IMG/VR virus record: IMGVR_UViG_3300045988_068495
Coordinates: 1-42,680 of that record
DNA length: 42,680 nt
Origin: a virus
Strand: one strand, 5' to 3'
The first letter of the stretch is position 1; each line of letters starts with the position of its first letter. This document shows, piece by piece, positions 1 to 42,680 of the stretch. A program made the position numbers and the translations under genes. The notes under the pieces are model-generated. The model ran no database searches, was not told the origin of the DNA, and saw only the letters and a program-made list of their open reading frames with translations.

Positions 1-113
1 CGAAGATAGGCAGCTCAGGCGACTACGCGAAGATAGGCAGCTCAGGCGACTACGCGAAGATAGGCAGCTCAGGCGACTACGCGAAGATAGGCAGCTCAGG
101 CGACTACGCGAAG
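1..113 (+). repeat. Coding 27-nt tandem repeat: 4 perfect copies plus a degenerate fifth
   Basis: cgaagataggcagctcaggcgactacg starts at 1, 28, 55 and 82. The unit at 109 diverges (cgaagattgata). Confidence 0.95.
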
Positions 114-341
114 ATTGATATTTCGGGTAACGACAGTGTGGGCGCTGCTATTGGCATCGGCGGCATTATAAAAGGAGCAGTCGGCAACTGGATTACGCTT
201 GCGGAGTGGGTATACGACGACGATAAACAGCGCTGTGCCCCTGTTTGCGTTAAATCAGCACAGATCGACGGCGAAATAATAAAGGCTGATACATGGTATA
301 AGCTTGCGGACGGCGAATTTGTCGAGGTAGCCGATGAATAA
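1..341 (+). CDS. C-terminal part of the nonapeptide-repeat protein (DUF7666-like family); continues the ORF that exits the window at 42680
   Basis: The frame is open from base 3. It reads AKIGSSGDY x4, then KIDISGNDSVGAAIGIGG..NWITLAEWVYDD..IKADTWYKLADGEFVEV, with stop TAA at 339-341. It is in frame with 41954..42680 when the ends are joined (g + cg = Ala). Confidence 0.75.
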   Translation, partial: KIGSSGDYAKIGSSGDYAKIGSSGDYAKIGSSGDYAKIDISGNDSVGAAIGIGGIIKGAVGNWITLAEWVYDDDKQRCAPVCVKSAQIDGEIIKADTWYKLADGEFVEVADE

Positions 342-852
342 ATACACGATCATCATAGCCCAGGTGTGCGCGGCGCTGCTGGCGCTGATAGTCATGGTAC
401 TGCTTGCCCTTGACAAAGGGGGCAACAAGGCCGATGCGGACGGTGTGCCGCCCGAGGTTGATACGCACGGCCTGTGCGTAGTGGAAGTGGCAGAGCCTGA
501 GTACGAGATGTACTTTACCGAGGCCGACGTGATAGCCCTTGCGCAGATGCTATACGGCGAAGCAAGGGGCTGCACCCTGTTAAATCAGCAGCAGTGCGTA
601 TGGTGTGTGCTTAATCGCGTTGACGATGCGCGTTTTCCTGACAGCATAATCGGCGTTGTGTCGCAACCGGGGCAGTTTTACGGCTATTCGGCTGATTTTC
701 CCGTGTGGGATAACCTCTATGCCGTTGCGCTGGATGTTGTTCAGCGCTGGGCGGCGGAGAAACAGGGCGCAGAAGTTGTGCGTGAACTGGGCAGCGAATA
801 CCTGTGGTTTACGGGCGATTCAGTCGAAAATCATTTTAGGGCGGTGTATTGA
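334..852 (+). CDS. SleB-like cell wall hydrolase (Hydrolase_2 type) with an N-terminal transmembrane anchor
   Basis: Hydrophobic N-terminus IIAQVCAALLALIVMVLLAL. Motifs ALAQMLYGEARGC, CVLNRVDDARFPDSIIGVVSQPGQFYGY. ATGA overlap with the upstream ORF. Confidence 0.7.
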   Translation: MNKYTIIIAQVCAALLALIVMVLLALDKGGNKADADGVPPEVDTHGLCVVEVAEPEYEMYFTEADVIALAQMLYGEARGCTLLNQQQCVWCVLNRVDDARFPDSIIGVVSQPGQFYGYSADFPVWDNLYAVALDVVQRWAAEKQGAEVVRELGSEYLWFTGDSVENHFRAVY

Positions 853-1523
853 TGAAAATTCTTGAATTATTCGCCGGGACGCGGAGTATCGGCAAGGCAT
901 TTGAGGCTAAAGGTCATGAAGTGTTTTCAATTGAATGGAGCAAGGACTTTGAGAATATTGACCTTTATGCCGACATCATGACAGTCAAGGCCGAAGACAT
1001 CCTTCAGAAGTTCGGCAGACCTGATGTGATATGGGCAAGCCCTGATTGCAGCACATTCAGCATAGCAGCGATAAGTCATCACCGCAGAAAGAACCCTGAC
1101 ACCGGAAACCTTGACCCGGTAAGCGAATATGCGAAGTTCTGCGATGCGGTTGATCAGCATGTTTTACGCCTGATTTCAGCATTATCCCCAAAGTATTGGT
1201 TTATCGAAAATCCAAGGGGCGGTATGCGGAAGATGACATGGATGCAGGGACTTCCACGGTACACGGTTACATATTGCCAATATGAGCTTGACAAGCCTGC
1301 TGAACAGCGCAGGATGAAGCCTACGGATATCTGGACAAACCATCCTGACCCCCAGTTTAAGCCGATGTGCAAAAATGGTGACCCTTGTCATGCGGCAGCG
1401 CCGAGAGGTTCACGCACTGGAACACAGGGCTTGAACGGCAGCAGAGAAAGAAGCGTTATCCCTGCTGCGCTGTGTCAGCATATCGTTGAAATATGTGAAG
1501 AATTATGCGTCGACCAACAGTAA
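849..1523 (+). CDS. DNA (cytosine-5) methyltransferase-like, short form
   Basis: ELFAGTRS (SAM motif I-like), ASPDCSTFS (motif IV Pro-Cys), IENPRG (motif VI ENV-like). ATGA overlap with the upstream gene. Confidence 0.6.
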   Translation: MMKILELFAGTRSIGKAFEAKGHEVFSIEWSKDFENIDLYADIMTVKAEDILQKFGRPDVIWASPDCSTFSIAAISHHRRKNPDTGNLDPVSEYAKFCDAVDQHVLRLISALSPKYWFIENPRGGMRKMTWMQGLPRYTVTYCQYELDKPAEQRRMKPTDIWTNHPDPQFKPMCKNGDPCHAAAPRGSRTGTQGLNGSRERSVIPAALCQHIVEICEELCVDQQ

Positions 1524-1649
1524 ACAAGCCCTGCCCGTATTCCTCAAGCTGCTTTAGCTGCCCTTGCAGTGATTGCAGAATATCCGGGATGGATGCGGTG
1601 CAGATTAACCAGATTGATTTAGGATTTTTGGAAGAAAGGAAAGCAGAAA

Positions 1650-1886
1650 ATGATAATCACACGTAAAAAGTTTGAAGAAGCAATGGCGAAGGTTCGCGCC
1701 GAGGAACAGGCAAAGTATGAAAAGTGGGCAAATGAGTGCGATGAAAAACGCTTGAATGATGAGCGCATAAACGAGCTTGATAAGCGCATGAGCAGAGCTT
1801 TCAATGATATCGCCCGTAGGCTTACCGAACTCGAAAAGCAAACGACTGCGCCACATGCGGTCGCGGCATACCCGTACGGTTATTGA
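1650..1886 (+). CDS. Hypothetical coiled-coil protein
   Basis: ATG is preceded by AAAGGAAAG. The product is charged and helical. Confidence 0.5.
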   Translation: MIITRKKFEEAMAKVRAEEQAKYEKWANECDEKRLNDERINELDKRMSRAFNDIARRLTELEKQTTAPHAVAAYPYGY

Positions 1887-1893
1887 GGTGGCT

Positions 1894-2298
1894 ATGACAG
1901 AGAAAGATTTGACAATCCAAGACCTTCGGCGTGAAAACGAATGGCTGAAAAAACGCATAGAACTTGCGGAACGGAAACTTGCGGAAACTGAAAAAAACAA
2001 CGACAACGACCGCTTGACCGAGCACATCAGAGAACTGCTGAAAGCCGACAAGGACGGGCGCGTAGTGGTGAAGCCGTGCAAGGTGGGTGACACGTTATTC
2101 AGAGTGTTCGCCGGAGAAATCTTAGAGCACAAAGTCGTAAACATGAGATACCTCGCAATACAGGGACGGTGGGACATTGATACAATCCCGTTCTGCTCAT
2201 ACGTGGAAAGTTCCATAGGGAAAACGATTTTTTTGACCCGAGAAAAAGCGAAAGAGGCGTTGGAGGCAAGGAAAGATGGCGACAAAACTGATCTGTGA
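1894..2298 (+). CDS. Hypothetical protein
   Basis: ATG 1894 lies 6 nt after GAGGTGG, inside track ORF 1804..2298. The N-terminus is coiled-coil. Confidence 0.5.
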   Translation: MTEKDLTIQDLRRENEWLKKRIELAERKLAETEKNNDNDRLTEHIRELLKADKDGRVVVKPCKVGDTLFRVFAGEILEHKVVNMRYLAIQGRWDIDTIPFCSYVESSIGKTIFLTREKAKEALEARKDGDKTDL

Positions 2299-2455
2299 CC
2301 GCTGCGGCGCGGAGATAAACCCAAAGGGCTCCGTGATCTATGCAGGAATGCGGCGGCATAACATGAGCAGAAACGAGACCGACTATGATCTGTGCGTTTC
2401 GTGCGTGCACGAGCTGCGTGCGTGGCTTAGTGGAAAAGAGAACGACCATGGCTGA
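2276..2455 (+). CDS. Small zinc-ribbon protein (59 aa, below the ORF-track cutoff)
   Basis: MATKLICDRCGAEI...DLCVSCVHEL carries two CxxC pairs. Its stop TGA 2453-2455 overlaps the next start (ATGGCTGA). Confidence 0.45.
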   Translation: MATKLICDRCGAEINPKGSVIYAGMRRHNMSRNETDYDLCVSCVHELRAWLSGKENDHG

Positions 2456-2786
2456 ATACATAGAACGTGAAGCGCTGTTACATGACATCGAACAATCGGT
2501 GGTATACACGGTAAGAGAAAAAATAACGAGCGCAGAAATGCGAGGCGCTCGCAAAGTTATCGAGCGCATTAAGTGTGCGCCTGCTGTCGAGCCTATTTAT
2601 ATTCACGAACCGACAAAAAGCGAGTTTAAGCGCATGGCGGCGCAGATGGGCTATGTCCTGGTAGTGCGGTGTAAGGACTGCAAGTATTACAAACCGGATG
2701 AATACGAATGCGGATGTGATTATGGCTTACCGTGTGTAAAGGCTGACGATTTTTGCAGCTATGGAGAAAGGCGGACTGACAAATGA
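2448..2786 (+). CDS. Hypothetical phage protein with a Cys-rich C-terminus
   Basis: Internal ATG 2448 of track ORF 2385..2786, coupled to the upstream stop. C-terminus reads CKDCKYY..CGCDYGLPC..FCSYGERR. Confidence 0.5.
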   Translation: MAEYIEREALLHDIEQSVVYTVREKITSAEMRGARKVIERIKCAPAVEPIYIHEPTKSEFKRMAAQMGYVLVVRCKDCKYYKPDEYECGCDYGLPCVKADDFCSYGERRTDK

Positions 2787-3187
2787 AAGAAATGGTTTAC
2801 AAGTCTGAGCGCTGTGATGCTGAATTGCTGGCTTGCGATACGTATAAGGGATTTGATTACTACGTTGTAAGCCGCGGAATGCATCCGTGCGCGTATGTCG
2901 ATATCAAGCATTACGATAAGGCGATTAACGCTAAAACGATTAACTGCCATGGTGGAATAACGTATTCCGAAAGCACGCTGGATGCGGCAGATCACGACGG
3001 TTGGTTCATTGGATGGGGTTATGCACAAGTTTTAGACTATTTCGGATGTTATCGCGATGCCCCGGACACGCGAACGTATCGGCGCTGGACAACCGCCGAG
3101 ATGGTTGCTGAATGCAAGCGCGTTATAGACCAAATCTGCGAAAGGCGGTCAGACGCCGACGTTGCGCCGGTGGTGCGCTGCCAATGA
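2783..3187 (+). CDS. Hypothetical phage protein
   Basis: ATGA overlap with the upstream gene. Contains CHGGITYSE and WFIGWGY motifs. Confidence 0.5.
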   Translation: MKEMVYKSERCDAELLACDTYKGFDYYVVSRGMHPCAYVDIKHYDKAINAKTINCHGGITYSESTLDAADHDGWFIGWGYAQVLDYFGCYRDAPDTRTYRRWTTAEMVAECKRVIDQICERRSDADVAPVVRCQ

Positions 3188-3590
3188 GCAATGGGACGAG
3201 TTAATAGAATATTCTCGGCATGCGACAACCGGCGCGGTGATTGCATGGGCTTGCGAATACCTCGATACGCAACTGCCGCAGGAGGTCGCGGAGACTATTG
3301 AGGCGGTACGGTATCGCTACGCAACGCCCAAAGCGACAGAAGCAGCACCGCAGCCCGAACCGCCAGCAGAGCCGATTGACAACACGGCGGCGGCAATCAT
3401 CAAACTGCTTGAAAAGCTCGATGAGGCAGTGAACACCATAACCGAAGCTGCTGACGATATATGCCAAACGATATCGACGGCGCGGAAGCTCAACGAGGAC
3501 TGCATAAACGCAAACTTTGATGTGCTGGCTAAGACGGTCCGCGACGGCGTTGAAAGCGTTAAAACGACGATAAGAAAGGGGAGGAATTGA
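3162..3590 (+). CDS. Hypothetical acidic, Ala-rich protein (start uncertain)
   Basis: Track ORF opening at TTG 3162 and overlapping the upstream gene end. No better start was seen. Confidence 0.4.
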   Translation: MRRWCAANEQWDELIEYSRHATTGAVIAWACEYLDTQLPQEVAETIEAVRYRYATPKATEAAPQPEPPAEPIDNTAAAIIKLLEKLDEAVNTITEAADDICQTISTARKLNEDCINANFDVLAKTVRDGVESVKTTIRKGRN

Positions 3591-3592
3591 CA

Positions 3593-3781
3593 ATGAGATT
3601 TATCTACACAGACTATATGCCTAATCAGTTTGCCATACTGCCTGCTATTGGCGTTATAAAAAAGCAGTACGGCATATATCGTTACCCTTACCGCCTTAGT
3701 ATTATATGGGGCTTTTGGGGTATCAGTTTTGGCTTAGGAAAAGCCATGGATTGGAAGGAAACTGACAATGCGAACACGTGA
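3593..3781 (+). CDS. Small membrane protein
   Basis: ATG 3593 lies 6-7 nt after GGGGAGGAA. Hydrophobic stretches FAILPAIGVI and IIWGFWGISFGLG. Confidence 0.45.
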   Translation: MRFIYTDYMPNQFAILPAIGVIKKQYGIYRYPYRLSIIWGFWGISFGLGKAMDWKETDNANT

Positions 3782-3929
3782 AAAAACCAAGCGCTGCATT
3801 TATAGCGATAGCTGCTTTAAATGTCCGCTAAGCGATTGCAGGATGAACACACCGGCGAAGTTGAATTGCCTGCCGCTGGACTTTGAACCGTATACAAAGC
3901 GATTTAAGGTGGTGACTAAGCATGGGTAG
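3768..3929 (+). CDS. Small Cys-rich protein (53 aa, below the ORF-track cutoff)
   Basis: MRTREKTKRCIYSDSCFKCPLSDC... Both ends overlap neighbouring genes; the 3' overlap is ATGGGTAG. Confidence 0.35.
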   Translation: MRTREKTKRCIYSDSCFKCPLSDCRMNTPAKLNCLPLDFEPYTKRFKVVTKHG

Positions 3930-4248
3930 AAAACAATCGGGGTTTGCAAAGCGTATACGGCACGAATTCGACATAGAGATGCAGCTTTATGTGAATAACC
4001 GTATGCAGATGGCCGAAGACGCGGCGTTTATGGCCGCTAATGATATTTTGGGCTTGGGCGCTGGACGCGCTAAGGCGTTCGGCGAAAGATTCGTTATGTA
4101 TGTAAACGAAATTGCCGAACTGTTCGTAGAAGACAGCGTGGGCGATAAAAGCCTGGAATATTCAAAAACCGTCCTTGACCGGCGCATCCGTGAAATAGTG
4201 GGCGAGGATAACTTCTCGCCATTCGATGAAAGGTATGGTAGGCGATAA
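3922..4248 (+). CDS. Hypothetical phage protein
   Basis: Track ORF, with a TAATG overlap into the next ORF. Confidence 0.5.
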   Translation: MGRKQSGFAKRIRHEFDIEMQLYVNNRMQMAEDAAFMAANDILGLGAGRAKAFGERFVMYVNEIAELFVEDSVGDKSLEYSKTVLDRRIREIVGEDNFSPFDERYGRR

Positions 4249-4409
4249 TGGCTAAAAACGTAGGCTGGGAAGCCAAAAGCAACCACGACGGCAGCTACAC
4301 GGTTACCGTTAACGGCAAACAATATTATTGCGCAGATACGCATGAATTTCTGCACTTTTTAGAAGATATCGGCGAAAGGTGGGAGGATAGTGAAATTCGA
4401 AAAAGATGA
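4248..4409 (+). CDS. Small hypothetical protein (53 aa)
   Basis: ATG 4248 overlaps the upstream TAA. The ORF overlaps the next GTG start at 4390. Confidence 0.35.
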   Translation: MAKNVGWEAKSNHDGSYTVTVNGKQYYCADTHEFLHFLEDIGERWEDSEIRKR

Positions 4410-4743
4410 ACGCCGCGAGTTTTCTACCGGCGCAGTGAGGGACAATGCCGCGGGGAAAGGCCGCTATGATTTGCTGCCCTGGGGAGCGATACACGCCCTT
4501 GCACAGCACTGTGAACGCGGCGCTATCCACTATGGGGAAAGGAACGTCGACAAAGGCATACCCCAGCACAGCTTGATAGACAGCGGCATACGGCATCTTA
4601 GCCTGTACATACAGGGCGACGCGGAAGCGCATCACCTTGTAGCGGCACTGTGGAATATAGCGTGGGCTGTGGAGCAGGAAATAAAACGGCCTGAAATGGT
4701 TGATTTGCCCGAACGCAATGAAAAATCAGGAAAGGCGTGGTGA
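4390..4743 (+). CDS. dATP/dGTP diphosphohydrolase N-terminal-domain-like protein (DUF5664 type)
   Basis: GKGRYDLLPWGAIHALAQHCERGAIHYGERNVDKGIP..IRHL..GD..HHLVAALWNIAW matches the remembered family pattern. GTG start lies after GGTGGGAGG. Confidence 0.55.
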   Translation: MKFEKDERREFSTGAVRDNAAGKGRYDLLPWGAIHALAQHCERGAIHYGERNVDKGIPQHSLIDSGIRHLSLYIQGDAEAHHLVAALWNIAWAVEQEIKRPEMVDLPERNEKSGKAW

Positions 4744-4745
4744 AA

Positions 4746-5048
4746 ATGATAAAAAAGCTACTGCATAAACTGCGAATATGGCTTATCAAAATGCTGAACG
4801 CCGTTCCGGCGGAGGACTTTGAGGCGATAGACGCTGCGAACAACATACTTGCGGCAAAGATTGTCGATGGCAGCAAGTCAGCAATGCAGCTTATGCGTAG
4901 ATACGACTACGCTGTGCGCGAAATCTGCCGGAGGAGCGACACAAGCTTTTACGACTGGTGCTGTGAATACTGTTGCATGACGCACAATTGCCGCCGTGAC
5001 GGTTGGTGTAATCGTTTCTGGCCGAGGAAAGTACCCGATGAGAAATGA
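4746..5048 (+). CDS. Hypothetical Cys-rich protein
   Basis: ATG 4746 (or GTG 4737). C-terminus reads WCCEYCCMTHNCRRDGWCNRFW. Confidence 0.45.
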   Translation: MIKKLLHKLRIWLIKMLNAVPAEDFEAIDAANNILAAKIVDGSKSAMQLMRRYDYAVREICRRSDTSFYDWCCEYCCMTHNCRRDGWCNRFWPRKVPDEK

Positions 5049-5253
5049 CTGCAAGGGCTGCACAGTGCGCCGCGTAGGCTGCCACGCCAATTGCAGCAGC
5101 TATCAGGCGTATTGTGCGGAGAATGATAAGCGTAAGGCGGCGGCGCGGAATGAATACCCGGCAAGGGAGCTGCTGGTGACCGGCTACATAAAACGCGCAA
5201 GGGCGGTAAAGACATTTACAACTAAAAAATGTTGGAGGTATCGCGGAACATGA
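5038..5253 (+). CDS. Hypothetical Cys-rich protein
   Basis: ATG 5038 lies inside track ORF 4996..5253. Product begins MRNDCKGCTVRRVGCHANCSSYQAYC. Confidence 0.45.
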   Translation: MRNDCKGCTVRRVGCHANCSSYQAYCAENDKRKAAARNEYPARELLVTGYIKRARAVKTFTTKKCWRYRGT

Positions 5254-5474
5254 TAATCCAAAGTCAGTGCGAAATGATGTTAAACCACATGCGCGAACAC
5301 GGCAGCATAACAAGCCGCGAGGCCATGTATGACTACGGCATAGGCAGGGCATCTGGGCGCGTGTTTGATCTTCGCAAGCGCGGCTATGACGTTGAAACAA
5401 CGATGGAGACCGGACTTAACCGTTACGGCATCCCGACGCGATACGCGAGGTACACGCTGCATGAGGGGCGCTGA
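5250..5474 (+). CDS. Winged-helix / HTH DNA-binding protein
   Basis: ATG 5250 lies 10 nt after GGAGGT, with an ATGA overlap. Pattern HGSITSREAMYDYGIGRASGRVFDLRKRGYDV...RYARYTL. Confidence 0.5.
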   Translation: MIIQSQCEMMLNHMREHGSITSREAMYDYGIGRASGRVFDLRKRGYDVETTMETGLNRYGIPTRYARYTLHEGR

Positions 5475-5688
5475 CGGATATTATGACAGCCGGGCAAAAT
5501 GCCCGTTTTGGTCAAAAGGCTCGGCACGTGAGAACAAGATATTTTGTGAAGGCCCATGCGGTGACGCGAGATTGCAGCTATGGTTTAAAGGCGACGAACA
5601 AAAACGCCGGGTATATGTGTCAAAATACTGCTGCACTCAATATGCCCAATGCCCGGTCTACAAGATCACATTAGCGGAAAAATACTAA
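5461..5688 (+). CDS. Hypothetical Cys-rich protein upstream of terS
   Basis: ATG 5461 lies 9 nt after GAGGT. Contains CPFW..FCEGPCGD..YCCTQYAQCPVY. Confidence 0.45.
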   Translation: MRGADGYYDSRAKCPFWSKGSARENKIFCEGPCGDARLQLWFKGDEQKRRVYVSKYCCTQYAQCPVYKITLAEKY

Positions 5689-5689
5689 A

Positions 5690-5722
5690 GGGTAGCGCAT
5701 TAAGCGTTACCCTTGTTTTTTT
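5690..5722 (+). terminator. Rho-independent terminator closing the early/middle operon
   Basis: GGGTAGCGC-ATTAA-GCGTTACCC forms a 9-bp stem with one G:U, followed by TTGTTTTTTT. Confidence 0.8.
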
Positions 5723-5731
5723 ATGTGCAGC

Positions 5732-5783
5732 AAAAAAGTGCGCAAGGTGGGGCTGATTAATGCAGCGCCACCTACATTATTAT
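5732..5783 (+). promoter_or_regulatory. Conserved late box, copy 1 (A6-GTGCGCAAGGTGGGGCT-N23-TATTAT)
   Basis: Shares an 18-nt identity with 10806..10823 and has the same 23-nt spacing to a -10-like hexamer as copies 2 and 3. Confidence 0.4.
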
Positions 5784-6269
5784 AAAAGCATGAGTAAATG
5801 GGATGATATCAAAACTGAATACATCACTACGGACATAGGAACAAGGCCGCTTGCCGAGAAACACAACGTTTCTTACAGCACCCTGCGTAAACGCGCAGAA
5901 CGTGAAAAATGGGCGCAGAAGCGGACGCAGTATAGCGCGGCCAAGGGCGCAGACCGTATCAAAGCACAGTTGGAGATTGACTATCAGGAATACAAAAGCC
6001 TGTTAGAGGCCGCCGGGCTGCTGTCAAGCAAGCTATGCAGCGCTGTAGCGCAGTTAACGGATGCGGATATTATCAAGGATAAACGCGGCCTGAAAAGCCT
6101 TACAGGGGCAATGAAAGACCTTGCAGAAATTCAGGGCGTTAAATCCGATGCTGACAAACGCGAGCAGGAAGCGCGAATTAAAAACCTTGAGCGCCAGGCG
6201 GCAGGGGAAGCACAGCCGGAGCCGGTGCGCGTTATCATTGCCGGTGCCGATGATTTCTGCTGTAAATAA
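5760..6269 (+). CDS. terS: Terminase small subunit
   Basis: Sits immediately upstream of terL. N-terminal HTH-like TRPLAEKHNVSYSTLRKRAEREKW, with a coiled-coil C-terminus. Alternative start ATG 5790. Confidence 0.7.
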   Translation: MQRHLHYYKSMSKWDDIKTEYITTDIGTRPLAEKHNVSYSTLRKRAEREKWAQKRTQYSAAKGADRIKAQLEIDYQEYKSLLEAAGLLSSKLCSAVAQLTDADIIKDKRGLKSLTGAMKDLAEIQGVKSDADKREQEARIKNLERQAAGEAQPEPVRVIIAGADDFCCK

Positions 6270-6271
6270 CC

Positions 6272-7903
6272 ATGCCTGAATACAAAATCGACTACCTAAG
6301 CCCTACACAACAGGAATTTTTAAAGGATAGGGCACATGTTGTGTTCTTTGGCGGCGCACGCGGCGGCGGCAAAAGCTTCGTCCTGCGTGCGTCGGCGGCG
6401 CTGTACTGCTTTAAGTTCGCGGGGATAACATGCATGATCGTGCGAAAAACGTACCCGGAGTTGCAGGAAAACCATATAGTGCCGCTGACACGCGATCTGC
6501 ATTGCTATGATGCTGATAAATCACAGCGCATGGCGAGCTATAACGATCAGAAGAAGGTCATTACATTCCCGAACGGCAGCAGAATATTGTTTAGGTACTG
6601 CGATACCGACAAGGATGCAGAACGCTTTCAGGGCACAGAAACGGATATTCTGTTTTTGGACGAAGGTACCCACCAAACCGAAGAACAGTTTAGGAAGCTC
6701 TCGGCCTGCGTGCGTGGCGCGAATGATTTCCCGCGGCGGATATATGTTACATGTAACCCCGGCGGCGTGGGTCACAGTTGGGTGAAACGGCTGGCGATAG
6801 ACCGCGCCTATACCGATGGGGAGAACCCGGAGGACTATTCATTTATTCCAAGCAAGGTCACGGACAACAAGCCGCTGATGGATGCAGACCCTGATTATAT
6901 CAAAAAGCTTGAAGCCCTGCCGCCTAAGCTGCGCAAGGCATGGCTTGAGGGCGAATGGGACATATTCGACGGCGCATTCTTTGAAGATTTCAGAACGCGC
7001 CCGGATGCGCAACTGTGCGCAAAGGCAGGGATAACGCCGGAAGAAGCTATAGCACAGCGCAGATTTACGCATGTTATACCGGCGTTTGACCTGAACGAAG
7101 GTGCTGCACGTGGCTGGACGATATACAGGTCATACGACTTCGGCTATAACAAACCATTCAGCTGCGCGTGGTGGGCTATCGACTATGACGGCGTACTGTA
7201 TCGCGTTTTGGAGCTATACGGCTGCACAGATACGCCAAACGAAGGTGTAAAGTGGACACCCGACGAGCAGTTTAAGCGTATCCGCGAGACGGAGCAGACG
7301 CACCCATGGCTTAAAGGGCGCAAGATACTTGGCGTTGCTGACCCGTCAATATGGGATGTGTCGCGCGGCGTGTCGGTCGCGGAGACCGCCGAAAAATACG
7401 GCATATACTTCGACCCCGGCGACAACAAGCGGCTTGCAGGCTGGATGCAATGCCATTATCGACTGCAATTTGACGATAACGGTTATCCGCGCATGTATGT
7501 ATTCGACAACTGCAAGGCGTTTATCCGTACTATACCGCTGCTGATGTACGACGAACATAAACCGGAAGATTTGGACACGTCGATGGAAGATCATTGCTTG
7601 ACAGGCGACACATTGGTACTAACCGGCAACGGTTACAAGCCAATTGAAAGCCTTGTTGATACATGCGGTACCGTGCTTTCACATGACGGGCAATATCACA
7701 GATACAACGATGTACGCCTTACAAGGGAAAATACCCATATATTAAAAATAACATTAGAAGACGGAACAACGGTTAAATGCACTGATGACCATAGGCTTAT
7801 GCTGGCAAATGGCGAATGGAAAACTGCAGGCGAGCTTGTGGCAGGTGAGGAGGTAATGACGATTGAATGTGCAGGTCATAAGCGACACGATACAGAAGTT
7901 TAA
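6272..7903 (+). CDS. terL: Terminase large subunit N-fragment (441-aa extein) fused to a 102-aa split-intein N half
   Basis: Walker A GGARGGGKS and Walker B ILFLDEGTH. At Cys 7595 the sequence switches to CLTGDTLVLTGNGYKPIESL ... KCTDDHRLMLANGEWKTAGEL, with stop TAA at 7901-7903. Confidence 0.85.
   Translation: MPEYKIDYLSPTQQEFLKDRAHVVFFGGARGGGKSFVLRASAALYCFKFAGITCMIVRKTYPELQENHIVPLTRDLHCYDADKSQRMASYNDQKKVITFPNGSRILFRYCDTDKDAERFQGTETDILFLDEGTHQTEEQFRKLSACVRGANDFPRRIYVTCNPGGVGHSWVKRLAIDRAYTDGENPEDYSFIPSKVTDNKPLMDADPDYIKKLEALPPKLRKAWLEGEWDIFDGAFFEDFRTRPDAQLCAKAGITPEEAIAQRRFTHVIPAFDLNEGAARGWTIYRSYDFGYNKPFSCAWWAIDYDGVLYRVLELYGCTDTPNEGVKWTPDEQFKRIRETEQTHPWLKGRKILGVADPSIWDVSRGVSVAETAEKYGIYFDPGDNKRLAGWMQCHYRLQFDDNGYPRMYVFDNCKAFIRTIPLLMYDEHKPEDLDTSMEDHCLTGDTLVLTGNGYKPIESLVDTCGTVLSHDGQYHRYNDVRLTRENTHILKITLEDGTTVKCTDDHRLMLANGEWKTAGELVAGEEVMTIECAGHKRHDTEV
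7595..7900 (+). other. Intein N-terminal half (IntN, 102 codons)
   Basis: Hint block A is CLTGDTLV and block B is TDDH (TxxH). A stop codon terminates it; no in-frame endonuclease domain follows. Confidence 0.75.
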
Positions 7904-8372
7904 TGGTTTTTCGTACTATCTTTGCGGCGCGTATTATCAGCGAAAAGGAAAGCGACTACATAGAACGGTATGGGAATACCACAACGGCGAAATCCCCAAA
8001 GGATATCATGTGCATCATATAGACGGTGACAGAGCGAATAACCAGATAAGCAATCTTGCTCTGCTTAAAGGACATGACCATTTGAGCGGACATATGTCAT
8101 CGCCTGAGCGAAAAGAACAATCGCGTGAATGCATAAAAGAGGCAGTAAAAGCTGCTGCACAGTGGCATGGAAGCGAACAGGGAAATAAGTGGCATTCTGA
8201 GCATATGCACGAATATTGGCGTAAAGCGCCTTTAAGGACATACATATGCGATAACTGCAAAAAGGAATATCAAAGTAAGGCGGTTCGATATATCGGCAAT
8301 CACTTTTGCTGTAACAACTGTAAAGCTGCGTTCCGGCGGAAGAGGCAAAAGAATGAAAATAAAGAAAATTGA
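7863..8372 (+). CDS. Free-standing HNH endonuclease (HNH_3-like) inserted between the intein halves
   Basis: It has its own frame. TTG 7863 lies 9 nt after GAGGAGG (7847-7853). Motifs HRTVWEYHNGEIPKGYHVHHIDGDRANNQISNLALL, with a C-terminal CDNC..CCNNC zinc motif. Confidence 0.8.
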   Translation: MNVQVISDTIQKFNGFSYYLCGAYYQRKGKRLHRTVWEYHNGEIPKGYHVHHIDGDRANNQISNLALLKGHDHLSGHMSSPERKEQSRECIKEAVKAAAQWHGSEQGNKWHSEHMHEYWRKAPLRTYICDNCKKEYQSKAVRYIGNHFCCNNCKAAFRRKRQKNENKEN

Positions 8373-8457
8373 GAGAGTAGGAAAAGCCGATGTTTACAAC
8401 ATGGAAGTCGAGGGCACACACAGTTTCGTGATACAGGGCGGCATTGTCAGTCACAAC
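8353..8457 (+). other. Intein C-terminal half (IntC, 35 codons)
   Basis: MKIKKIERVGKADVYNMEVEGTHSFVIQGGIVSHN covers blocks F and G and ends in HN. The next codon, TGC 8458-8460, is the +1 Cys. Confidence 0.75.
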
Positions 8458-8592
8458 TGCTCCGACGAATGGCGATATATGTGTATGACAAGACCGATAA
8501 GCCCGATAATACCTCAAAAACCGAAAGTCATATTGTCAGACCCACTGAACCAATACAAAAAGGATGGATACAAAGCAAATGGATATCACTAA
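8353..8592 (+). CDS. terL: Split-intein C half plus the TerL C-extein (44 aa)
   Basis: This is a third frame, with ATG 8353 after GGAAGAGG. The extein CSDEWRYMCMTRP resembles the D..RY end of the terminase nuclease domain. Confidence 0.7.
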   Translation: MKIKKIERVGKADVYNMEVEGTHSFVIQGGIVSHNCSDEWRYMCMTRPISPIIPQKPKVILSDPLNQYKKDGYKANGYH

Positions 8593-10495
8593 GGACACTA
8601 TACGCGCAGACGGCAGCAAAGCGCCTGAGCTTGGCAGCGTTGAAACTGCGGCGCAGATGCTTGGCATAAAACCCATTGGGGAACAGCAGATACAGGATTT
8701 GATGCAGACACTGAACAAATATCGTGCAGGGAAGAAGACGGTCGATAGCCGTATCATTGCGTCGGAAAACTGGTGGAAGCTGCGAAATGACGTCGAAGAA
8801 GACAAGGACGGTCACGCAAAGCCGGGGTTTAGAAGCAAAAGCGGCTGGCTGCATAACGTAATCACAAACAAACATGCCGACGCAATGGATGCATACCCCG
8901 AGCCTAACATACTACCACGAGAACAGGGGGATAAAGCAGAGGCGGCTATGCTGTCTAAAATAATCCCTGTTGTGCTGGAAAAGAACCAGTTTGAGACTAC
9001 CTATAGCAAAGTTATGTGGTCGAAGCTAAAGACCGGCACAGGCGTGTACAAGGTCATATGGGATAAGAACAAGATGAACGGCTTGGGCGATATCGATGTG
9101 CGCAAGTGCAACATCCTTAATCTGTTCTGGGAGCCGGGAGTCGAGGATATACAGCAGTCAAAGTATTTCTTTGAGGTCGATTTTCAGGACGAAACCGAAG
9201 TCCGCGCCATGTTCCCGGGCGAGCTGCCGGAGGGCAAGAACATACCGCATGATTTTATAACCAGCAAATACAGCTACGATGACCATGTAGACACTACGGA
9301 CAAAGTACCCGTTATCAGCGCGTACTATCACAAAAACGGCGTGCTGCACTACATCCTGTTTGTCCCCGGCACTGTGCTTTACGCGACGGAAAATGACCCT
9401 GACCGTGCAATGGCCGGCTGGTATGACCACAGCAAATACCCGTATGTGTTTGACACGCTGTTTCCCATTGAAGGCAGCCCATGCGGATACGGCTATGTAG
9501 ACCTGTGCAAAGCGCCGCAGACGGAAATTGACCTGATGAAAACGGCGTATGTGGAAAATGCAATGGTCGGCGCAAAACCCAGGTACTTTAAGAAAGCCAA
9601 CTGCGGCGTGAATGTTGAGCAGTTTACGAACCTGAATGAAACCATCATAAACGTCGAAGGCAGCTTAAACGACGATAACCTAAAGCCTGTTACGCACGAT
9701 AACCTTGACGGCAACTATATAAGCATGCTGCAGCTTAGCATCAACGAATTGCGCGAAACCAGCGGCAACACAGAAACCGCAACAGGCACGACAAGCAGCG
9801 GAGTAACGGCTGCAAGCGCAATAGCGGCATTGCAGGAAGCCAGCGGCAAAGGCAGCAGAGACAGCACCAAGGCAAGCTACAGGGCATACAGCGAATTAAA
9901 CTATCTTGTCATAGAGCTGATAAGGCAGTTTTACGATGCGCCGCGTCAGTTCCGCATTCTGGGCGACGGCGGCGAGGAATTGTTCTTAAGCTATTCCAAC
10001 GAGCACATAAAGCCGCAGACACAGATGTTTGCCGGATACGATATCGGGCAGCGTGTGCCGGAGTTTGATATCAATGTCGTTCCGCAGAAGCGCACGGCAT
10101 ACACCAAGATGTCAAATAATGAATTGGCTTTGCAGTTTTATAACCTCGGCTTTTTCAATCCGCAGCAGACAGACCAGGCGCTTGCATGCCTTACGATGAT
10201 GGATTTTGACAGCATCGACAACGTTCGAAAGACCATCAAGCAGAACGGCACACTGTTTGACCGATTTAATACGGTACTGCAAGTCGCGGCACTGCTTGCG
10301 GCCAAATGCGGTGATGCGCAGTCGCTTGCACAGATACAGGCTATAGCACAGCAGGCTAACGTACAGATCAGCACACCGCAGGCGAATATACAGATTGCAG
10401 AAGACCCTGCCAAGCGCGAACATGCGCAGGTGTCTAACGCCCGGGCAAAGACGCGCGAGGCGGCAATGCCCGATGGAGGATATGCAACGACATGA
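8564..10495 (+). CDS. Portal protein
   Basis: 643 aa immediately after terL. Contains ENWWKLRN and a conserved central region with an acidic, Gln-rich tail. Position and size are typical for a portal. Confidence 0.8.
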   Translation: MDTKQMDITKDTIRADGSKAPELGSVETAAQMLGIKPIGEQQIQDLMQTLNKYRAGKKTVDSRIIASENWWKLRNDVEEDKDGHAKPGFRSKSGWLHNVITNKHADAMDAYPEPNILPREQGDKAEAAMLSKIIPVVLEKNQFETTYSKVMWSKLKTGTGVYKVIWDKNKMNGLGDIDVRKCNILNLFWEPGVEDIQQSKYFFEVDFQDETEVRAMFPGELPEGKNIPHDFITSKYSYDDHVDTTDKVPVISAYYHKNGVLHYILFVPGTVLYATENDPDRAMAGWYDHSKYPYVFDTLFPIEGSPCGYGYVDLCKAPQTEIDLMKTAYVENAMVGAKPRYFKKANCGVNVEQFTNLNETIINVEGSLNDDNLKPVTHDNLDGNYISMLQLSINELRETSGNTETATGTTSSGVTAASAIAALQEASGKGSRDSTKASYRAYSELNYLVIELIRQFYDAPRQFRILGDGGEELFLSYSNEHIKPQTQMFAGYDIGQRVPEFDINVVPQKRTAYTKMSNNELALQFYNLGFFNPQQTDQALACLTMMDFDSIDNVRKTIKQNGTLFDRFNTVLQVAALLAAKCGDAQSLAQIQAIAQQANVQISTPQANIQIAEDPAKREHAQVSNARAKTREAAMPDGGYATT

Positions 10496-10836
10496 TAAAC
10501 GTATGCGTAAACAGCACCGGCAGCACATTCGAATTAAAAATCGAAGGGCATGCGCGGTCTGCGCCCAAAGGCGAGGATTTGATATGCGCGGCTGCGACAA
10601 TCCTTGTGCGCACGGCAGCGGCTATTTTGCAGGAAAGTTCCAAAGATATCACGGAAATTGATATATCCGACGGCAAAGCGCGAATAAAGCTGACTGAATA
10701 TGACCCTGTGGCGGTCATTGAAATGTCGGTAATAGTCAAGGGCTTTGTGTTGCTGATGCAGGAATACCCGGAATACATAAAAATTTTCACAGAAACTGAA
10801 AAAAATGCGCAAGGTGGGGCTGAAAGCAAAGCATAA
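10492..10836 (+). CDS. prp: Prp-like cysteine protease (ribosomal-processing protease / DUF464 family)
   Basis: IEGHARSAPKGEDLICAAATILVRTA matches the GHA...D.VCAA.S catalytic His/Cys pattern. ATGA overlap with the portal gene. Confidence 0.65.
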   Translation: MINVCVNSTGSTFELKIEGHARSAPKGEDLICAAATILVRTAAAILQESSKDITEIDISDGKARIKLTEYDPVAVIEMSVIVKGFVLLMQEYPEYIKIFTETEKNAQGGAESKA

Positions 10837-10850
10837 GTAAATGCTATGCT
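10799..10850 (+). promoter_or_regulatory. Conserved late box, copy 2 (A7-TGCGCAAGGTGGGGCT-N23-TATGCT)
   Basis: See copy 1. The hexamer is followed by GAAAAC, compared with GAAATC in copy 3. Confidence 0.4.
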
Positions 10851-10944
10851 GAAAACGTGGGTTGCATGAGACAGCAAGTTCACCTCCTTTAAGATGCCGC
10901 CCCGGCAGACGGCGGCTGTAATAGTCTGCTTTCTCCTTTCTTGT

Positions 10945-10976
10945 GGGCGGAGTCCCCCCTTCTCCGCCCCTTTTGT
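10945..10976 (+). terminator. Rho-independent terminator in the prp-scaffold intergenic region
   Basis: GGGCGGAG-(9 nt)-CTCCGCCC followed by CTTTTGT. Confidence 0.65.
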
Positions 10977-10978
10977 AT

Positions 10979-11045
10979 ATCGCCTTAGTTTAACGGTAAA
11001 ACGCTCGGAGAGATAGAGATGCAGGTTCGAGCCCTGCAGGCGGTA
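10979..11045 (+). ncRNA. tRNA-like element: acceptor, D and T arms are intact but the anticodon arm is aberrant. Not a canonical tRNA.
   Basis: Acceptor ATCGCCT/AGGCGGT (7 bp, one G:U). D arm GTTT-AACGGTA-AAAC. T arm GCAGG-TTCGAGC-CCTGC. Only 18 nt lie between the D and T arms and no 5-bp anticodon stem forms. Confidence 0.3.
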
Positions 11046-11090
11046 CGACGGACTTGTCCACCTACGGGCAAATAAATAGGAGGCATGTAA

Positions 11091-12104
11091 ATGCACAACA
11101 AATTCAGTTGGCTGCAGCTATTCGCGGACGGTACCGGCGATGGCGGTGCAGCCACTTCGGGCGAAACATCTGCCGCCGCCGGGCAGAACACGGGCGTTAA
11201 TGTGTCTGTTGCCGCCGAACAGACAGCACCGAAAACCACGGCTGACAGGCTCGCAGAGCTTGGAGTGCCTAAGGAAAAACTCGGACGGGCGAAATATGGC
11301 AAGGCTGTTAATCAGCCTAAAGCCGATGCGCAGGCCGCCGCTGCGCCAAAGGAAGCCATAGAGGCAGCAGAGACTAAAGATACAGCAAAGCGGCTTACAT
11401 GGGATGAAATCATGGCAGACCCCGACTATAACCGGGAGATGCAGAAAGTAGTCTCGTCGGCAAAGACAAAGTACAAGGCGGACGCCGAGGGGCTTGAGAA
11501 GCTTGCTCCGGCGCTGCAGCTGCTATCCAAAAAGTACGGCGTAGACTCGGGAGATTATGACGCAATCGCAAAAGCGGTCGCGGATGATGACGAGTATTAC
11601 GAAGACCGTGCGATGGAATTGGGTGTATCGACCGAGGTAGCAAAGCAGCTCGAGCGCTCCGAGGCTGTGGCAAGAGCGGCAGAAGCGCAAAAGCAGCAGT
11701 TTATCAACGAGCAGAAGCTTATGGAGCATCTGGGCAAGATGAACGCGCAGGCCGTTGAGCTTCAGAAAAAATACCCCAACTTTGATTTGCGGAAAGAGCT
11801 GGACAACCCTACATTCCGACGCTTGACCGCGCCTGACCTGATGTTTTCCCTCGAGGATGCATATGAACTTGTGCATCGAGATGAAATAAAGGAAAGCATA
11901 CGGCAGGCAGCGCTGAAAGCATCGGTGCAGCAGGTGTCTAATGCTGTGCAGTCGAATAGATCGCGCCCGAGTGAGGGCGGCGTTCCCAAGTCCTCTAACG
12001 CTTCCATTCAGACGTTTGATTACAGAAACGCCACACGGGAGCAGAGAGAGGCGTTGAAAGCCCGGATCAGATCGGGTGAAAAGATATATCCCGGGCAGTT
12101 TTAA
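11091..12104 (+). CDS. Scaffolding protein with an N-terminal Prp-type cleavage motif
   Basis: Sits between prp and the capsid gene. The product is acidic, Ala/Lys-rich and coiled-coil. N-terminus MHNKFSWLQLFADG. RBS is TAGGAGG. Confidence 0.7.
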   Translation: MHNKFSWLQLFADGTGDGGAATSGETSAAAGQNTGVNVSVAAEQTAPKTTADRLAELGVPKEKLGRAKYGKAVNQPKADAQAAAAPKEAIEAAETKDTAKRLTWDEIMADPDYNREMQKVVSSAKTKYKADAEGLEKLAPALQLLSKKYGVDSGDYDAIAKAVADDDEYYEDRAMELGVSTEVAKQLERSEAVARAAEAQKQQFINEQKLMEHLGKMNAQAVELQKKYPNFDLRKELDNPTFRRLTAPDLMFSLEDAYELVHRDEIKESIRQAALKASVQQVSNAVQSNRSRPSEGGVPKSSNASIQTFDYRNATREQREALKARIRSGEKIYPGQF

Positions 12105-12149
12105 GCCTTGAGCGTTTCCGCGTGGCCTATGACCATGAAAGGAAACGAT

Positions 12150-13301
12150 ATGATCAATTTTAATTGGATTCAGATTTTCGCAGATGCAGGCACCGTTGTT
12201 AACACCCTTGTTAGCAACGGCACCTCCAACTACACCAACGCATACACCGGCGAGGCCGTCGCGGCCAGCCCTGCCACTAACACGATGGCGCCCGAACTTA
12301 AGACGTTCTATGACACTGAGCTGCTCGAAAATGCCAGAGTTGAGATGTTCTATGCGCAGTTTGGCCGCAAGCAGAGACTGCCCAAGAACGGCGGCACCAC
12401 TGTTGAATGGCGTAAGTTTAACACCTTTGCAAAGGCGACTGAGCTTAAGGAAGGCGTTATCCCCACCGGTCAGCAGTTTGGCGCAACTAAGCTGACTGCA
12501 TCTATCACGCAGTATGGCACTTACACCTCTATCACCGATAAGCTCGAGATGCGCGCATATGACGATGTCATTCTTGCAGCGACCGAGGAAATGGGCGCAT
12601 CCGCTGCGGCTACTCAGGAAACCCTTATCCGTGATGCGCTGCTTGTCGGTACTAACGTAATGTACTGCGATAACGTCACCGAGGACGGCACTAAAGTTTC
12701 TACTCCTACTTCCCCGGCAACCATGGGCGCAGGCGGCACTACTTCCAGCGGCGGCAGCTCGACTCCTGACGGCTGGGCACTGCTTACCCCCACCATGGTA
12801 AACAAGGCCGTTACTAAGCTCAAGAAAGACCGTGTGCCCAAGATAAACGGCAAATACTATGCTGTTATCCATCCCTCTGTTGCATATGACCTGCGCCAGA
12901 GCAAGGAATGGATTGAAGTGCATAAGTATGCAGCTACCTCCGAGATCTTCAACGGCGAAATCGGCGAGCTGCACGGCTGCCGCTTCATCGAGGATACCTA
13001 TGCACCTATTCTCGGCGCGAGCTACAAGTATTCCAGTAGCGCTACCTACAAGAATAAGTCCGATGGCGTTACTTATGCGACTTACTTCTTCGGCAAGGAC
13101 GGCTTTGGCATTATCGACCCCGAGGGCGGCGGCCTTGAGATGATCGCTCATGACAAGGACGAAATCGGCGGTCCTCTTAACCAGTTCAGCACCATCGGTT
13201 ACAAGTTCGAGACCAACGGCGCAACTATCCTTTACCCTGAGCGCGTACTCCGCGTGATGTCCGTCAGCTCGTATTCCGCGACTGACGAGGAAAACAAGTA
13301 A
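12150..13301 (+). CDS. Major capsid protein (HK97 fold, N4-gp56-like type) with an N-terminal Prp-type cleavage motif
   Basis: ATG 12150 follows AAAGGAAA. N-terminus MINFNWIQIFADAG. Also YYAVIHPSVAYDLRQSKEWIEVHKYA and FNGEIGELHGCRFIED. Confidence 0.85.
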   Translation: MINFNWIQIFADAGTVVNTLVSNGTSNYTNAYTGEAVAASPATNTMAPELKTFYDTELLENARVEMFYAQFGRKQRLPKNGGTTVEWRKFNTFAKATELKEGVIPTGQQFGATKLTASITQYGTYTSITDKLEMRAYDDVILAATEEMGASAAATQETLIRDALLVGTNVMYCDNVTEDGTKVSTPTSPATMGAGGTTSSGGSSTPDGWALLTPTMVNKAVTKLKKDRVPKINGKYYAVIHPSVAYDLRQSKEWIEVHKYAATSEIFNGEIGELHGCRFIEDTYAPILGASYKYSSSATYKNKSDGVTYATYFFGKDGFGIIDPEGGGLEMIAHDKDEIGGPLNQFSTIGYKFETNGATILYPERVLRVMSVSSYSATDEENK

Positions 13302-13309
13302 TTATCCCG

Positions 13310-13335
13310 GGAGGGGCGGAACACTCTGCCCCTCC
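13310..13335 (+). promoter_or_regulatory. Stem-loop without a U-tract just after the capsid gene
   Basis: GGAGGGGC-(10 nt)-GCCCCTCC. Confidence 0.3.
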
Positions 13336-13353
13336 GCCTGAGAGGAGCAAAAC

Positions 13354-13578
13354 ATGGCTAAAAAAACAGATGATGAAAGAGTTGAAATGTTTATACCGAG
13401 AGGCGACAGAAACAGTGACCCCGATCTGTTTGTATCGATAAACGGAAAAAACTATCTGCTGCCCAAAGGCAAAACAAGCCTCGTTCCGAAAGAAGTAGCG
13501 GACGAGATCGAGCGCTCAAACTACGCTCAGCGCATGCTTGACGAGCACATCGACGAGATGAAGTTTGCCGCGCACTAA
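13354..13578 (+). CDS. Small hypothetical head-module protein
   Basis: Track ORF with RBS GAGAGGAG, followed by a terminator. Confidence 0.5.
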   Translation: MAKKTDDERVEMFIPRGDRNSDPDLFVSINGKNYLLPKGKTSLVPKEVADEIERSNYAQRMLDEHIDEMKFAAH

Positions 13579-13595
13579 TTAATATCAAAAATAAC

Positions 13596-13619
13596 AGCCG
13601 CCTCATGGCGGCTATTTTA
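13596..13619 (+). terminator. Rho-independent terminator
   Basis: AGCCGCC-TCAT-GGCGGCT followed by ATTTTAA. Confidence 0.7.
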
Positions 13620-13632
13620 ATAGGAGAACAAT

Positions 13633-14007
13633 ATGACAATTGCAGAAGCAATAGACATTACCGATAAGCTTACGCCTAACGCATACGATGAAACCGAAAA
13701 GGTACGATGGCTGCTGACTATTGATCAGATGGTGTATACAGACCTGATAGCCACGCACGAGGGCGCGGAGAGGTTTGAAAAGCCCGAGTATGCAGCAGAG
13801 GACATAGCGACCGACTTGCTGGTTCCTGAGCCGTATGCAGAGGATATCTATATTAATTACCTACAGGCCAAGATAGCGCAGCAGAACGGCGAGGATGCCA
13901 AGTACAACAAAGCCGTTCTGTTTTACAACGACGGTTACACGCGATTTGCGCAGGCGTATGACGCGGCGCACAGGCCGCTGCCGAAACTGACGCATTTCAG
14001 ATTTTAG
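13633..14007 (+). CDS. Putative head-tail connector/adaptor protein
   Basis: Assignment rests on position after the capsid module. Pattern EKVRWLLTIDQMVY..PYAEDIYINYLQAKIAQQNGE..YN..FYN. Confidence 0.3.
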   Translation: MTIAEAIDITDKLTPNAYDETEKVRWLLTIDQMVYTDLIATHEGAERFEKPEYAAEDIATDLLVPEPYAEDIYINYLQAKIAQQNGEDAKYNKAVLFYNDGYTRFAQAYDAAHRPLPKLTHFRF

Positions 14008-14016
14008 GAGGACGGC

Positions 14017-15993
14017 ATGCCGACATATATAACTATACCCGAAAGCAGCACGGTTGAAACAGTCGTTGATACCTTCGGCGGCTATAACCACAACTACAAA
14101 ATCGGCGACGGCGAGTTTTACGATATGCAAAACCTCACGAGCGATTACTACCCGCTCATGGGTAATCGCGATGCAAGGAGCATTATAGCTGCCGGGAAAT
14201 TTACCGCGATATACGGCATGATCGCCGACGTTGACTCAAATCTTTACGTTGTCGGCAAGACCGCCGATAGCGGAGTCGGGATTTACAAAATCTATCGCGG
14301 CACCGGTACATATACCACAACCAAAAAGGTTTTATTAACGGTAGATGGTGTGGTAGATAACTCAATCAGCATATCGGAAAGCACAAAGCAGATGATGTTT
14401 TTCTCCAATAAGCTCGTTATTTATCCCGATAAGCTGAGTATTCGAAGCGAGAGCGGCACGGCAACAGATACAACGGAAAATCACGAGTATGAAAAGCTGT
14501 ATAAGTCTATCGAGGCGACGGCCACGACGGATACACCGATAAAATTTACGGCTTGCACAGAAGACGGCGAAGCAGTGACCTTTACCAAGAGCGCAACAGC
14601 GCCGTCCAGTCCTAAAACGGGTGACTTGTGGCTTGACACGTCGAGCACCGATACCGGCGCGGTGTGGAAAAAGTACATTGCCGGATCATGGGCTAAGACA
14701 AGCGACATAAAGGCACGTATCGTTTTGCCGATGGGTACGATGACCGAAAAGGCAATAAACAAAATCAGTATCGATAGCGGCGACACGATAGAGATATCTT
14801 TTACCGACGCGACGTTCTCCGAGGGCGATAACTCGGCAAAGTTTGAAGGGCAGCACACTCCGACAAAGCGAGTTATCAATAAGACCAACGAGACAACGGC
14901 GGCCGATGGCTCAAAGTCGTATACAGTCGAGCTTATATATGTGTTCGTTGATATCGTAACCGGAGACTTTAACCAGACAGCAGGCAGCATAAAGCTTTAT
15001 AGGGATGCGCCAGACCTTGACTTTGTTGTGCAGGCGCAAAACCGCATTTGGGGATGCAGATATAACTATGAAGCATCCGAAGATGCCGAGAAAACGAATG
15101 TAAATGAGATATACGCATCAAAGCTTGGCGACGAGACCCGATGGTCAACCTACAAGGGCGTTAGCACCGACGCATACCGTGCATCTATAGGCACTCCGGG
15201 CGCTTTTACAGGCGTGGCTAACATCGGCGGCAACCTGATTTTCTTCAAGGAAAACTGTTACCACAAGGTCTATATATCCAGCTCCGGCGCACATCAAATC
15301 ATAGATAAGACCGTGCAGGGCGTTCAGACGGGGTGCAGCGGTTCGGTCACTGTGATAGATGATGTTTGCTATTACAAGTCTCGCGGCGGCGTGATGGCGT
15401 TTGACGGCACTCAGGCATATGACATCGGCGCGCCGCTCGGTAACGTGTATTACGTTGCGGCCGAGGGCGGCAGTGCAAACGGCAAGTATTATCTATCCCT
15501 CAAAGACACAAGCGGCAAATGGTCGCTGTTCGTGTACGACACAAAGCGCGGACTGTGGCACAAGGAAGATGAAAAGCACGCGCTTGCATTCTTCTCGATT
15601 AACAATGAAACATTCTTCGTCACCGAGGACAGCAACGGATACGCAATAAACCTTATATCCGACTACACGAAAACAGGCAATGAAGAAGCCGCATTTGAGT
15701 GGGAAGCCATAACGGGCTTGCAGGGCTATAACTACACCGGTCAGAAGTACATAAGCCGCTTTAATCTGCGCATGATGCTGCCCAAAGGCTCGGAGATGAT
15801 GATCTACATCGAATACGACAGCTCCGGCGTTTGGGAAAAGCAAGGCCGCATAAAAGGACAGGGCACGACAACATTCATGGTTCCTGTCAAGCCTAAGCGC
15901 TGCGACCATTTCAGAATAAAGCTCTCGGGGCATGGCACGGTGCGGCTCTACAGCTTTAGCAAGCAGTTTGAGGGAGGTACGGATATCAAATGA
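14017..15993 (+). CDS. Large virion structural protein (tail or adaptor candidate)
   Basis: 658 aa in the structural operon, with RBS TAGGAGGA. No recognisable motif. Confidence 0.4.
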   Translation: MPTYITIPESSTVETVVDTFGGYNHNYKIGDGEFYDMQNLTSDYYPLMGNRDARSIIAAGKFTAIYGMIADVDSNLYVVGKTADSGVGIYKIYRGTGTYTTTKKVLLTVDGVVDNSISISESTKQMMFFSNKLVIYPDKLSIRSESGTATDTTENHEYEKLYKSIEATATTDTPIKFTACTEDGEAVTFTKSATAPSSPKTGDLWLDTSSTDTGAVWKKYIAGSWAKTSDIKARIVLPMGTMTEKAINKISIDSGDTIEISFTDATFSEGDNSAKFEGQHTPTKRVINKTNETTAADGSKSYTVELIYVFVDIVTGDFNQTAGSIKLYRDAPDLDFVVQAQNRIWGCRYNYEASEDAEKTNVNEIYASKLGDETRWSTYKGVSTDAYRASIGTPGAFTGVANIGGNLIFFKENCYHKVYISSSGAHQIIDKTVQGVQTGCSGSVTVIDDVCYYKSRGGVMAFDGTQAYDIGAPLGNVYYVAAEGGSANGKYYLSLKDTSGKWSLFVYDTKRGLWHKEDEKHALAFFSINNETFFVTEDSNGYAINLISDYTKTGNEEAAFEWEAITGLQGYNYTGQKYISRFNLRMMLPKGSEMMIYIEYDSSGVWEKQGRIKGQGTTTFMVPVKPKRCDHFRIKLSGHGTVRLYSFSKQFEGGTDIK

Positions 15994-16427
15994 TAGTAAT
16001 ACCTCAGCCGCCTCGAATTTTCGGCACATCCGAGGAAAAGGTAACTCAGCTGCACCGATACACGGCTCAGCTCGCCGAAAGCCTCTCGGTGTGGCTGAAC
16101 GTCGAGGGCGCGACAAGCGACACAAGCAGCCAGGCGAGCACGAGCGTTGTTGTTGCCGAGGTCTCATCGGACAGCAATGTTGCTTACGGCACATTCCAAA
16201 TGACATACGGCACGGAGAGCGACACGACGGTGAGTGTGAGCTTTGGCAGCAAGGCAAAGTTTGCAGACAAGCCCGTTGTTATTTGCTCCCAGCCGTTTTC
16301 AGATCGCAATATAACGATAAAATCCGACAACGTAAGCAAAACCGGCTTTACCGCCTCGCTCCCCAAAGCGGACGAGGCCGGAAGCTGCACAGTGATGTAT
16401 ATAGCAGTCGGAAAAGCACAGGATTAA
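15990..16427 (+). CDS. Hypothetical virion protein
   Basis: ATGA overlap with the upstream gene. The central region is Ser/Thr-rich. Confidence 0.4.
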   Translation: MIVIPQPPRIFGTSEEKVTQLHRYTAQLAESLSVWLNVEGATSDTSSQASTSVVVAEVSSDSNVAYGTFQMTYGTESDTTVSVSFGSKAKFADKPVVICSQPFSDRNITIKSDNVSKTGFTASLPKADEAGSCTVMYIAVGKAQD

Positions 16428-16439
16428 CGGAGGATTTAT

Positions 16440-17972
16440 ATGCCTACATGGAAAGCATGGAAAGACGAGAATAATAACGTATTTTATTTTGACAATGATC
16501 ACGACTACCAAGCAGACATAAATGCAGCTGTTGCAAAAGGCGACACGGCGGCAGCGGCCAAAGCGTGGGATTTGAGGCGCGCAAAGGGAGAGGCTAACGG
16601 CCTTAATCTTAAGATGGGCAATACAAACCCCTATGGAACAACCGGTGGTACCTACAACGGCACAAGCTACAGCAACTCTATAGACTACGGTCTCAGTGCC
16701 GACGCAAAGTTTGCGGCTGGTGACATAGAGGGCGCGAGAGAGGATGAGCGAAAAGGAAACGCCAAAATCCTCGGTAATAACATGAATTTGGAGCTTCGCA
16801 ACAAATATGGAAGCTACAGCGACACCGGCAAAGACACACCATCAACGGATTACAACTCCAAGTATTCCGAAGATTTGGACAAAATCCTTGGTTCAATTAC
16901 CGATGCAATAACTAATGCTCCGACTATTTCCATGCCGGGGTATTCGGCACCGACGTATAATCCGCAGTATGATGCGCAGATAGACGAGCTTTTGAACAAG
17001 CTGCTCAACCGTGAGGAATTTAGTTACAACGAAGAGCTTGACCCGCTGTATCAGCAGTATAAAGACTTATACACCAAGCAGGGACAGCTTGCAATGGAGG
17101 ATACAATGGGGCAGGCGGCGGCTCTCACAGGCGGCTATAGCTCGACCTATTCACAGGCCGTAGGACAACAGATGTACAATGCGTATCTGCAAAAGGTAAC
17201 GGAAATGCTGCCCGAGTTCTACGACAGAGCATATGGCAAATATCGTGATGAAGGTCAGGATATGAAAGACCTCTACGGCATGTACATTGACCGCGATCAA
17301 GTCGATTTCCAGCGCTACCAGCAGGAAGTCGCGAATGCCGAAATGGCGTATCAGGCAGCGGCAGCAGCGGCAAGCATGGCGTATCAGCAGCAGCAGGATA
17401 ACATAAGCAACCTCGGCAACCTGTATGGCCTCGTTTCCGGCGCGGATGCAACGGACTATGAGCGGTTCCTCAACAACTGGAACATGAACAACACGCTTGA
17501 TCAGCAGGAATACAACAAACTCATTGACAAGTGGAATCAGGACATGCAGCTGAGCGAGAGCAATTATAACAGGCGGCAGGATGCCCAGAAGCTTGCACAG
17601 AGCCAGATAGACGCAATCATTGCGGCAGGCGGCACGCCCTCTCAGGCGCTTATAAGCACGGCAGGCTATGACCCGTCGTATATCAACTCGCTCATGAGCT
17701 ACTATCAGCAGCAGGCGGCGGCGCAGAGTTCCGGCAGAAGTAGCGGCAGATCAGGCGGCGGCGGAAGCAGCAAAAAAAGCTCATCCAGCGCTTTTAGCGA
17801 GACCGGAGTTGACGATGCTACATATCGCGGCCTGAGAGACACGCTCTACTACGGCAAACAGGCAAACGGTACGACATGGGCACAAAACCAACTTGTCGAA
17901 ATGATCAGCGAGGGCAAAATCAGCAAAAAACAGGCCGATACTCTGGCAGCTTATGTTGGTTTGAAAATGTAA
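16440..17972 (+). CDS. Hypothetical virion protein, Gln/Tyr/Asn-rich with a Ser/Gly tract
   Basis: 510 aa with RBS ACGGAGGA. Contains SSGRSSGRSGGGGSSKKSSSS. Confidence 0.4.
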   Translation: MPTWKAWKDENNNVFYFDNDHDYQADINAAVAKGDTAAAAKAWDLRRAKGEANGLNLKMGNTNPYGTTGGTYNGTSYSNSIDYGLSADAKFAAGDIEGAREDERKGNAKILGNNMNLELRNKYGSYSDTGKDTPSTDYNSKYSEDLDKILGSITDAITNAPTISMPGYSAPTYNPQYDAQIDELLNKLLNREEFSYNEELDPLYQQYKDLYTKQGQLAMEDTMGQAAALTGGYSSTYSQAVGQQMYNAYLQKVTEMLPEFYDRAYGKYRDEGQDMKDLYGMYIDRDQVDFQRYQQEVANAEMAYQAAAAAASMAYQQQQDNISNLGNLYGLVSGADATDYERFLNNWNMNNTLDQQEYNKLIDKWNQDMQLSESNYNRRQDAQKLAQSQIDAIIAAGGTPSQALISTAGYDPSYINSLMSYYQQQAAAQSSGRSSGRSGGGGSSKKSSSSAFSETGVDDATYRGLRDTLYYGKQANGTTWAQNQLVEMISEGKISKKQADTLAAYVGLKM

Positions 17973-17992
17973 TGAAGTACGAGAGGTGCTAA

Positions 17993-20900
17993 ATGGCTTC
18001 AAATAGCATAAAAAAATACATTGCGAAACTGAAAGCTAATGAAAACTGGGTTGGCGACAATGCAAGCAGCGAAAAAAGCAAGAGCACCAATTCAGATTGG
18101 CGCAGTGAGTATATTGCAAGAATAAAAAGCGGTGCGGCAGCAAAAACCTATGATGATGAGCAGAAGTCAAAAGCACTTTTGCGCAACAATCCCGGATATG
18201 TATATAGCAAAGTATACGGCGATGGAACGAAAGGCAAAGCTGCGGCTTCGAAAATTGAAACCGGCAAGGGCAACGGCTATATCAGCGTGTGGGATGGCGA
18301 TGCAGTTAAGCGCAACAATCCCGGATACACATATCTGCAACAGGCCGGAGGCGGTGAAAAGCTCACCAAAGGCAGCGACGCGATATCGGCAGGCGATATT
18401 GAGTGGTATAAAAAGATACTCAGAGGCATTGACGTAGGCCTAACCGATTTCGGCAAAAGCTTGGTTTCCACTGCTGATGTTGTTACCAGCCTCGGCGACG
18501 AGGATGGAGGCCCTTTGCAAGAGCTTTGGTATATGTTTGGCGGCGACCGCATAGCAGAGGCTGCAGGGGATAATGCATTAGGAATTAAAGGCTTGAATTT
18601 TAAAGATAACCCTATCAAAGCCTTTAATAAACTCGGTGAGAAAGAAATAGAATACCGCCAAAAGCGCGACGCTGCGTATGCAGATAACCCCCTTTATAAG
18701 TACAGCGCGGCGACTTCTGAAGCGGCGGCAATGATGGCGTCAACTCTTATGGGCGGCGGTCTTGCAACTGCTGTCGACACTGCCGCGCTTGCTAATGCTG
18801 CGCGGATTGGGCAGGCTACCTCAAAACTCAGCCAGACCGGAGCTATAGCTCAGAACGCGATAAAGCAGTTTGCGACGCGCCCGGATGCGCAAGTTATATT
18901 TGGCTCGTCATTTGGTTCAAGCTATGACGAGGCTAAACAAGACGGCGCGGATGACTTGCAGGCGCTTGTTTATGCTGCGCTGAATGGCGCAGGAAATGCG
19001 GTTACTGAACTTGGCGGCGTCTCCGAACTTGGCGGCTTGCAGAAGTTGCCCGAATGGGTGAAAAAAGCTGTTAATAAGGGCGACAAAAGTCTGCTTCTCA
19101 ACTACGCTAAGAGCATCGGGGAAGAAGCAAGCGAGGAAATCATACAGGGCATTTTAGGCAGAGGACTAAAGAGTATATACTCTGACGTGCCGCTGTATGA
19201 CGCAAACGATGAAAACTCTATAATCAATCCAAAGGCGGCGCTTGAGGAAGCTACCGGCGCGGCGGTCGTTTCGACTTTGCTCGGTCTCCCTACGACCGGC
19301 ATAAATGCGGCATACAGAGCAAAGCAGCGCGGAGAAACCGGGCAGAGATTATACGGCAATTCTCAGCGAGAGTTAGTTGACGAAGGACTGGAAAGCGAAC
19401 GAGGCACTAAAAGCTATGAGCTTGCAAGAAAATACGATGAAAAGCTAAATAGCGGCAAACAGCTTAGCGGTAACGAGCTTTACAAGCTTGCACAAGCTAA
19501 CGAAAAAGCGCAGGCAAATGAGGGACCTGCTGTTCAGCCAGTGCCAGAAGCACAAACCAATGAGGAAAGCCCGTCGTTGCCGTATGCTGCACTGAACAGA
19601 GAACAGCAGTTATCCGGGCTAAGAAATTATGTTGAACAACGCTCGGAGATGTCTGCGCCTGTTAACACAAACGTTTCAAATAATGAAGCTGTAAGCGAAA
19701 GCATAAACAATGTTGCGGCAAAGATAGATGCAACGCCTGAGTTCGTGAGCAGAGTATACAATTTAAATCCCGTCGCGTCTCCCAAGGCGTTTGAAATGGC
19801 GTTTGATGCTGTGTATCAGATGGGGCAGCGGGGCGTGAACAAAGAGACGCTTACCAAAGTGCCCGTGCTGAACCGCGCACAGGCGGAGATAGCCTATAAC
19901 ATGGGTGCATCTACAACTCAGGCGGCGGTTGACGATGCGGCTGTGCAAGGTGATAATGTAAGCACACAGGTAAACAACCAGATAAACACACAGGAGGTAA
20001 ACGAGAATGGAATACGTCTACGCGACAGCAGCCAACGGCTTAACGGTCAGAATACCGAAGGACAAATACCCTCAGTGGAAAGAGGCACAGTCGAAGCTTA
20101 CGCCGGAACAGATAGCGGCAGACAAAGCGGTTATAGCGCAGCTCAAGGCAAAGCTGGGCAAAAAGTAGTCTATAACGGCGTAGAGCAGGAAAACGTCTAC
20201 TACTCCGGCGAGGACACCGAGAGCATGAAAAAAGGCCGTGAGCTTGCAAGAAGCTACGGCTACAACGTTCAATATTTTGAGGGCGGCAATATCAAGGACA
20301 GCGGCGGCGAGTTCAGAGGCATGGTCGATACCGAGAGCAAAACCGTTATGGTGCGTTCAGACCATCCCGACATATCCGCAGAGCAGATAATGCGCCACGA
20401 GATGGGGCACGCGGCAATTGCACAGGGCGATATAAGCCTTGACGAGCTGCGCAGCGCTATGCTTTCAGACCTCTCGGAGAAAGAGCTTAACAGCGCCGTC
20501 GAGGTCTACAGGCACGCATACGGCGACACGATAAGCGAGGCCGAAGCGTTTGAGGAAATGTGCTGCGACGCGCTGGGCAGGATAAACATCTTTGCCGGAA
20601 CGGAGCACGACAGCGCAGGCTACGGCAAGATGCAGGAAAGTTTCCGTAAACACACCGCCGAGGCCGCGAACAAAGGCAGAGCACCGCCGAAGAGCGGAGT
20701 GAAGTATTCGCTTGAACCGTATTCTAATCAGCAGATTGAAAATTGGAAGAGCAGCAAGCGAATAAATGTTTATGAAAATTCCGCACAATTAGACTTGTTC
20801 GTAAAGAGAGCTATAGAGGATAAGGGTTTTACCGGCAAAATGTTTTTTGGAGTTGTTGGCAATGATCTTGCAAATGCTATAGAAACTGCGACAGGCTATA

Positions 20901-23900
20901 ATTTTACCGGGCGTAATGTTACTTTGCGTGCTGACCATGTCAGAAAAATATTCAAAGATCATGGTTCGATAAAAGCGGAAACAGCAAGAGGTCAGAGAGC
21001 AATTACAGCAAATGATTTCACACTAATCCCTGCTGTGATAAGTGAGCCTGAAAAAATAAAAAAATCTACTTACAATAATCGTCCCGCTGCCGAATTTATA
21101 AAAGTGATAGACGGCAGCAGAGTTACAGTTATTGCGGTAGATAGCGGTGGAAGTCTTGACTTGTATGTGCAAACCATGTATGCAAGCGCAAAAAAAGGAA
21201 GCATAGCCCGCATGGTCAATGCAAATGCCCTGACCAAAACGCCCGAGACGACTACGGGGACTGCTCCCAATACCAATATACCCAATACAAGCAAGAATGT
21301 CAACGAAAAATTTTCCCGAGAAGTAAAAAACGCTGAGGAATATTTCGGTACTACCTACAAAGTAAAAGAAGCCGGTTATATCTGCACAGACGGCAAAATG
21401 CTCGACTTTTCGGGTAGACACGAGGGAGCACCGGGCGGCTACAGGACAGTTGACCACCGCGACATAACTGATGCGCTCGGCGAAGATTACGGCGGCGAGG
21501 ACTACAGCGGCGGCATGATAAAATTTATGAGCGAGGGCAATATTCGTGTTTCTCCTGAGAGCGGCGGCATAAATCTATCGGTCGCGCCGAACAAGGCACA
21601 GCGCAGTACACTCGACAGGTATATTTCTTCGTTCAGAGGTGAGGTCATACTCGACATAGACCGCACAAACGGTGACACTATTGCGTCAGTTGAGTATCCT
21701 AAATATACTCATTCTTCGGTCGTGTTCAAAGATATCGACGATTATTTTGACAAAGGCAAAATACCAGAGAAATTTTCCCGCGAGCCGGAGAGGCTCAACG
21801 AACTGAGGCGGCAGAACGAAACCATGCTCGCTCAGGCGACAAACGAGGACGCCGCAAACGAGAACGAGCGCGGCCTTATAAAGGACTATAAACGCCAGTA
21901 CGACAAGGTTAGCGGCATTGTCGAAAAGCTTAACACGGCACGGCAGGAGTTGACTGCGGCAGAGAACGGCGGCGACAAAAACGCCATAGCGACAGCCCAA
22001 AATCGTTTTACCCTGCTTAGCAGAAAGTACGCAGAGGAACACAGAAAACTCAGCGATTATGTCAATATTAAGGCTTTGGGCAATGTCCTTGCGAGGGTAA
22101 AGGATAGAACGGGAGAAAATCCGCTGCCCGAAGGCATGGGCGCGGCTTCGGCAGAGTTCACGGGAGAGGAAACCGTGGGCGAGCGCTGGGTAACGGAGGC
22201 TCAGGGCGAGGGCGACAGCGCACTGCACCCGATAAGCAAGGAGCAGGAGGCAAATCTCGCCGAACAGCAGCACAGAGCGCCGCAGGAGATACCAAAGAAA
22301 GACCTGAACGGCAAGCTCACGAGCAAGCATGTTTCCACCATAGCCAACAGCGGCATGACACCGTCTGAGTTCTCCGACGCGCTGAGAGAGGATGCGGCAC
22401 TGGGTAAGTTCTCGCACATTGCATACTCCGACGAGGAAGCGCTTAAAAAGGCCGAACGCGCTATCTCTGACGACGGCTGGGATCAGGCGCTTGCAAACTA
22501 CAAGGCCGAGATAAACAGCGGCAGAGTATCGAAGGACAACACCGTTATGGGCATTGCCCTTTACAACAATGCCGTCAACAGCGGGGACTACGTAACGGCG
22601 ATGGATATTGCATCGCTCATGGTCAAAAACTCCACGAACACGGCGCAGTCCTTGCAGGCTATGCGCATTCTCAACAAGCTTTCGCCCGAATGCAGACTGT
22701 ACCTCGCGGCAAAGTCGATAGAGAACATCGAGGAAGACCTCAACGAGCGGTACAAGGACAACAAAGCGGATATACATGTTGACAAAATCCTTTATGATGA
22801 GTATGCCAAGGCGCTCAGACAGGGCGACGAGGACGGCATAAAAACCGCGTGGGCGAACATAGAGCAGAGCGTAGCACAGCAGATAAACGCGACATGGTAC
22901 GAAAAGCTCAACAACTTCCGCTATCTCGCCATGCTGGGCAATCCGAGAACACATGTCCGAAACATCTTGGGCAATGCACTTTTTACGCCGGTAAGAGAAG
23001 TAAAGAATATTATAGCGTATGGCATCGAGAATATGGTTGACGCTAAAATCGACGGCGGCATTGAGCGCAGCAAGGCAATACTCAATTCCTCGAATGCGAC
23101 GGATAAAGCGCTTATTGACTATGGCAAGATGGATTATGCCGCGATGCAGGACGTTATCCTTTCGGGCGGCAAGTACAACGACAATTTCAGTGGAGTAGAC
23201 AACAACAGAACGATATATGATAAGGTCAAGCCGCTTGAAACGCTGCGCAAAGCCAATTCAAAGGCGCTCGACAAAGAGGACGCTTTTTTCTGCAAAAATG
23301 CTTACGCTTATGCGCTTGCACGGTGGTACAAGTCAAACGGCATAAGCGCGGAGCAATTGCTCTCCGGGCAGGTCGCCGACGAGACGGTTGCCAAGGCACA
23401 GGCCATTGCCGTCAAGGAAGCGCAGAAAGCCACATACCGCGACATTAACGTGTTTTCACAATGGGTCAGCAATCTCGGCAAAACAAGGTACAAGGCTGTA
23501 AACGTGCTTGTAGAGGGCATTCTGCCGTTCAAGAAAACCCCGGCCAACATCTTAGCCCGCGGTATGGAATACTCGCCGGTCGGACTTATGAAGTCTCTGT
23601 GGGACATCCGAAGAGTCAAGGCGTATGTAAACGGTGACGTTGATAACGGCATGAGCCCGGCAGAGTTTATAGACGAAGTTTCGGCAGGGCTTACGGGTAC
23701 GGCACTCGTGGGGCTTGGCGTGCTTTTGGCGTGGCAGGGCATGTTGCTCGGCGGCAGCGGTGACGACGATAAACAAAGCAAATTCGATGAGCTGAGCGGA
23801 AATCAGAAATATGCCTTGAGCGTAGGCGGTCTGAGCATCACGCTTGACTGGCTCGCACCCGAGTGTTTGCCGGTATTCGTAGGCGTGGAGCTGTATAACT

Positions 23901-24742
23901 CGTTGAGCGGCAAAAATGACAGTGCGAATGTGTTTGACGGTGCGCTTAAATCACTTGCCAGCGTGACCACCCCTGTACTTGAAATGTCAATGCTGCAAAG
24001 CGTCAGCGACCTTATAAATAACATTGGTTACGTAGATGACGCAAGCGGCATGTATAAAATACTCTCCAAGTCCGTGACAAGCTACTTGACGCAGTATTTC
24101 CCCACCATTCTCGGACAGGCTGAGCGCACATTTGAGGAAACCCAGCGCGAGATGACCTATGTCGACCGCAACAGCGCTGCGAGTACGGAGCTGCAATACA
24201 TGTGGGGCAAGATCGCAAACAAGATACCGTTTTACGATTTCAGTCAGATACCGTACATCGACGCATGGGGGCGCACGGAGGAGACCGGCAACTTCTTCGT
24301 GAGGGCGCTTAACAACTTCGTCAATCCCGCATACGTCAAGAAGGAGCGCCCGACGGAGATAGACGGAGAGCTCGAACGGCTTTACGATCTCGGCGAAACC
24401 TCCGTATATCCCAGCCGCGCGAAAACAAACACAAAAATCAACGGCGAATATCTGACGGCTGAGGAATATGTGAAGTATGCAACAGTTAAGGGGCAAACCT
24501 CTTATGATCTGGCAACTAAGATAATAAACAGCAGTGCATATTCTCGCGCATCCGATGCCGAAAAGGCATACATGCTCAGTTATGTATACAAATACGCAGA
24601 CCATATCGCTAAGTACGAAGTCAATGACGAGAGCAGCCTTGCGAAATGGGAAGCAGCAGCCTATAAGAGTTCAAACCCGGCGCAGGGGATAATCGACCAT
24701 GCGCAGGAATATTATAAGCGCAAAGAGAACGACGAAAGTTAA
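17993..24742 (+). CDS. Giant polyvalent virion protein (2249 aa): zincin-like metallopeptidase motif, PBECR-like nuclease-fold region, C-terminal helical region with transmembrane segments
   Basis: HEMGH at 20396-20410. VTLRADHVRKIFKDHGS..FTLIPAVISEPEKI (PBECR-like). DGKMLDFSGRHEG..RTVDHRDI..GNIRVSPESGGINL (LPD-like). Hydrophobic LTGTALVGLGVLLAWQGMLLGG. Confidence 0.65.
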   Translation: MASNSIKKYIAKLKANENWVGDNASSEKSKSTNSDWRSEYIARIKSGAAAKTYDDEQKSKALLRNNPGYVYSKVYGDGTKGKAAASKIETGKGNGYISVWDGDAVKRNNPGYTYLQQAGGGEKLTKGSDAISAGDIEWYKKILRGIDVGLTDFGKSLVSTADVVTSLGDEDGGPLQELWYMFGGDRIAEAAGDNALGIKGLNFKDNPIKAFNKLGEKEIEYRQKRDAAYADNPLYKYSAATSEAAAMMASTLMGGGLATAVDTAALANAARIGQATSKLSQTGAIAQNAIKQFATRPDAQVIFGSSFGSSYDEAKQDGADDLQALVYAALNGAGNAVTELGGVSELGGLQKLPEWVKKAVNKGDKSLLLNYAKSIGEEASEEIIQGILGRGLKSIYSDVPLYDANDENSIINPKAALEEATGAAVVSTLLGLPTTGINAAYRAKQRGETGQRLYGNSQRELVDEGLESERGTKSYELARKYDEKLNSGKQLSGNELYKLAQANEKAQANEGPAVQPVPEAQTNEESPSLPYAALNREQQLSGLRNYVEQRSEMSAPVNTNVSNNEAVSESINNVAAKIDATPEFVSRVYNLNPVASPKAFEMAFDAVYQMGQRGVNKETLTKVPVLNRAQAEIAYNMGASTTQAAVDDAAVQGDNVSTQVNNQINTQEVNENGIRLRDSSQRLNGQNTEGQIPSVERGTVEAYAGTDSGRQSGYSAAQGKAGQKVVYNGVEQENVYYSGEDTESMKKGRELARSYGYNVQYFEGGNIKDSGGEFRGMVDTESKTVMVRSDHPDISAEQIMRHEMGHAAIAQGDISLDELRSAMLSDLSEKELNSAVEVYRHAYGDTISEAEAFEEMCCDALGRINIFAGTEHDSAGYGKMQESFRKHTAEAANKGRAPPKSGVKYSLEPYSNQQIENWKSSKRINVYENSAQLDLFVKRAIEDKGFTGKMFFGVVGNDLANAIETATGYNFTGRNVTLRADHVRKIFKDHGSIKAETARGQRAITANDFTLIPAVISEPEKIKKSTYNNRPAAEFIKVIDGSRVTVIAVDSGGSLDLYVQTMYASAKKGSIARMVNANALTKTPETTTGTAPNTNIPNTSKNVNEKFSREVKNAEEYFGTTYKVKEAGYICTDGKMLDFSGRHEGAPGGYRTVDHRDITDALGEDYGGEDYSGGMIKFMSEGNIRVSPESGGINLSVAPNKAQRSTLDRYISSFRGEVILDIDRTNGDTIASVEYPKYTHSSVVFKDIDDYFDKGKIPEKFSREPERLNELRRQNETMLAQATNEDAANENERGLIKDYKRQYDKVSGIVEKLNTARQELTAAENGGDKNAIATAQNRFTLLSRKYAEEHRKLSDYVNIKALGNVLARVKDRTGENPLPEGMGAASAEFTGEETVGERWVTEAQGEGDSALHPISKEQEANLAEQQHRAPQEIPKKDLNGKLTSKHVSTIANSGMTPSEFSDALREDAALGKFSHIAYSDEEALKKAERAISDDGWDQALANYKAEINSGRVSKDNTVMGIALYNNAVNSGDYVTAMDIASLMVKNSTNTAQSLQAMRILNKLSPECRLYLAAKSIENIEEDLNERYKDNKADIHVDKILYDEYAKALRQGDEDGIKTAWANIEQSVAQQINATWYEKLNNFRYLAMLGNPRTHVRNILGNALFTPVREVKNIIAYGIENMVDAKIDGGIERSKAILNSSNATDKALIDYGKMDYAAMQDVILSGGKYNDNFSGVDNNRTIYDKVKPLETLRKANSKALDKEDAFFCKNAYAYALARWYKSNGISAEQLLSGQVADETVAKAQAIAVKEAQKATYRDINVFSQWVSNLGKTRYKAVNVLVEGILPFKKTPANILARGMEYSPVGLMKSLWDIRRVKAYVNGDVDNGMSPAEFIDEVSAGLTGTALVGLGVLLAWQGMLLGGSGDDDKQSKFDELSGNQKYALSVGGLSITLDWLAPECLPVFVGVELYNSLSGKNDSANVFDGALKSLASVTTPVLEMSMLQSVSDLINNIGYVDDASGMYKILSKSVTSYLTQYFPTILGQAERTFEETQREMTYVDRNSAASTELQYMWGKIANKIPFYDFSQIPYIDAWGRTEETGNFFVRALNNFVNPAYVKKERPTEIDGELERLYDLGETSVYPSRAKTNTKINGEYLTAEEYVKYATVKGQTSYDLATKIINSSAYSRASDAEKAYMLSYVYKYADHIAKYEVNDESSLAKWEAAAYKSSNPAQGIIDHAQEYYKRKENDES

Positions 24743-24792
24743 AAAACATGCGGAGGTGGGGCTTAATAAGCCCTGCCTCCTTTTGTTATGCT
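24741..24792 (+). promoter_or_regulatory. Conserved late box, copy 3 (A6-CATGCGGAGGTGGGGCT-N23-TATGCT)
   Basis: See copies 1 and 2. This copy overlaps the terminator hairpin. Confidence 0.35.
24752..24787 (+). terminator. Rho-independent terminator after the giant ORF
   Basis: GGAGGTGGGGCTT-loop-AAGCCCTGCCTCC forms a stem of about 13 bp with two wobbles, followed by TTTTGTT. Confidence 0.75.
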
Positions 24793-24825
24793 GAAATCAA
24801 GAAGCAAAAAAGGAGGAAAAGCCTT

Positions 24826-26220
24826 TTGACAACAATCATGATCGGCAAAGCGCTGGCGACGGTGACGGAAAACGAAACCTTGACCAGCGGCATGATAAAT
24901 GCAAAGATAAAATTCGAGTTTTCAGCCGATTGGCATTCGGGAATAAGCAGAACCGCGATATTCACGGCAGGCGACGTTACAAAGGTCGTGCTCGATTCGT
25001 ATTGGGAAAACAACGTCTGCTCCATTCCGCAGGAATGCCTTGAGAAAAGCGACGAGATACTCATGGTCGGCGTGTACGGTGCTGACAACGCCAACACGGT
25101 CGCGATACCTACGGTGTGGGCGACGGTCGGCAAGATACGCAAGGGCTATGAGGGCTATGAGGACGTATCGACCGGCACACTGCCCATCTGGGCGCAGGTG
25201 CAGTCGGCGGCGGCACAGTCGGCACAGGCGGCAAAGGACGCGCAGACAGCGGCAGAAACTGCACAGGGCAAAGCCGAGGATGCGCAGAATGCCGCGGAGA
25301 CGGCACAGGCAGCAGCCGAGACCGCACAGGGCAAAGCGGAAACCGCGCAGAGCAAGGCAGAGACCGCGCGAGATACCTCGAAAGCAGCACAGGCAGCAGC
25401 GCAGACCGCACAGGGCAAGGCTGAGACTGCACAGAGCAAAGCCGAAGATGCGCAGAGTGCCGCAGAGGCTTCCGCAACGGCGGCGGCAGAATACGAGAGC
25501 GGCGCAAAAAGCGCGGCGGCAACGGCGGCGGCAGGCGGCAATATGGCCAAGAGCTGGGCTGTAGGCGGCACGGGAACGCGCGAGGGCGAGGATACCGACA
25601 ACGCGAAGTATTGGGCTAAAGCGGCTCAGGGCGCGGCAGGCGGCGGCGTGACGAGCTTCAACGGGCGCTCGGGCGCTGTCGTACCCAAGAGCGGCGACTA
25701 CACGGCGGCAATGGTCGGAGCAGACTCGCAGGGCACGGCAGAGACAAAGGCGGCCGAGGTGCAATCAAACCTCAACGCCCACACATCGGACACGGTCAAG
25801 CACGTCACGGCAGCGGAGCGGAGCACGTGGAACAGTAAGGAGACCGGCGGCGCGGCAGCTAATGTGCAATCAAACCTCAACGCCCACGCATCGGACACGG
25901 TCAAGCATGTTACGGCCGAGGAACGAGCGGTGTGGAACGCCAAAGTGGCCAAGAGCACTAAGGTCAACACAACGCTGTATGCGTCGAGCTGGAGTACGGC
26001 AAAGAAATACACCGTCAGCAACGCGAACATTACGGCGACATCGGCGGTCGAGCTGCTGCCGAGGGAGAACAACGGCATAACGCAGGCGCAGATGGAAGCA
26101 CTTTCGGGCGCGATGATAGTCGGCGGCACACAGGCGGCAGGGAGCATTCAGCTCGTCGCGTTGGGCGATAAGCCGACAACGGATATCCCGGTGACTTTAA
26201 TAATCAGGAGGGATTTGTAA
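24826..26220 (+). CDS. Tail fibre protein
   Basis: TTG 24826 lies 9 nt after AGGAGG (ATG 24838 is an alternative). Contains Ala/Gln-rich AETAQGKAE repeats, AKYWA and two H..DTVKHVT..ER..WN.K repeats. Confidence 0.7.
   Translation: MTTIMIGKALATVTENETLTSGMINAKIKFEFSADWHSGISRTAIFTAGDVTKVVLDSYWENNVCSIPQECLEKSDEILMVGVYGADNANTVAIPTVWATVGKIRKGYEGYEDVSTGTLPIWAQVQSAAAQSAQAAKDAQTAAETAQGKAEDAQNAAETAQAAAETAQGKAETAQSKAETARDTSKAAQAAAQTAQGKAETAQSKAEDAQSAAEASATAAAEYESGAKSAAATAAAGGNMAKSWAVGGTGTREGEDTDNAKYWAKAAQGAAGGGVTSFNGRSGAVVPKSGDYTAAMVGADSQGTAETKAAEVQSNLNAHTSDTVKHVTAAERSTWNSKETGGAAANVQSNLNAHASDTVKHVTAEERAVWNAKVAKSTKVNTTLYASSWSTAKKYTVSNANITATSAVELLPRENNGITQAQMEALSGAMIVGGTQAAGSIQLVALGDKPTTDIPVTLIIRRDL
25759..25940 (+). 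repeat. Tandem 105-nt (35-aa) duplication inside the fibre gene
   Basis: gtgcaatcaaacctcaacgcccac.. occurs at 25759 and again at 25864 (VQSNLNAH.SDTVKHVTA.ER..WN.K). Confidence 0.85.
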
Positions 26221-27209
26221 TGCCTCTTATCAATCATGCAGGCGGCGGAGGCGGCACACCGCAGCTGTGCGGACAGGTTGAGAATTTTGAAGCCGCGGCC
26301 GGTAATCTAAGCGTAATTCTATCGTGGGCAGCGCCCAGCCCCGACGAGGACAACAGCTTCGTCGGCACTCGCATCGTGCGCAAGATCGGCTCTGCGCCTA
26401 CGGGCATCAACGACGGCACGGCCGTTTATGAGGGCACAGCACTGACCTACACCGATACCGGCCTGACCGCCGGAACGACGTATTACTATCGCGCTTTCGC
26501 CTATAACGCGAAAAAGAAATATCAGACTGCGTACAGGGTTATAAACAAAACGGCTATAACTCTCAACTCCAATTTTGCCGACAACACGTGGGAGACGATA
26601 ATCGCTGCCTGTCAAAGCGGCAGCGTACCCGACACGTGGGTCGCGGGCGACAGCAAGACCATGTCCATAGGCGGGGTCGATTATCAGTTTGATATCGTCG
26701 GCAAAAACCACGACACCTACACCGCCGGAGGGATTGCGCCGCTGACGTTCGGACTGCACGACTGCTACGGCACAAAGTACTCCATGAACGACTCAGACAC
26801 GAACTCGACCGGCTGGAACCGCAGCAAAATGCGACGCACACACCTGCCTGCCATTCTGGCGCGGATGCCAACGGAGGTACAGAACGGCATCCGGGAGGTG
26901 AATAAGCTGACCATGGCGGGCAATCAGAGCGTGACCATCGACACCACGGCGGACAAGTTGTTTACATTCAGCGAGAAGGAGGTCTACGGCAGAGCGACAT
27001 TTTCCTACAACATCGAGGAAGAGCAGTACGACTACTACAAGGCCGGAAACAGCAAGATCAAAAAGGTAGGGAGCGCCGCTTCCTGGTGGTGGCTGCGCTC
27101 GCCTGCTAATGCCAACACCGATTACTTCTGCATAGTCACCACGGACGGCTCGAGCAGCGTTACCAACGCCAGCGGCTTGAGCGGCGTGTGCTTCGGCTTC
27201 TGTTTTTAA
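26220..27209 (+). CDS. Fibronectin-III domain protein with a WWWLRSP C-terminal domain (DUF6273-like); receptor-binding candidate
   Basis: LSVILSWAAP..TRIVRK..YTDTGLTAGTTYYYRAFAYN (FN3) and SWWWLRSPANANTDYF. ATG overlaps the upstream TAA. Confidence 0.6.
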   Translation: MPLINHAGGGGGTPQLCGQVENFEAAAGNLSVILSWAAPSPDEDNSFVGTRIVRKIGSAPTGINDGTAVYEGTALTYTDTGLTAGTTYYYRAFAYNAKKKYQTAYRVINKTAITLNSNFADNTWETIIAACQSGSVPDTWVAGDSKTMSIGGVDYQFDIVGKNHDTYTAGGIAPLTFGLHDCYGTKYSMNDSDTNSTGWNRSKMRRTHLPAILARMPTEVQNGIREVNKLTMAGNQSVTIDTTADKLFTFSEKEVYGRATFSYNIEEEQYDYYKAGNSKIKKVGSAASWWWLRSPANANTDYFCIVTTDGSSSVTNASGLSGVCFGFCF

Positions 27210-27226
27210 TCCGGGAGGTGTAGATC

Positions 27227-27577
27227 ATGTACGCGATAAAAGTAAACAACGAAATCGCCGGATATTCCGATAGCTTCGTATATATCCGACTGCACACAAA
27301 CGGCTGCTATGTGCTGTGCAATGAAGCGGAGGCTGAGGGCATATGCGCAAAGACGGCAAAGGAATACACCGACGCGGTGACCGGCGAAACGGTAACGCAG
27401 ATAGCCGACACCGTATTCCGGCTTACCGACGACGGTCTGCACGGCACCGAGCCGAAGTGCGAGATCGAAACGGTAAACGGCGCACAGGTCGTAGCGGACA
27501 AGGATAGCGAGCTGAAAAACGCCGTGAGCACCAGCGACCTTGAGGCGGCATACAAGGAAGGAGTCAACAGCGTATGA
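27227..27577 (+). CDS. Hypothetical protein
   Basis: Track ORF with RBS GGGAGGTG. Confidence 0.45.
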   Translation: MYAIKVNNEIAGYSDSFVYIRLHTNGCYVLCNEAEAEGICAKTAKEYTDAVTGETVTQIADTVFRLTDDGLHGTEPKCEIETVNGAQVVADKDSELKNAVSTSDLEAAYKEGVNSV

Positions 27578-28017
27578 CGAAGACAGAGGCCATGATCAAA
27601 ATGAAGGAAAAGGGCGCGGACGATGCGCTCAATCTGCGCGGACGCGCAAGCACGATGGACGGCACGGCGATAATCGCGGAGGAAAGCAAAGTGCCCGATT
27701 TCGATGCGACGAAGGACTACAGCGCATGTCCTGCCGGTACGCCGGTTGCGGACGAGGGGCAGGTGTGGACGCTGATAACGCCGTACAACGCCGCGAATTA
27801 TCAGGGCAGGCCGTCAACGCTTCGCGCTCTGTGGGGGCTGTGTCACACGACCGACCCGGCCAAGGCCAAAGCATGGGTAGCCCCTCTCGGAACGAGCGGT
27901 ATGTACATGACCGGCGAATGCTACAAGGACGCTTCCGGCAAGGTACACAGGTGCTTGCAGGATAATGTTGTATACGATGCGTCGGCGCTGCCGAGCGCGT
28001 GGGAGGATGCGGAATGA
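27574..28017 (+). CDS. Hypothetical protein preceding the lysin
   Basis: Track ORF with ATGA overlaps on both sides. Confidence 0.45.
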   Translation: MTKTEAMIKMKEKGADDALNLRGRASTMDGTAIIAEESKVPDFDATKDYSACPAGTPVADEGQVWTLITPYNAANYQGRPSTLRALWGLCHTTDPAKAKAWVAPLGTSGMYMTGECYKDASGKVHRCLQDNVVYDASALPSAWEDAE

Positions 28018-28727
28018 ACATTACCCCGAAACAGGTGCTCACACTTGCGGCAAAGTACATAGGCTATAAGGAAAAGGCGTCGGACAAGGACTTATACAGC
28101 TTCGAGGACAACGCCGGACGGGGCAACTTCACGATGTTTCAGGCGGAGCTCGACAAGGCGAAATTCTGGAACACACCGAAGAACGGCTATGAATGGTGCA
28201 CAAGCTTTGTAGCGTGGTGCTTCTGGCGCATTGCAGGCAGCGAGGCAAAGGATATTCTGTGCCTTACCGGGCCATACGGCGCAAGCTGCGTGAGCTGGGC
28301 AAAGTATTACGCGGCACAGGCGAGGCTTTTCACCAAGCCGCAGGTAGGCGACCAGTATTTTCAGCGCGACAGCCGCGACGGGCTGCCCTGCCACACGGGA
28401 ATTGTCGAAAGCGTAAACGGCAACACGTTCGTTACCATAGAGGGCAACTACGGCAACGCCGTCCAGCGCGTCAGACACAGCCTTAACAGCGGCACGGTCT
28501 ACGGCTTCGGCAGACCGAAATATACAGCAGAAAGCGAGGATGAGGATATGGTGAGATGGAAAACGGTCAACGACGTTCCCGAAGGGCTTTACCGCGACAC
28601 CGTCAGGCAGCTTATGCAGGACGGCATAATCAAGGGCAAGGGCAACGGCGTGGTTGACCTGACCGAGGACATGCTAAGGGTGACGATATATAACAAAAGA
28701 ATGATTGAAACAATGTTGGAGAAATAA
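28014..28727 (+). CDS. Endolysin: CHAP-domain peptidase/amidase with an SLH-like C-terminal segment
   Basis: ATG 28014 follows GGAGGA. Catalytic-type Cys (YEWCTSFVAW) and His (LPCHTGIVESV). C-terminus VNDVPEGLYRDTVRQLMQDGIIKGKGNG. Confidence 0.75.
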   Translation: MNITPKQVLTLAAKYIGYKEKASDKDLYSFEDNAGRGNFTMFQAELDKAKFWNTPKNGYEWCTSFVAWCFWRIAGSEAKDILCLTGPYGASCVSWAKYYAAQARLFTKPQVGDQYFQRDSRDGLPCHTGIVESVNGNTFVTIEGNYGNAVQRVRHSLNSGTVYGFGRPKYTAESEDEDMVRWKTVNDVPEGLYRDTVRQLMQDGIIKGKGNGVVDLTEDMLRVTIYNKRMIETMLEK

Positions 28728-28730
28728 AGT

Positions 28731-28964
28731 ATGGCAGAGAGCATAATAGTCGCTATCATAACGGGCGTTTTAACGCTCGTCGGCGTACTTATCAGCAACA
28801 GCAAATCACAGGCGGTAATGGAAACAAAGGTGATCGAGCTGACACGAGAGGTCAGGGAGCACAACAAGTTTGCAAAGCGTATGCCTGTAGTAGAGGAACA
28901 GATTAAGGTAATCAACCATCGCATAAGCGATCTTGAAGAAGACATGAAAAATCATCATCATTGA
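28731..28964 (+). CDS. Lysis-cassette membrane protein (N-terminal TM plus coiled coil)
   Basis: IIVAIITGVLTLVGVLI followed by a charged helical region. Sits between the lysin and the holin. Confidence 0.45.
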   Translation: MAESIIVAIITGVLTLVGVLISNSKSQAVMETKVIELTREVREHNKFAKRMPVVEEQIKVINHRISDLEEDMKNHHH

Positions 28965-28977
28965 CGGAGGCACATTA

Positions 28978-29241
28978 ATGAAAATCAACTGGACTGTAAG
29001 ACTTAAAAACAAAACCTTTTGGCTCGCGCTCGTTCCGGCGGTGCTGCTGCTTATTCAGGTAGTGGCGGCGGTGTTCGGCATCGATCTCAAGCTTGACGCG
29101 CTGGGGGACAAGCTGCTGGCCGTTGTAAACGCGCTGTTCGCGGTGCTTACCATTCTCGGCGTAGTCACAGATCCGACGACCGCCGGAGTCAGCGACAGCA
29201 GACAGGCTATGGAGTACGATAAACCGAAGTGTGATAAATGA
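28978..29241 (+). CDS. Holin, phiLC3 family
   Basis: MKINWTVRLKNKTFWLALVPAVLLLIQ...AVLTILGVVTDPTTAGVSDS matches the remembered family signature. Confidence 0.85.
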   Translation: MKINWTVRLKNKTFWLALVPAVLLLIQVVAAVFGIDLKLDALGDKLLAVVNALFAVLTILGVVTDPTTAGVSDSRQAMEYDKPKCDK

Positions 29242-29486
29242 CACAGGCGCGATTACGGCTCAGGCCGGACATGGCAATGCTGCCGCGCGAGAAGTGGGAT
29301 GAGCTTATATACAGCTCCAATCTCGGGCGCGAGGGCAGTAGGATAGCGGATTTGTATTTCATTCAGCAAATTCCGCAGATAGACATAGCAGAAGAAATAG
29401 GGCTTGACCGAAAAACCGTCTCGAAGAGAATCACAACGGCAAGAGCCAAAATAGAACATAATTACGAGCGGCTTTTCAAAAGCTGA
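29238..29486 (+). CDS. Sigma-70 region-4-like HTH protein
   Basis: RIADLYFIQQIPQIDIAEEIGLDRKTVSKRITTARAKI. ATGA overlap with the holin gene. Confidence 0.55.
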   Translation: MTQARLRLRPDMAMLPREKWDELIYSSNLGREGSRIADLYFIQQIPQIDIAEEIGLDRKTVSKRITTARAKIEHNYERLFKS

Positions 29487-29512
29487 GGGGAGGCAAAACC
29501 TCCCCTTTTTTT
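29487..29512 (+). terminator. Rho-independent terminator closing the late operon
   Basis: GGGGAGG-CAAAA-CCTCCCC followed by TTTTTTT. Confidence 0.85.
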
Positions 29513-29598
29513 ACGCCCATTTTCCCCATAACACGGACATTAGTTACCCCCTTTGAAAGCGGAAAAGCTTTAAGCTTTAGGTAAAGGGAGGCGGCGAA

Positions 29599-29976
29599 AT
29601 GTTCGTGTTTTTTAATCCTAATCCGGGCGCTAAGCGCGTCGGCGATTGCGCAGTGAGAGCAATTGCAAAAGCAATGGGAACGGACTGGGAAAAGACCTAT
29701 CTCGCTTTGTGCGTTGAAGGTCTGAGAGCGCACGACATGCCCTCGGGAAACAGCGTCTGGGGAAGTTACCTCAAAGCCAACGGCTTTAGACAGCGCATGC
29801 TGCCAGATGCTTGCCCGGAGTGCTACACAGTCGCCGCCTTCGCCGATGAACATCCGCACGGCGTTTATGTCCTTGCACTGTCCGGGCACGTCGTGGCCGT
29901 CGTAAACGGCGATTACTACGACACGTGGGACAGCGGCGAGGAAGTGCCGGTTTATTACTTTGAAAGAGAGGATTAA
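29599..29976 (+). CDS. Predicted papain-fold cysteine peptidase/amidase-like moron protein
   Basis: Candidate triad: Cys in RVGDCAVRAI, His in LSGHVVAVV, Asp in YYDTWDSG. RBS is AAAGGGAGG. Confidence 0.45.
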   Translation: MFVFFNPNPGAKRVGDCAVRAIAKAMGTDWEKTYLALCVEGLRAHDMPSGNSVWGSYLKANGFRQRMLPDACPECYTVAAFADEHPHGVYVLALSGHVVAVVNGDYYDTWDSGEEVPVYYFERED

Positions 29977-29978
29977 TC

Positions 29979-30350
29979 ATGGCTTACGGTTACGGCAACA
30001 TGTATGGGCAACCATATTATCAGCCGCCTATGATGGACAACCTCGCGCAGATGCGAGCACAGCAGCAGCCTGCACAGCAGGGCATGATCTGGGTGCAGGG
30101 AGAGGCGGCAGGTAAAGCGTATTTAGTAGCTGCCGGAAACACTGTTCCGCTTTGGGACAGCGAACGGCAAACGATCTATCTTAAATCCGTTGACACGGCA
30201 GGCATGCCGACTATGCGCATTCTTGACTACACGGAACGAGCGCAGAGCGCACCGGCTCAGCCGACTGCGGACTATGTGACCCGAGCAGAGTATGAGGCAC
30301 TTGTAAAGCAAGTCGCGGCGCTTATGCCGAAGGAGGTAAGTAATGAGTAA
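29979..30350 (+). CDS. Hypothetical protein with a Tyr/Pro/Gln-rich N-terminus
   Basis: MAYGYGNMYGQPYYQPPMMDN..QQQPAQQ followed by GMIWVQGEAAGKAYLVAAGNTVPLWDSERQTIYLKSVD. Confidence 0.5.
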   Translation: MAYGYGNMYGQPYYQPPMMDNLAQMRAQQQPAQQGMIWVQGEAAGKAYLVAAGNTVPLWDSERQTIYLKSVDTAGMPTMRILDYTERAQSAPAQPTADYVTRAEYEALVKQVAALMPKEVSNE

Positions 30351-30549
30351 TCCTTTGTTTCAAGCTCTCGGCGGCGGAGTTAATCCGCAGTTTCAGCAGC
30401 TCGTGCAGCGCTTTCAGCAATTTAAAAGCACGTTTCAGGGAGACCCACAACAGGAAGTGCAAAAAATGCTTCAAAGCGGAAAGATAACACAGCAGCAGCT
30501 CAATCAGGCGCAGAGCTTTGCGCAACAGTTCCAGGCGCTTATGAAGTAG
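30343..30549 (+). CDS. Small Gln-rich protein
   Basis: 68 aa, of which about 19 are Gln. Overlaps the upstream gene by 8 nt. Confidence 0.45.
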   Translation: MSNPLFQALGGGVNPQFQQLVQRFQQFKSTFQGDPQQEVQKMLQSGKITQQQLNQAQSFAQQFQALMK

Positions 30550-30604
30550 GTACATTTTATCCGGCCGGGTATTTGTAAATACATATCGAAAGGAAAACTA
30601 AACA

Positions 30605-31327
30605 ATGGCGATTTCTTCTGATGCGCCGGTAATGACTATGCCGGTTGCACCAACCTCAGCAAACGGCGGCTTCGGCGGTTTTGGCGGTGACGGATGGTGG
30701 ATAATCCTCTTTTTCATCGTGCTTTTCGGCTGGGGCGGCAACGGCTGGGGCGGTAACAATGGCGGAGTGATGGACGGATACGTTCTGACTTCCGACTTTG
30801 CAAACATCGAGCGAAAGCTTGACAACGTTAACAACGGCCTGTGTGACGGCTTCTATGCCATGAACACGGGAATGCTTAACGGCTTCGCCGGTGTCACTCA
30901 GGCGGTCACAAACGGCTTCTACTCTTCCGAGCTGTCGCGCTGCAATCAGCAGGCCGCACTTATGCAGCAGCTGAACGCAATGCAGATGCAGGCTCAGGAG
31001 TGTTGCTGCGAGAACCGCGCGGCAATTGCTCAGGTGCGTTATGATATGGCAACGCAGGCTTGCGATACTCGCAACACTGTGCAGAACGCAACACGCGACA
31101 TTATCGACAACGCAAACAGCAACAGCAAGGCAATTCTCGATTTCCTCGTCAACAGCAAGATGCAGGATTTGCAGACCGAGAACCAGAGCCTCAAGCTTGC
31201 AGCTTCGCAGGCTGCGCAGAATAATTACCTCGTGTCTCAGCTGCGGCCTTGCCCGACTCCGGCTTACATTACATGTAACCCTTGGGCTTCGTCTGCACCC
31301 TATGGGGCATGCGGTAGCTGCGCATAA
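30605..31327 (+). CDS. Membrane protein with a Gly/Trp-rich flanked TM helix, Gln/Asn-rich helical region and Cys-rich tail
   Basis: GGFGGFGGDGWWIILFFIVLFGWGGNGWGGNNGG, then QECCCENR, then a tail CPTPAYITCNPWASSAPYGACGSCA. Confidence 0.55.
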   Translation: MAISSDAPVMTMPVAPTSANGGFGGFGGDGWWIILFFIVLFGWGGNGWGGNNGGVMDGYVLTSDFANIERKLDNVNNGLCDGFYAMNTGMLNGFAGVTQAVTNGFYSSELSRCNQQAALMQQLNAMQMQAQECCCENRAAIAQVRYDMATQACDTRNTVQNATRDIIDNANSNSKAILDFLVNSKMQDLQTENQSLKLAASQAAQNNYLVSQLRPCPTPAYITCNPWASSAPYGACGSCA

Positions 31328-31395
31328 CAAATCTCATAGTTTAGCTTTTTCGTGATCTTACGAAAATGGTCGGCCTTTACCGATACTAACGATAA

Positions 31396-31428
31396 GCGGT
31401 GGGGCGCATAGCCTCACCGCATTTTTTA
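31396..31428 (+). terminator. Rho-independent terminator splitting the moron island
   Basis: GCGGTGGGG-CGCATAG-CCTCACCGC (9 bp, one G:U) followed by ATTTTTTAT. Confidence 0.7.
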
Positions 31429-31444
31429 TGAAAGGACTGATTAT

Positions 31445-31660
31445 ATGGCAACTTGCAAAGAACTCAAAGCAAAATTCATTGACTATCTTATAGATGTAGA
31501 CCTTGACACGCTCGATGTAAGCGAGCTTAACACTTTCGCGTGTATCATCAAGACTGTCAACGAAATGGAAAATGGCGATTACTATGCAAACATGATAAAA
31601 ACCATGTCGCTGTCGATACCTTTTGGTATGGCTGGAAAGGAGAGCGAAAACGATGGCTGA
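31445..31660 (+). CDS. Small acidic hypothetical protein
   Basis: Track ORF. Its stop overlaps the next start (ATGGCTGA). Confidence 0.45.
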   Translation: MATCKELKAKFIDYLIDVDLDTLDVSELNTFACIIKTVNEMENGDYYANMIKTMSLSIPFGMAGKESENDG

Positions 31661-32075
31661 ATTTACGAACTCGAGTATTGTAACTGTTGCAGCCGGGCAG
31701 AACGTACCTCTCACCGAGACTGCGGTAGCCGGTAATTGCAGCATAGTGCACCGCGAGGGCGCAGGCATTGTTACGCTCAGAGGCCTCACAAACCAGTGCA
31801 GAGCGCGTTATCGTGTTGCCTTTGGCGCGAATATAGCCATACCTGCCGGCGGCACTGTGGAGGCTATCACAGCCGCTTTAGCGATAAACGGCGAACCGCT
31901 CACCAGTGCGACGGCAACGATAACACCGGCTGCAGTTGAGAATTATTTTAATATCTACGTTGCCGCAAATGTAAACGTACCGCGCGACTGCTGCCTCACT
32001 GTAGCAGCAGAGAACACGAGCAGTCAGGCAGTCAACTTTGCGAATGCAAATCTTATAGTTGACAGAATAGCGTGA
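31653..32075 (+). CDS. Beta-rich protein with a BclA-C-terminal / C1q-TNF-like jelly-roll sequence pattern (tentative)
   Basis: ATG 31653 follows GAAAGGAGAG. RYRVAFGANIAIPAGGTVEAITAALAINGEPL...NIYVAANVNVPRDCCLTVAAENTS..ANANLIVDRIA resembles exosporium BclA CTD strand patterns. There is no collagen-like region. Confidence 0.35.
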   Translation: MAEFTNSSIVTVAAGQNVPLTETAVAGNCSIVHREGAGIVTLRGLTNQCRARYRVAFGANIAIPAGGTVEAITAALAINGEPLTSATATITPAAVENYFNIYVAANVNVPRDCCLTVAAENTSSQAVNFANANLIVDRIA

Positions 32076-32088
32076 AAGGAGCAATAAC

Positions 32089-32475
32089 ATGAGTATGAAA
32101 ACACTTGAAAGACTGCGCGACATGCTTTGTGAGGAACTTGACAGTATTGCAGAGCAGGGCGAATTAAACGTCGGCGCGCTTGACATTATCGACAAGCTTG
32201 TGCACAGCATAAAGAACATCGACAAGATCTGCATGAGCGACGGATACAGCCGTAGAAGCGAATGGGATGCAGAAGGCTTTATGCGAGGCAACAGCTACAA
32301 GCGCGACAGCATGGGGCGCTATAGCCGGGATGATGACTATAGCCGCAGACATTACAGCCGCGCCGACGAAAACGAGCACGCTATCGCAAAGCTCGAGGAT
32401 ATGCTCAAAACCGCAGGCGGCGAGAGCGAGCACATGGCGATAAAGAAAGCTATAAGCATCCTCAAAAACGCATAA
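32089..32475 (+). CDS. Hypothetical protein with a helical N-terminus and a Tyr/Ser/Arg/Asp-rich low-complexity core
   Basis: GYSRRSEWD..SYKRDSMGRYSRDDDYSRRHYSRADE. RBS is AAAGGAG. Confidence 0.5.
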   Translation: MSMKTLERLRDMLCEELDSIAEQGELNVGALDIIDKLVHSIKNIDKICMSDGYSRRSEWDAEGFMRGNSYKRDSMGRYSRDDDYSRRHYSRADENEHAIAKLEDMLKTAGGESEHMAIKKAISILKNA

Positions 32476-32481
32476 CAAAGT

Positions 32482-32502
32482 TGTCGTAAATTTTGACGTA
32501 AA
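32482..32502 (+). repeat. Arm-type direct repeat, copy 1 (TGTCGTAAATTTTGACGTAAA)
   Basis: 20 of 21 nt identical to 32712..32732. The two copies flank the tRNA-like core. Confidence 0.6.
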
Positions 32503-32597
32503 ATTGCAAGTTAAAACGTGTATATCTACGTTAATTTTTGTATAATTACGTTGAAAAATGTACGGCACAAAAACGCCGCAAACCATTGATAAACAAA

Positions 32598-32639
32598 GAA
32601 AATCCCGAAGTCGTTAAAACTTCGGGATTTTCTCTTTTT
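32598..32639. terminator. Bidirectional hairpin terminator
   Basis: GAAAATCCCGAAG-(9 nt)-CTTCGGGATTTTC has a T-run on the + strand and an A-run upstream (which is a T-run for the minus strand). Confidence 0.75.
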
Positions 32640-32677
32640 GGCACGCCGTAAGGGATTCGAACCTTTGCGGCAGAGCG
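32639..32677 (-). other. Candidate attP core: 3' end of a tRNA gene (T arm, acceptor 3' strand, discriminator, CCA)
   Basis: The minus strand reads ..GCAAAGGTTCGAATCCCTTACGGCGTGCCA. No matching 5' acceptor strand lies upstream, so this is a fragment. It sits about 60-100 nt downstream of the int stop. Confidence 0.55.
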
Positions 32678-32711
32678 AAAAGACATTGATAATACTGTGC
32701 TTTTTCGATGC

Positions 32712-32732
32712 TGTCGTAAATTTTGGCGTAAA
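32712..32732 (+). repeat. Arm-type direct repeat, copy 2 (TGTCGTAAATTTTGGCGTAAA)
   Basis: See 32482..32502. A third partial copy, TTGTCGTAAAAAT, lies at 32755..32767. Confidence 0.6.
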
Positions 32733-32735
32733 CTA

Positions 32736-33851
32736 TCAATCTTGCTTGGGTAAATTGTCGTAAAAATCGCGCATTGCGTTTTCTGCGTGGCCTATGTCCT
32801 GCGCAGACAAATGCGTGTAAATTTTACGCATTGTCGCGTAGTCTGACCAGCCGCCTATTTGCATTGCAGCCTGTTCGCTCATACTAACATGGTAGGCTAA
32901 TGAAGCGAAAGAATGACGCAAGCCGTGAACTCCAAGCTTCGGCAAACCATTAGCAGCGCAAATATTATTGACCCAATCATACACTGTGGAAATGTAGCAT
33001 GTTACGACCTTACCGTGCTTACTTTTAACAGCCGTCAAAGCCTCATAAAGCTCCGGTATCATAATAGGTATTGTTCGGGTCGATGTGGCGTTTTTGTTTG
33101 ACGGCTTTTCAACAAGTGTCCAATTTTCTCCCGGGACTACTGCGCCGGAAACTTTTATAGTGCGCTTATCCAAATCAACATTTGACCAATCAAGCGCGGC
33201 GATCTCTGAGCGCCTGAGCGAATGCAAGCCGAGTAGTGCGGCTATCTCGACAGGCGTTCCCTTGACGGCTGCGATAAAGACATGTATCTGCTCCGGGGTA
33301 AGAAAAACGGGGTCTTTAGGCACAATTTGCGGCAGGGTAAGTCTGGGCAACTCCACACCGGCGGATTTAATAGCCGGTGACACAAGCCCCCATGCGTTCT
33401 TAAGCGTCTTAGGGGCACATACAAGCGCTTCTGCGTTAATCACCGCTTGCCAGTCCTTTATATCAGACAGCGGCTTTGCCATTACGGCCTTAAAGCGGTT
33501 TTTCTTCACAGAGCCATAACCGGCAAGGGTTGACGGCGACAGAACGTTCCGGCGATTATCAATATAATTATCTATTGCTTCGGCAAGTGTCAAATCCGTT
33601 TTCTTTTGGGTCTTAACAAACCCGGCTCTTATAGCAATCGCCTTGGCCTTGGCTTCGGCTTCGGTGTCCTCAATGACGGTCACACCCTCGCGCCGGAGGT
33701 CAACATACCACTTCTGCCCACGCTTACGCGGCGTGGGTATTTTTATCTCGTCTTTCTTCTTGCGCTCGCGGACAAGGCGCTCACCGCAGTAGCCGCAGAA
33801 CGTAAAATGCAGCTCATCGGGCAATTCGGCTTTGCAATTTCGGCACTTCAT
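32736..33851 (-). CDS. int: Tyrosine integrase with an N-terminal zinc ribbon
   Basis: CRNCKAE..FCGYCGE at the N-terminus. C-terminal catalytic pattern HGLRHSFASLAY ... GGWSDYATMRKIYTHL. Confidence 0.9.
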   Translation of the reverse strand: MKCRNCKAELPDELHFTFCGYCGERLVRERKKKDEIKIPTPRKRGQKWYVDLRREGVTVIEDTEAEAKAKAIAIRAGFVKTQKKTDLTLAEAIDNYIDNRRNVLSPSTLAGYGSVKKNRFKAVMAKPLSDIKDWQAVINAEALVCAPKTLKNAWGLVSPAIKSAGVELPRLTLPQIVPKDPVFLTPEQIHVFIAAVKGTPVEIAALLGLHSLRRSEIAALDWSNVDLDKRTIKVSGAVVPGENWTLVEKPSNKNATSTRTIPIMIPELYEALTAVKSKHGKVVTCYISTVYDWVNNICAANGLPKLGVHGLRHSFASLAYHVSMSEQAAMQIGGWSDYATMRKIYTHLSAQDIGHAENAMRDFYDNLPKQD

Positions 33852-33903
33852 TATTCGCTTTCCCCCTTTGGATATTCGCCATAATAAAATTTAAAGCGAA
33901 TAA
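33851..33903. promoter_or_regulatory. 11-bp perfect inverted repeat enclosing the int RBS and start
   Basis: TTATTCGCTTT (33851-33861) and AAAGCGAATAA (33893-33903). Confidence 0.4.
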
Positions 33904-33912
33904 CGCCCACGG

Positions 33913-34476
33913 TTAATCCCGCGGGCTTTTTGCGTTTTTGATAATCATCTTAGCTGTGTAGGCCATTAACGCTATTGCTGCGATAACCACGACAGCCAGC
34001 AGGACGGCAAGCGCAGACATTCCGGCAGACTGAAACAAGCCAGCTCGCGTCATGCGAATGTCTAAAAAGATATAACCTATCGTTGCACACAGCAGCAGAG
34101 CGCAAACGCCGATCAGGCCAAACATCAGCGGCTTATACACAGCACCGAGAGCCTTATAATGCTCGACGGTGCTTTTTAATATGCCGTTTTCATGCTCAAG
34201 CTCGTATACTTGCTGCTGTTGTTCGCCTGTAGGCACTTCCGGCGCGCGTAAGCCCATCAGCTCATCGAGCGACAGACCGAGGGCTTTACAGGTTGCCGCA
34301 GAGTAATAAAGCAGCGGCTGCTTCGTAGCGCCGGAGTTGACGGAGCAAATGCTGTTGTAAGGAACGCCGCTTATCCTTGCCAGCTCTGCCAGCGTAAGAC
34401 TGCTTGAAGCTCTCGCTTTTCGCAGTGCCTCAGGGTACTCGTCAAAGTAAGATTGCATGTCCTCCATTTTTGACAC
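33913..34476 (-). CDS. Membrane-anchored XRE-type HTH protein (HTH, coiled segment, 2 TM helices)
   Basis: LTLAELARISGVPYNSICSVNSG (HTH). LMFGLIGVCALLLCATIGYIFL and ALAVLLAVVVIAAIALMAY (TM). GTG start lies 7 nt after GGGGAG. Confidence 0.65.
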   Translation of the reverse strand: MSKMEDMQSYFDEYPEALRKARASSSLTLAELARISGVPYNSICSVNSGATKQPLLYYSAATCKALGLSLDELMGLRAPEVPTGEQQQQVYELEHENGILKSTVEHYKALGAVYKPLMFGLIGVCALLLCATIGYIFLDIRMTRAGLFQSAGMSALAVLLAVVVIAAIALMAYTAKMIIKNAKSPRD

Positions 34477-34501
34477 ATTGCATCTCCCCTATTAAAATTT
34501 T

Positions 34502-34613
34502 TTGAAATACACGAGAAATTATTGAAATACACGATGAATTCGGCGAAAACACGAAAATTTCGGGTAATTCCCGAAATCGATTTCGGTTGTTTCTTTAAAG
34601 TTTCGGTTATTTC
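34502..34613. promoter_or_regulatory. Phased operator-like repeat array with a 20-nt period
   Basis: TTGAAATACACGA at 34502 and 34522, with a degenerate copy GAAAACACGA at 34545. Inverted repeat ATTTCGGG-N5-CCCGAAAT at 34557-34577. TTTCGGTT(G/A)TTTC at 34581 and 34601. Confidence 0.5.
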
Positions 34614-34743
34614 TGTATAGACATTTGTCAATACAGGCACTACGCTATAAGTACAGCAAGCAATATTTTACAAACGCTGTGTGAAAAAATGTCCTGCCCT
34701 GTTGGCGCAGCGGCAGGATGGATTAAATTAAAGAGGTGCAGCA

Positions 34744-34899
34744 ATGAGAAACAACACGAAAAAAACTACGCCCGAACCCCTAAGGGCTAAGTGGCTTGCG
34801 AGAAACAAAACCATTATAATAATAACCGAGGCCAGCGACGAGCGCATACAGGAGCTTCTGAGGCTGTTTGACGACGGTCACAGACTGCCGGGGTCATGA
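34744..34899 (+). CDS. Small hypothetical protein (51 aa, below the ORF-track cutoff)
   Basis: ATG 34744 lies 6 nt after AAAGAGGTG. Product begins MRNNTKKTTPEPLRAKWLARNKTIIIITEASDERIQELL. Confidence 0.35.
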   Translation: MRNNTKKTTPEPLRAKWLARNKTIIIITEASDERIQELLRLFDDGHRLPGS

Positions 34900-34903
34900 A
34901 AAA

Positions 34904-35281
34904 TCAAGGATAGCTTTCCCCCATGTTATCGAGGTATGGCTTGCCGGTAGCGCAATGCTCCCATCCTTTATTGAAACCTGCTTTAAACCCGGTTTTGTAT
35001 CCGTTGTTCATTCCGTCCAAAAATGATTGTATTCCAACACCGTCATAGTCTTCCAAACTCCAACCAAAGGGATATTTTTCGTAATCACTATTGTATGGCT
35101 CGTCATGCTCATAGGCTAAATAACCAACATAGTACCCTAACGAGTATGCTTTCTCATATGTCATATCGTGCCCATAATAAGATTCGACTGGAAGCTCTTT
35201 TTCGCTATCGTTATTACAGGAACCCGGCAATAATAAACAGAGCAAGATAATTGCTATCACAATACCCGTTTTTTTATCCAT
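34904..35281 (-). CDS. Predicted lipoprotein (moron)
   Basis: MDKKTGIVIAIILLCLLLPGSC carries a signal peptide and lipobox. ATG 35281 lies 8 nt after GGAG. The local sequence is AT-rich. Confidence 0.6.
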   Translation of the reverse strand: MDKKTGIVIAIILLCLLLPGSCNNDSEKELPVESYYGHDMTYEKAYSLGYYVGYLAYEHDEPYNSDYEKYPFGWSLEDYDGVGIQSFLDGMNNGYKTGFKAGFNKGWEHCATGKPYLDNMGESYP

Positions 35282-35505
35282 GCGCATTTCTCCATAATAA
35301 GGCTTGCATTTTGTATGCAAATGCGTTATTATCTAAATAAGATAAATAACAATTCTACTATATCCTATCCAAATATACGAATAGGCATATCTCAACTGCT
35401 TATACATATAATAGCACTATTACGCCAAAAAAGGTATAAATATTTACATTTTCGGCAGTTTGTCTGAAACGGGAGACGGAAACTGCACAGTTTGCACAAA
35501 GTAAA

Positions 35506-35742
35506 TCAGCCAAAGCACTTTTCGCAAACGGTAAAGCCCTTGTCTATAGCTTCACTGTAGGTCATGACATCATAGTATTTCATGCCGCTGCAATCATTGT
35601 AACGATGTATTTTGCCGCCGCTTTGACTGACATACACAGTTCTATTGTCGCCGGGCACAGTTTCGGCGCTGTCCTTGGCACAAGCGCAAAGCGAAAACAC
35701 CATGCACAAAGCAAGCAGCAAACAAATAAGACGTTTTTTCAT
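35506..35742 (-). CDS. Predicted small lipoprotein with a C-terminal Cys pair
   Basis: MKKRLICLLLALCMVFSLCAC (lipobox), GGKIHRYNDCSGM ... TVCEKCFG. Confidence 0.65.
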   Translation of the reverse strand: MKKRLICLLLALCMVFSLCACAKDSAETVPGDNRTVYVSQSGGKIHRYNDCSGMKYYDVMTYSEAIDKGFTVCEKCFG

Positions 35743-35785
35743 AAAATCAACTCCCTAAACAAATACATGAGAGAGAGGAATAAAA

Positions 35786-36085
35786 ATGTTAACTGATGAA
35801 CAAATGAGGGTACTGTGCGAGATGCTTGGGTACTTCCCGGCATTTGCGGAAGAAAAAGAAGCTTTCAACCGCCTCACTGCGGATGCGACAAAAAAGCAAG
35901 CAGGCTTTCTTGAGCGCGTTAAAACCCGGTTCAAGGATTTAGCCGGAGACCCGGAGCGCAGGGCAATCGAAACCAAACTGACGGCCTACATATGCGTAAT
36001 GGAGGAAAAGCAATTAATACATTGGAAAGGCTTTTTGGAAGGCTGCCAAGCCACGGAAAAGAGGTACAAAGATGCTGACCGCTGA
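35786..36085 (+). CDS. Hypothetical protein, paralogous N-terminus with 36072..36272
   Basis: MLTDEQMRVLCEMLGYFPAFAEEKE compares with MLTADELEMFRYELDHNFPMFSEWEKE. Confidence 0.45.
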   Translation: MLTDEQMRVLCEMLGYFPAFAEEKEAFNRLTADATKKQAGFLERVKTRFKDLAGDPERRAIETKLTAYICVMEEKQLIHWKGFLEGCQATEKRYKDADR

Positions 36086-36272
36086 CGAACTGGAAATGTT
36101 CCGCTATGAGCTGGATCATAACTTCCCCATGTTCAGCGAGTGGGAAAAGGAAAAGCTCATGGATCTTGCGGAGCACGGCACCGGCAGCCTGATCAGGGCT
36201 CTGACTTGTCTTGCCGAAGCATATCAGCGGATTGAAGAAGGTGCTGGCGACGCTCAGGAGGAAGTTTGCTAA
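36072..36272 (+). CDS. Hypothetical protein; its 3' end overlaps the convergent repressor gene
   Basis: Track ORF, overlapping the upstream paralog by 14 nt. Confidence 0.4.
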   Translation: MLTADELEMFRYELDHNFPMFSEWEKEKLMDLAEHGTGSLIRALTCLAEAYQRIEEGAGDAQEEVC

Positions 36273-36651
36273 GCGCAGAGGCAAAGGCAAGCAGCTCATC
36301 ATAGGTCATGCCCTGCCCACCGTCTTTAAGCATTTTTAAAATAATATTAGTGTCATGCAATGACAGTCCGTTTGTGCTTTCAAGCACACCGTCATAAGCT
36401 GACCACATAGCATCGTTTTTATCGAGCTCTTCATCCGTCGGGATGGAGGGCTCTTTTTTTATGCCGAAAAGCAGCTCTTCGGGAGCTACCCCGAAATAAT
36501 CGGCAATCATTTTAACAGTCGTGGAGCGGGGCGTAGCACCAGCTCTCCAACGGCTCAATATAGAGTTACTTTCGATACCTATATTTTTTAATGCGGTGTA
36601 CGGCCTAATCTGATTTTTTTCACACAGCAGCATAAAGTTGTCATAAAACAC
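36193..36651 (-). CDS. CI-like XRE-family repressor without an S24 peptidase domain
   Basis: FYDNFMLLCEKNQIRPYTALKNIGIESNSILSRWRAGATPRSTTVKMIADYFGV. GTG 36651 follows GTGGGGGG. The track ORF extends to 36693. Confidence 0.7.
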   Translation of the reverse strand: MFYDNFMLLCEKNQIRPYTALKNIGIESNSILSRWRAGATPRSTTVKMIADYFGVAPEELLFGIKKEPSIPTDEELDKNDAMWSAYDGVLESTNGLSLHDTNIILKMLKDGGQGMTYDELLAFASALSKLPPERRQHLLQSADMLRQDKSEP

Positions 36652-36711
36652 AAAATACACCCCCCACTTTTTGTGCAAGATGCCTTTTCTCACGGAAAAT
36701 CAGAAAAACGC

Positions 36712-36740
36712 TTGAAATCTGATTAAAAGTTAGATATACT
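36712..36740 (+). promoter_or_regulatory. Strong sigma-A-type promoter divergent from the repressor gene
   Basis: TTGAAA (36712-36717), 17-nt spacer, TATACT (36735-36740). It is flanked by the inverted repeat AATCAGA (36698-36704) / TCTGATT (36718-36724). Confidence 0.6.
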
Positions 36741-36878
36741 TTGAAACAGTGAGACGCGCTCTATCGAAAGTGAGACAGAACGGCAATAAATATTTGATTG
36801 GTGGCACATTCATAATAACTTATTGTTTCCGTTTTGTCAATATTAAATCTCACAAAAAGCAAGAAAGGAGGGAGAAAA

Positions 36879-36980
36879 GTGAAGAACCGCAGAGCGTTCA
36901 GGATACTGGTGTTCCTGTTAACGCAAATCGCAGCAATTCTCGCATCGGTTGTTACAGTAATCCTTGTAACCAAAGGATAA
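36879..36980 (+). CDS. 33-aa hydrophobic peptide (type I toxin-like or small membrane protein)
   Basis: GTG 36879 lies 7 nt after AAAGGAGGGAG. Product MKNRRAFRILVFLLTQIAAILASVVTVILVTKG. Its 3' end overlaps the convergent gene 36952..37293 by 29 nt. Confidence 0.45.
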   Translation: MKNRRAFRILVFLLTQIAAILASVVTVILVTKG

Positions 36981-37293
36981 TCAACGAACCGCCAAAACCC
37001 GAGAGCAAACCACCGACAATGCCGTAGGAAGCAATGAGGTAATCATGTACTCTCGCAGCTTTTTCCCTGCGGAGCATGGTAGCGTGGTCGCTTAAAGCGT
37101 GCTTTCCGGCTTTAGTAATGCGGTAGCTCGAGCCCGAAAAGCTGATGAAAGACAGCTCGTCACACAGTTCGTGCAGTTCTGCATCAACTGAGAGGCATTG
37201 CTTGGCGGGAAAAGCGTCAAACAGCTCTTTAGGGCTGGCAGATGTTACGGGCTGTAAGTGAGCAAGTATTTTGTACTGGATGTCATTAAGCAT
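36952..37293 (-). CDS. Winged-helix-like protein with a C-terminal TM helix
   Basis: RBS AAAAAGGAGGTAAGC. MLNDIQYKILAHLQ.. and a tail YGIVGGLLSGFGGSLIILWL. Confidence 0.55.
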   Translation of the reverse strand: MLNDIQYKILAHLQPVTSASPKELFDAFPAKQCLSVDAELHELCDELSFISFSGSSYRITKAGKHALSDHATMLRREKAARVHDYLIASYGIVGGLLSGFGGSLIILWLQGLL

Positions 37294-37315
37294 TAGCTTA
37301 CCTCCTTTTTATAGG

Positions 37316-37344
37316 AGGGTATCACGAAATGTAAGCAATTGCAA
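37316..37344 (-). promoter_or_regulatory. Candidate minus-strand promoter (TTGCAA-17-TGaTACCCT)
   Basis: It has the same geometry and the same TTTCGTGATA segment as the promoter at 38303..38331. Confidence 0.3.
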
Positions 37345-37363
37345 CAGAAAGGAGGCAGAATGA

Positions 37364-37549
37364 GTGAACTTTAAAAAAGCAAGACTGGCGGCAGGGCTTA
37401 CGCTCGACGAAGCTGCAAAAAAGCTCGGCTATGACCATACCGCTATTGTCGGATGGGAAAAAGGCAAGTGGCTGCCAAGAGCAGCAAAACTGCCGGAAAT
37501 TGCGAAAGTCTACGGCTGCACCGTAGACGAGCTGTTAAAGGAGGAGTAA
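37364..37549 (+). CDS. Cro-like XRE HTH protein
   Basis: LTLDEAAKKLGYDHTAIVGWEKGKWLPRAAKLPEIAKVYGCTVDELL. GTG start follows AAAGGAGG. Confidence 0.7.
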   Translation: MNFKKARLAAGLTLDEAAKKLGYDHTAIVGWEKGKWLPRAAKLPEIAKVYGCTVDELLKEE

Positions 37550-37552
37550 TCC

Positions 37553-37813
37553 GTGCCAAGAACAAGGTTTGACAAGGTCGCTCGCGACCCTCTGAAAGAG
37601 CTCGTGCTCGGTAGAAAAGGCGCGTTGCAGCTGAGCGAGGTCAAGCTTGCCGCCAAAATGGGCATAAGCGTAGGGCGTTACCGCTCGATGATGGGCGGAA
37701 CGTCGGACGCGTGGAAAATCGGAGAGGTCAAGGCGCTGTCAAGGGCGTTGGATATCCCGATAGACGAGCTGAGGGCACTTGTGGGCAAGTGCGGAAAGGG
37801 GAAAGGACAATGA
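37553..37813 (+). CDS. HTH-like early protein
   Basis: GTG start follows AAGGAGGAG. Pattern LSEVKLAAKMGISVGRYRSMMGG...IDELRAL. Confidence 0.5.
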   Translation: MPRTRFDKVARDPLKELVLGRKGALQLSEVKLAAKMGISVGRYRSMMGGTSDAWKIGEVKALSRALDIPIDELRALVGKCGKGKGQ

Positions 37814-37947
37814 TACTGGTTTGGTTTTGCGTGGCCGTCATGGGCATCGTATTTACGATAGGCGGCATTGTATCGGCGCTTGTGTGGTTTGCCGATACTG
37901 CGGAGGCCGAGTGCGCGAAGAGGCGCGGGAGATACACATTTAAATAA
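37810..37947 (+). CDS. Small membrane protein (45 aa)
   Basis: ATGA overlap with the upstream gene. Product begins MILVWFCVAVMGIVFTIGGIVSALVWF. Confidence 0.4.
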   Translation: MILVWFCVAVMGIVFTIGGIVSALVWFADTAEAECAKRRGRYTFK

Positions 37948-37959
37948 GGAGGAATAACG

Positions 37960-38106
37960 ATGACTGCTGATAAGCGGATAAAAGAAGAAGACCGCATGCA
38001 ATGCACATGCGGTCGGGATGTGAGCAAAAGGTGGCACTTTTGCCCGAAATGCGGAAAGCTGATTCAGTCGAATGAAGCGGGAGATATGAATTTTTCTATT
38101 AAGTAA
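37960..38106 (+). CDS. Small zinc-ribbon protein (48 aa)
   Basis: ATG follows TAAGGAGGAATAACG. Contains CTCG..17 aa..CPKCG. Confidence 0.45.
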   Translation: MTADKRIKEEDRMQCTCGRDVSKRWHFCPKCGKLIQSNEAGDMNFSIK

Positions 38107-38279
38107 GTTGTTTCGCTGCCACACTGTGGGCAGTAGCAGGCCTCAGGCGGTAGCTCGTCCTCAGAGTTATAATAACAGTTTTCGTCTCTGCAATGGTTTT
38201 GCAAAGGCATACCACAATTGAAACAATAATAATCGCTATCGTTACAGCAGGGGTTATCGCAACGCGGGCATGTACGCAT
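38064..38279 (-). CDS. Cys-rich zinc-ribbon protein (71 aa)
   Basis: MRTCPRCDNPCCNDSDYYCFNCG..CYCPQCG. RBS AAGGATG. A candidate promoter lies upstream. Confidence 0.45.
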   Translation of the reverse strand: MRTCPRCDNPCCNDSDYYCFNCGMPLQNHCRDENCYYNSEDELPPEACYCPQCGSETTYLIEKFISPASFD

Positions 38280-38302
38280 ATAAACACATCCTTTTTTCAA
38301 AA

Positions 38303-38331
38303 AGAATATCACGAAAAATTGCAAATATCAA
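38303..38331 (-). promoter_or_regulatory. Minus-strand promoter TTGATA-17-TATTCT with an extended -10 TG
   Basis: On the + strand, TATCAA at 38326-38331 and AGAATA at 38303-38308. TCGTGA lies directly upstream of the -10. Confidence 0.5.
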
Positions 38332-38352
38332 GTATCAAAGGAGAAACAATAA

Positions 38353-38838
38353 ATGAACCTTTATTGGGTAGATAACGCGATCTACAAGCTCTACGACGAG
38401 TTTGTAGACCCTGAGACGGGGGAGCTTACAGACCCCGAAGCGTTCGCGGCAAGGTATGCGGAGCTTAGTATAAGCCGCGAGGAGATCATTGAAAACACGC
38501 TGCTGCTTTACAAAAACTGCGTAAGCGACGCGGCAGCGATTGCGGAGGAAATCAAGGTGCTCAAGGCACGTCAGGCCGCGCTTGAGAAACGTGCGGACAG
38601 GCTCAAGGCTGACGCTTCCGACGCGCTGGGCGGCGAGAAGTTCCAGACCGCGAAAGTGGCGGTATCGTGGCGCCCCAGCACGGCAGTCGAAGTTGACGAG
38701 AGCCTTTGCCCTAAGAAGTATATGCGAAAAAAGGTGGTAATTGCACCGGATAAGCTATCCATTACAGCGGCGCTCAAAGCCGGTCAGGAGATACCCGGCT
38801 GTAAGCTGGTCGAGCGCGTGAACATGAGCGTGAGGTGA
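38353..38838 (+). CDS. Siphovirus Gp157-family protein
   Basis: Full-length pattern match to the remembered family: LY.. N-terminus, central coiled coil, C-terminal KAGQEIPGCKLVERVNMSVR. Confidence 0.7.
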   Translation: MNLYWVDNAIYKLYDEFVDPETGELTDPEAFAARYAELSISREEIIENTLLLYKNCVSDAAAIAEEIKVLKARQAALEKRADRLKADASDALGGEKFQTAKVAVSWRPSTAVEVDESLCPKKYMRKKVVIAPDKLSITAALKAGQEIPGCKLVERVNMSVR

Positions 38839-38842
38839 GAAG

Positions 38843-39502
38843 ATGGACAACCTTAAATACTACAACATGGGGCGCAGCGTCCCCGACAGTGCGCTAAAGC
38901 CGATAACCGCCGGGCGCTTGAAGGGCATGAGCGACATCAACCCGATGTGGCGAATCAAGATGCTGACGGAGATGTTCGGACCTGCCGGTGTCGGCTGGTG
39001 GTACGAGATCACCGACAAACGCCTTGAGCATGACCCGATAAGCAAGCAGACGGCGGCATTCGTCGATATCAAACTTTACTACGTAGACCCCGAGACCGGC
39101 GTGGAAAGCCACGGTATCCCCGGCACTGGCGGCGCAAGCTTTGTGGCGCAGGAACGCAACGGGGCGTATATGTCGGATGAGTGCTACAAGATGAGCCTAA
39201 CCGACGCGATAAGCGTTGCGGCCAAGGCGCTGGGCATCGGCGCAGACATTTATTTCAGCAGAGACGAAACGAAATACAACGACAAGCCGAAGATCGAGAA
39301 AAAGCCGCCGGTCGAGCAGCCTGCAAAGCCGAAAGAGGATTTAGTTTACCGCTGCGAAAAGTGCAATCATCCGCTGACTATCTATTTCGGCGCTGACGGC
39401 AAGCCTATATCCCTCCGCAAGTGGAGCGAGGGCACGAAAAAGAAATTCGGCAAGGTGCTTTGCGATAAATGCGTAGAGGCTGAAAAAAATGCAGATCAGT
39501 AA
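38843..39502 (+). CDS. Single-strand annealing protein (Rad52/Sak-like) with a C-terminal zinc ribbon
   Basis: GMSDINPMWRIKMLTEMFGPAGVGWWYE, MSLTDAISVAAKALGIGADIYFSRD and CEKC..CDKC. Confidence 0.5.
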   Translation: MDNLKYYNMGRSVPDSALKPITAGRLKGMSDINPMWRIKMLTEMFGPAGVGWWYEITDKRLEHDPISKQTAAFVDIKLYYVDPETGVESHGIPGTGGASFVAQERNGAYMSDECYKMSLTDAISVAAKALGIGADIYFSRDETKYNDKPKIEKKPPVEQPAKPKEDLVYRCEKCNHPLTIYFGADGKPISLRKWSEGTKKKFGKVLCDKCVEAEKNADQ

Positions 39503-39992
39503 AGCGGAGCTTACGCCGGATGGGATAAGACTCACGGTTTCCCGAGACGAGGCGCGGCGCTTCTGCTACAGCTTCAAGCCGGGCGAGTACGATATCAAGA
39601 AAACGCGCAAAAAGCGCAGTCTGGATGCTAACGCCTATGCATGGAAACTGATAAACGACATATCGCTTGCCACGCGGATAAGCCCGGAAGAAGTTTACCG
39701 AAATGCGCTGCTGGATATCCCGACGCTGTATTACATAGCACTGATACCCGACGAGTACACCGATGCGGCCATGACCGACTGGCAGAAAGGGCACATCGGG
39801 CGCAAGGCGGAAAAAGAACCGGCATACACGGGCTATTCAAATATGTTTTTCCACATGGGCAGCTCAGACTTCGACACACGGCAGATGTCAATGCTTATCG
39901 ACAACCTGATACAGGATTGCCGGGCACTGGACATTGAGACAAGGCCGCAGGACGAGATCGAGGCGCTTTTGGAGGCGTGGGATGGCAGATAG
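39489..39992 (+). CDS. NinB/Orf-like recombination mediator (tentative)
   Basis: The KKRSLDANAYAWKLINDIS motif resembles the lambda NinB RSLDQN motif. Confidence 0.4.
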   Translation: MQISKAELTPDGIRLTVSRDEARRFCYSFKPGEYDIKKTRKKRSLDANAYAWKLINDISLATRISPEEVYRNALLDIPTLYYIALIPDEYTDAAMTDWQKGHIGRKAEKEPAYTGYSNMFFHMGSSDFDTRQMSMLIDNLIQDCRALDIETRPQDEIEALLEAWDGR

Positions 39993-40260
39993 CATCATGC
40001 AGAGCCGCCGGGAATGCTACATCACCGGCGACACACAGGGTCTAAACCGGCACCATGTATACGGCGGAGGACGCAGGCAAGCCGCCGACAAATGGGGCTG
40101 CTGGGTGTGGCTGCGCTGGGACTGGCACACCGGCGCAGAATACAGCGTACACCGAAACCGCGATTTTGATTTGCGCTTAAAACGTGAGTGCCAGGAACGA
40201 TTTGAAAAACTATACGGACACGAAAAGTTCATGGAAGTGTTCGGCAAATCATGGATTTGA
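39982..40260 (+). CDS. Conserved hypothetical phage protein (Cys/His-containing)
   Basis: ATG 39982 overlaps the upstream stop. Pattern RECYITGDTQGLNRHHVYGGGRRQAADKWGCWVWL. Confidence 0.45.
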   Translation: MADSIMQSRRECYITGDTQGLNRHHVYGGGRRQAADKWGCWVWLRWDWHTGAEYSVHRNRDFDLRLKRECQERFEKLYGHEKFMEVFGKSWI

Positions 40261-40271
40261 AAGGAGAAACA

Positions 40272-40679
40272 ATGCTTAATCAGATAACCATCATGGGCAG
40301 ACTGACGAGGACGCCCGAAACGCGATACACGCGGACTAACATCCCGGTTGCGTCATTCACGGTCGCCTGTCAGCGCGACTATGCCGGAAGCGAGGGCGGC
40401 AAGCCCAAGACGGATTTCATAAACTGCGAGGCATGGCGCTCAACGGCTGACTTCGTCGGCAAATACTTCGAGACCGGCAGCATGATAGTTGTGCAGGGCA
40501 GGCTTGCAATGGACGAATGGCAGGACAACGACGGCAAACGGAGAGTTACCGCAAAGGTCGTTGCAGAGCATGTCTATTTCGGTGAGAGCCGCCGCGCTGT
40601 ATCCGTACCCTCGCCCGATATATCCGCAGCAGACTTTGAAGAGCTGCCGGACGATGGTGAAGATTCGCTTCCGTTCTGA
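40272..40679 (+). CDS. ssb: Single-stranded DNA-binding protein
   Basis: MLNQITIMGRLTRTPETRYT (OB fold) and an acidic tail DDGEDSLPF. RBS AAAGGAGAAAC. Confidence 0.85.
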   Translation: MLNQITIMGRLTRTPETRYTRTNIPVASFTVACQRDYAGSEGGKPKTDFINCEAWRSTADFVGKYFETGSMIVVQGRLAMDEWQDNDGKRRVTAKVVAEHVYFGESRRAVSVPSPDISAADFEELPDDGEDSLPF

Positions 40680-40691
40680 CGAGGTGGAAAT

Positions 40692-41240
40692 ATGGAAACA
40701 TGGAAAGACATACCTGGTTATAGTGGAATATATCAAGCTTCTGACCTTGGAAATATACGAAGCGCACCAAACAAGGTAACTTCCAATGCGAAATATGCGA
40801 AACGGCTTTGGAAATCTCGCGTTTTAAAGCCAAAGACGCAAAAAAATGGGGGGCGCGGTGACTTTAGAGTTTCGCTATGGAAAGACGGCAAGAAAAAAGA
40901 TTATCTTGTTGCTCGGCTCGTTGCAATGACATGGTGCGATGGTTACTGCCCGGATATGACAGTTAACCACATCGACGGAAATTTTAAAAACAACACCGCA
41001 TCTAATCTGGAATGGGTAACACTTGTCGACAACATTAAACATGGCATATTAACTGGGCTGTACAAAAATATGCAAAAACCAGTAAAGCTAATTTCTGACG
41101 ATGGCAATGAGACATTGTTCCCGTCTATGGCGGCTGCATCAAGATCTATTGGTAGAAATCCGTCATATGTATCAAATTCGCTTGCGAGAGGGAACAAGAT
41201 TATAAGCAAGTCAGGCATGGTATACACAGTTTTAGGGTGA
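40692..41240 (+). CDS. Free-standing HNH homing endonuclease (NUMOD4 plus HNH_3 type)
   Basis: WKDIPGYSGIYQASDLGNIRS and VNHIDGNFKNNTASNLEWV. Confidence 0.8.
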   Translation: METWKDIPGYSGIYQASDLGNIRSAPNKVTSNAKYAKRLWKSRVLKPKTQKNGGRGDFRVSLWKDGKKKDYLVARLVAMTWCDGYCPDMTVNHIDGNFKNNTASNLEWVTLVDNIKHGILTGLYKNMQKPVKLISDDGNETLFPSMAAASRSIGRNPSYVSNSLARGNKIISKSGMVYTVLG

Positions 41241-41243
41241 GCT

Positions 41244-41957
41244 ATGGCCGAGATAACTTATATCAAGGTCTTTGTTGATTATCTCGATGCGATAGAGCCG
41301 CTCGGTGACGCTGAGAGGGGGAGACTTTTCACTTCCTTGTTAACCTATGCAAGGTCGGGCAAAGTTCCGCAGCTCAACGGGAACGAACGATTCTTATTCC
41401 CCATGATGAGGGCGCAGATTGATAGAGATGTTTTATCAAAGGATGAGTTGTCTCAAAAGCGGCGTGATGCAGCAAGTGCAAGCAAAAGGAGCACTTGCGA
41501 ACAAAAAGAGCATTTGCAAGCAAATGCAGCAAGTGCAAGCAAATGCCCACAAGACAAAGACAATAAGACAATCGACAAAGACAATAAGACAATCGACAAA
41601 GACAAAGACAAAAGCGCGCGCACGCGCGATGCTGACGCATTTGCCGCTTTCGCGGCCGGTGATGGCGATTTATTGGCCGTTTTGAAAGACTTCGAGAAAA
41701 TGCGCAAAAGCATCAGAAAGCCCATGACTGACAGGGCAAAGCAGCTTTTAGTGACAAAGCTTAAAAACGAATTTCCACCGGAGCAGTGGAAATCGGTGCT
41801 TGAACAAAGCATCGTTAAGTGCTGGCAGGATGTCTATCCGCTGAAAGAACACGAACAGCAGCGACTAGGCGTTGAGCAACACCGCGAGAACGTCAGCAGT
41901 GACGAGCTTGAAAACTTAAAAGCGATCTACGCAAAAGTGAAAGGGGAACAACCATGA
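41244..41957 (+). CDS. Replisome-organizer-like / replication initiation protein candidate
   Basis: N-terminus IKVFVDYLDAIEPLGDAERGRLFTSLLTYARSGKVP. C-terminus MRKSIRKPMTDRAKQLLVTKL..SIVKCWQDVYPLKE. The gene carries internal DNA repeats. Confidence 0.45.
   Translation: MAEITYIKVFVDYLDAIEPLGDAERGRLFTSLLTYARSGKVPQLNGNERFLFPMMRAQIDRDVLSKDELSQKRRDAASASKRSTCEQKEHLQANAASASKCPQDKDNKTIDKDNKTIDKDKDKSARTRDADAFAAFAAGDGDLLAVLKDFEKMRKSIRKPMTDRAKQLLVTKLKNEFPPEQWKSVLEQSIVKCWQDVYPLKEHEQQRLGVEQHRENVSSDELENLKAIYAKVKGEQP
41469..41543 (+). repeat. 18-nt direct repeat x2 (GCAGCAAGTGCAAGCAAA)
   Basis: Copies at 41469-41486 and 41526-41543. Confidence 0.85.
41553..41614 (+). repeat. 21-nt tandem repeat x2 plus a partial copy (GACAAAGACAATAAGACAATC); iteron-like
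   Basis: Copies at 41553-41573 and 41574-41594, then GACAAAGACAAAGACAAAAG. This is followed by the GC palindrome CGCGCGCACGCGCG. Confidence 0.85.
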
Positions 41958-42680
41958 CAGACAACAAACACGGCTACAAAGCCTATGAGCCCGGCCTTGT
42001 GTGCAGGGGGTATCAGTACGAAGAAGGCAAAACCTACAAGAAAAACGGGCACGGCGTATGCGTCGGCGGGGTTACGCACTACTGCGTTAATCCGTTTGAT
42101 GTGCTGAATCATTACCCGCTGGTGCGCGAAGATGGCAAGTTCAGCGAATTTACGACCGTAGAAGCTATCGACGAGCCTGTTACCAATGATGGGCGAAAAT
42201 TCGCCACAAGCACTATCAAAATCGGCGTAAAGCTTGGTTTTGCCGGTTTTGTCAAAGCCTGTATAGATTTCGTGTACGAGAAAACGATAAAAAATATGCC
42301 GAGTGATAAGGTCGAAACGGGCGACTCCGCGAAGATAGGCAGCTCAGGCGACTCCGCGCAGATAGGCAGCTCAGGCAGCTCCGCGAAGATAGGCAGCTCA
42401 GGCGACTACGCGCAGATAGGCAGCTCAGGCAGCTTCGCGAAGATAGGCAGCTCAGGCTACTACGCGCAGATAGGCAGCTCAGGCTACTACGCGCAGATAG
42501 GCAGCTCAGGCTACTCCGCGAAGATAGGCAGCTCAGGCTACTACGCGCAGATAGGCAGCTCAGGCTACTCCGCGAAGATAGGCAGCTCAGGCAGCTTCGC
42601 GAAGATAGGCAGCTCAGGCGACTACGCGAAGATAGGCAGCTCAGGCGACTACGCGAAGATAGGCAGCTCAGGCGACTACG
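41954..42680 (+). CDS. N-terminal part of the nonapeptide-repeat protein (DUF7666-like); the ORF runs off the window end
   Basis: ATG 41954 overlaps the upstream stop (ATGA). GYKAYEPGLVCRGYQYEEGKTYKKNGHGVCVGGVTHYCVNPFDVLNHYP, then G-x-x-A-K/Q-I-G-S-S units from 42320. There is no stop before 42680. Confidence 0.75.
   Translation, partial: MTDNKHGYKAYEPGLVCRGYQYEEGKTYKKNGHGVCVGGVTHYCVNPFDVLNHYPLVREDGKFSEFTTVEAIDEPVTNDGRKFATSTIKIGVKLGFAGFVKACIDFVYEKTIKNMPSDKVETGDSAKIGSSGDSAQIGSSGSSAKIGSSGDYAQIGSSGSFAKIGSSGYYAQIGSSGYYAQIGSSGYSAKIGSSGYYAQIGSSGYSAKIGSSGSFAKIGSSGDYAKIGSSGDYAKIGSSGDY
42320..42680 (+). repeat. Coding 27-nt tandem repeat, 13.4 copies
   Basis: Units start at 42320 + 27n. 23 of 27 columns are invariant. 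The last three units are identical to the units at the window start. Confidence 0.95.

Follow-up and report, generated by a model that had tools for sequence, protein, structure and literature searches.

The window, the whole 42,680-nt stretch analysed here (IMG/VR virus record IMGVR_UViG_3300045988_068495), comes from a temperate gut phage whose large terminase gene, terL, lies in separate pieces around an endonuclease gene. The packaging region contains the following features.

5760..6269, + strand: TerS-like small terminase gene (PHROGs terminase small subunit phrog_1206, E 6e-8)
6272..7594, + strand: TerL N-extein (residues 1-441) with the ATPase domain and the greater part of the nuclease domain; C-terminal end ..DLDTSMEDH
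7595..8457, + strand: complete mobile cassette of IntN, HNH, and IntC, 863 nt (inserted when compared with L012 and L008)
7595..7903, + strand: IntN split-intein half, 102 aa plus stop TAA 7901-7903 (Intein_splicing profile)
7847..7853, + strand: Shine-Dalgarno (SD) GAGGAGG for the HNH gene, within the IntN codons G-E-E-V (read from the sequence)
7863..8372, + strand: gene for a free-standing HNH_3 homing endonuclease of 169 aa, starting with TTG (Pfam HNH_3)
8340..8345, + strand: SD-like AAGAGG, 7 nt 5' of ATG 8353, within the 3' end of the HNH gene (read from the sequence)
8353..8457, + strand: IntC, 35 aa, MKIKKIERVGKADVYNMEVEGTHSFVIQGGIVSHN, with blocks F and G, penultimate His and terminal Asn (Intein_splicing)
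8458..8592, + strand: TerL C-extein, 44 aa from Cys+1 (CSDEWRYMCM..KKDGYKANGYH), plus stop (alignment of intein-less TerL)
8564..10495, + strand: portal gene, directly 3' (Pfam P22_portal, E 3e-29)

As for the first piece, the ORF at 6272-7903 (+) encodes 543 aa and lies directly 3' of the TerS-like gene, a position that is kept in relatives. Its N-extein matches Pfam Terminase_6N (E 9e-13) and Terminase_3 (E 4.5e-8), and 7981 TerL homologs were found. The Cys1 codon, TGC 7595-7597, opens block A (CLTGDTLVLT), block B (TDDH) follows, and TAA 7901-7903 ends IntN exactly 102 codons past Cys1. The second ORF, the HNH gene, opens at TTG 7863, 9 nt past GAGGAGG, with TAA TGA upstream in its frame; TTG is a weak start, and most relatives have ATG. 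This gene shares 41 nt with IntN and 20 nt with IntC; the T of the IntN stop is the last base of HNH codon F13, and its AA is the start of codon N14. A GGAGG is found at the equivalent place in window-type loci (i.e., those with the 41-nt overlap), and the IntC ORF starts within the HNH 3' end in other loci also, with an overlap of 4-38 nt. The third ORF, 79 aa from ATG 8353, comprises 35 aa up to GIVSHN and then CSDEWRY.., its C-extein holding the conserved D-E-x-R-Y motif, and overlaps the portal start by 29 nt. Each of the three ORFs occupies a different frame. A preliminary description of this DNA had given the coordinates and ORF layout of 6272-8592 correctly to the base.

When the halves were scored against intein profiles, they matched Pfam Intein_splicing at complementary positions, 44-96 (IntN, E 1e-5) and 122-155 (IntC, E 3e-4) of 155, each match alone falling below the gathering score. 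Against a family HMM that we built, IntN scored E 2e-45. Fused into one sequence, IntN and IntC can be aligned over their whole length with solved inteins in phmmer searches (7qil, 7cfv, and 6qaz, the DnaE intein 7qil giving E 6.9e-10), among them DnaE, DnaX, and gp41-1. An AF2 model of the fused intein reached a pLDDT of 83.6 with a 23-row alignment of whole proteins (43 from the single sequence). The top 50 Foldseek PDB matches of this model are all inteins or HINT domains with a probability of 1.0, with TM-scores to solved inteins of just 0.42-0.54. The model suggests that IntN and IntC together form the HINT fold of a class-1 intein, the class to which Cys1, the block B T-x-x-H, and block G followed by Cys+1 would also assign the pair.

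The residues needed for splicing are well conserved. In an alignment of 39 diverse loci, Cys1, the block-B His, and the terminal Asn never vary, and conservation is 90% or higher at the block-B Thr, the penultimate His, and Cys+1. Cys1 is present in 75 of 75 loci and HN/C (..VSHN/C in the window; the slash marks the end of the intein) in 70 of the 75, as well as in 120 of 120 stand-alone C-ORFs; IntC is exactly 35 aa long in 108 of 120 stand-alone homologs. IntN, HNH, and IntC are all under purifying selection (pN 0.08-0.35 vs. pS 0.46-0.96). PDB sequence searches with the spliced TerL and the HNH protein gave no usable match, and look-ups by exact sequence matched no recorded entry for either the window N-ORF or P0122.

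Intein-less relatives define the insertion junction. P0002 reads ..DTSLEDH/IADEWRYMCMARPVKPIIPEKP..KKDGYKANGYH across it (here the slash marks the insertion point), MT835607 reads ..MEDH/VADEWRYFCM, and P0002, L001, L008, and L012 all have an uninterrupted ..EDH/xADEWRY... At DNA level, the L012 terL (..GAAGATCAT/ATTGCCGACGAATGG.. at the site) is collinear with the window up to base 7594, with 76% identity, and again from 8462 on, leaving a clean 863-nt insertion at 7595-8457 in blastn; L008 is likewise empty. Since intein-less homologs align across the junction, 8458-8589 is the true TerL C-terminus, which bears out both the junction ..MEDH/CSDEWRY that the preliminary description had proposed and the resemblance that it had noted to the missing nuclease C-terminus. 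The predicted spliced TerL has 485 aa, the same length as P0002, an intein-less homolog that is 85% identical. The insertion is precise, its site is conserved, and the host protein also occurs in intein-free form, relatives with 83-85% identical TerL having empty terL alleles. Moreover, in the intein-less relatives L008, L009, L011, and L012, no HNH gene is found between terL and portal.

The protein encoded between the halves, described beforehand as a 169-aa HNH_3-type nuclease starting at TTG 7863, does match Pfam HNH_3 (E 8.9e-18; the score of 64.1 bits far exceeds the cut-off, 24.8), as well as the HNH endonuclease family phrog_15471 of PHROG (E 1.4e-34). It consists of an HNH core followed by a C-terminal Cys-rich CxxC..CxxC module. 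Residues H51, H52, D54, N59, N60, N64, H73, and H77 are invariant in 20 HNH homologs, and the gene itself is under purifying selection (pN 0.2-0.35 vs. pS 0.8-0.96). Both intein halves were detected around it in 76 of about 123 loci, and IntN in 20 more. In L003, the HNH is cut down to 105 aa and the split intein is intact.

The split-terL cassette layout turns out to be common in gut phages. Stand-alone IntC-TerL ORFs form at least 122 clusters and the HNH at least 302 (90% identity), and the family numbers at least 483 IMG/VR loci. The same three-gene layout is seen in loci from independent samples, many of them diverged, and the 41-nt IntN/HNH overlap is kept in at least 17 diverged loci; the loci in which this stop, start, and overlap geometry recurs come from Illumina-based assemblies. 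Among the best 120 TerL clusters, 22 have a stop 95-105 aa past Cys1. L093 is an independent Logan assembly from another sample that is 97.4% identical over 6.2 kb; its sole indel relative to the window is at 5228, and the two are collinear without indel over 5229-11372. The layout is also found, unannotated, in the cultured lytic Lactobacillus phage CL2 (NC_028835; host Lactobacillus paracasei), where the HNH starts 13 nt past the IntN stop without overlap and the C-terminal TerL ORF (2490/2580-2774) is missing altogether from the record; the predicted splice junction there is ..KAHDH-CMDATR... A literature search on phage CL2 found nothing about its terL.

Comparison of the window with L093 bears on the mobility of the cassette, which differs at 1 of 863 positions while its flanks are 3.6% apart, and which therefore appears to have been transferred recently as a unit. 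Over 7572-8465 there is one difference where 30.7 would be expected from the flanks (Poisson P 1.4e-12), and the low-divergence tract stops no more than 24 and 9 nt away from the two ends of the intein. Ordinary phage mosaic recombination could in principle also leave such a tract, and the two sequences share another zero-difference tract from ~9400 to 11372. Both presence/absence polymorphism and signs of horizontal movement, the marks of a homing element, are found for the HNH_3 cassette.

We consider it very probable that terL is a genuine fractured gene, with the cassette at 7595-8457 interrupting the nuclease domain, and that packaging depends on trans-splicing; the analysis supports the interpretation first put forward for this locus, all of the checks proposed with it that can be run in silico having gone its way. 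The cassette lies between His441 and the conserved x-D-E-W-R-Y motif of the TerL nuclease domain, and is a class-1 intein broken at the canonical endonuclease-insertion loop, with the HNH_3 gene in the break. This gene provides the stop of the upstream half, within its F13-N14 codons, while the downstream half takes its SD and ATG from the 3' end of the gene. In the mechanism that we propose, one late transcript would yield three proteins, TerL(1-441)-IntN(102), HNH, and IntC(35)-TerL(44); inside the operon, no promoter or terminator was found beyond chance, nor any regulatory hairpin at the junctions. IntN has a net charge of -7 and the first 12 residues of IntC one of +4, and the two would associate into one HINT fold, with trans-splicing through Cys1, Cys+1, and Asn35 producing a 485-aa TerL joined by the bond ..MEDH-CSDEWRY... 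If so, packaging would depend on protein trans-splicing. The HNH, for its part, would cut the terL of co-resident relatives that have no intein, and the entire cassette would be copied in as the cut is repaired (i.e., homing).

That trans-splicing restores TerL is what we infer from the conserved catalytic residues, the purifying selection, and the viability of CL2. An improbable alternative is that the TerL pieces form a non-covalent complex held by the intein halves, or are nonfunctional in a defective prophage, with no splicing in either case. Genes fractured by a homing-endonuclease gene (HEG) that do without splicing are known, Aeh1 nrdA being cited as one in PMC2677866. However, all splicing-chemistry residues are conserved across diverged loci, which association alone would not need, and both halves are under purifying selection. 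Furthermore, the layout occurs in near-complete phage genomes of 42-45 kb and in lytic CL2, and a 137-aa HINT domain left in the nuclease active-site region would probably interfere.

Somewhat less probable still is that the HNH serves packaging as an HK97 gp74-type terminase accessory nuclease, whether instead of being a homing endonuclease or in addition to it, an alternative raised in the preliminary description. HNH proteins of that type are typically encoded upstream of TerS near cos. The gene does lie within the packaging operon, and terminase-assisting HNH proteins are known (PMC10055350), but the intein-less relatives, despite 83-85% identical TerL, have no HNH between terL and portal, which tells against the alternative. 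In addition, the HNH is nearly always found between intein halves, belongs to HNH_3/phrog_15471, and sits inside terL instead of upstream of TerS. The TerL itself is of the Terminase_3/6N type (labeled "PBSX family" in one source), and L003 keeps its split intein with a truncated HNH. The gp74-type class is thus not supported for this gene.

Programmed +1 ribosomal frameshifts in both overlaps, which would turn the locus into one bifunctional cis-splicing intein, are very improbable. In favour of this reading, the 41-nt length of the first overlap shows striking constancy, but this arises because the IntN stop falls in the conserved F13-N14 codons of the HNH. The length of the second overlap ranges between 4 and 38 nt, frame relations differ among loci ((+1,+1), (+1,+2), and (+2,+1)), RNA structure is not significant at either of the two junctions (z 0.06 and 0.84), and the HNH of CL2 begins after the IntN stop with no overlap. 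A contiguous bifunctional intein with in-frame HNH was likewise rejected, given the stop at 7901 and parts in three frames. Introns of group I or II that carry a HEG are known in terL (e.g., in Pectobacterium phage CB7 and Vibrio phage ICP1); this class was rejected too, as 7300-8800 has no Rfam match at E<=1 and the flanks encode intein blocks. Finally, there is next to no chance that sequencing or assembly frameshift errors broke a contiguous intein with in-frame HNH into three apparent ORFs, because, even though a pair of +1 shifts (frame 1 to 2 to 0) is all that it would take and contiguous TerL inteins, already cited as known in the preliminary description, do exist for the same allele (P0006, P0016, and P0081), L093 has no indel in the locus, the layout recurs with the same geometry in at least 17 diverged Illumina-assembled loci, TAA TGA precedes the HNH start in its frame, and both downstream ORFs come with an SD of their own.

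Systems of this kind are already known; what distinguishes the window is an HNH_3 endonuclease combined with a canonical split site in TerL. The halves of the Npu DnaE split intein measure 102/36, and those of cyanobacterial DnaE are encoded far apart with no HEG between them. The 102/35 intein of the window is split at the same position as Npu/Ssp DnaE, gp41-1, NrdJ-1, and IMPDH-1 and has halves of similar size. It shares with DnaE/gp41-1-type split inteins the Cys1, HN, and Cys+1 chemistry, an acidic IntN, and a basic IntC N-terminus, and is similar to them in sequence and fold end to end, but with only 20-28% identity. Thiel et al. reportedly described, in 2014, AceL-TerL, an atypically split TerL intein with an IntN of ~25 aa and a long IntC. 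AceL-TerL-type split TerL inteins are mentioned in PMC7090010 and PMC10189870. Like them, the intein of the window is a naturally split one in a phage large terminase; in contrast to the AceL-TerL type, the window has a canonical split and an unrelated sequence, VidaL giving a marginal match (E 0.89).

A close precedent is that of Dassa, London, Stoddard, Schueler-Furman, and Pietrokovski (2009), who found in GOS metagenomes split inteins flanking a free-standing endonuclease gene (PMC2677866). The window has the same architecture, as the preliminary description had recognized: the halves are on separate ORFs, each with an extein part (N-extein with IntN, IntC with C-extein), and a free-standing HNH gene lies between them. 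The fractured genes of that study are phage-borne, with an IntN of 88-105 aa, an IntC of 33-54 aa, and an overlap of 6-69 bp between the HEG 3' end and the downstream half, and its model has the invading element give the upstream stop and the downstream start (PMC2677866). In the window, too, the stop and start come from the invading element, and the HEG overlaps the downstream half by 20 nt. There are also differences. The endonucleases of Dassa et al. are GIY-YIG or Vsr-like, the same role for HNH being a prediction of theirs, and their sole terminase locus is gp17-like, from a myovirus, with an atypical split and a 122-aa C-part (PMC2677866), whereas the window, of gut origin, has an HNH_3 endonuclease and a canonical 102/35 split in a Terminase_3/6N TerL beside a P22-like portal. 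A PolB split intein with a free-standing HNH in an essential phage gene is similar, and was described from sequence only; it has another extein, an unrelated allele, and a single genome, compared to TerL and a family of hundreds of loci here.

Distant members of the HNH family are nested out of frame in a contiguous TerL intein, the architecture that a preprint on actinobacteriophage inteins reports for EndoVII-like HENs, with HNH solely in frame (bioRxiv 10.1101/2025.01.02.630785). In contrast to these out-of-frame HEN inteins, the intein frame of the window is stopped and IntC lies in a third frame, making it truly split. Members of the HNH_3 lineage are found free-standing beside terL (Pseudomonas phage PAE1 and Salmonella phage Shemara), nested out of frame in a contiguous TerL intein (Clostridium phage phiCDHM19, Tetrasphaera phage TJE1, and many IMG/VR loci), and splitting the intein (the window and CL2), while in L010 the HNH is deleted and a re-fused mini-intein retains an HNH remnant. 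It is plausible, and we put it no higher, that this lineage is a dedicated intein-invading homing endonuclease, not previously described as such, forming a graded series across many bacterial phyla. If true, the series would document in living phages, several of its stages being represented in culture, how split inteins originate under the gene-breaking model, and in the clade of the window phage DNA packaging would have come to depend on protein trans-splicing. An essential late packaging motor-nuclease would then exist only after trans-splicing, tying virion production to the chemistry of a selfish element. The free-standing, nested, split, and re-fused states would allow experimental testing of the HEG-invasion origin of split inteins. 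The family is mostly unannotated, and automatic annotation consequently makes the terL of many gut phages look truncated or odd. It may also offer protein engineering a new canonical Cys-dependent natural split intein of 102/35 aa.

Elsewhere in the window, a candidate second split gene, a C5-methylase at 849-1523, was rejected: the 224-aa ORF has N-terminal methylase motifs, and the neighbouring ORFs scanned around it gave no methylase match. A minor observation on the intein halves is that ADVYNMEVED of IntC is similar to ADVYAVELED of IntN, and a mixed MAFFT alignment of N- and C-ORFs confused the two.

The comparative evidence supports the main reading of the preliminary description, namely that terL is fractured by a split intein and an HNH endonuclease gene. 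The coordinates proposed there for terL, for the intein halves (IntN and IntC) and for the HNH ORF were all reproduced from the ORF list and raw sequence, and the region is organized as follows.

6272-7903 (+): TerL and IntN ORF, 543 aa (Pfam Terminase_6N E 9e-13, Terminase_3 E 4.5e-8)
7847-7853 (+): Shine-Dalgarno-like GAGGAGG, 9 nt 5' of TTG 7863
From TTG 7863, next frame after IntN: HNH ORF, 169 aa (Pfam HNH_3 E 8.9e-18; 64.1 bits, cut-off 24.8)
ATG 8353 to stop 8590-8592, third frame: 79-aa ORF, 35 aa of IntC to GIVSHN, then the C-extein (CSDEWRYMCM...)
8564-10495: portal gene (P22_portal E 3e-29), overlapped by the 79-aa ORF

IntN opens at TGC 7595 (CLTGDTLVLT...TDDH), and TAA 7901-7903 ends its ORF 102 codons past this Cys (Cys1). 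In the HNH frame, TAA and TGA precede TTG 7863. The fractured-terL region showed neither internal promoters or terminators nor significant RNA structure, and the intron models searched for gave no match.

The split layout is real and not an artefact. Indel errors, which might have broken a single frame into three, do not account for it: L093, a Logan assembly from another sample (ERR14038730) that is 97.4% identical over window 5187-11372, shows a single indel, at window 5228, outside genes. The order TerL-N plus IntN, HNH_3, small IntC ORF and portal is also kept in diverged relatives from other samples, with TerL 57-80% identical.

Both flanks belong to one TerL, as had been proposed, since intein-less homologues run continuously over the junction. 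In MT835607, ..DLDTTMEDH is followed directly by VADEWRYFCMSRPIKP, and in P0002, an 85% identical TerL, ..DLDTSLEDH is followed by IADEWRYMCMARPVKPIIPEKP and the protein ends in KKDGYKANGYH; the conceptually spliced TerL of the window has the same length as P0002, 485 aa. At the DNA level, segments 1876-3955 and 3960-6514 of the intein-less locus L012 are collinear with window 5499-7594 and 8462-11000 (76% identity), which identifies 7595-8457 as a clean 863-nt insertion. Among the best 120 TerL clusters, 91 have no intein, 22 stop 95-105 aa past Cys1 and 3 contain a mini-intein in contiguous form. Of the 91, 14 have a native Cys at +1, as in ..EDH/CPDEVRY.. (P0026, P0037, P0038, P0044, P0053, P0057, P0059, P0068, P0080, P0092, P0102, P0106, P0108 and P0114), marking either landing sites that were pre-adapted or footprints left when an intein was lost precisely.

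Together, the two halves amount to a complete intein. They match the 155 positions of Pfam Intein_splicing complementarily, one piece at 44-96 and the other at 122-155, each singly scoring under the gathering score. When joined (137 aa), they align over their full length with solved inteins, including halophilic DnaE (7qil, E 6.9e-10), Spl DnaX (7cfv), gp41-1 (6qaz) and Npu DnaE. AlphaFold2 modeled the joined intein from a 23-row alignment with a pLDDT of 83.6 and a pTM of 0.71, low confidence being confined to the split-site tail and extein stubs. Each of the top 50 Foldseek matches in the PDB is an intein or HINT domain (probability 1.0), with TM-scores of only 0.42-0.54, so the geometry of the model is approximate. 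Across 39 diverse loci, Cys1, the His of block B and the terminal Asn never vary, and the Thr of block B, the penultimate His and Cys+1 each reach 90% conservation or more. All 120 stand-alone C-ORFs have HN followed by C, and IntC is exactly 35 aa in 108 of them. As in natural split inteins, IntN is acidic (net charge -7, also the family mean) and the start of IntC is basic (+4 over the first 12 residues; family mean +3.3). At the protein level, NTHILKITLEDG in IntN (7739-7774; ADVYAVELEDGT in relatives) resembles ADVYNMEVEGTH in IntC (8386-8421), strongly enough for MAFFT to misalign them; the pseudo-two-fold symmetry within the HINT fold is the probable cause of this likeness.

Purifying selection acts on all three parts of the cassette. 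Between the window and eight relatives, pN is 0.08-0.35 in IntN, HNH and IntC at a near-saturated pS of 0.46-0.96, a pattern resembling that of the extein. The cassette also seems to have been transferred recently as a unit. Against L093, 3.6% of flanking sites differ (TerS 6.1%, N-extein 4.0%, C-extein 3.0%, portal 2.6%), while 7572-8465 holds one difference (7905) where 30.7 are expected (Poisson P 1.4e-12), and the ends of this tract, ≤24 nt and ≤9 nt from the intein boundaries, are the signature of such a transfer. Phage mosaicism also makes low-divergence tracts, and the same comparison contains a further one at about 9400-11372. That second tract, with 0 differences over ~2 kb (portal 3' end, Prp and the next gene) and bordered by regions of 2.6-6% divergence, is a mosaic made by recombination between the two phage lineages and is unconnected with the intein cassette.

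The facts fit a homing endonuclease as the predicted role of the HNH protein. The alternative in the preliminary description, that it acts or moonlights as a packaging cofactor of the HK97 gp74 type, found no support and is improbable: in intein-less relatives (TerL 83-85% identical) the portal gene directly follows terL, without HNH, the sole exception to adjacency being a 67-aa ORF without Pfam match in L011, and members of the HNH family almost always lie within an intein. Among ~123 near-full HNH loci from IMG/VR and GTDB genomes, scored with narrow family HMMs for intein halves, 76 have IntN just 5' and IntC just 3' (58 of them with recognizable TerL around), 20 have IntN only and about a dozen have neither. 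This large family forms at least 302 clusters when grouped at 90% identity and 1452 at 50% identity (E<=1e-10), and it occupies at least 483 loci in IMG/VR. L003, the nearest of the diverged relatives (TerL identity 80%), encodes an HNH (3831-4148) of only 105 aa, without the Cys-rich module at its C terminus, between two intact intein halves; this endonuclease appears to be decaying within a split intein that is itself stable.

In 17 loci, IntN and HNH overlap by exactly 41 nt, because the IntN stop (T/AA) takes its T from the third position of HNH codon F13 and its AA from the first two positions of N14; F13 is invariant across the family and N14 almost so. Programmed frameshifting that joins the three ORFs is hardly credible, since the HNH/IntC overlap ranges from 4 to 38 nt and frame relations vary between loci, which fits independent initiation instead.

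Atypically split TerL inteins such as AceL-TerL serve protein engineering. The same fractured layout as in the window is found in a cultured virus, Lactobacillus phage CL2 (NC_028835, 1670-2774), which argues that the arrangement is functional. There, IntN lies inside an annotated 482-aa "terminase large subunit" CDS (506-1954), the next gene (1967-2590) is annotated "HNH endonuclease", and the ORF for IntC and the TerL C terminus (2490/2580-2774; ..VYNMEVESHHNFAVDGGFIVHN followed by CMDATRY..) is absent from the GenBank annotation. The window element belongs to a known kind, described as a "fractured gene" by Dassa et al. 2009 (PMC2677866), and is no new kind of system. That study found only GIY-YIG and Vsr-like endonucleases in fractured genes, predicted HNH to be capable of the same fracturing, and had a sole terminase locus with an atypical split (PMC2677866); in phage MIJ3, a split PolB intein is annotated with an HNH gene in between (PMC6892783). 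Our literature search, of partial coverage, found no earlier account of a TerL intein split canonically around an HNH_3 gene. From strong comparative evidence, we infer probable trans-splicing and a putative HNH target.

Relatives show the intein and HNH in other states. In distant ones, the intein frame is open from Cys1 to HN/C (310-370 aa) and the HNH is nested inside in another frame, as in L030 (3667-4773), L053 (3086-4066), L033, L037, L040, L044, L047, L049, L050, L052-L055, L057, L059, L060, L062-L066, L075, L082, L088-L090 and L092, and in the cultured Clostridium phage phiCDHM19 (L152, terL 443-2842) and Tetrasphaera phage TJE1 (L154, terL 984-3170). The in-frame product matches Hint and Intein_splicing, and HNH_3 matches solely in the alternate frame; the layout is a contiguous intein with an out-of-frame HEG, so far reported for EndoVII-like HENs in actinophages (bioRxiv 10.1101/2025.01.02.630785). 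In L010 (5540-5700; P0016, 629 aa), TerL contains the window's intein allele in contiguous form. Its linker encodes, in another frame, ..GEEFQTRHVYGKGQNTFCCANHRAAWRRKIHAN and a stop, which is what is left of the Cys-rich module at the HNH C terminus, so this contiguous form arose when a split ancestor lost most of its HNH gene by deletion. Free-standing family members lie between intact terL and portal in Pseudomonas phage PAE1 (L153, 2265-2882) and, on the opposite strand, Salmonella phage Shemara (L150, 2501-3091); no intein halves were detected in these two loci, which possibly represent the ancestral state.

The window represents the genome of a temperate phage and encodes an integrase (32736-33851, minus strand), TerS, TerL, portal, Prp protease, capsid protein, CHAP lysin and SSB. 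Its host is likely a gut Clostridia member, since the closest bacterial HNH relatives are in Oscillospiraceae, Eubacteriales, Butyricicoccus, Lachnospiraceae and Acutalibacteraceae MAGs and the nearest phage records come from human faeces. A 2249-aa ORF (17993-24742, +) has a PBECR3 domain (Barnase/EndoU/ColicinE5-like nuclease) at residues 954-1067; its L010 counterpart has 3284 aa. A 224-aa C5-cytosine-methylase-like ORF (849-1523, +) covers no more of the Pfam profile than its N-terminal third, and no split C5-methylase gene was found around it; together with a dATP/dGTP diphosphohydrolase N-domain protein (4390-4743, +), it hints at DNA modification. A second HEG-like gene, free-standing at 40692-41240 (+), lies directly 3' of the SSB gene (40251-40679) and matches NUMOD4 (E 1e-12), HNH_3 (E 8e-6) and phrog_59 (E 1e-39).

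Follow-up and report, generated by a model that had tools for sequence, protein, structure and literature searches.

What do the seven small genes between the lysis genes and the attachment site of this viral genome form together, and do their products act on the virion, on the infected cell or on the spore? The initial annotation had read the region as a seven-gene moron island, with products recalling spore coat and exosporium proteins that could remodel a spore or cell surface in lysogens. Having analysed the whole stretch of DNA (IMGVR_UViG_3300045988_068495, 42,680 nucleotides; hereafter the window), we find that the region is one widespread, tightly conserved cassette with its own RNA control element, common to otherwise unrelated gut Clostridia phages. 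One copy of this mobile, self-contained accessory cassette of siphophages infecting Clostridia (Oscillospiraceae, Lachnospiraceae and Clostridium) occupies about 29238 to 32643. Two of its features are new: a three-hairpin RNA element that is absent from Rfam, and a cassette-specific motif 5' of the first gene.

Layout and conservation of the cassette

All seven ORFs described at the outset are present, as are the three terminators and the stated amino acid compositions (Table 1). The placement between lysis genes and attP likewise holds: a CHAP lysin and a Phage_holin_1 holin are encoded upstream, and the window is identical to an integrated copy (locus L108) up to about 32663, where the two diverge. 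ARAGORN places a tRNA-Arg gene at 8987-9063 on the minus strand of that locus, and attP lies within the 3' end of this host gene. The mechanically delimited ORF of o6 begins at a TTG at 31623. The stem of the terminator at 29485 displays compensatory changes in close relatives.

Table 1. Features of the cassette and its borders (positions in the window)
Feature	Position	Strand	Description
sig82	29238..29486	+	82-aa sigma-70 region-4 / GerE-type HTH protein; candidate regulator
Intrinsic terminator 3' of lysis / HTH genes	29485..29512 (hairpin 29485-29507)	+	9-bp stem with 6 GC pairs, T run
Cassette-specific motif CCCATA-N4-GGACA	29525..29539	+	promoter-like or operator-like
o1	29599..29976	+	125 aa, minimal papain-like Cys-His-Asp protein (predicted)
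o2	29979..30350	+	123 aa, Tyr/Pro/Gln/Met-rich N-terminus
o3	30343..30549	+	68 aa, Gln-rich; start overlaps o2 end
o4	30605..31327	+	240 aa, hydrophobic segment, CCC, Cys/Pro-rich tail
Structured RNA element	31343..31428	+	three hairpins, P3 being the terminator; covariance model
o5	31445..31660	+	71 aa, acidic, optional, variable slot; 8-nt overlap with o6 start
o6	31653..32075	+	140 aa from ATG, BclA-CTD / ExsFA / TNF-C1q-like jelly roll (predicted)
o7	32089..32475	+	128 aa, Arg/Ser/Asp/Tyr-rich low-complexity centre
Strong terminator closing the cassette	32597..32643 (hairpin 32597-32633)	+	15-bp stem, T run
attP core	32640..32663	n/a	identity to the 3' end of the host tRNA-Arg(ACG) gene

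Six to seven cassette genes stand in a fixed order across hundreds of phages. In 70 of 80 IMG/VR loci all six of the genes o1-o2-o3-o4-o6-o7 are colinear. The same holds for 7 of 21 genome loci, a set with many truncated members. This bears out the synteny that the initial annotation had asked to be checked. Six of the seven products (o1, o2, o3, o4, o6 and o7) match PHROG families of unknown function and are thus conserved coding genes. Candidate homologues number at least 8000 each for o6, for the o6 type of the Butyrivibrio phage Ceridwen, and for o1.

Phages that are otherwise unrelated resemble one another most closely in the cassette. Among the 81 distant loci (those with o4 less than 80% identical), a lysin homologue was found in seven, an integrase homologue in eight and a holin homologue in none, and the tail-tip genes are not conserved. 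Within the cassette the constraint is strongest on o4 and o6, whose median identities in these loci are 68% and 74%, against 41% for both o2 and o7. In whole-genome tblastn comparisons with Dulem virus 33 and Ceridwen, the top matches are sig82 and the cassette proteins (40-63% identity), whereas head and tail genes reach no more than 29% identity or have no counterpart. Homologues of sig82 lie 5' of o1 in 18 of the 81 distant loci, and the gene recurs before the cassette in other lineages; one locus (L119) has a 65-aa GerE/Sigma70_r4_2 gene at its position. The matches of sig82 itself to Pfam Sigma70_r4_2 (E=0.004) and NCBIfam sigma70-ECF (9e-8) are both below cut-off.

Without exception the cassette sits on the late-gene strand right behind the lysis genes, in lineages whose lysis genes are unrelated; in L119 four opposite-strand genes stand between the two. 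It is present in Ceridwen, a phage of Butyrivibrio fibrisolvens that has no annotated integrase and was seen only in the lytic cycle, and a core version occurs in the C. perfringens phage PMQ04, likewise without an annotated integrase. The homologues that we recovered lie on phage-sized contigs and not in sporulation loci. One chromosomal remnant has kept the RNA element and intact o6 and o7 without virion genes, and the MAG that holds it encodes a sporulation-type sigma factor.

Moron and lysogenic-conversion modules of Gram-positive temperate phages, and bor and lom of lambda, share with the cassette its position, its own terminators (29485, 31396 and 32597), its exchange between unrelated phages and the lack of an evident virion-building role. 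The cassette differs from them in its fixed gene order, in a GC content (0.50-0.53) equal to that of the rest of the phage genome, in its internal RNA element, in showing no recognisable sigma-70-type promoter, and in being kept in phages without an annotated integrase. Neither a deviant composition nor a sporadic presence is seen. In view of the colinear loci and the thousands of homologues, the region is one conserved operon-like cassette rather than seven separate morons.

Predicted structures and composition of the products

Searches of Pfam, NCBIfam and PADLOC with the cassette products gave no family match, and the component models of PADLOC-DB 2.0 yielded only chance-level matches (E 0.004-0.018), in keeping with the initial impression that no recognisable defence or virulence genes are present. 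A lipobox or signal peptide was found in none of the products, nor was a hydrophobic N-terminal signal found in o1, o2, o3, o5, o6 or o7.

The papain-like fold first suspected for o1 (phrog_3754, 1.7e-31) reappears in its AF2 model (pLDDT 94.6), which shows a predicted minimal fold of this kind with an invariant Cys/His/Asp set. Its top Foldseek matches belong mostly to clan CA (Josephin-2, AvrPphB, the C39 peptidase LahT150 and staphopain) and are weak (E 0.05-0.4, TM about 0.5), the best one to a characterised member having E 0.048 and TM 0.51. Across 76 sequences, D16, C17, H97 and D108 never vary. In the model a helix (17-26) begins at Cys17, and His97 and Asp108 are carried by strands 97-102 and 105-108, so that o1 shares with clan CA peptidases the alpha+beta papain-like topology, a Cys at a helix N-terminus, and a His and an Asp/Asn on the sheet throughout the family. 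It differs from them in the weakness of the match, in its smaller size (125 aa), in having no transporter fusion, and in giving no match in Pfam, NCBIfam or PDB sequence searches. Homologues of o1 without the rest of the cassette are scattered over unrelated phages (Bacillus Tsamsa-like, Geobacillus GBK2, Lak and Pseudomonas Pakpunavirus).

Conservation within the cassette is highest for o6 (phrog_20016, 7.2e-56), which its AF2 model (pLDDT 91.1) shows as a predicted BclA-CTD / ExsFA / TNF-C1q-like jelly roll, with three invariant cysteines (C49, C113 and C114); the beta-rich assignment made at the start is upheld by this model and by Foldseek. The closest solved structures are the Bacillus exosporium or endospore-appendage proteins F-BclA, BxpB, ExsFA and BclA (PDB 9h38, 8d02, 7r1m and 1wck; E 3e-7 to 7e-6, TM 0.66-0.75, probability 1.00). 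TNF ligands and phage-fibre heads resemble o6 about equally well in Foldseek, and standalone phage proteins of 130-145 aa in BFVD match it with TM 0.83-0.87. In the model all of o6 is jelly roll from residue 2 onwards, and there is no N-terminal attachment domain. Against Pfam BclA_C (PF18573) o6 scores 16.9 bits (E=0.0058), short of the cut-off of 38 bits; 3 of 13 diverse o6 members match this model, at best with E=4.4e-4, and a PDB profile search with o6 returned no BclA.

The TNF-like exosporium proteins of the Bacillus cereus group (BclA CTD, F-BclA, ExsFA/BxpB) thus share the jelly roll with o6, and also resemble it in the size of standalone ExsFA/BxpB, the lack of a signal peptide, the conserved Cys, and the Cys-, Tyr- and Gln-rich neighbours. 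In contrast to BclA, o6 has neither a collagen-like GXX repeat nor an N-terminal exosporium-targeting segment, and in contrast to these proteins as a group it is phage-borne and found also in a phage of a genus described as non-sporulating.

The protein o4 (phrog_16490, 3.7e-49) has a Gly/Trp-flanked hydrophobic segment at about 23-45, followed by a Q/N-rich helical region bearing CCC133-135 and by a Cys/Pro-rich tail. CCC133-135 is invariant, and at C80, C153, C236 and C239 conservation is 85% or higher. Its 1739 cluster representatives at 50% identity all measure 93-333 aa and show no domain fusions. The hydrophobic segment reaches a KD19 maximum of 1.68, borderline for a TM helix; with 10-13 strongly hydrophobic residues, this short stretch, which also lacks a positive-inside signal, may fail to form such a helix. 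A spanin of the Rz type was rejected as a candidate for o4, the hosts (Oscillospiraceae, Clostridia, Butyrivibrio) not being diderm and no o-spanin partner being found.

Of the remaining products, o2 (phrog_21718, 1.5e-26) has a Q/M/Y/P-rich N-terminus that is followed by a small beta-rich domain in the middle and a helix at the C-terminus, an architecture that is unchanged in alignment A8 even in the versions of locus L078 and of PMQ04; o2 had no PDB or Pfam match. The Gln content of o3 (phrog_22984, 1.8e-21) is 29%. Public gene calls place an antisense 77-aa ORF in its stead, but across loci the conserved frame is that of o3, kept on the + strand in 69 of the 81 distant loci. The small o5, with a net charge of -7, occurs only in close relatives and in 10 of the 81 distant loci and has no family match in Pfam or PHROG. 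In o7 (phrog_28802, 1.2e-07) helical ends surround the R/S/D/Y-rich residues 50-92; it lies 3' of o6 in 67 of the 81 distant loci and is replaced by a DUF7841 protein in cassettes of the L078 type. Likeness to spore coat families in the sense of GerQ, CotG, CotY or BclA does not extend to the family level: the Pfam models of GerQ, CotG and CotY/ExsY gave no match to o2, o3, o4 or o7 at E up to 1, and BclA_C remained below its gathering score.

Upstream motif and RNA element

The motif CCCATA-N4-GGACA occurs once in the window, with 0 occurrences expected by chance, and 38 loci, from two clades with otherwise different upstream regions, carry it 5' of o1. A sigma-70-like promoter was sought in 29513-29598 and not found.

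The RNA element between o4 and o5 runs in the order AGCU, P1 (31347-31366), UGGUC, P2 (31369-31384), a linker, the P3 terminator (31396-31420) and a U run. The covariance model R1 finds one copy directly 3' of the o4 stop in 53 loci (52-121 bits), and a weak match in locus L101 (38 bits) that does not adjoin the o4 stop. In P1 the sequence is free while the flanks are fixed: changes on both sides were observed at 8 of 8 pairs, 94% of the cells are paired, and none of 500 shuffles reaches the observed value. The MFE z-scores of the element are -4.5 and -4.1. A covariance search of Rfam gave nothing at gathering score, and nothing within 31343-31428 at E up to 10.

Attenuators, riboswitch platforms and antitermination RNAs such as HK022 put and EAR likewise have conserved hairpins just upstream of and including an intrinsic terminator, and transcription has to pass this terminator to reach the genes behind it. 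The cassette element differs from these in lying between genes within an operon instead of in a 5' leader, and in matching no Rfam family. At many loci the P3 terminator is followed at once by the RBS of the next gene, leaving no space for a promoter. A proposed antiterminator pairing was no better than in shuffles (mean z about -1), and neither a ligand nor a leader peptide was identifiable.

Possible roles of the cassette

The explanation that we prefer, quite possible though short of probable, is a mobile operon of accessory genes. Its products, which have no signal peptide, would be assembled within the cell, where o4 would carry a trimer of the TNF-like o6. Because the cassette lies on the late strand just after the lysis genes, and because the late region has other internal terminators (at 5688, 13596 and 24752), simple late co-expression and a role in the lytic cycle or the virion also have to be considered.

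A distal late operon acting at lysis or egress is unlikely, if worth weighing first among the alternatives. Its products could form a membrane accessory to holin and endolysin, with o4 resembling a spanin or fusion protein, or could shield progeny from cell debris. The position directly after lysin and holin in lineages with unrelated lysis genes, the retention in phages without an annotated integrase, and the internal terminators, which already need read-through, are in accordance with this, and the hydrophobic N-terminal segment, coiled coil and conserved Cys of o4 resemble the architecture of an i-spanin. The Clostridia hosts, however, have a monoderm envelope and thus no outer membrane to fuse, and the cassette encodes no lipoprotein partner. 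Its conservation is moreover independent of the lysis genes, from which it is parted in L119, and the restriction of the upstream motif to this one place in the genome argues for separate control.

Lysogenic conversion of the spore, as originally proposed, is in our view a minority possibility, rather improbable and not favoured. The products would be made in the sporulating mother cell and join or remodel the spore coat or exosporium, o6 acting like ExsFA/BxpB or the head of BclA and its Cys-, Tyr- and Gln-rich partners providing a cross-linkable matrix. What stands of this proposal is that the best solved-structure matches of o6 are exosporium proteins, of which ExsFA and BxpB are also small standalone TNF-like proteins, and that no product has a signal peptide; coat and exosporium proteins assemble in the mother-cell cytoplasm and have none. 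The cassette also adjoins attP between terminators. Sporulation sigma factors have -10 elements with CATA at their core, and the upstream motif of the cassette includes it, as an imperfect match. A SleB-like Hydrolase_2 gene, noted from the start in this phage and located at 334-852 of the window, is found also in Ceridwen, and the o6-o7 remnant comes from a genome with a sporulation-type sigma factor. The proposal nevertheless stays a minority reading because of the occurrence in Ceridwen, of the genus Butyrivibrio that is described as non-sporulating, and in PMQ04, which lacks an annotated integrase, because no coat family is matched, and because the fibres of phages and giant viruses bear TNF-like heads just as commonly. 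The recovery of homologues from phage-sized contigs and not from sporulation loci likewise speaks against it.

Virion parts, with o6 as a trimeric decoration or fibre tip, o4 as a fibrous or ejection protein and the others as assembly factors, are very doubtful. Fibre tips of phages and giant viruses commonly have a TNF/C1q-like fold, which is also seen in the central spike knob of phi812, and the missing signal peptides and late strand would fit. But the cassette is encoded after the lysis genes and outside the morphogenesis module, o6 has no attachment domain, and in the chromosomal remnant o6 and o7 persist while virion genes are missing. An identity of 70-80% among phages with unrelated tail-tip, tape-measure, portal and capsid genes also runs opposite to what docking to a virion would lead one to expect.

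In the mobile accessory operon that we prefer, the products would be made and assembled in the cytoplasm, with o4 held on the inner face of the membrane by its Gly/Trp-flanked segment and forming oligomers through its helical region, as a coiled-coil protein. Its cysteines may couple it to o6 trimers, either by binding metal or, after the cell has opened, by forming disulfides, and the low-complexity proteins o2, o3 and o7 may serve as scaffold or adaptor. The putative peptidase o1 might process another product of the cassette, and the RNA element would set or switch the amount of transcription that reaches o6 and o7. Our guess is that such an assembly would act on the infected or lysogenic cell and not on the virion, for example through a change of membrane or envelope that excludes other phages.

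Gene content and setting of the cassette

The region between the lysis genes and attP is one conserved cassette. All seven + strand ORFs (o1-o7) that the initial annotation had described as an island are present where it placed them, and hairpins were found at each of its three terminators (Table). Six of the seven match PHROG families (E 1e-7 to 7e-56) and are therefore conserved genes rather than chance ORFs; every one of these families is listed as of unknown function. The compositional peculiarities claimed for four of the products likewise hold on recheck: o2 is Q/M/Y-rich over its first 36 residues, Gln makes up 29% of o3, o4 combines a GGFGGFGGDG-WWIILFFIVLFGW-GGNGWGG segment with CCC at 133-135 and a Cys/Pro-rich tail, and residues 50-92 of o7 are rich in R/S/D/Y. 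For o3, public calls on identical contigs choose an antisense, Leu/Lys-rich ORF of 77 aa, whereas we favour o3 on the strength of its PHROG matches and its conservation across loci.

No cassette product has a Pfam, NCBIfam or PADLOC match above threshold, and PDB sequence and profile searches with o1, o2, o4, o6 and o7 returned chance-level matches only, among them influenza HA2 for o4 residues 63-126 (E about 1), which was discounted as evidence. In the literature on Butyrivibrio phage Ceridwen, prophage exosporium/BclA, DUF7841 and Oscillospiraceae prophages we found no study of the cassette genes. The protein families are catalogued in PHROGs and uncharacterised.

Upstream of the cassette lie a CHAP lysin, a 77-aa coiled-coil/TM protein, a Phage_holin_1 holin and an 82-aa sigma-70-region-4-like HTH protein, and the GC content of the cassette is the same as that of the rest of the phage. 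The location of attP was checked directly against an integrated copy on a 169.8-kb contig, and it was borne out: copy and window agree completely as far as about 32663, where the copy passes into host sequence within the 3' end of a tRNA-Arg(ACG) gene. The attP core and the end of the integrase gene lie between direct repeats GTCGTAAATTTTGRCGTAAA, which probably serve the integrase as arm-type binding sites.

Table. Positions of the cassette genes and of other features (in the window unless another locus is named)
Feature	Position	Strand	Remark
o1	29599-29976	+	
o2	29979-30350	+	
o3	30343-30549	+	
o4	30605-31327	+	
o5	31445-31660	+	
o6	31653-32075	+	ATG start
o7	32089-32475	+	
ORF antisense to o3	30322-30555	-	
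Terminator-like hairpin	29485-29507		
Terminator-like hairpin	31396-31420		
Terminator-like hairpin	32597-32633		
RNA element	31343-31428		
CCCATA-N2-4-GGACA motif	29525-29539		
CCCATA motif, L035	4866-4878		
GTCGTAAATTTTGRCGTAAA repeats	32482-32501, 32711-32730		
Internal terminator	5688-5714	+	before small terminase
Internal terminator	13596-13613	+	after capsid gene
Internal terminator	24752-24780	+	after 2249-aa protein
SleB-like gene	334-852		
SleB-like gene, Ceridwen (L104)	13404-13979		
2249-aa protein	17993-24742		
Rfam tRNA call	10979-11045	+	
Compositional anomaly	25001-26000		
Alternative beta-rich protein, L078	6714-7106		in o6 place
Alternative beta-rich protein, PMQ04 (L105)	5360-5719		in o6 place
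Chromosomal remnant, L087	6628-8818		
Small ORF overlapping o1 start			L019-L025, L029, L032, L034, L044, L097, L104, L116

Conservation, variants and carriers

Scanning IMG/VR with o4 gave 584 confirmed relatives, from which 80 loci were kept. The synteny on which the initial annotation had made its island depend is conserved: 70 of these 80 loci have the complete, colinear set of o1, o2, o3, o4, o6 and o7 on a single strand. Among 81 loci whose o4 is less than 80% identical, median identities are 56% (o1), 41% (o2), 59% (o3), 68% (o4), 74% (o6) and 41% (o7), and o4 and o6, each with invariant cysteines, form a constrained core. Homologues of the lysin, holin and integrase of the window occur in 7, 0 and 8 of the same 81 loci, respectively. 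Tail-tip genes are not conserved among the cassette loci and no co-variation with the cassette was found. In whole-genome comparisons with Dulem virus 33 and Ceridwen the best-conserved proteins are those of the cassette and the small HTH gene, while head and tail genes are essentially unrelated.

Precomputed Pfam contexts reveal a recurring layout of tail fibre, lysin and holin of varying types, cassette, and then integrase or early genes, with a small GerE/sigma-r4 HTH gene often between holin and cassette. There are at least 8000 candidate homologues each for o6, the Ceridwen-type o6 and o1; o4 has 1739 cluster representatives at 50% identity, all of 93-333 aa and without fusions. Where a genome contig has a named host, this is mostly a MAG of Oscillospiraceae or of other Clostridia.

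The cassette varies at several positions. The o5 gene is optional and occupies a variable slot, being found in close relatives and in 10 of the 81 distant loci. Several other lineages have an additional short, conserved reading frame (about 45-60 aa, ...L..G.T...A......LE.YV...) immediately upstream of o1 and overlapping its start, so that the cassette can have an extra first gene, which the window lacks. In loci of the L078 type and in Clostridium perfringens phage PMQ04, o2-like, o3-like and o4 genes precede the gene for another protein, beta-rich and Cys-bearing (119-130 aa), with CxxC at the N-terminus and CC motifs inside, which we take to be reminiscent of endospore-appendage (Ena) subunits; the o7 slot of L078 holds a DUF7841 protein. 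The annotation of PMQ04 has no integrase. Ceridwen was seen in the lytic cycle only, and its authors consider it probably virulent (PMC7372960). At L087, on a 120-kb contig of an Oscillospiraceae MAG, a chromosomal remnant with an N-terminally truncated o4, the RNA element, an intact o6 (79% identity) and an intact o7 lies among host metabolic genes beside an ISL3-like transposase fragment. A sporulation-type sigma factor gene is found 7 kb from this remnant.

Several features elsewhere in the window were noted. The SleB-like gene named in the initial annotation is indeed present in the early region (Hydrolase_2, 3.8e-7), as is one in that of Ceridwen, which also carries the cassette. A tape-measure-sized protein of 2249 aa has homologues with precomputed PBECR3, MuF_C and ART-PolyVal matches and, judged by these domains, looks like a polyvalent protein instead of or besides a tape measure. 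The tail gene behind it, whose homologues have a faint XkdV_N match, contains a stretch with a GC content of 0.635 and an AT skew of 0.45. Rfam calls a tRNA at 45.9 bits, above the gathering score, whereas ARAGORN detects none in the whole window.

Transcription signals and a structured RNA element

The island is split by a terminator that forms the last of three hairpins in a conserved element; this element starts about 15-20 nt past the o4 stop and has the layout AGCU, P1, UG(G/U)UC, P2, GAUACUGAC..AAC, P3 and a U run. With a covariance model, a single + strand copy is detected in each of 53 loci (52-121 bits), directly behind the o4 stop. In a plain MAFFT alignment 92.4% of the cells pair and 10 pairs have changes on both sides; in the model-fitted alignment all eight P1 pairs change on both sides, with UA, GC, AU and CG all seen, so that P1 combines free sequence with strict pairing. 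Values for slid partners collapse, the score is reached by none of 500 shuffles, and MFE z-scores are -4.5 and -4.1. Rfam has no match over the element, which we regard as a candidate for a new class of cis-regulatory RNA with clear covariation. At many loci the U run is immediately followed by the next RBS, so that o6 and o7 can be expressed only if transcription passes P3. In Ceridwen the element is missing and the o4-o6 gap is 13 nt.

Of three modes of action considered, leader-peptide attenuation and a sigma-70 promoter within the element were rejected. For leader-peptide attenuation, the NUG between P1 and P2 is AUG, CUG or UUG, has no RBS, and frame lengths are inconsistent. Pairing of the P2 loop/3' strand with the P3 5' arm as an antiterminator is energetically feasible at -9 to -14 kcal/mol, but does not stand out from shuffles (mean z about -1), and no claim is made for it. 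A sigma-70 promoter with GATACT as -10 would have its -35 position in the freely varying P1 and its transcript start just before the terminator.

No sigma-70-like promoter was found in front of o1. The late region has other internal terminators, and read-through from the late operon into the cassette is therefore conceivable; strong hairpins within the late gene array imply that late transcription needs read-through or antitermination. The motif CCCATA-N2-4-GGACA is unique in the window (0 expected) and lies upstream of o1 in 38 loci from two clades that differ in the rest of their upstream sequence. Members of the L035-type clade have direct repeats TGATGCACAAn / TGAGGCACA with a spacing of 11 nt in front of the motif, which here folds into a hairpin together with the RBS and the start codon. 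In another locus, L119, four opposite-strand genes separate the lysis genes from the cassette. The unique shared motif and this gene arrangement count against pure read-through from the late operon. Assignment of the motif to a specific sporulation sigma factor failed, as it agrees only in part with the consensus sequences of sigmaE, sigmaK and sigmaG.

Protein folds and possible function

Structure models and Foldseek bear out both fold guesses of the initial annotation, that of a papain-like o1 and that of a BclA-CTD/C1q-like o6. The o1 model, built from an alignment of 76 homologues (pLDDT 94.6), has papain-like cysteine proteases as top matches (Josephin-2, AvrPphB, the LahT150 double-glycine C39 peptidase and staphopain), which are weak (E 0.05-0.4, TM about 0.5); Asp16, Cys17, His97 and Asp108 are invariant. 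The o6 model (69 sequences from two clades, pLDDT 91.1) matches F-BclA CTD, BxpB, ExsFA and BclA with probability 1.00 (TM 0.66-0.75), followed by TNF ligands and a phage spike knob. In a viral structure library its best matches are standalone proteins of 130-145 aa from uncultured gut phages (TM 0.83-0.87), and collagen-like fibre heads appear lower in the list. By sequence, o6 falls outside the BclA_C family (16.9 bits against a cut-off of 38).

Fixed order, conservation above that of the neighbours and transfer among unrelated phages are the pattern of a cargo cassette and not of virion parts, and such cargo would interact with something common to many Clostridia. No signal peptide was found in any cassette product, and the products must therefore assemble in the cytoplasm. 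Because of this, the evolutionary pattern and the constrained, Cys-bearing o4/o6 core, we tentatively favour a reading in which o4 and o6 would form a membrane-associated complex assembled in the cytoplasm, o2, o3 and o7 would act as scaffolds and o1 as a processing enzyme, and the cassette would be under its own transcriptional as well as RNA-level control.

An accessory role in lysis or egress appears unlikely, and remodelling of the spore or exosporium by the cassette products, which the initial annotation had raised, is in our view quite unlikely. It is decidedly improbable that phages of gut and rumen Clostridia carry a portable "coat-building kit" for a cross-linked protein layer or appendage that changes the cell or spore surface. 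An ExsF/BclA-type TNF-fold trimer would be combined with a CCC-bearing protein serving as anchor or stalk, a matrix of Gln/Tyr-rich proteins and a peptidase for maturation. The kit would be controlled by a promoter of its own and by an RNA attenuator not described before, and would assemble in infected, lysogenic or sporulating cells; if true, exosporium or ENA assembly would have an analogue that phages mobilise. That the products are virion components is very improbable, as the evolutionary pattern fits cargo instead.

The cassette resembles known conversion modules in location and mobility. What sets it apart is a fixed multi-gene architecture, an RNA element embedded in it, an exosporium-like fold and its occurrence in phages for which no integrase is annotated. 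The system is real and abundant but unexplained, with a putative function, and is among the more abundant functional dark matter of gut and rumen phages. Its conservation exceeds that of the capsid, tail and lysis genes in its carriers, which points to a strongly selected function tied to a feature of many Clostridia. Exclusion, envelope or spore modification and a step in egress are candidates, and knowledge of the function would explain a block that thousands of prophages in commensal Firmicutes, butyrate producers among them, have in common.
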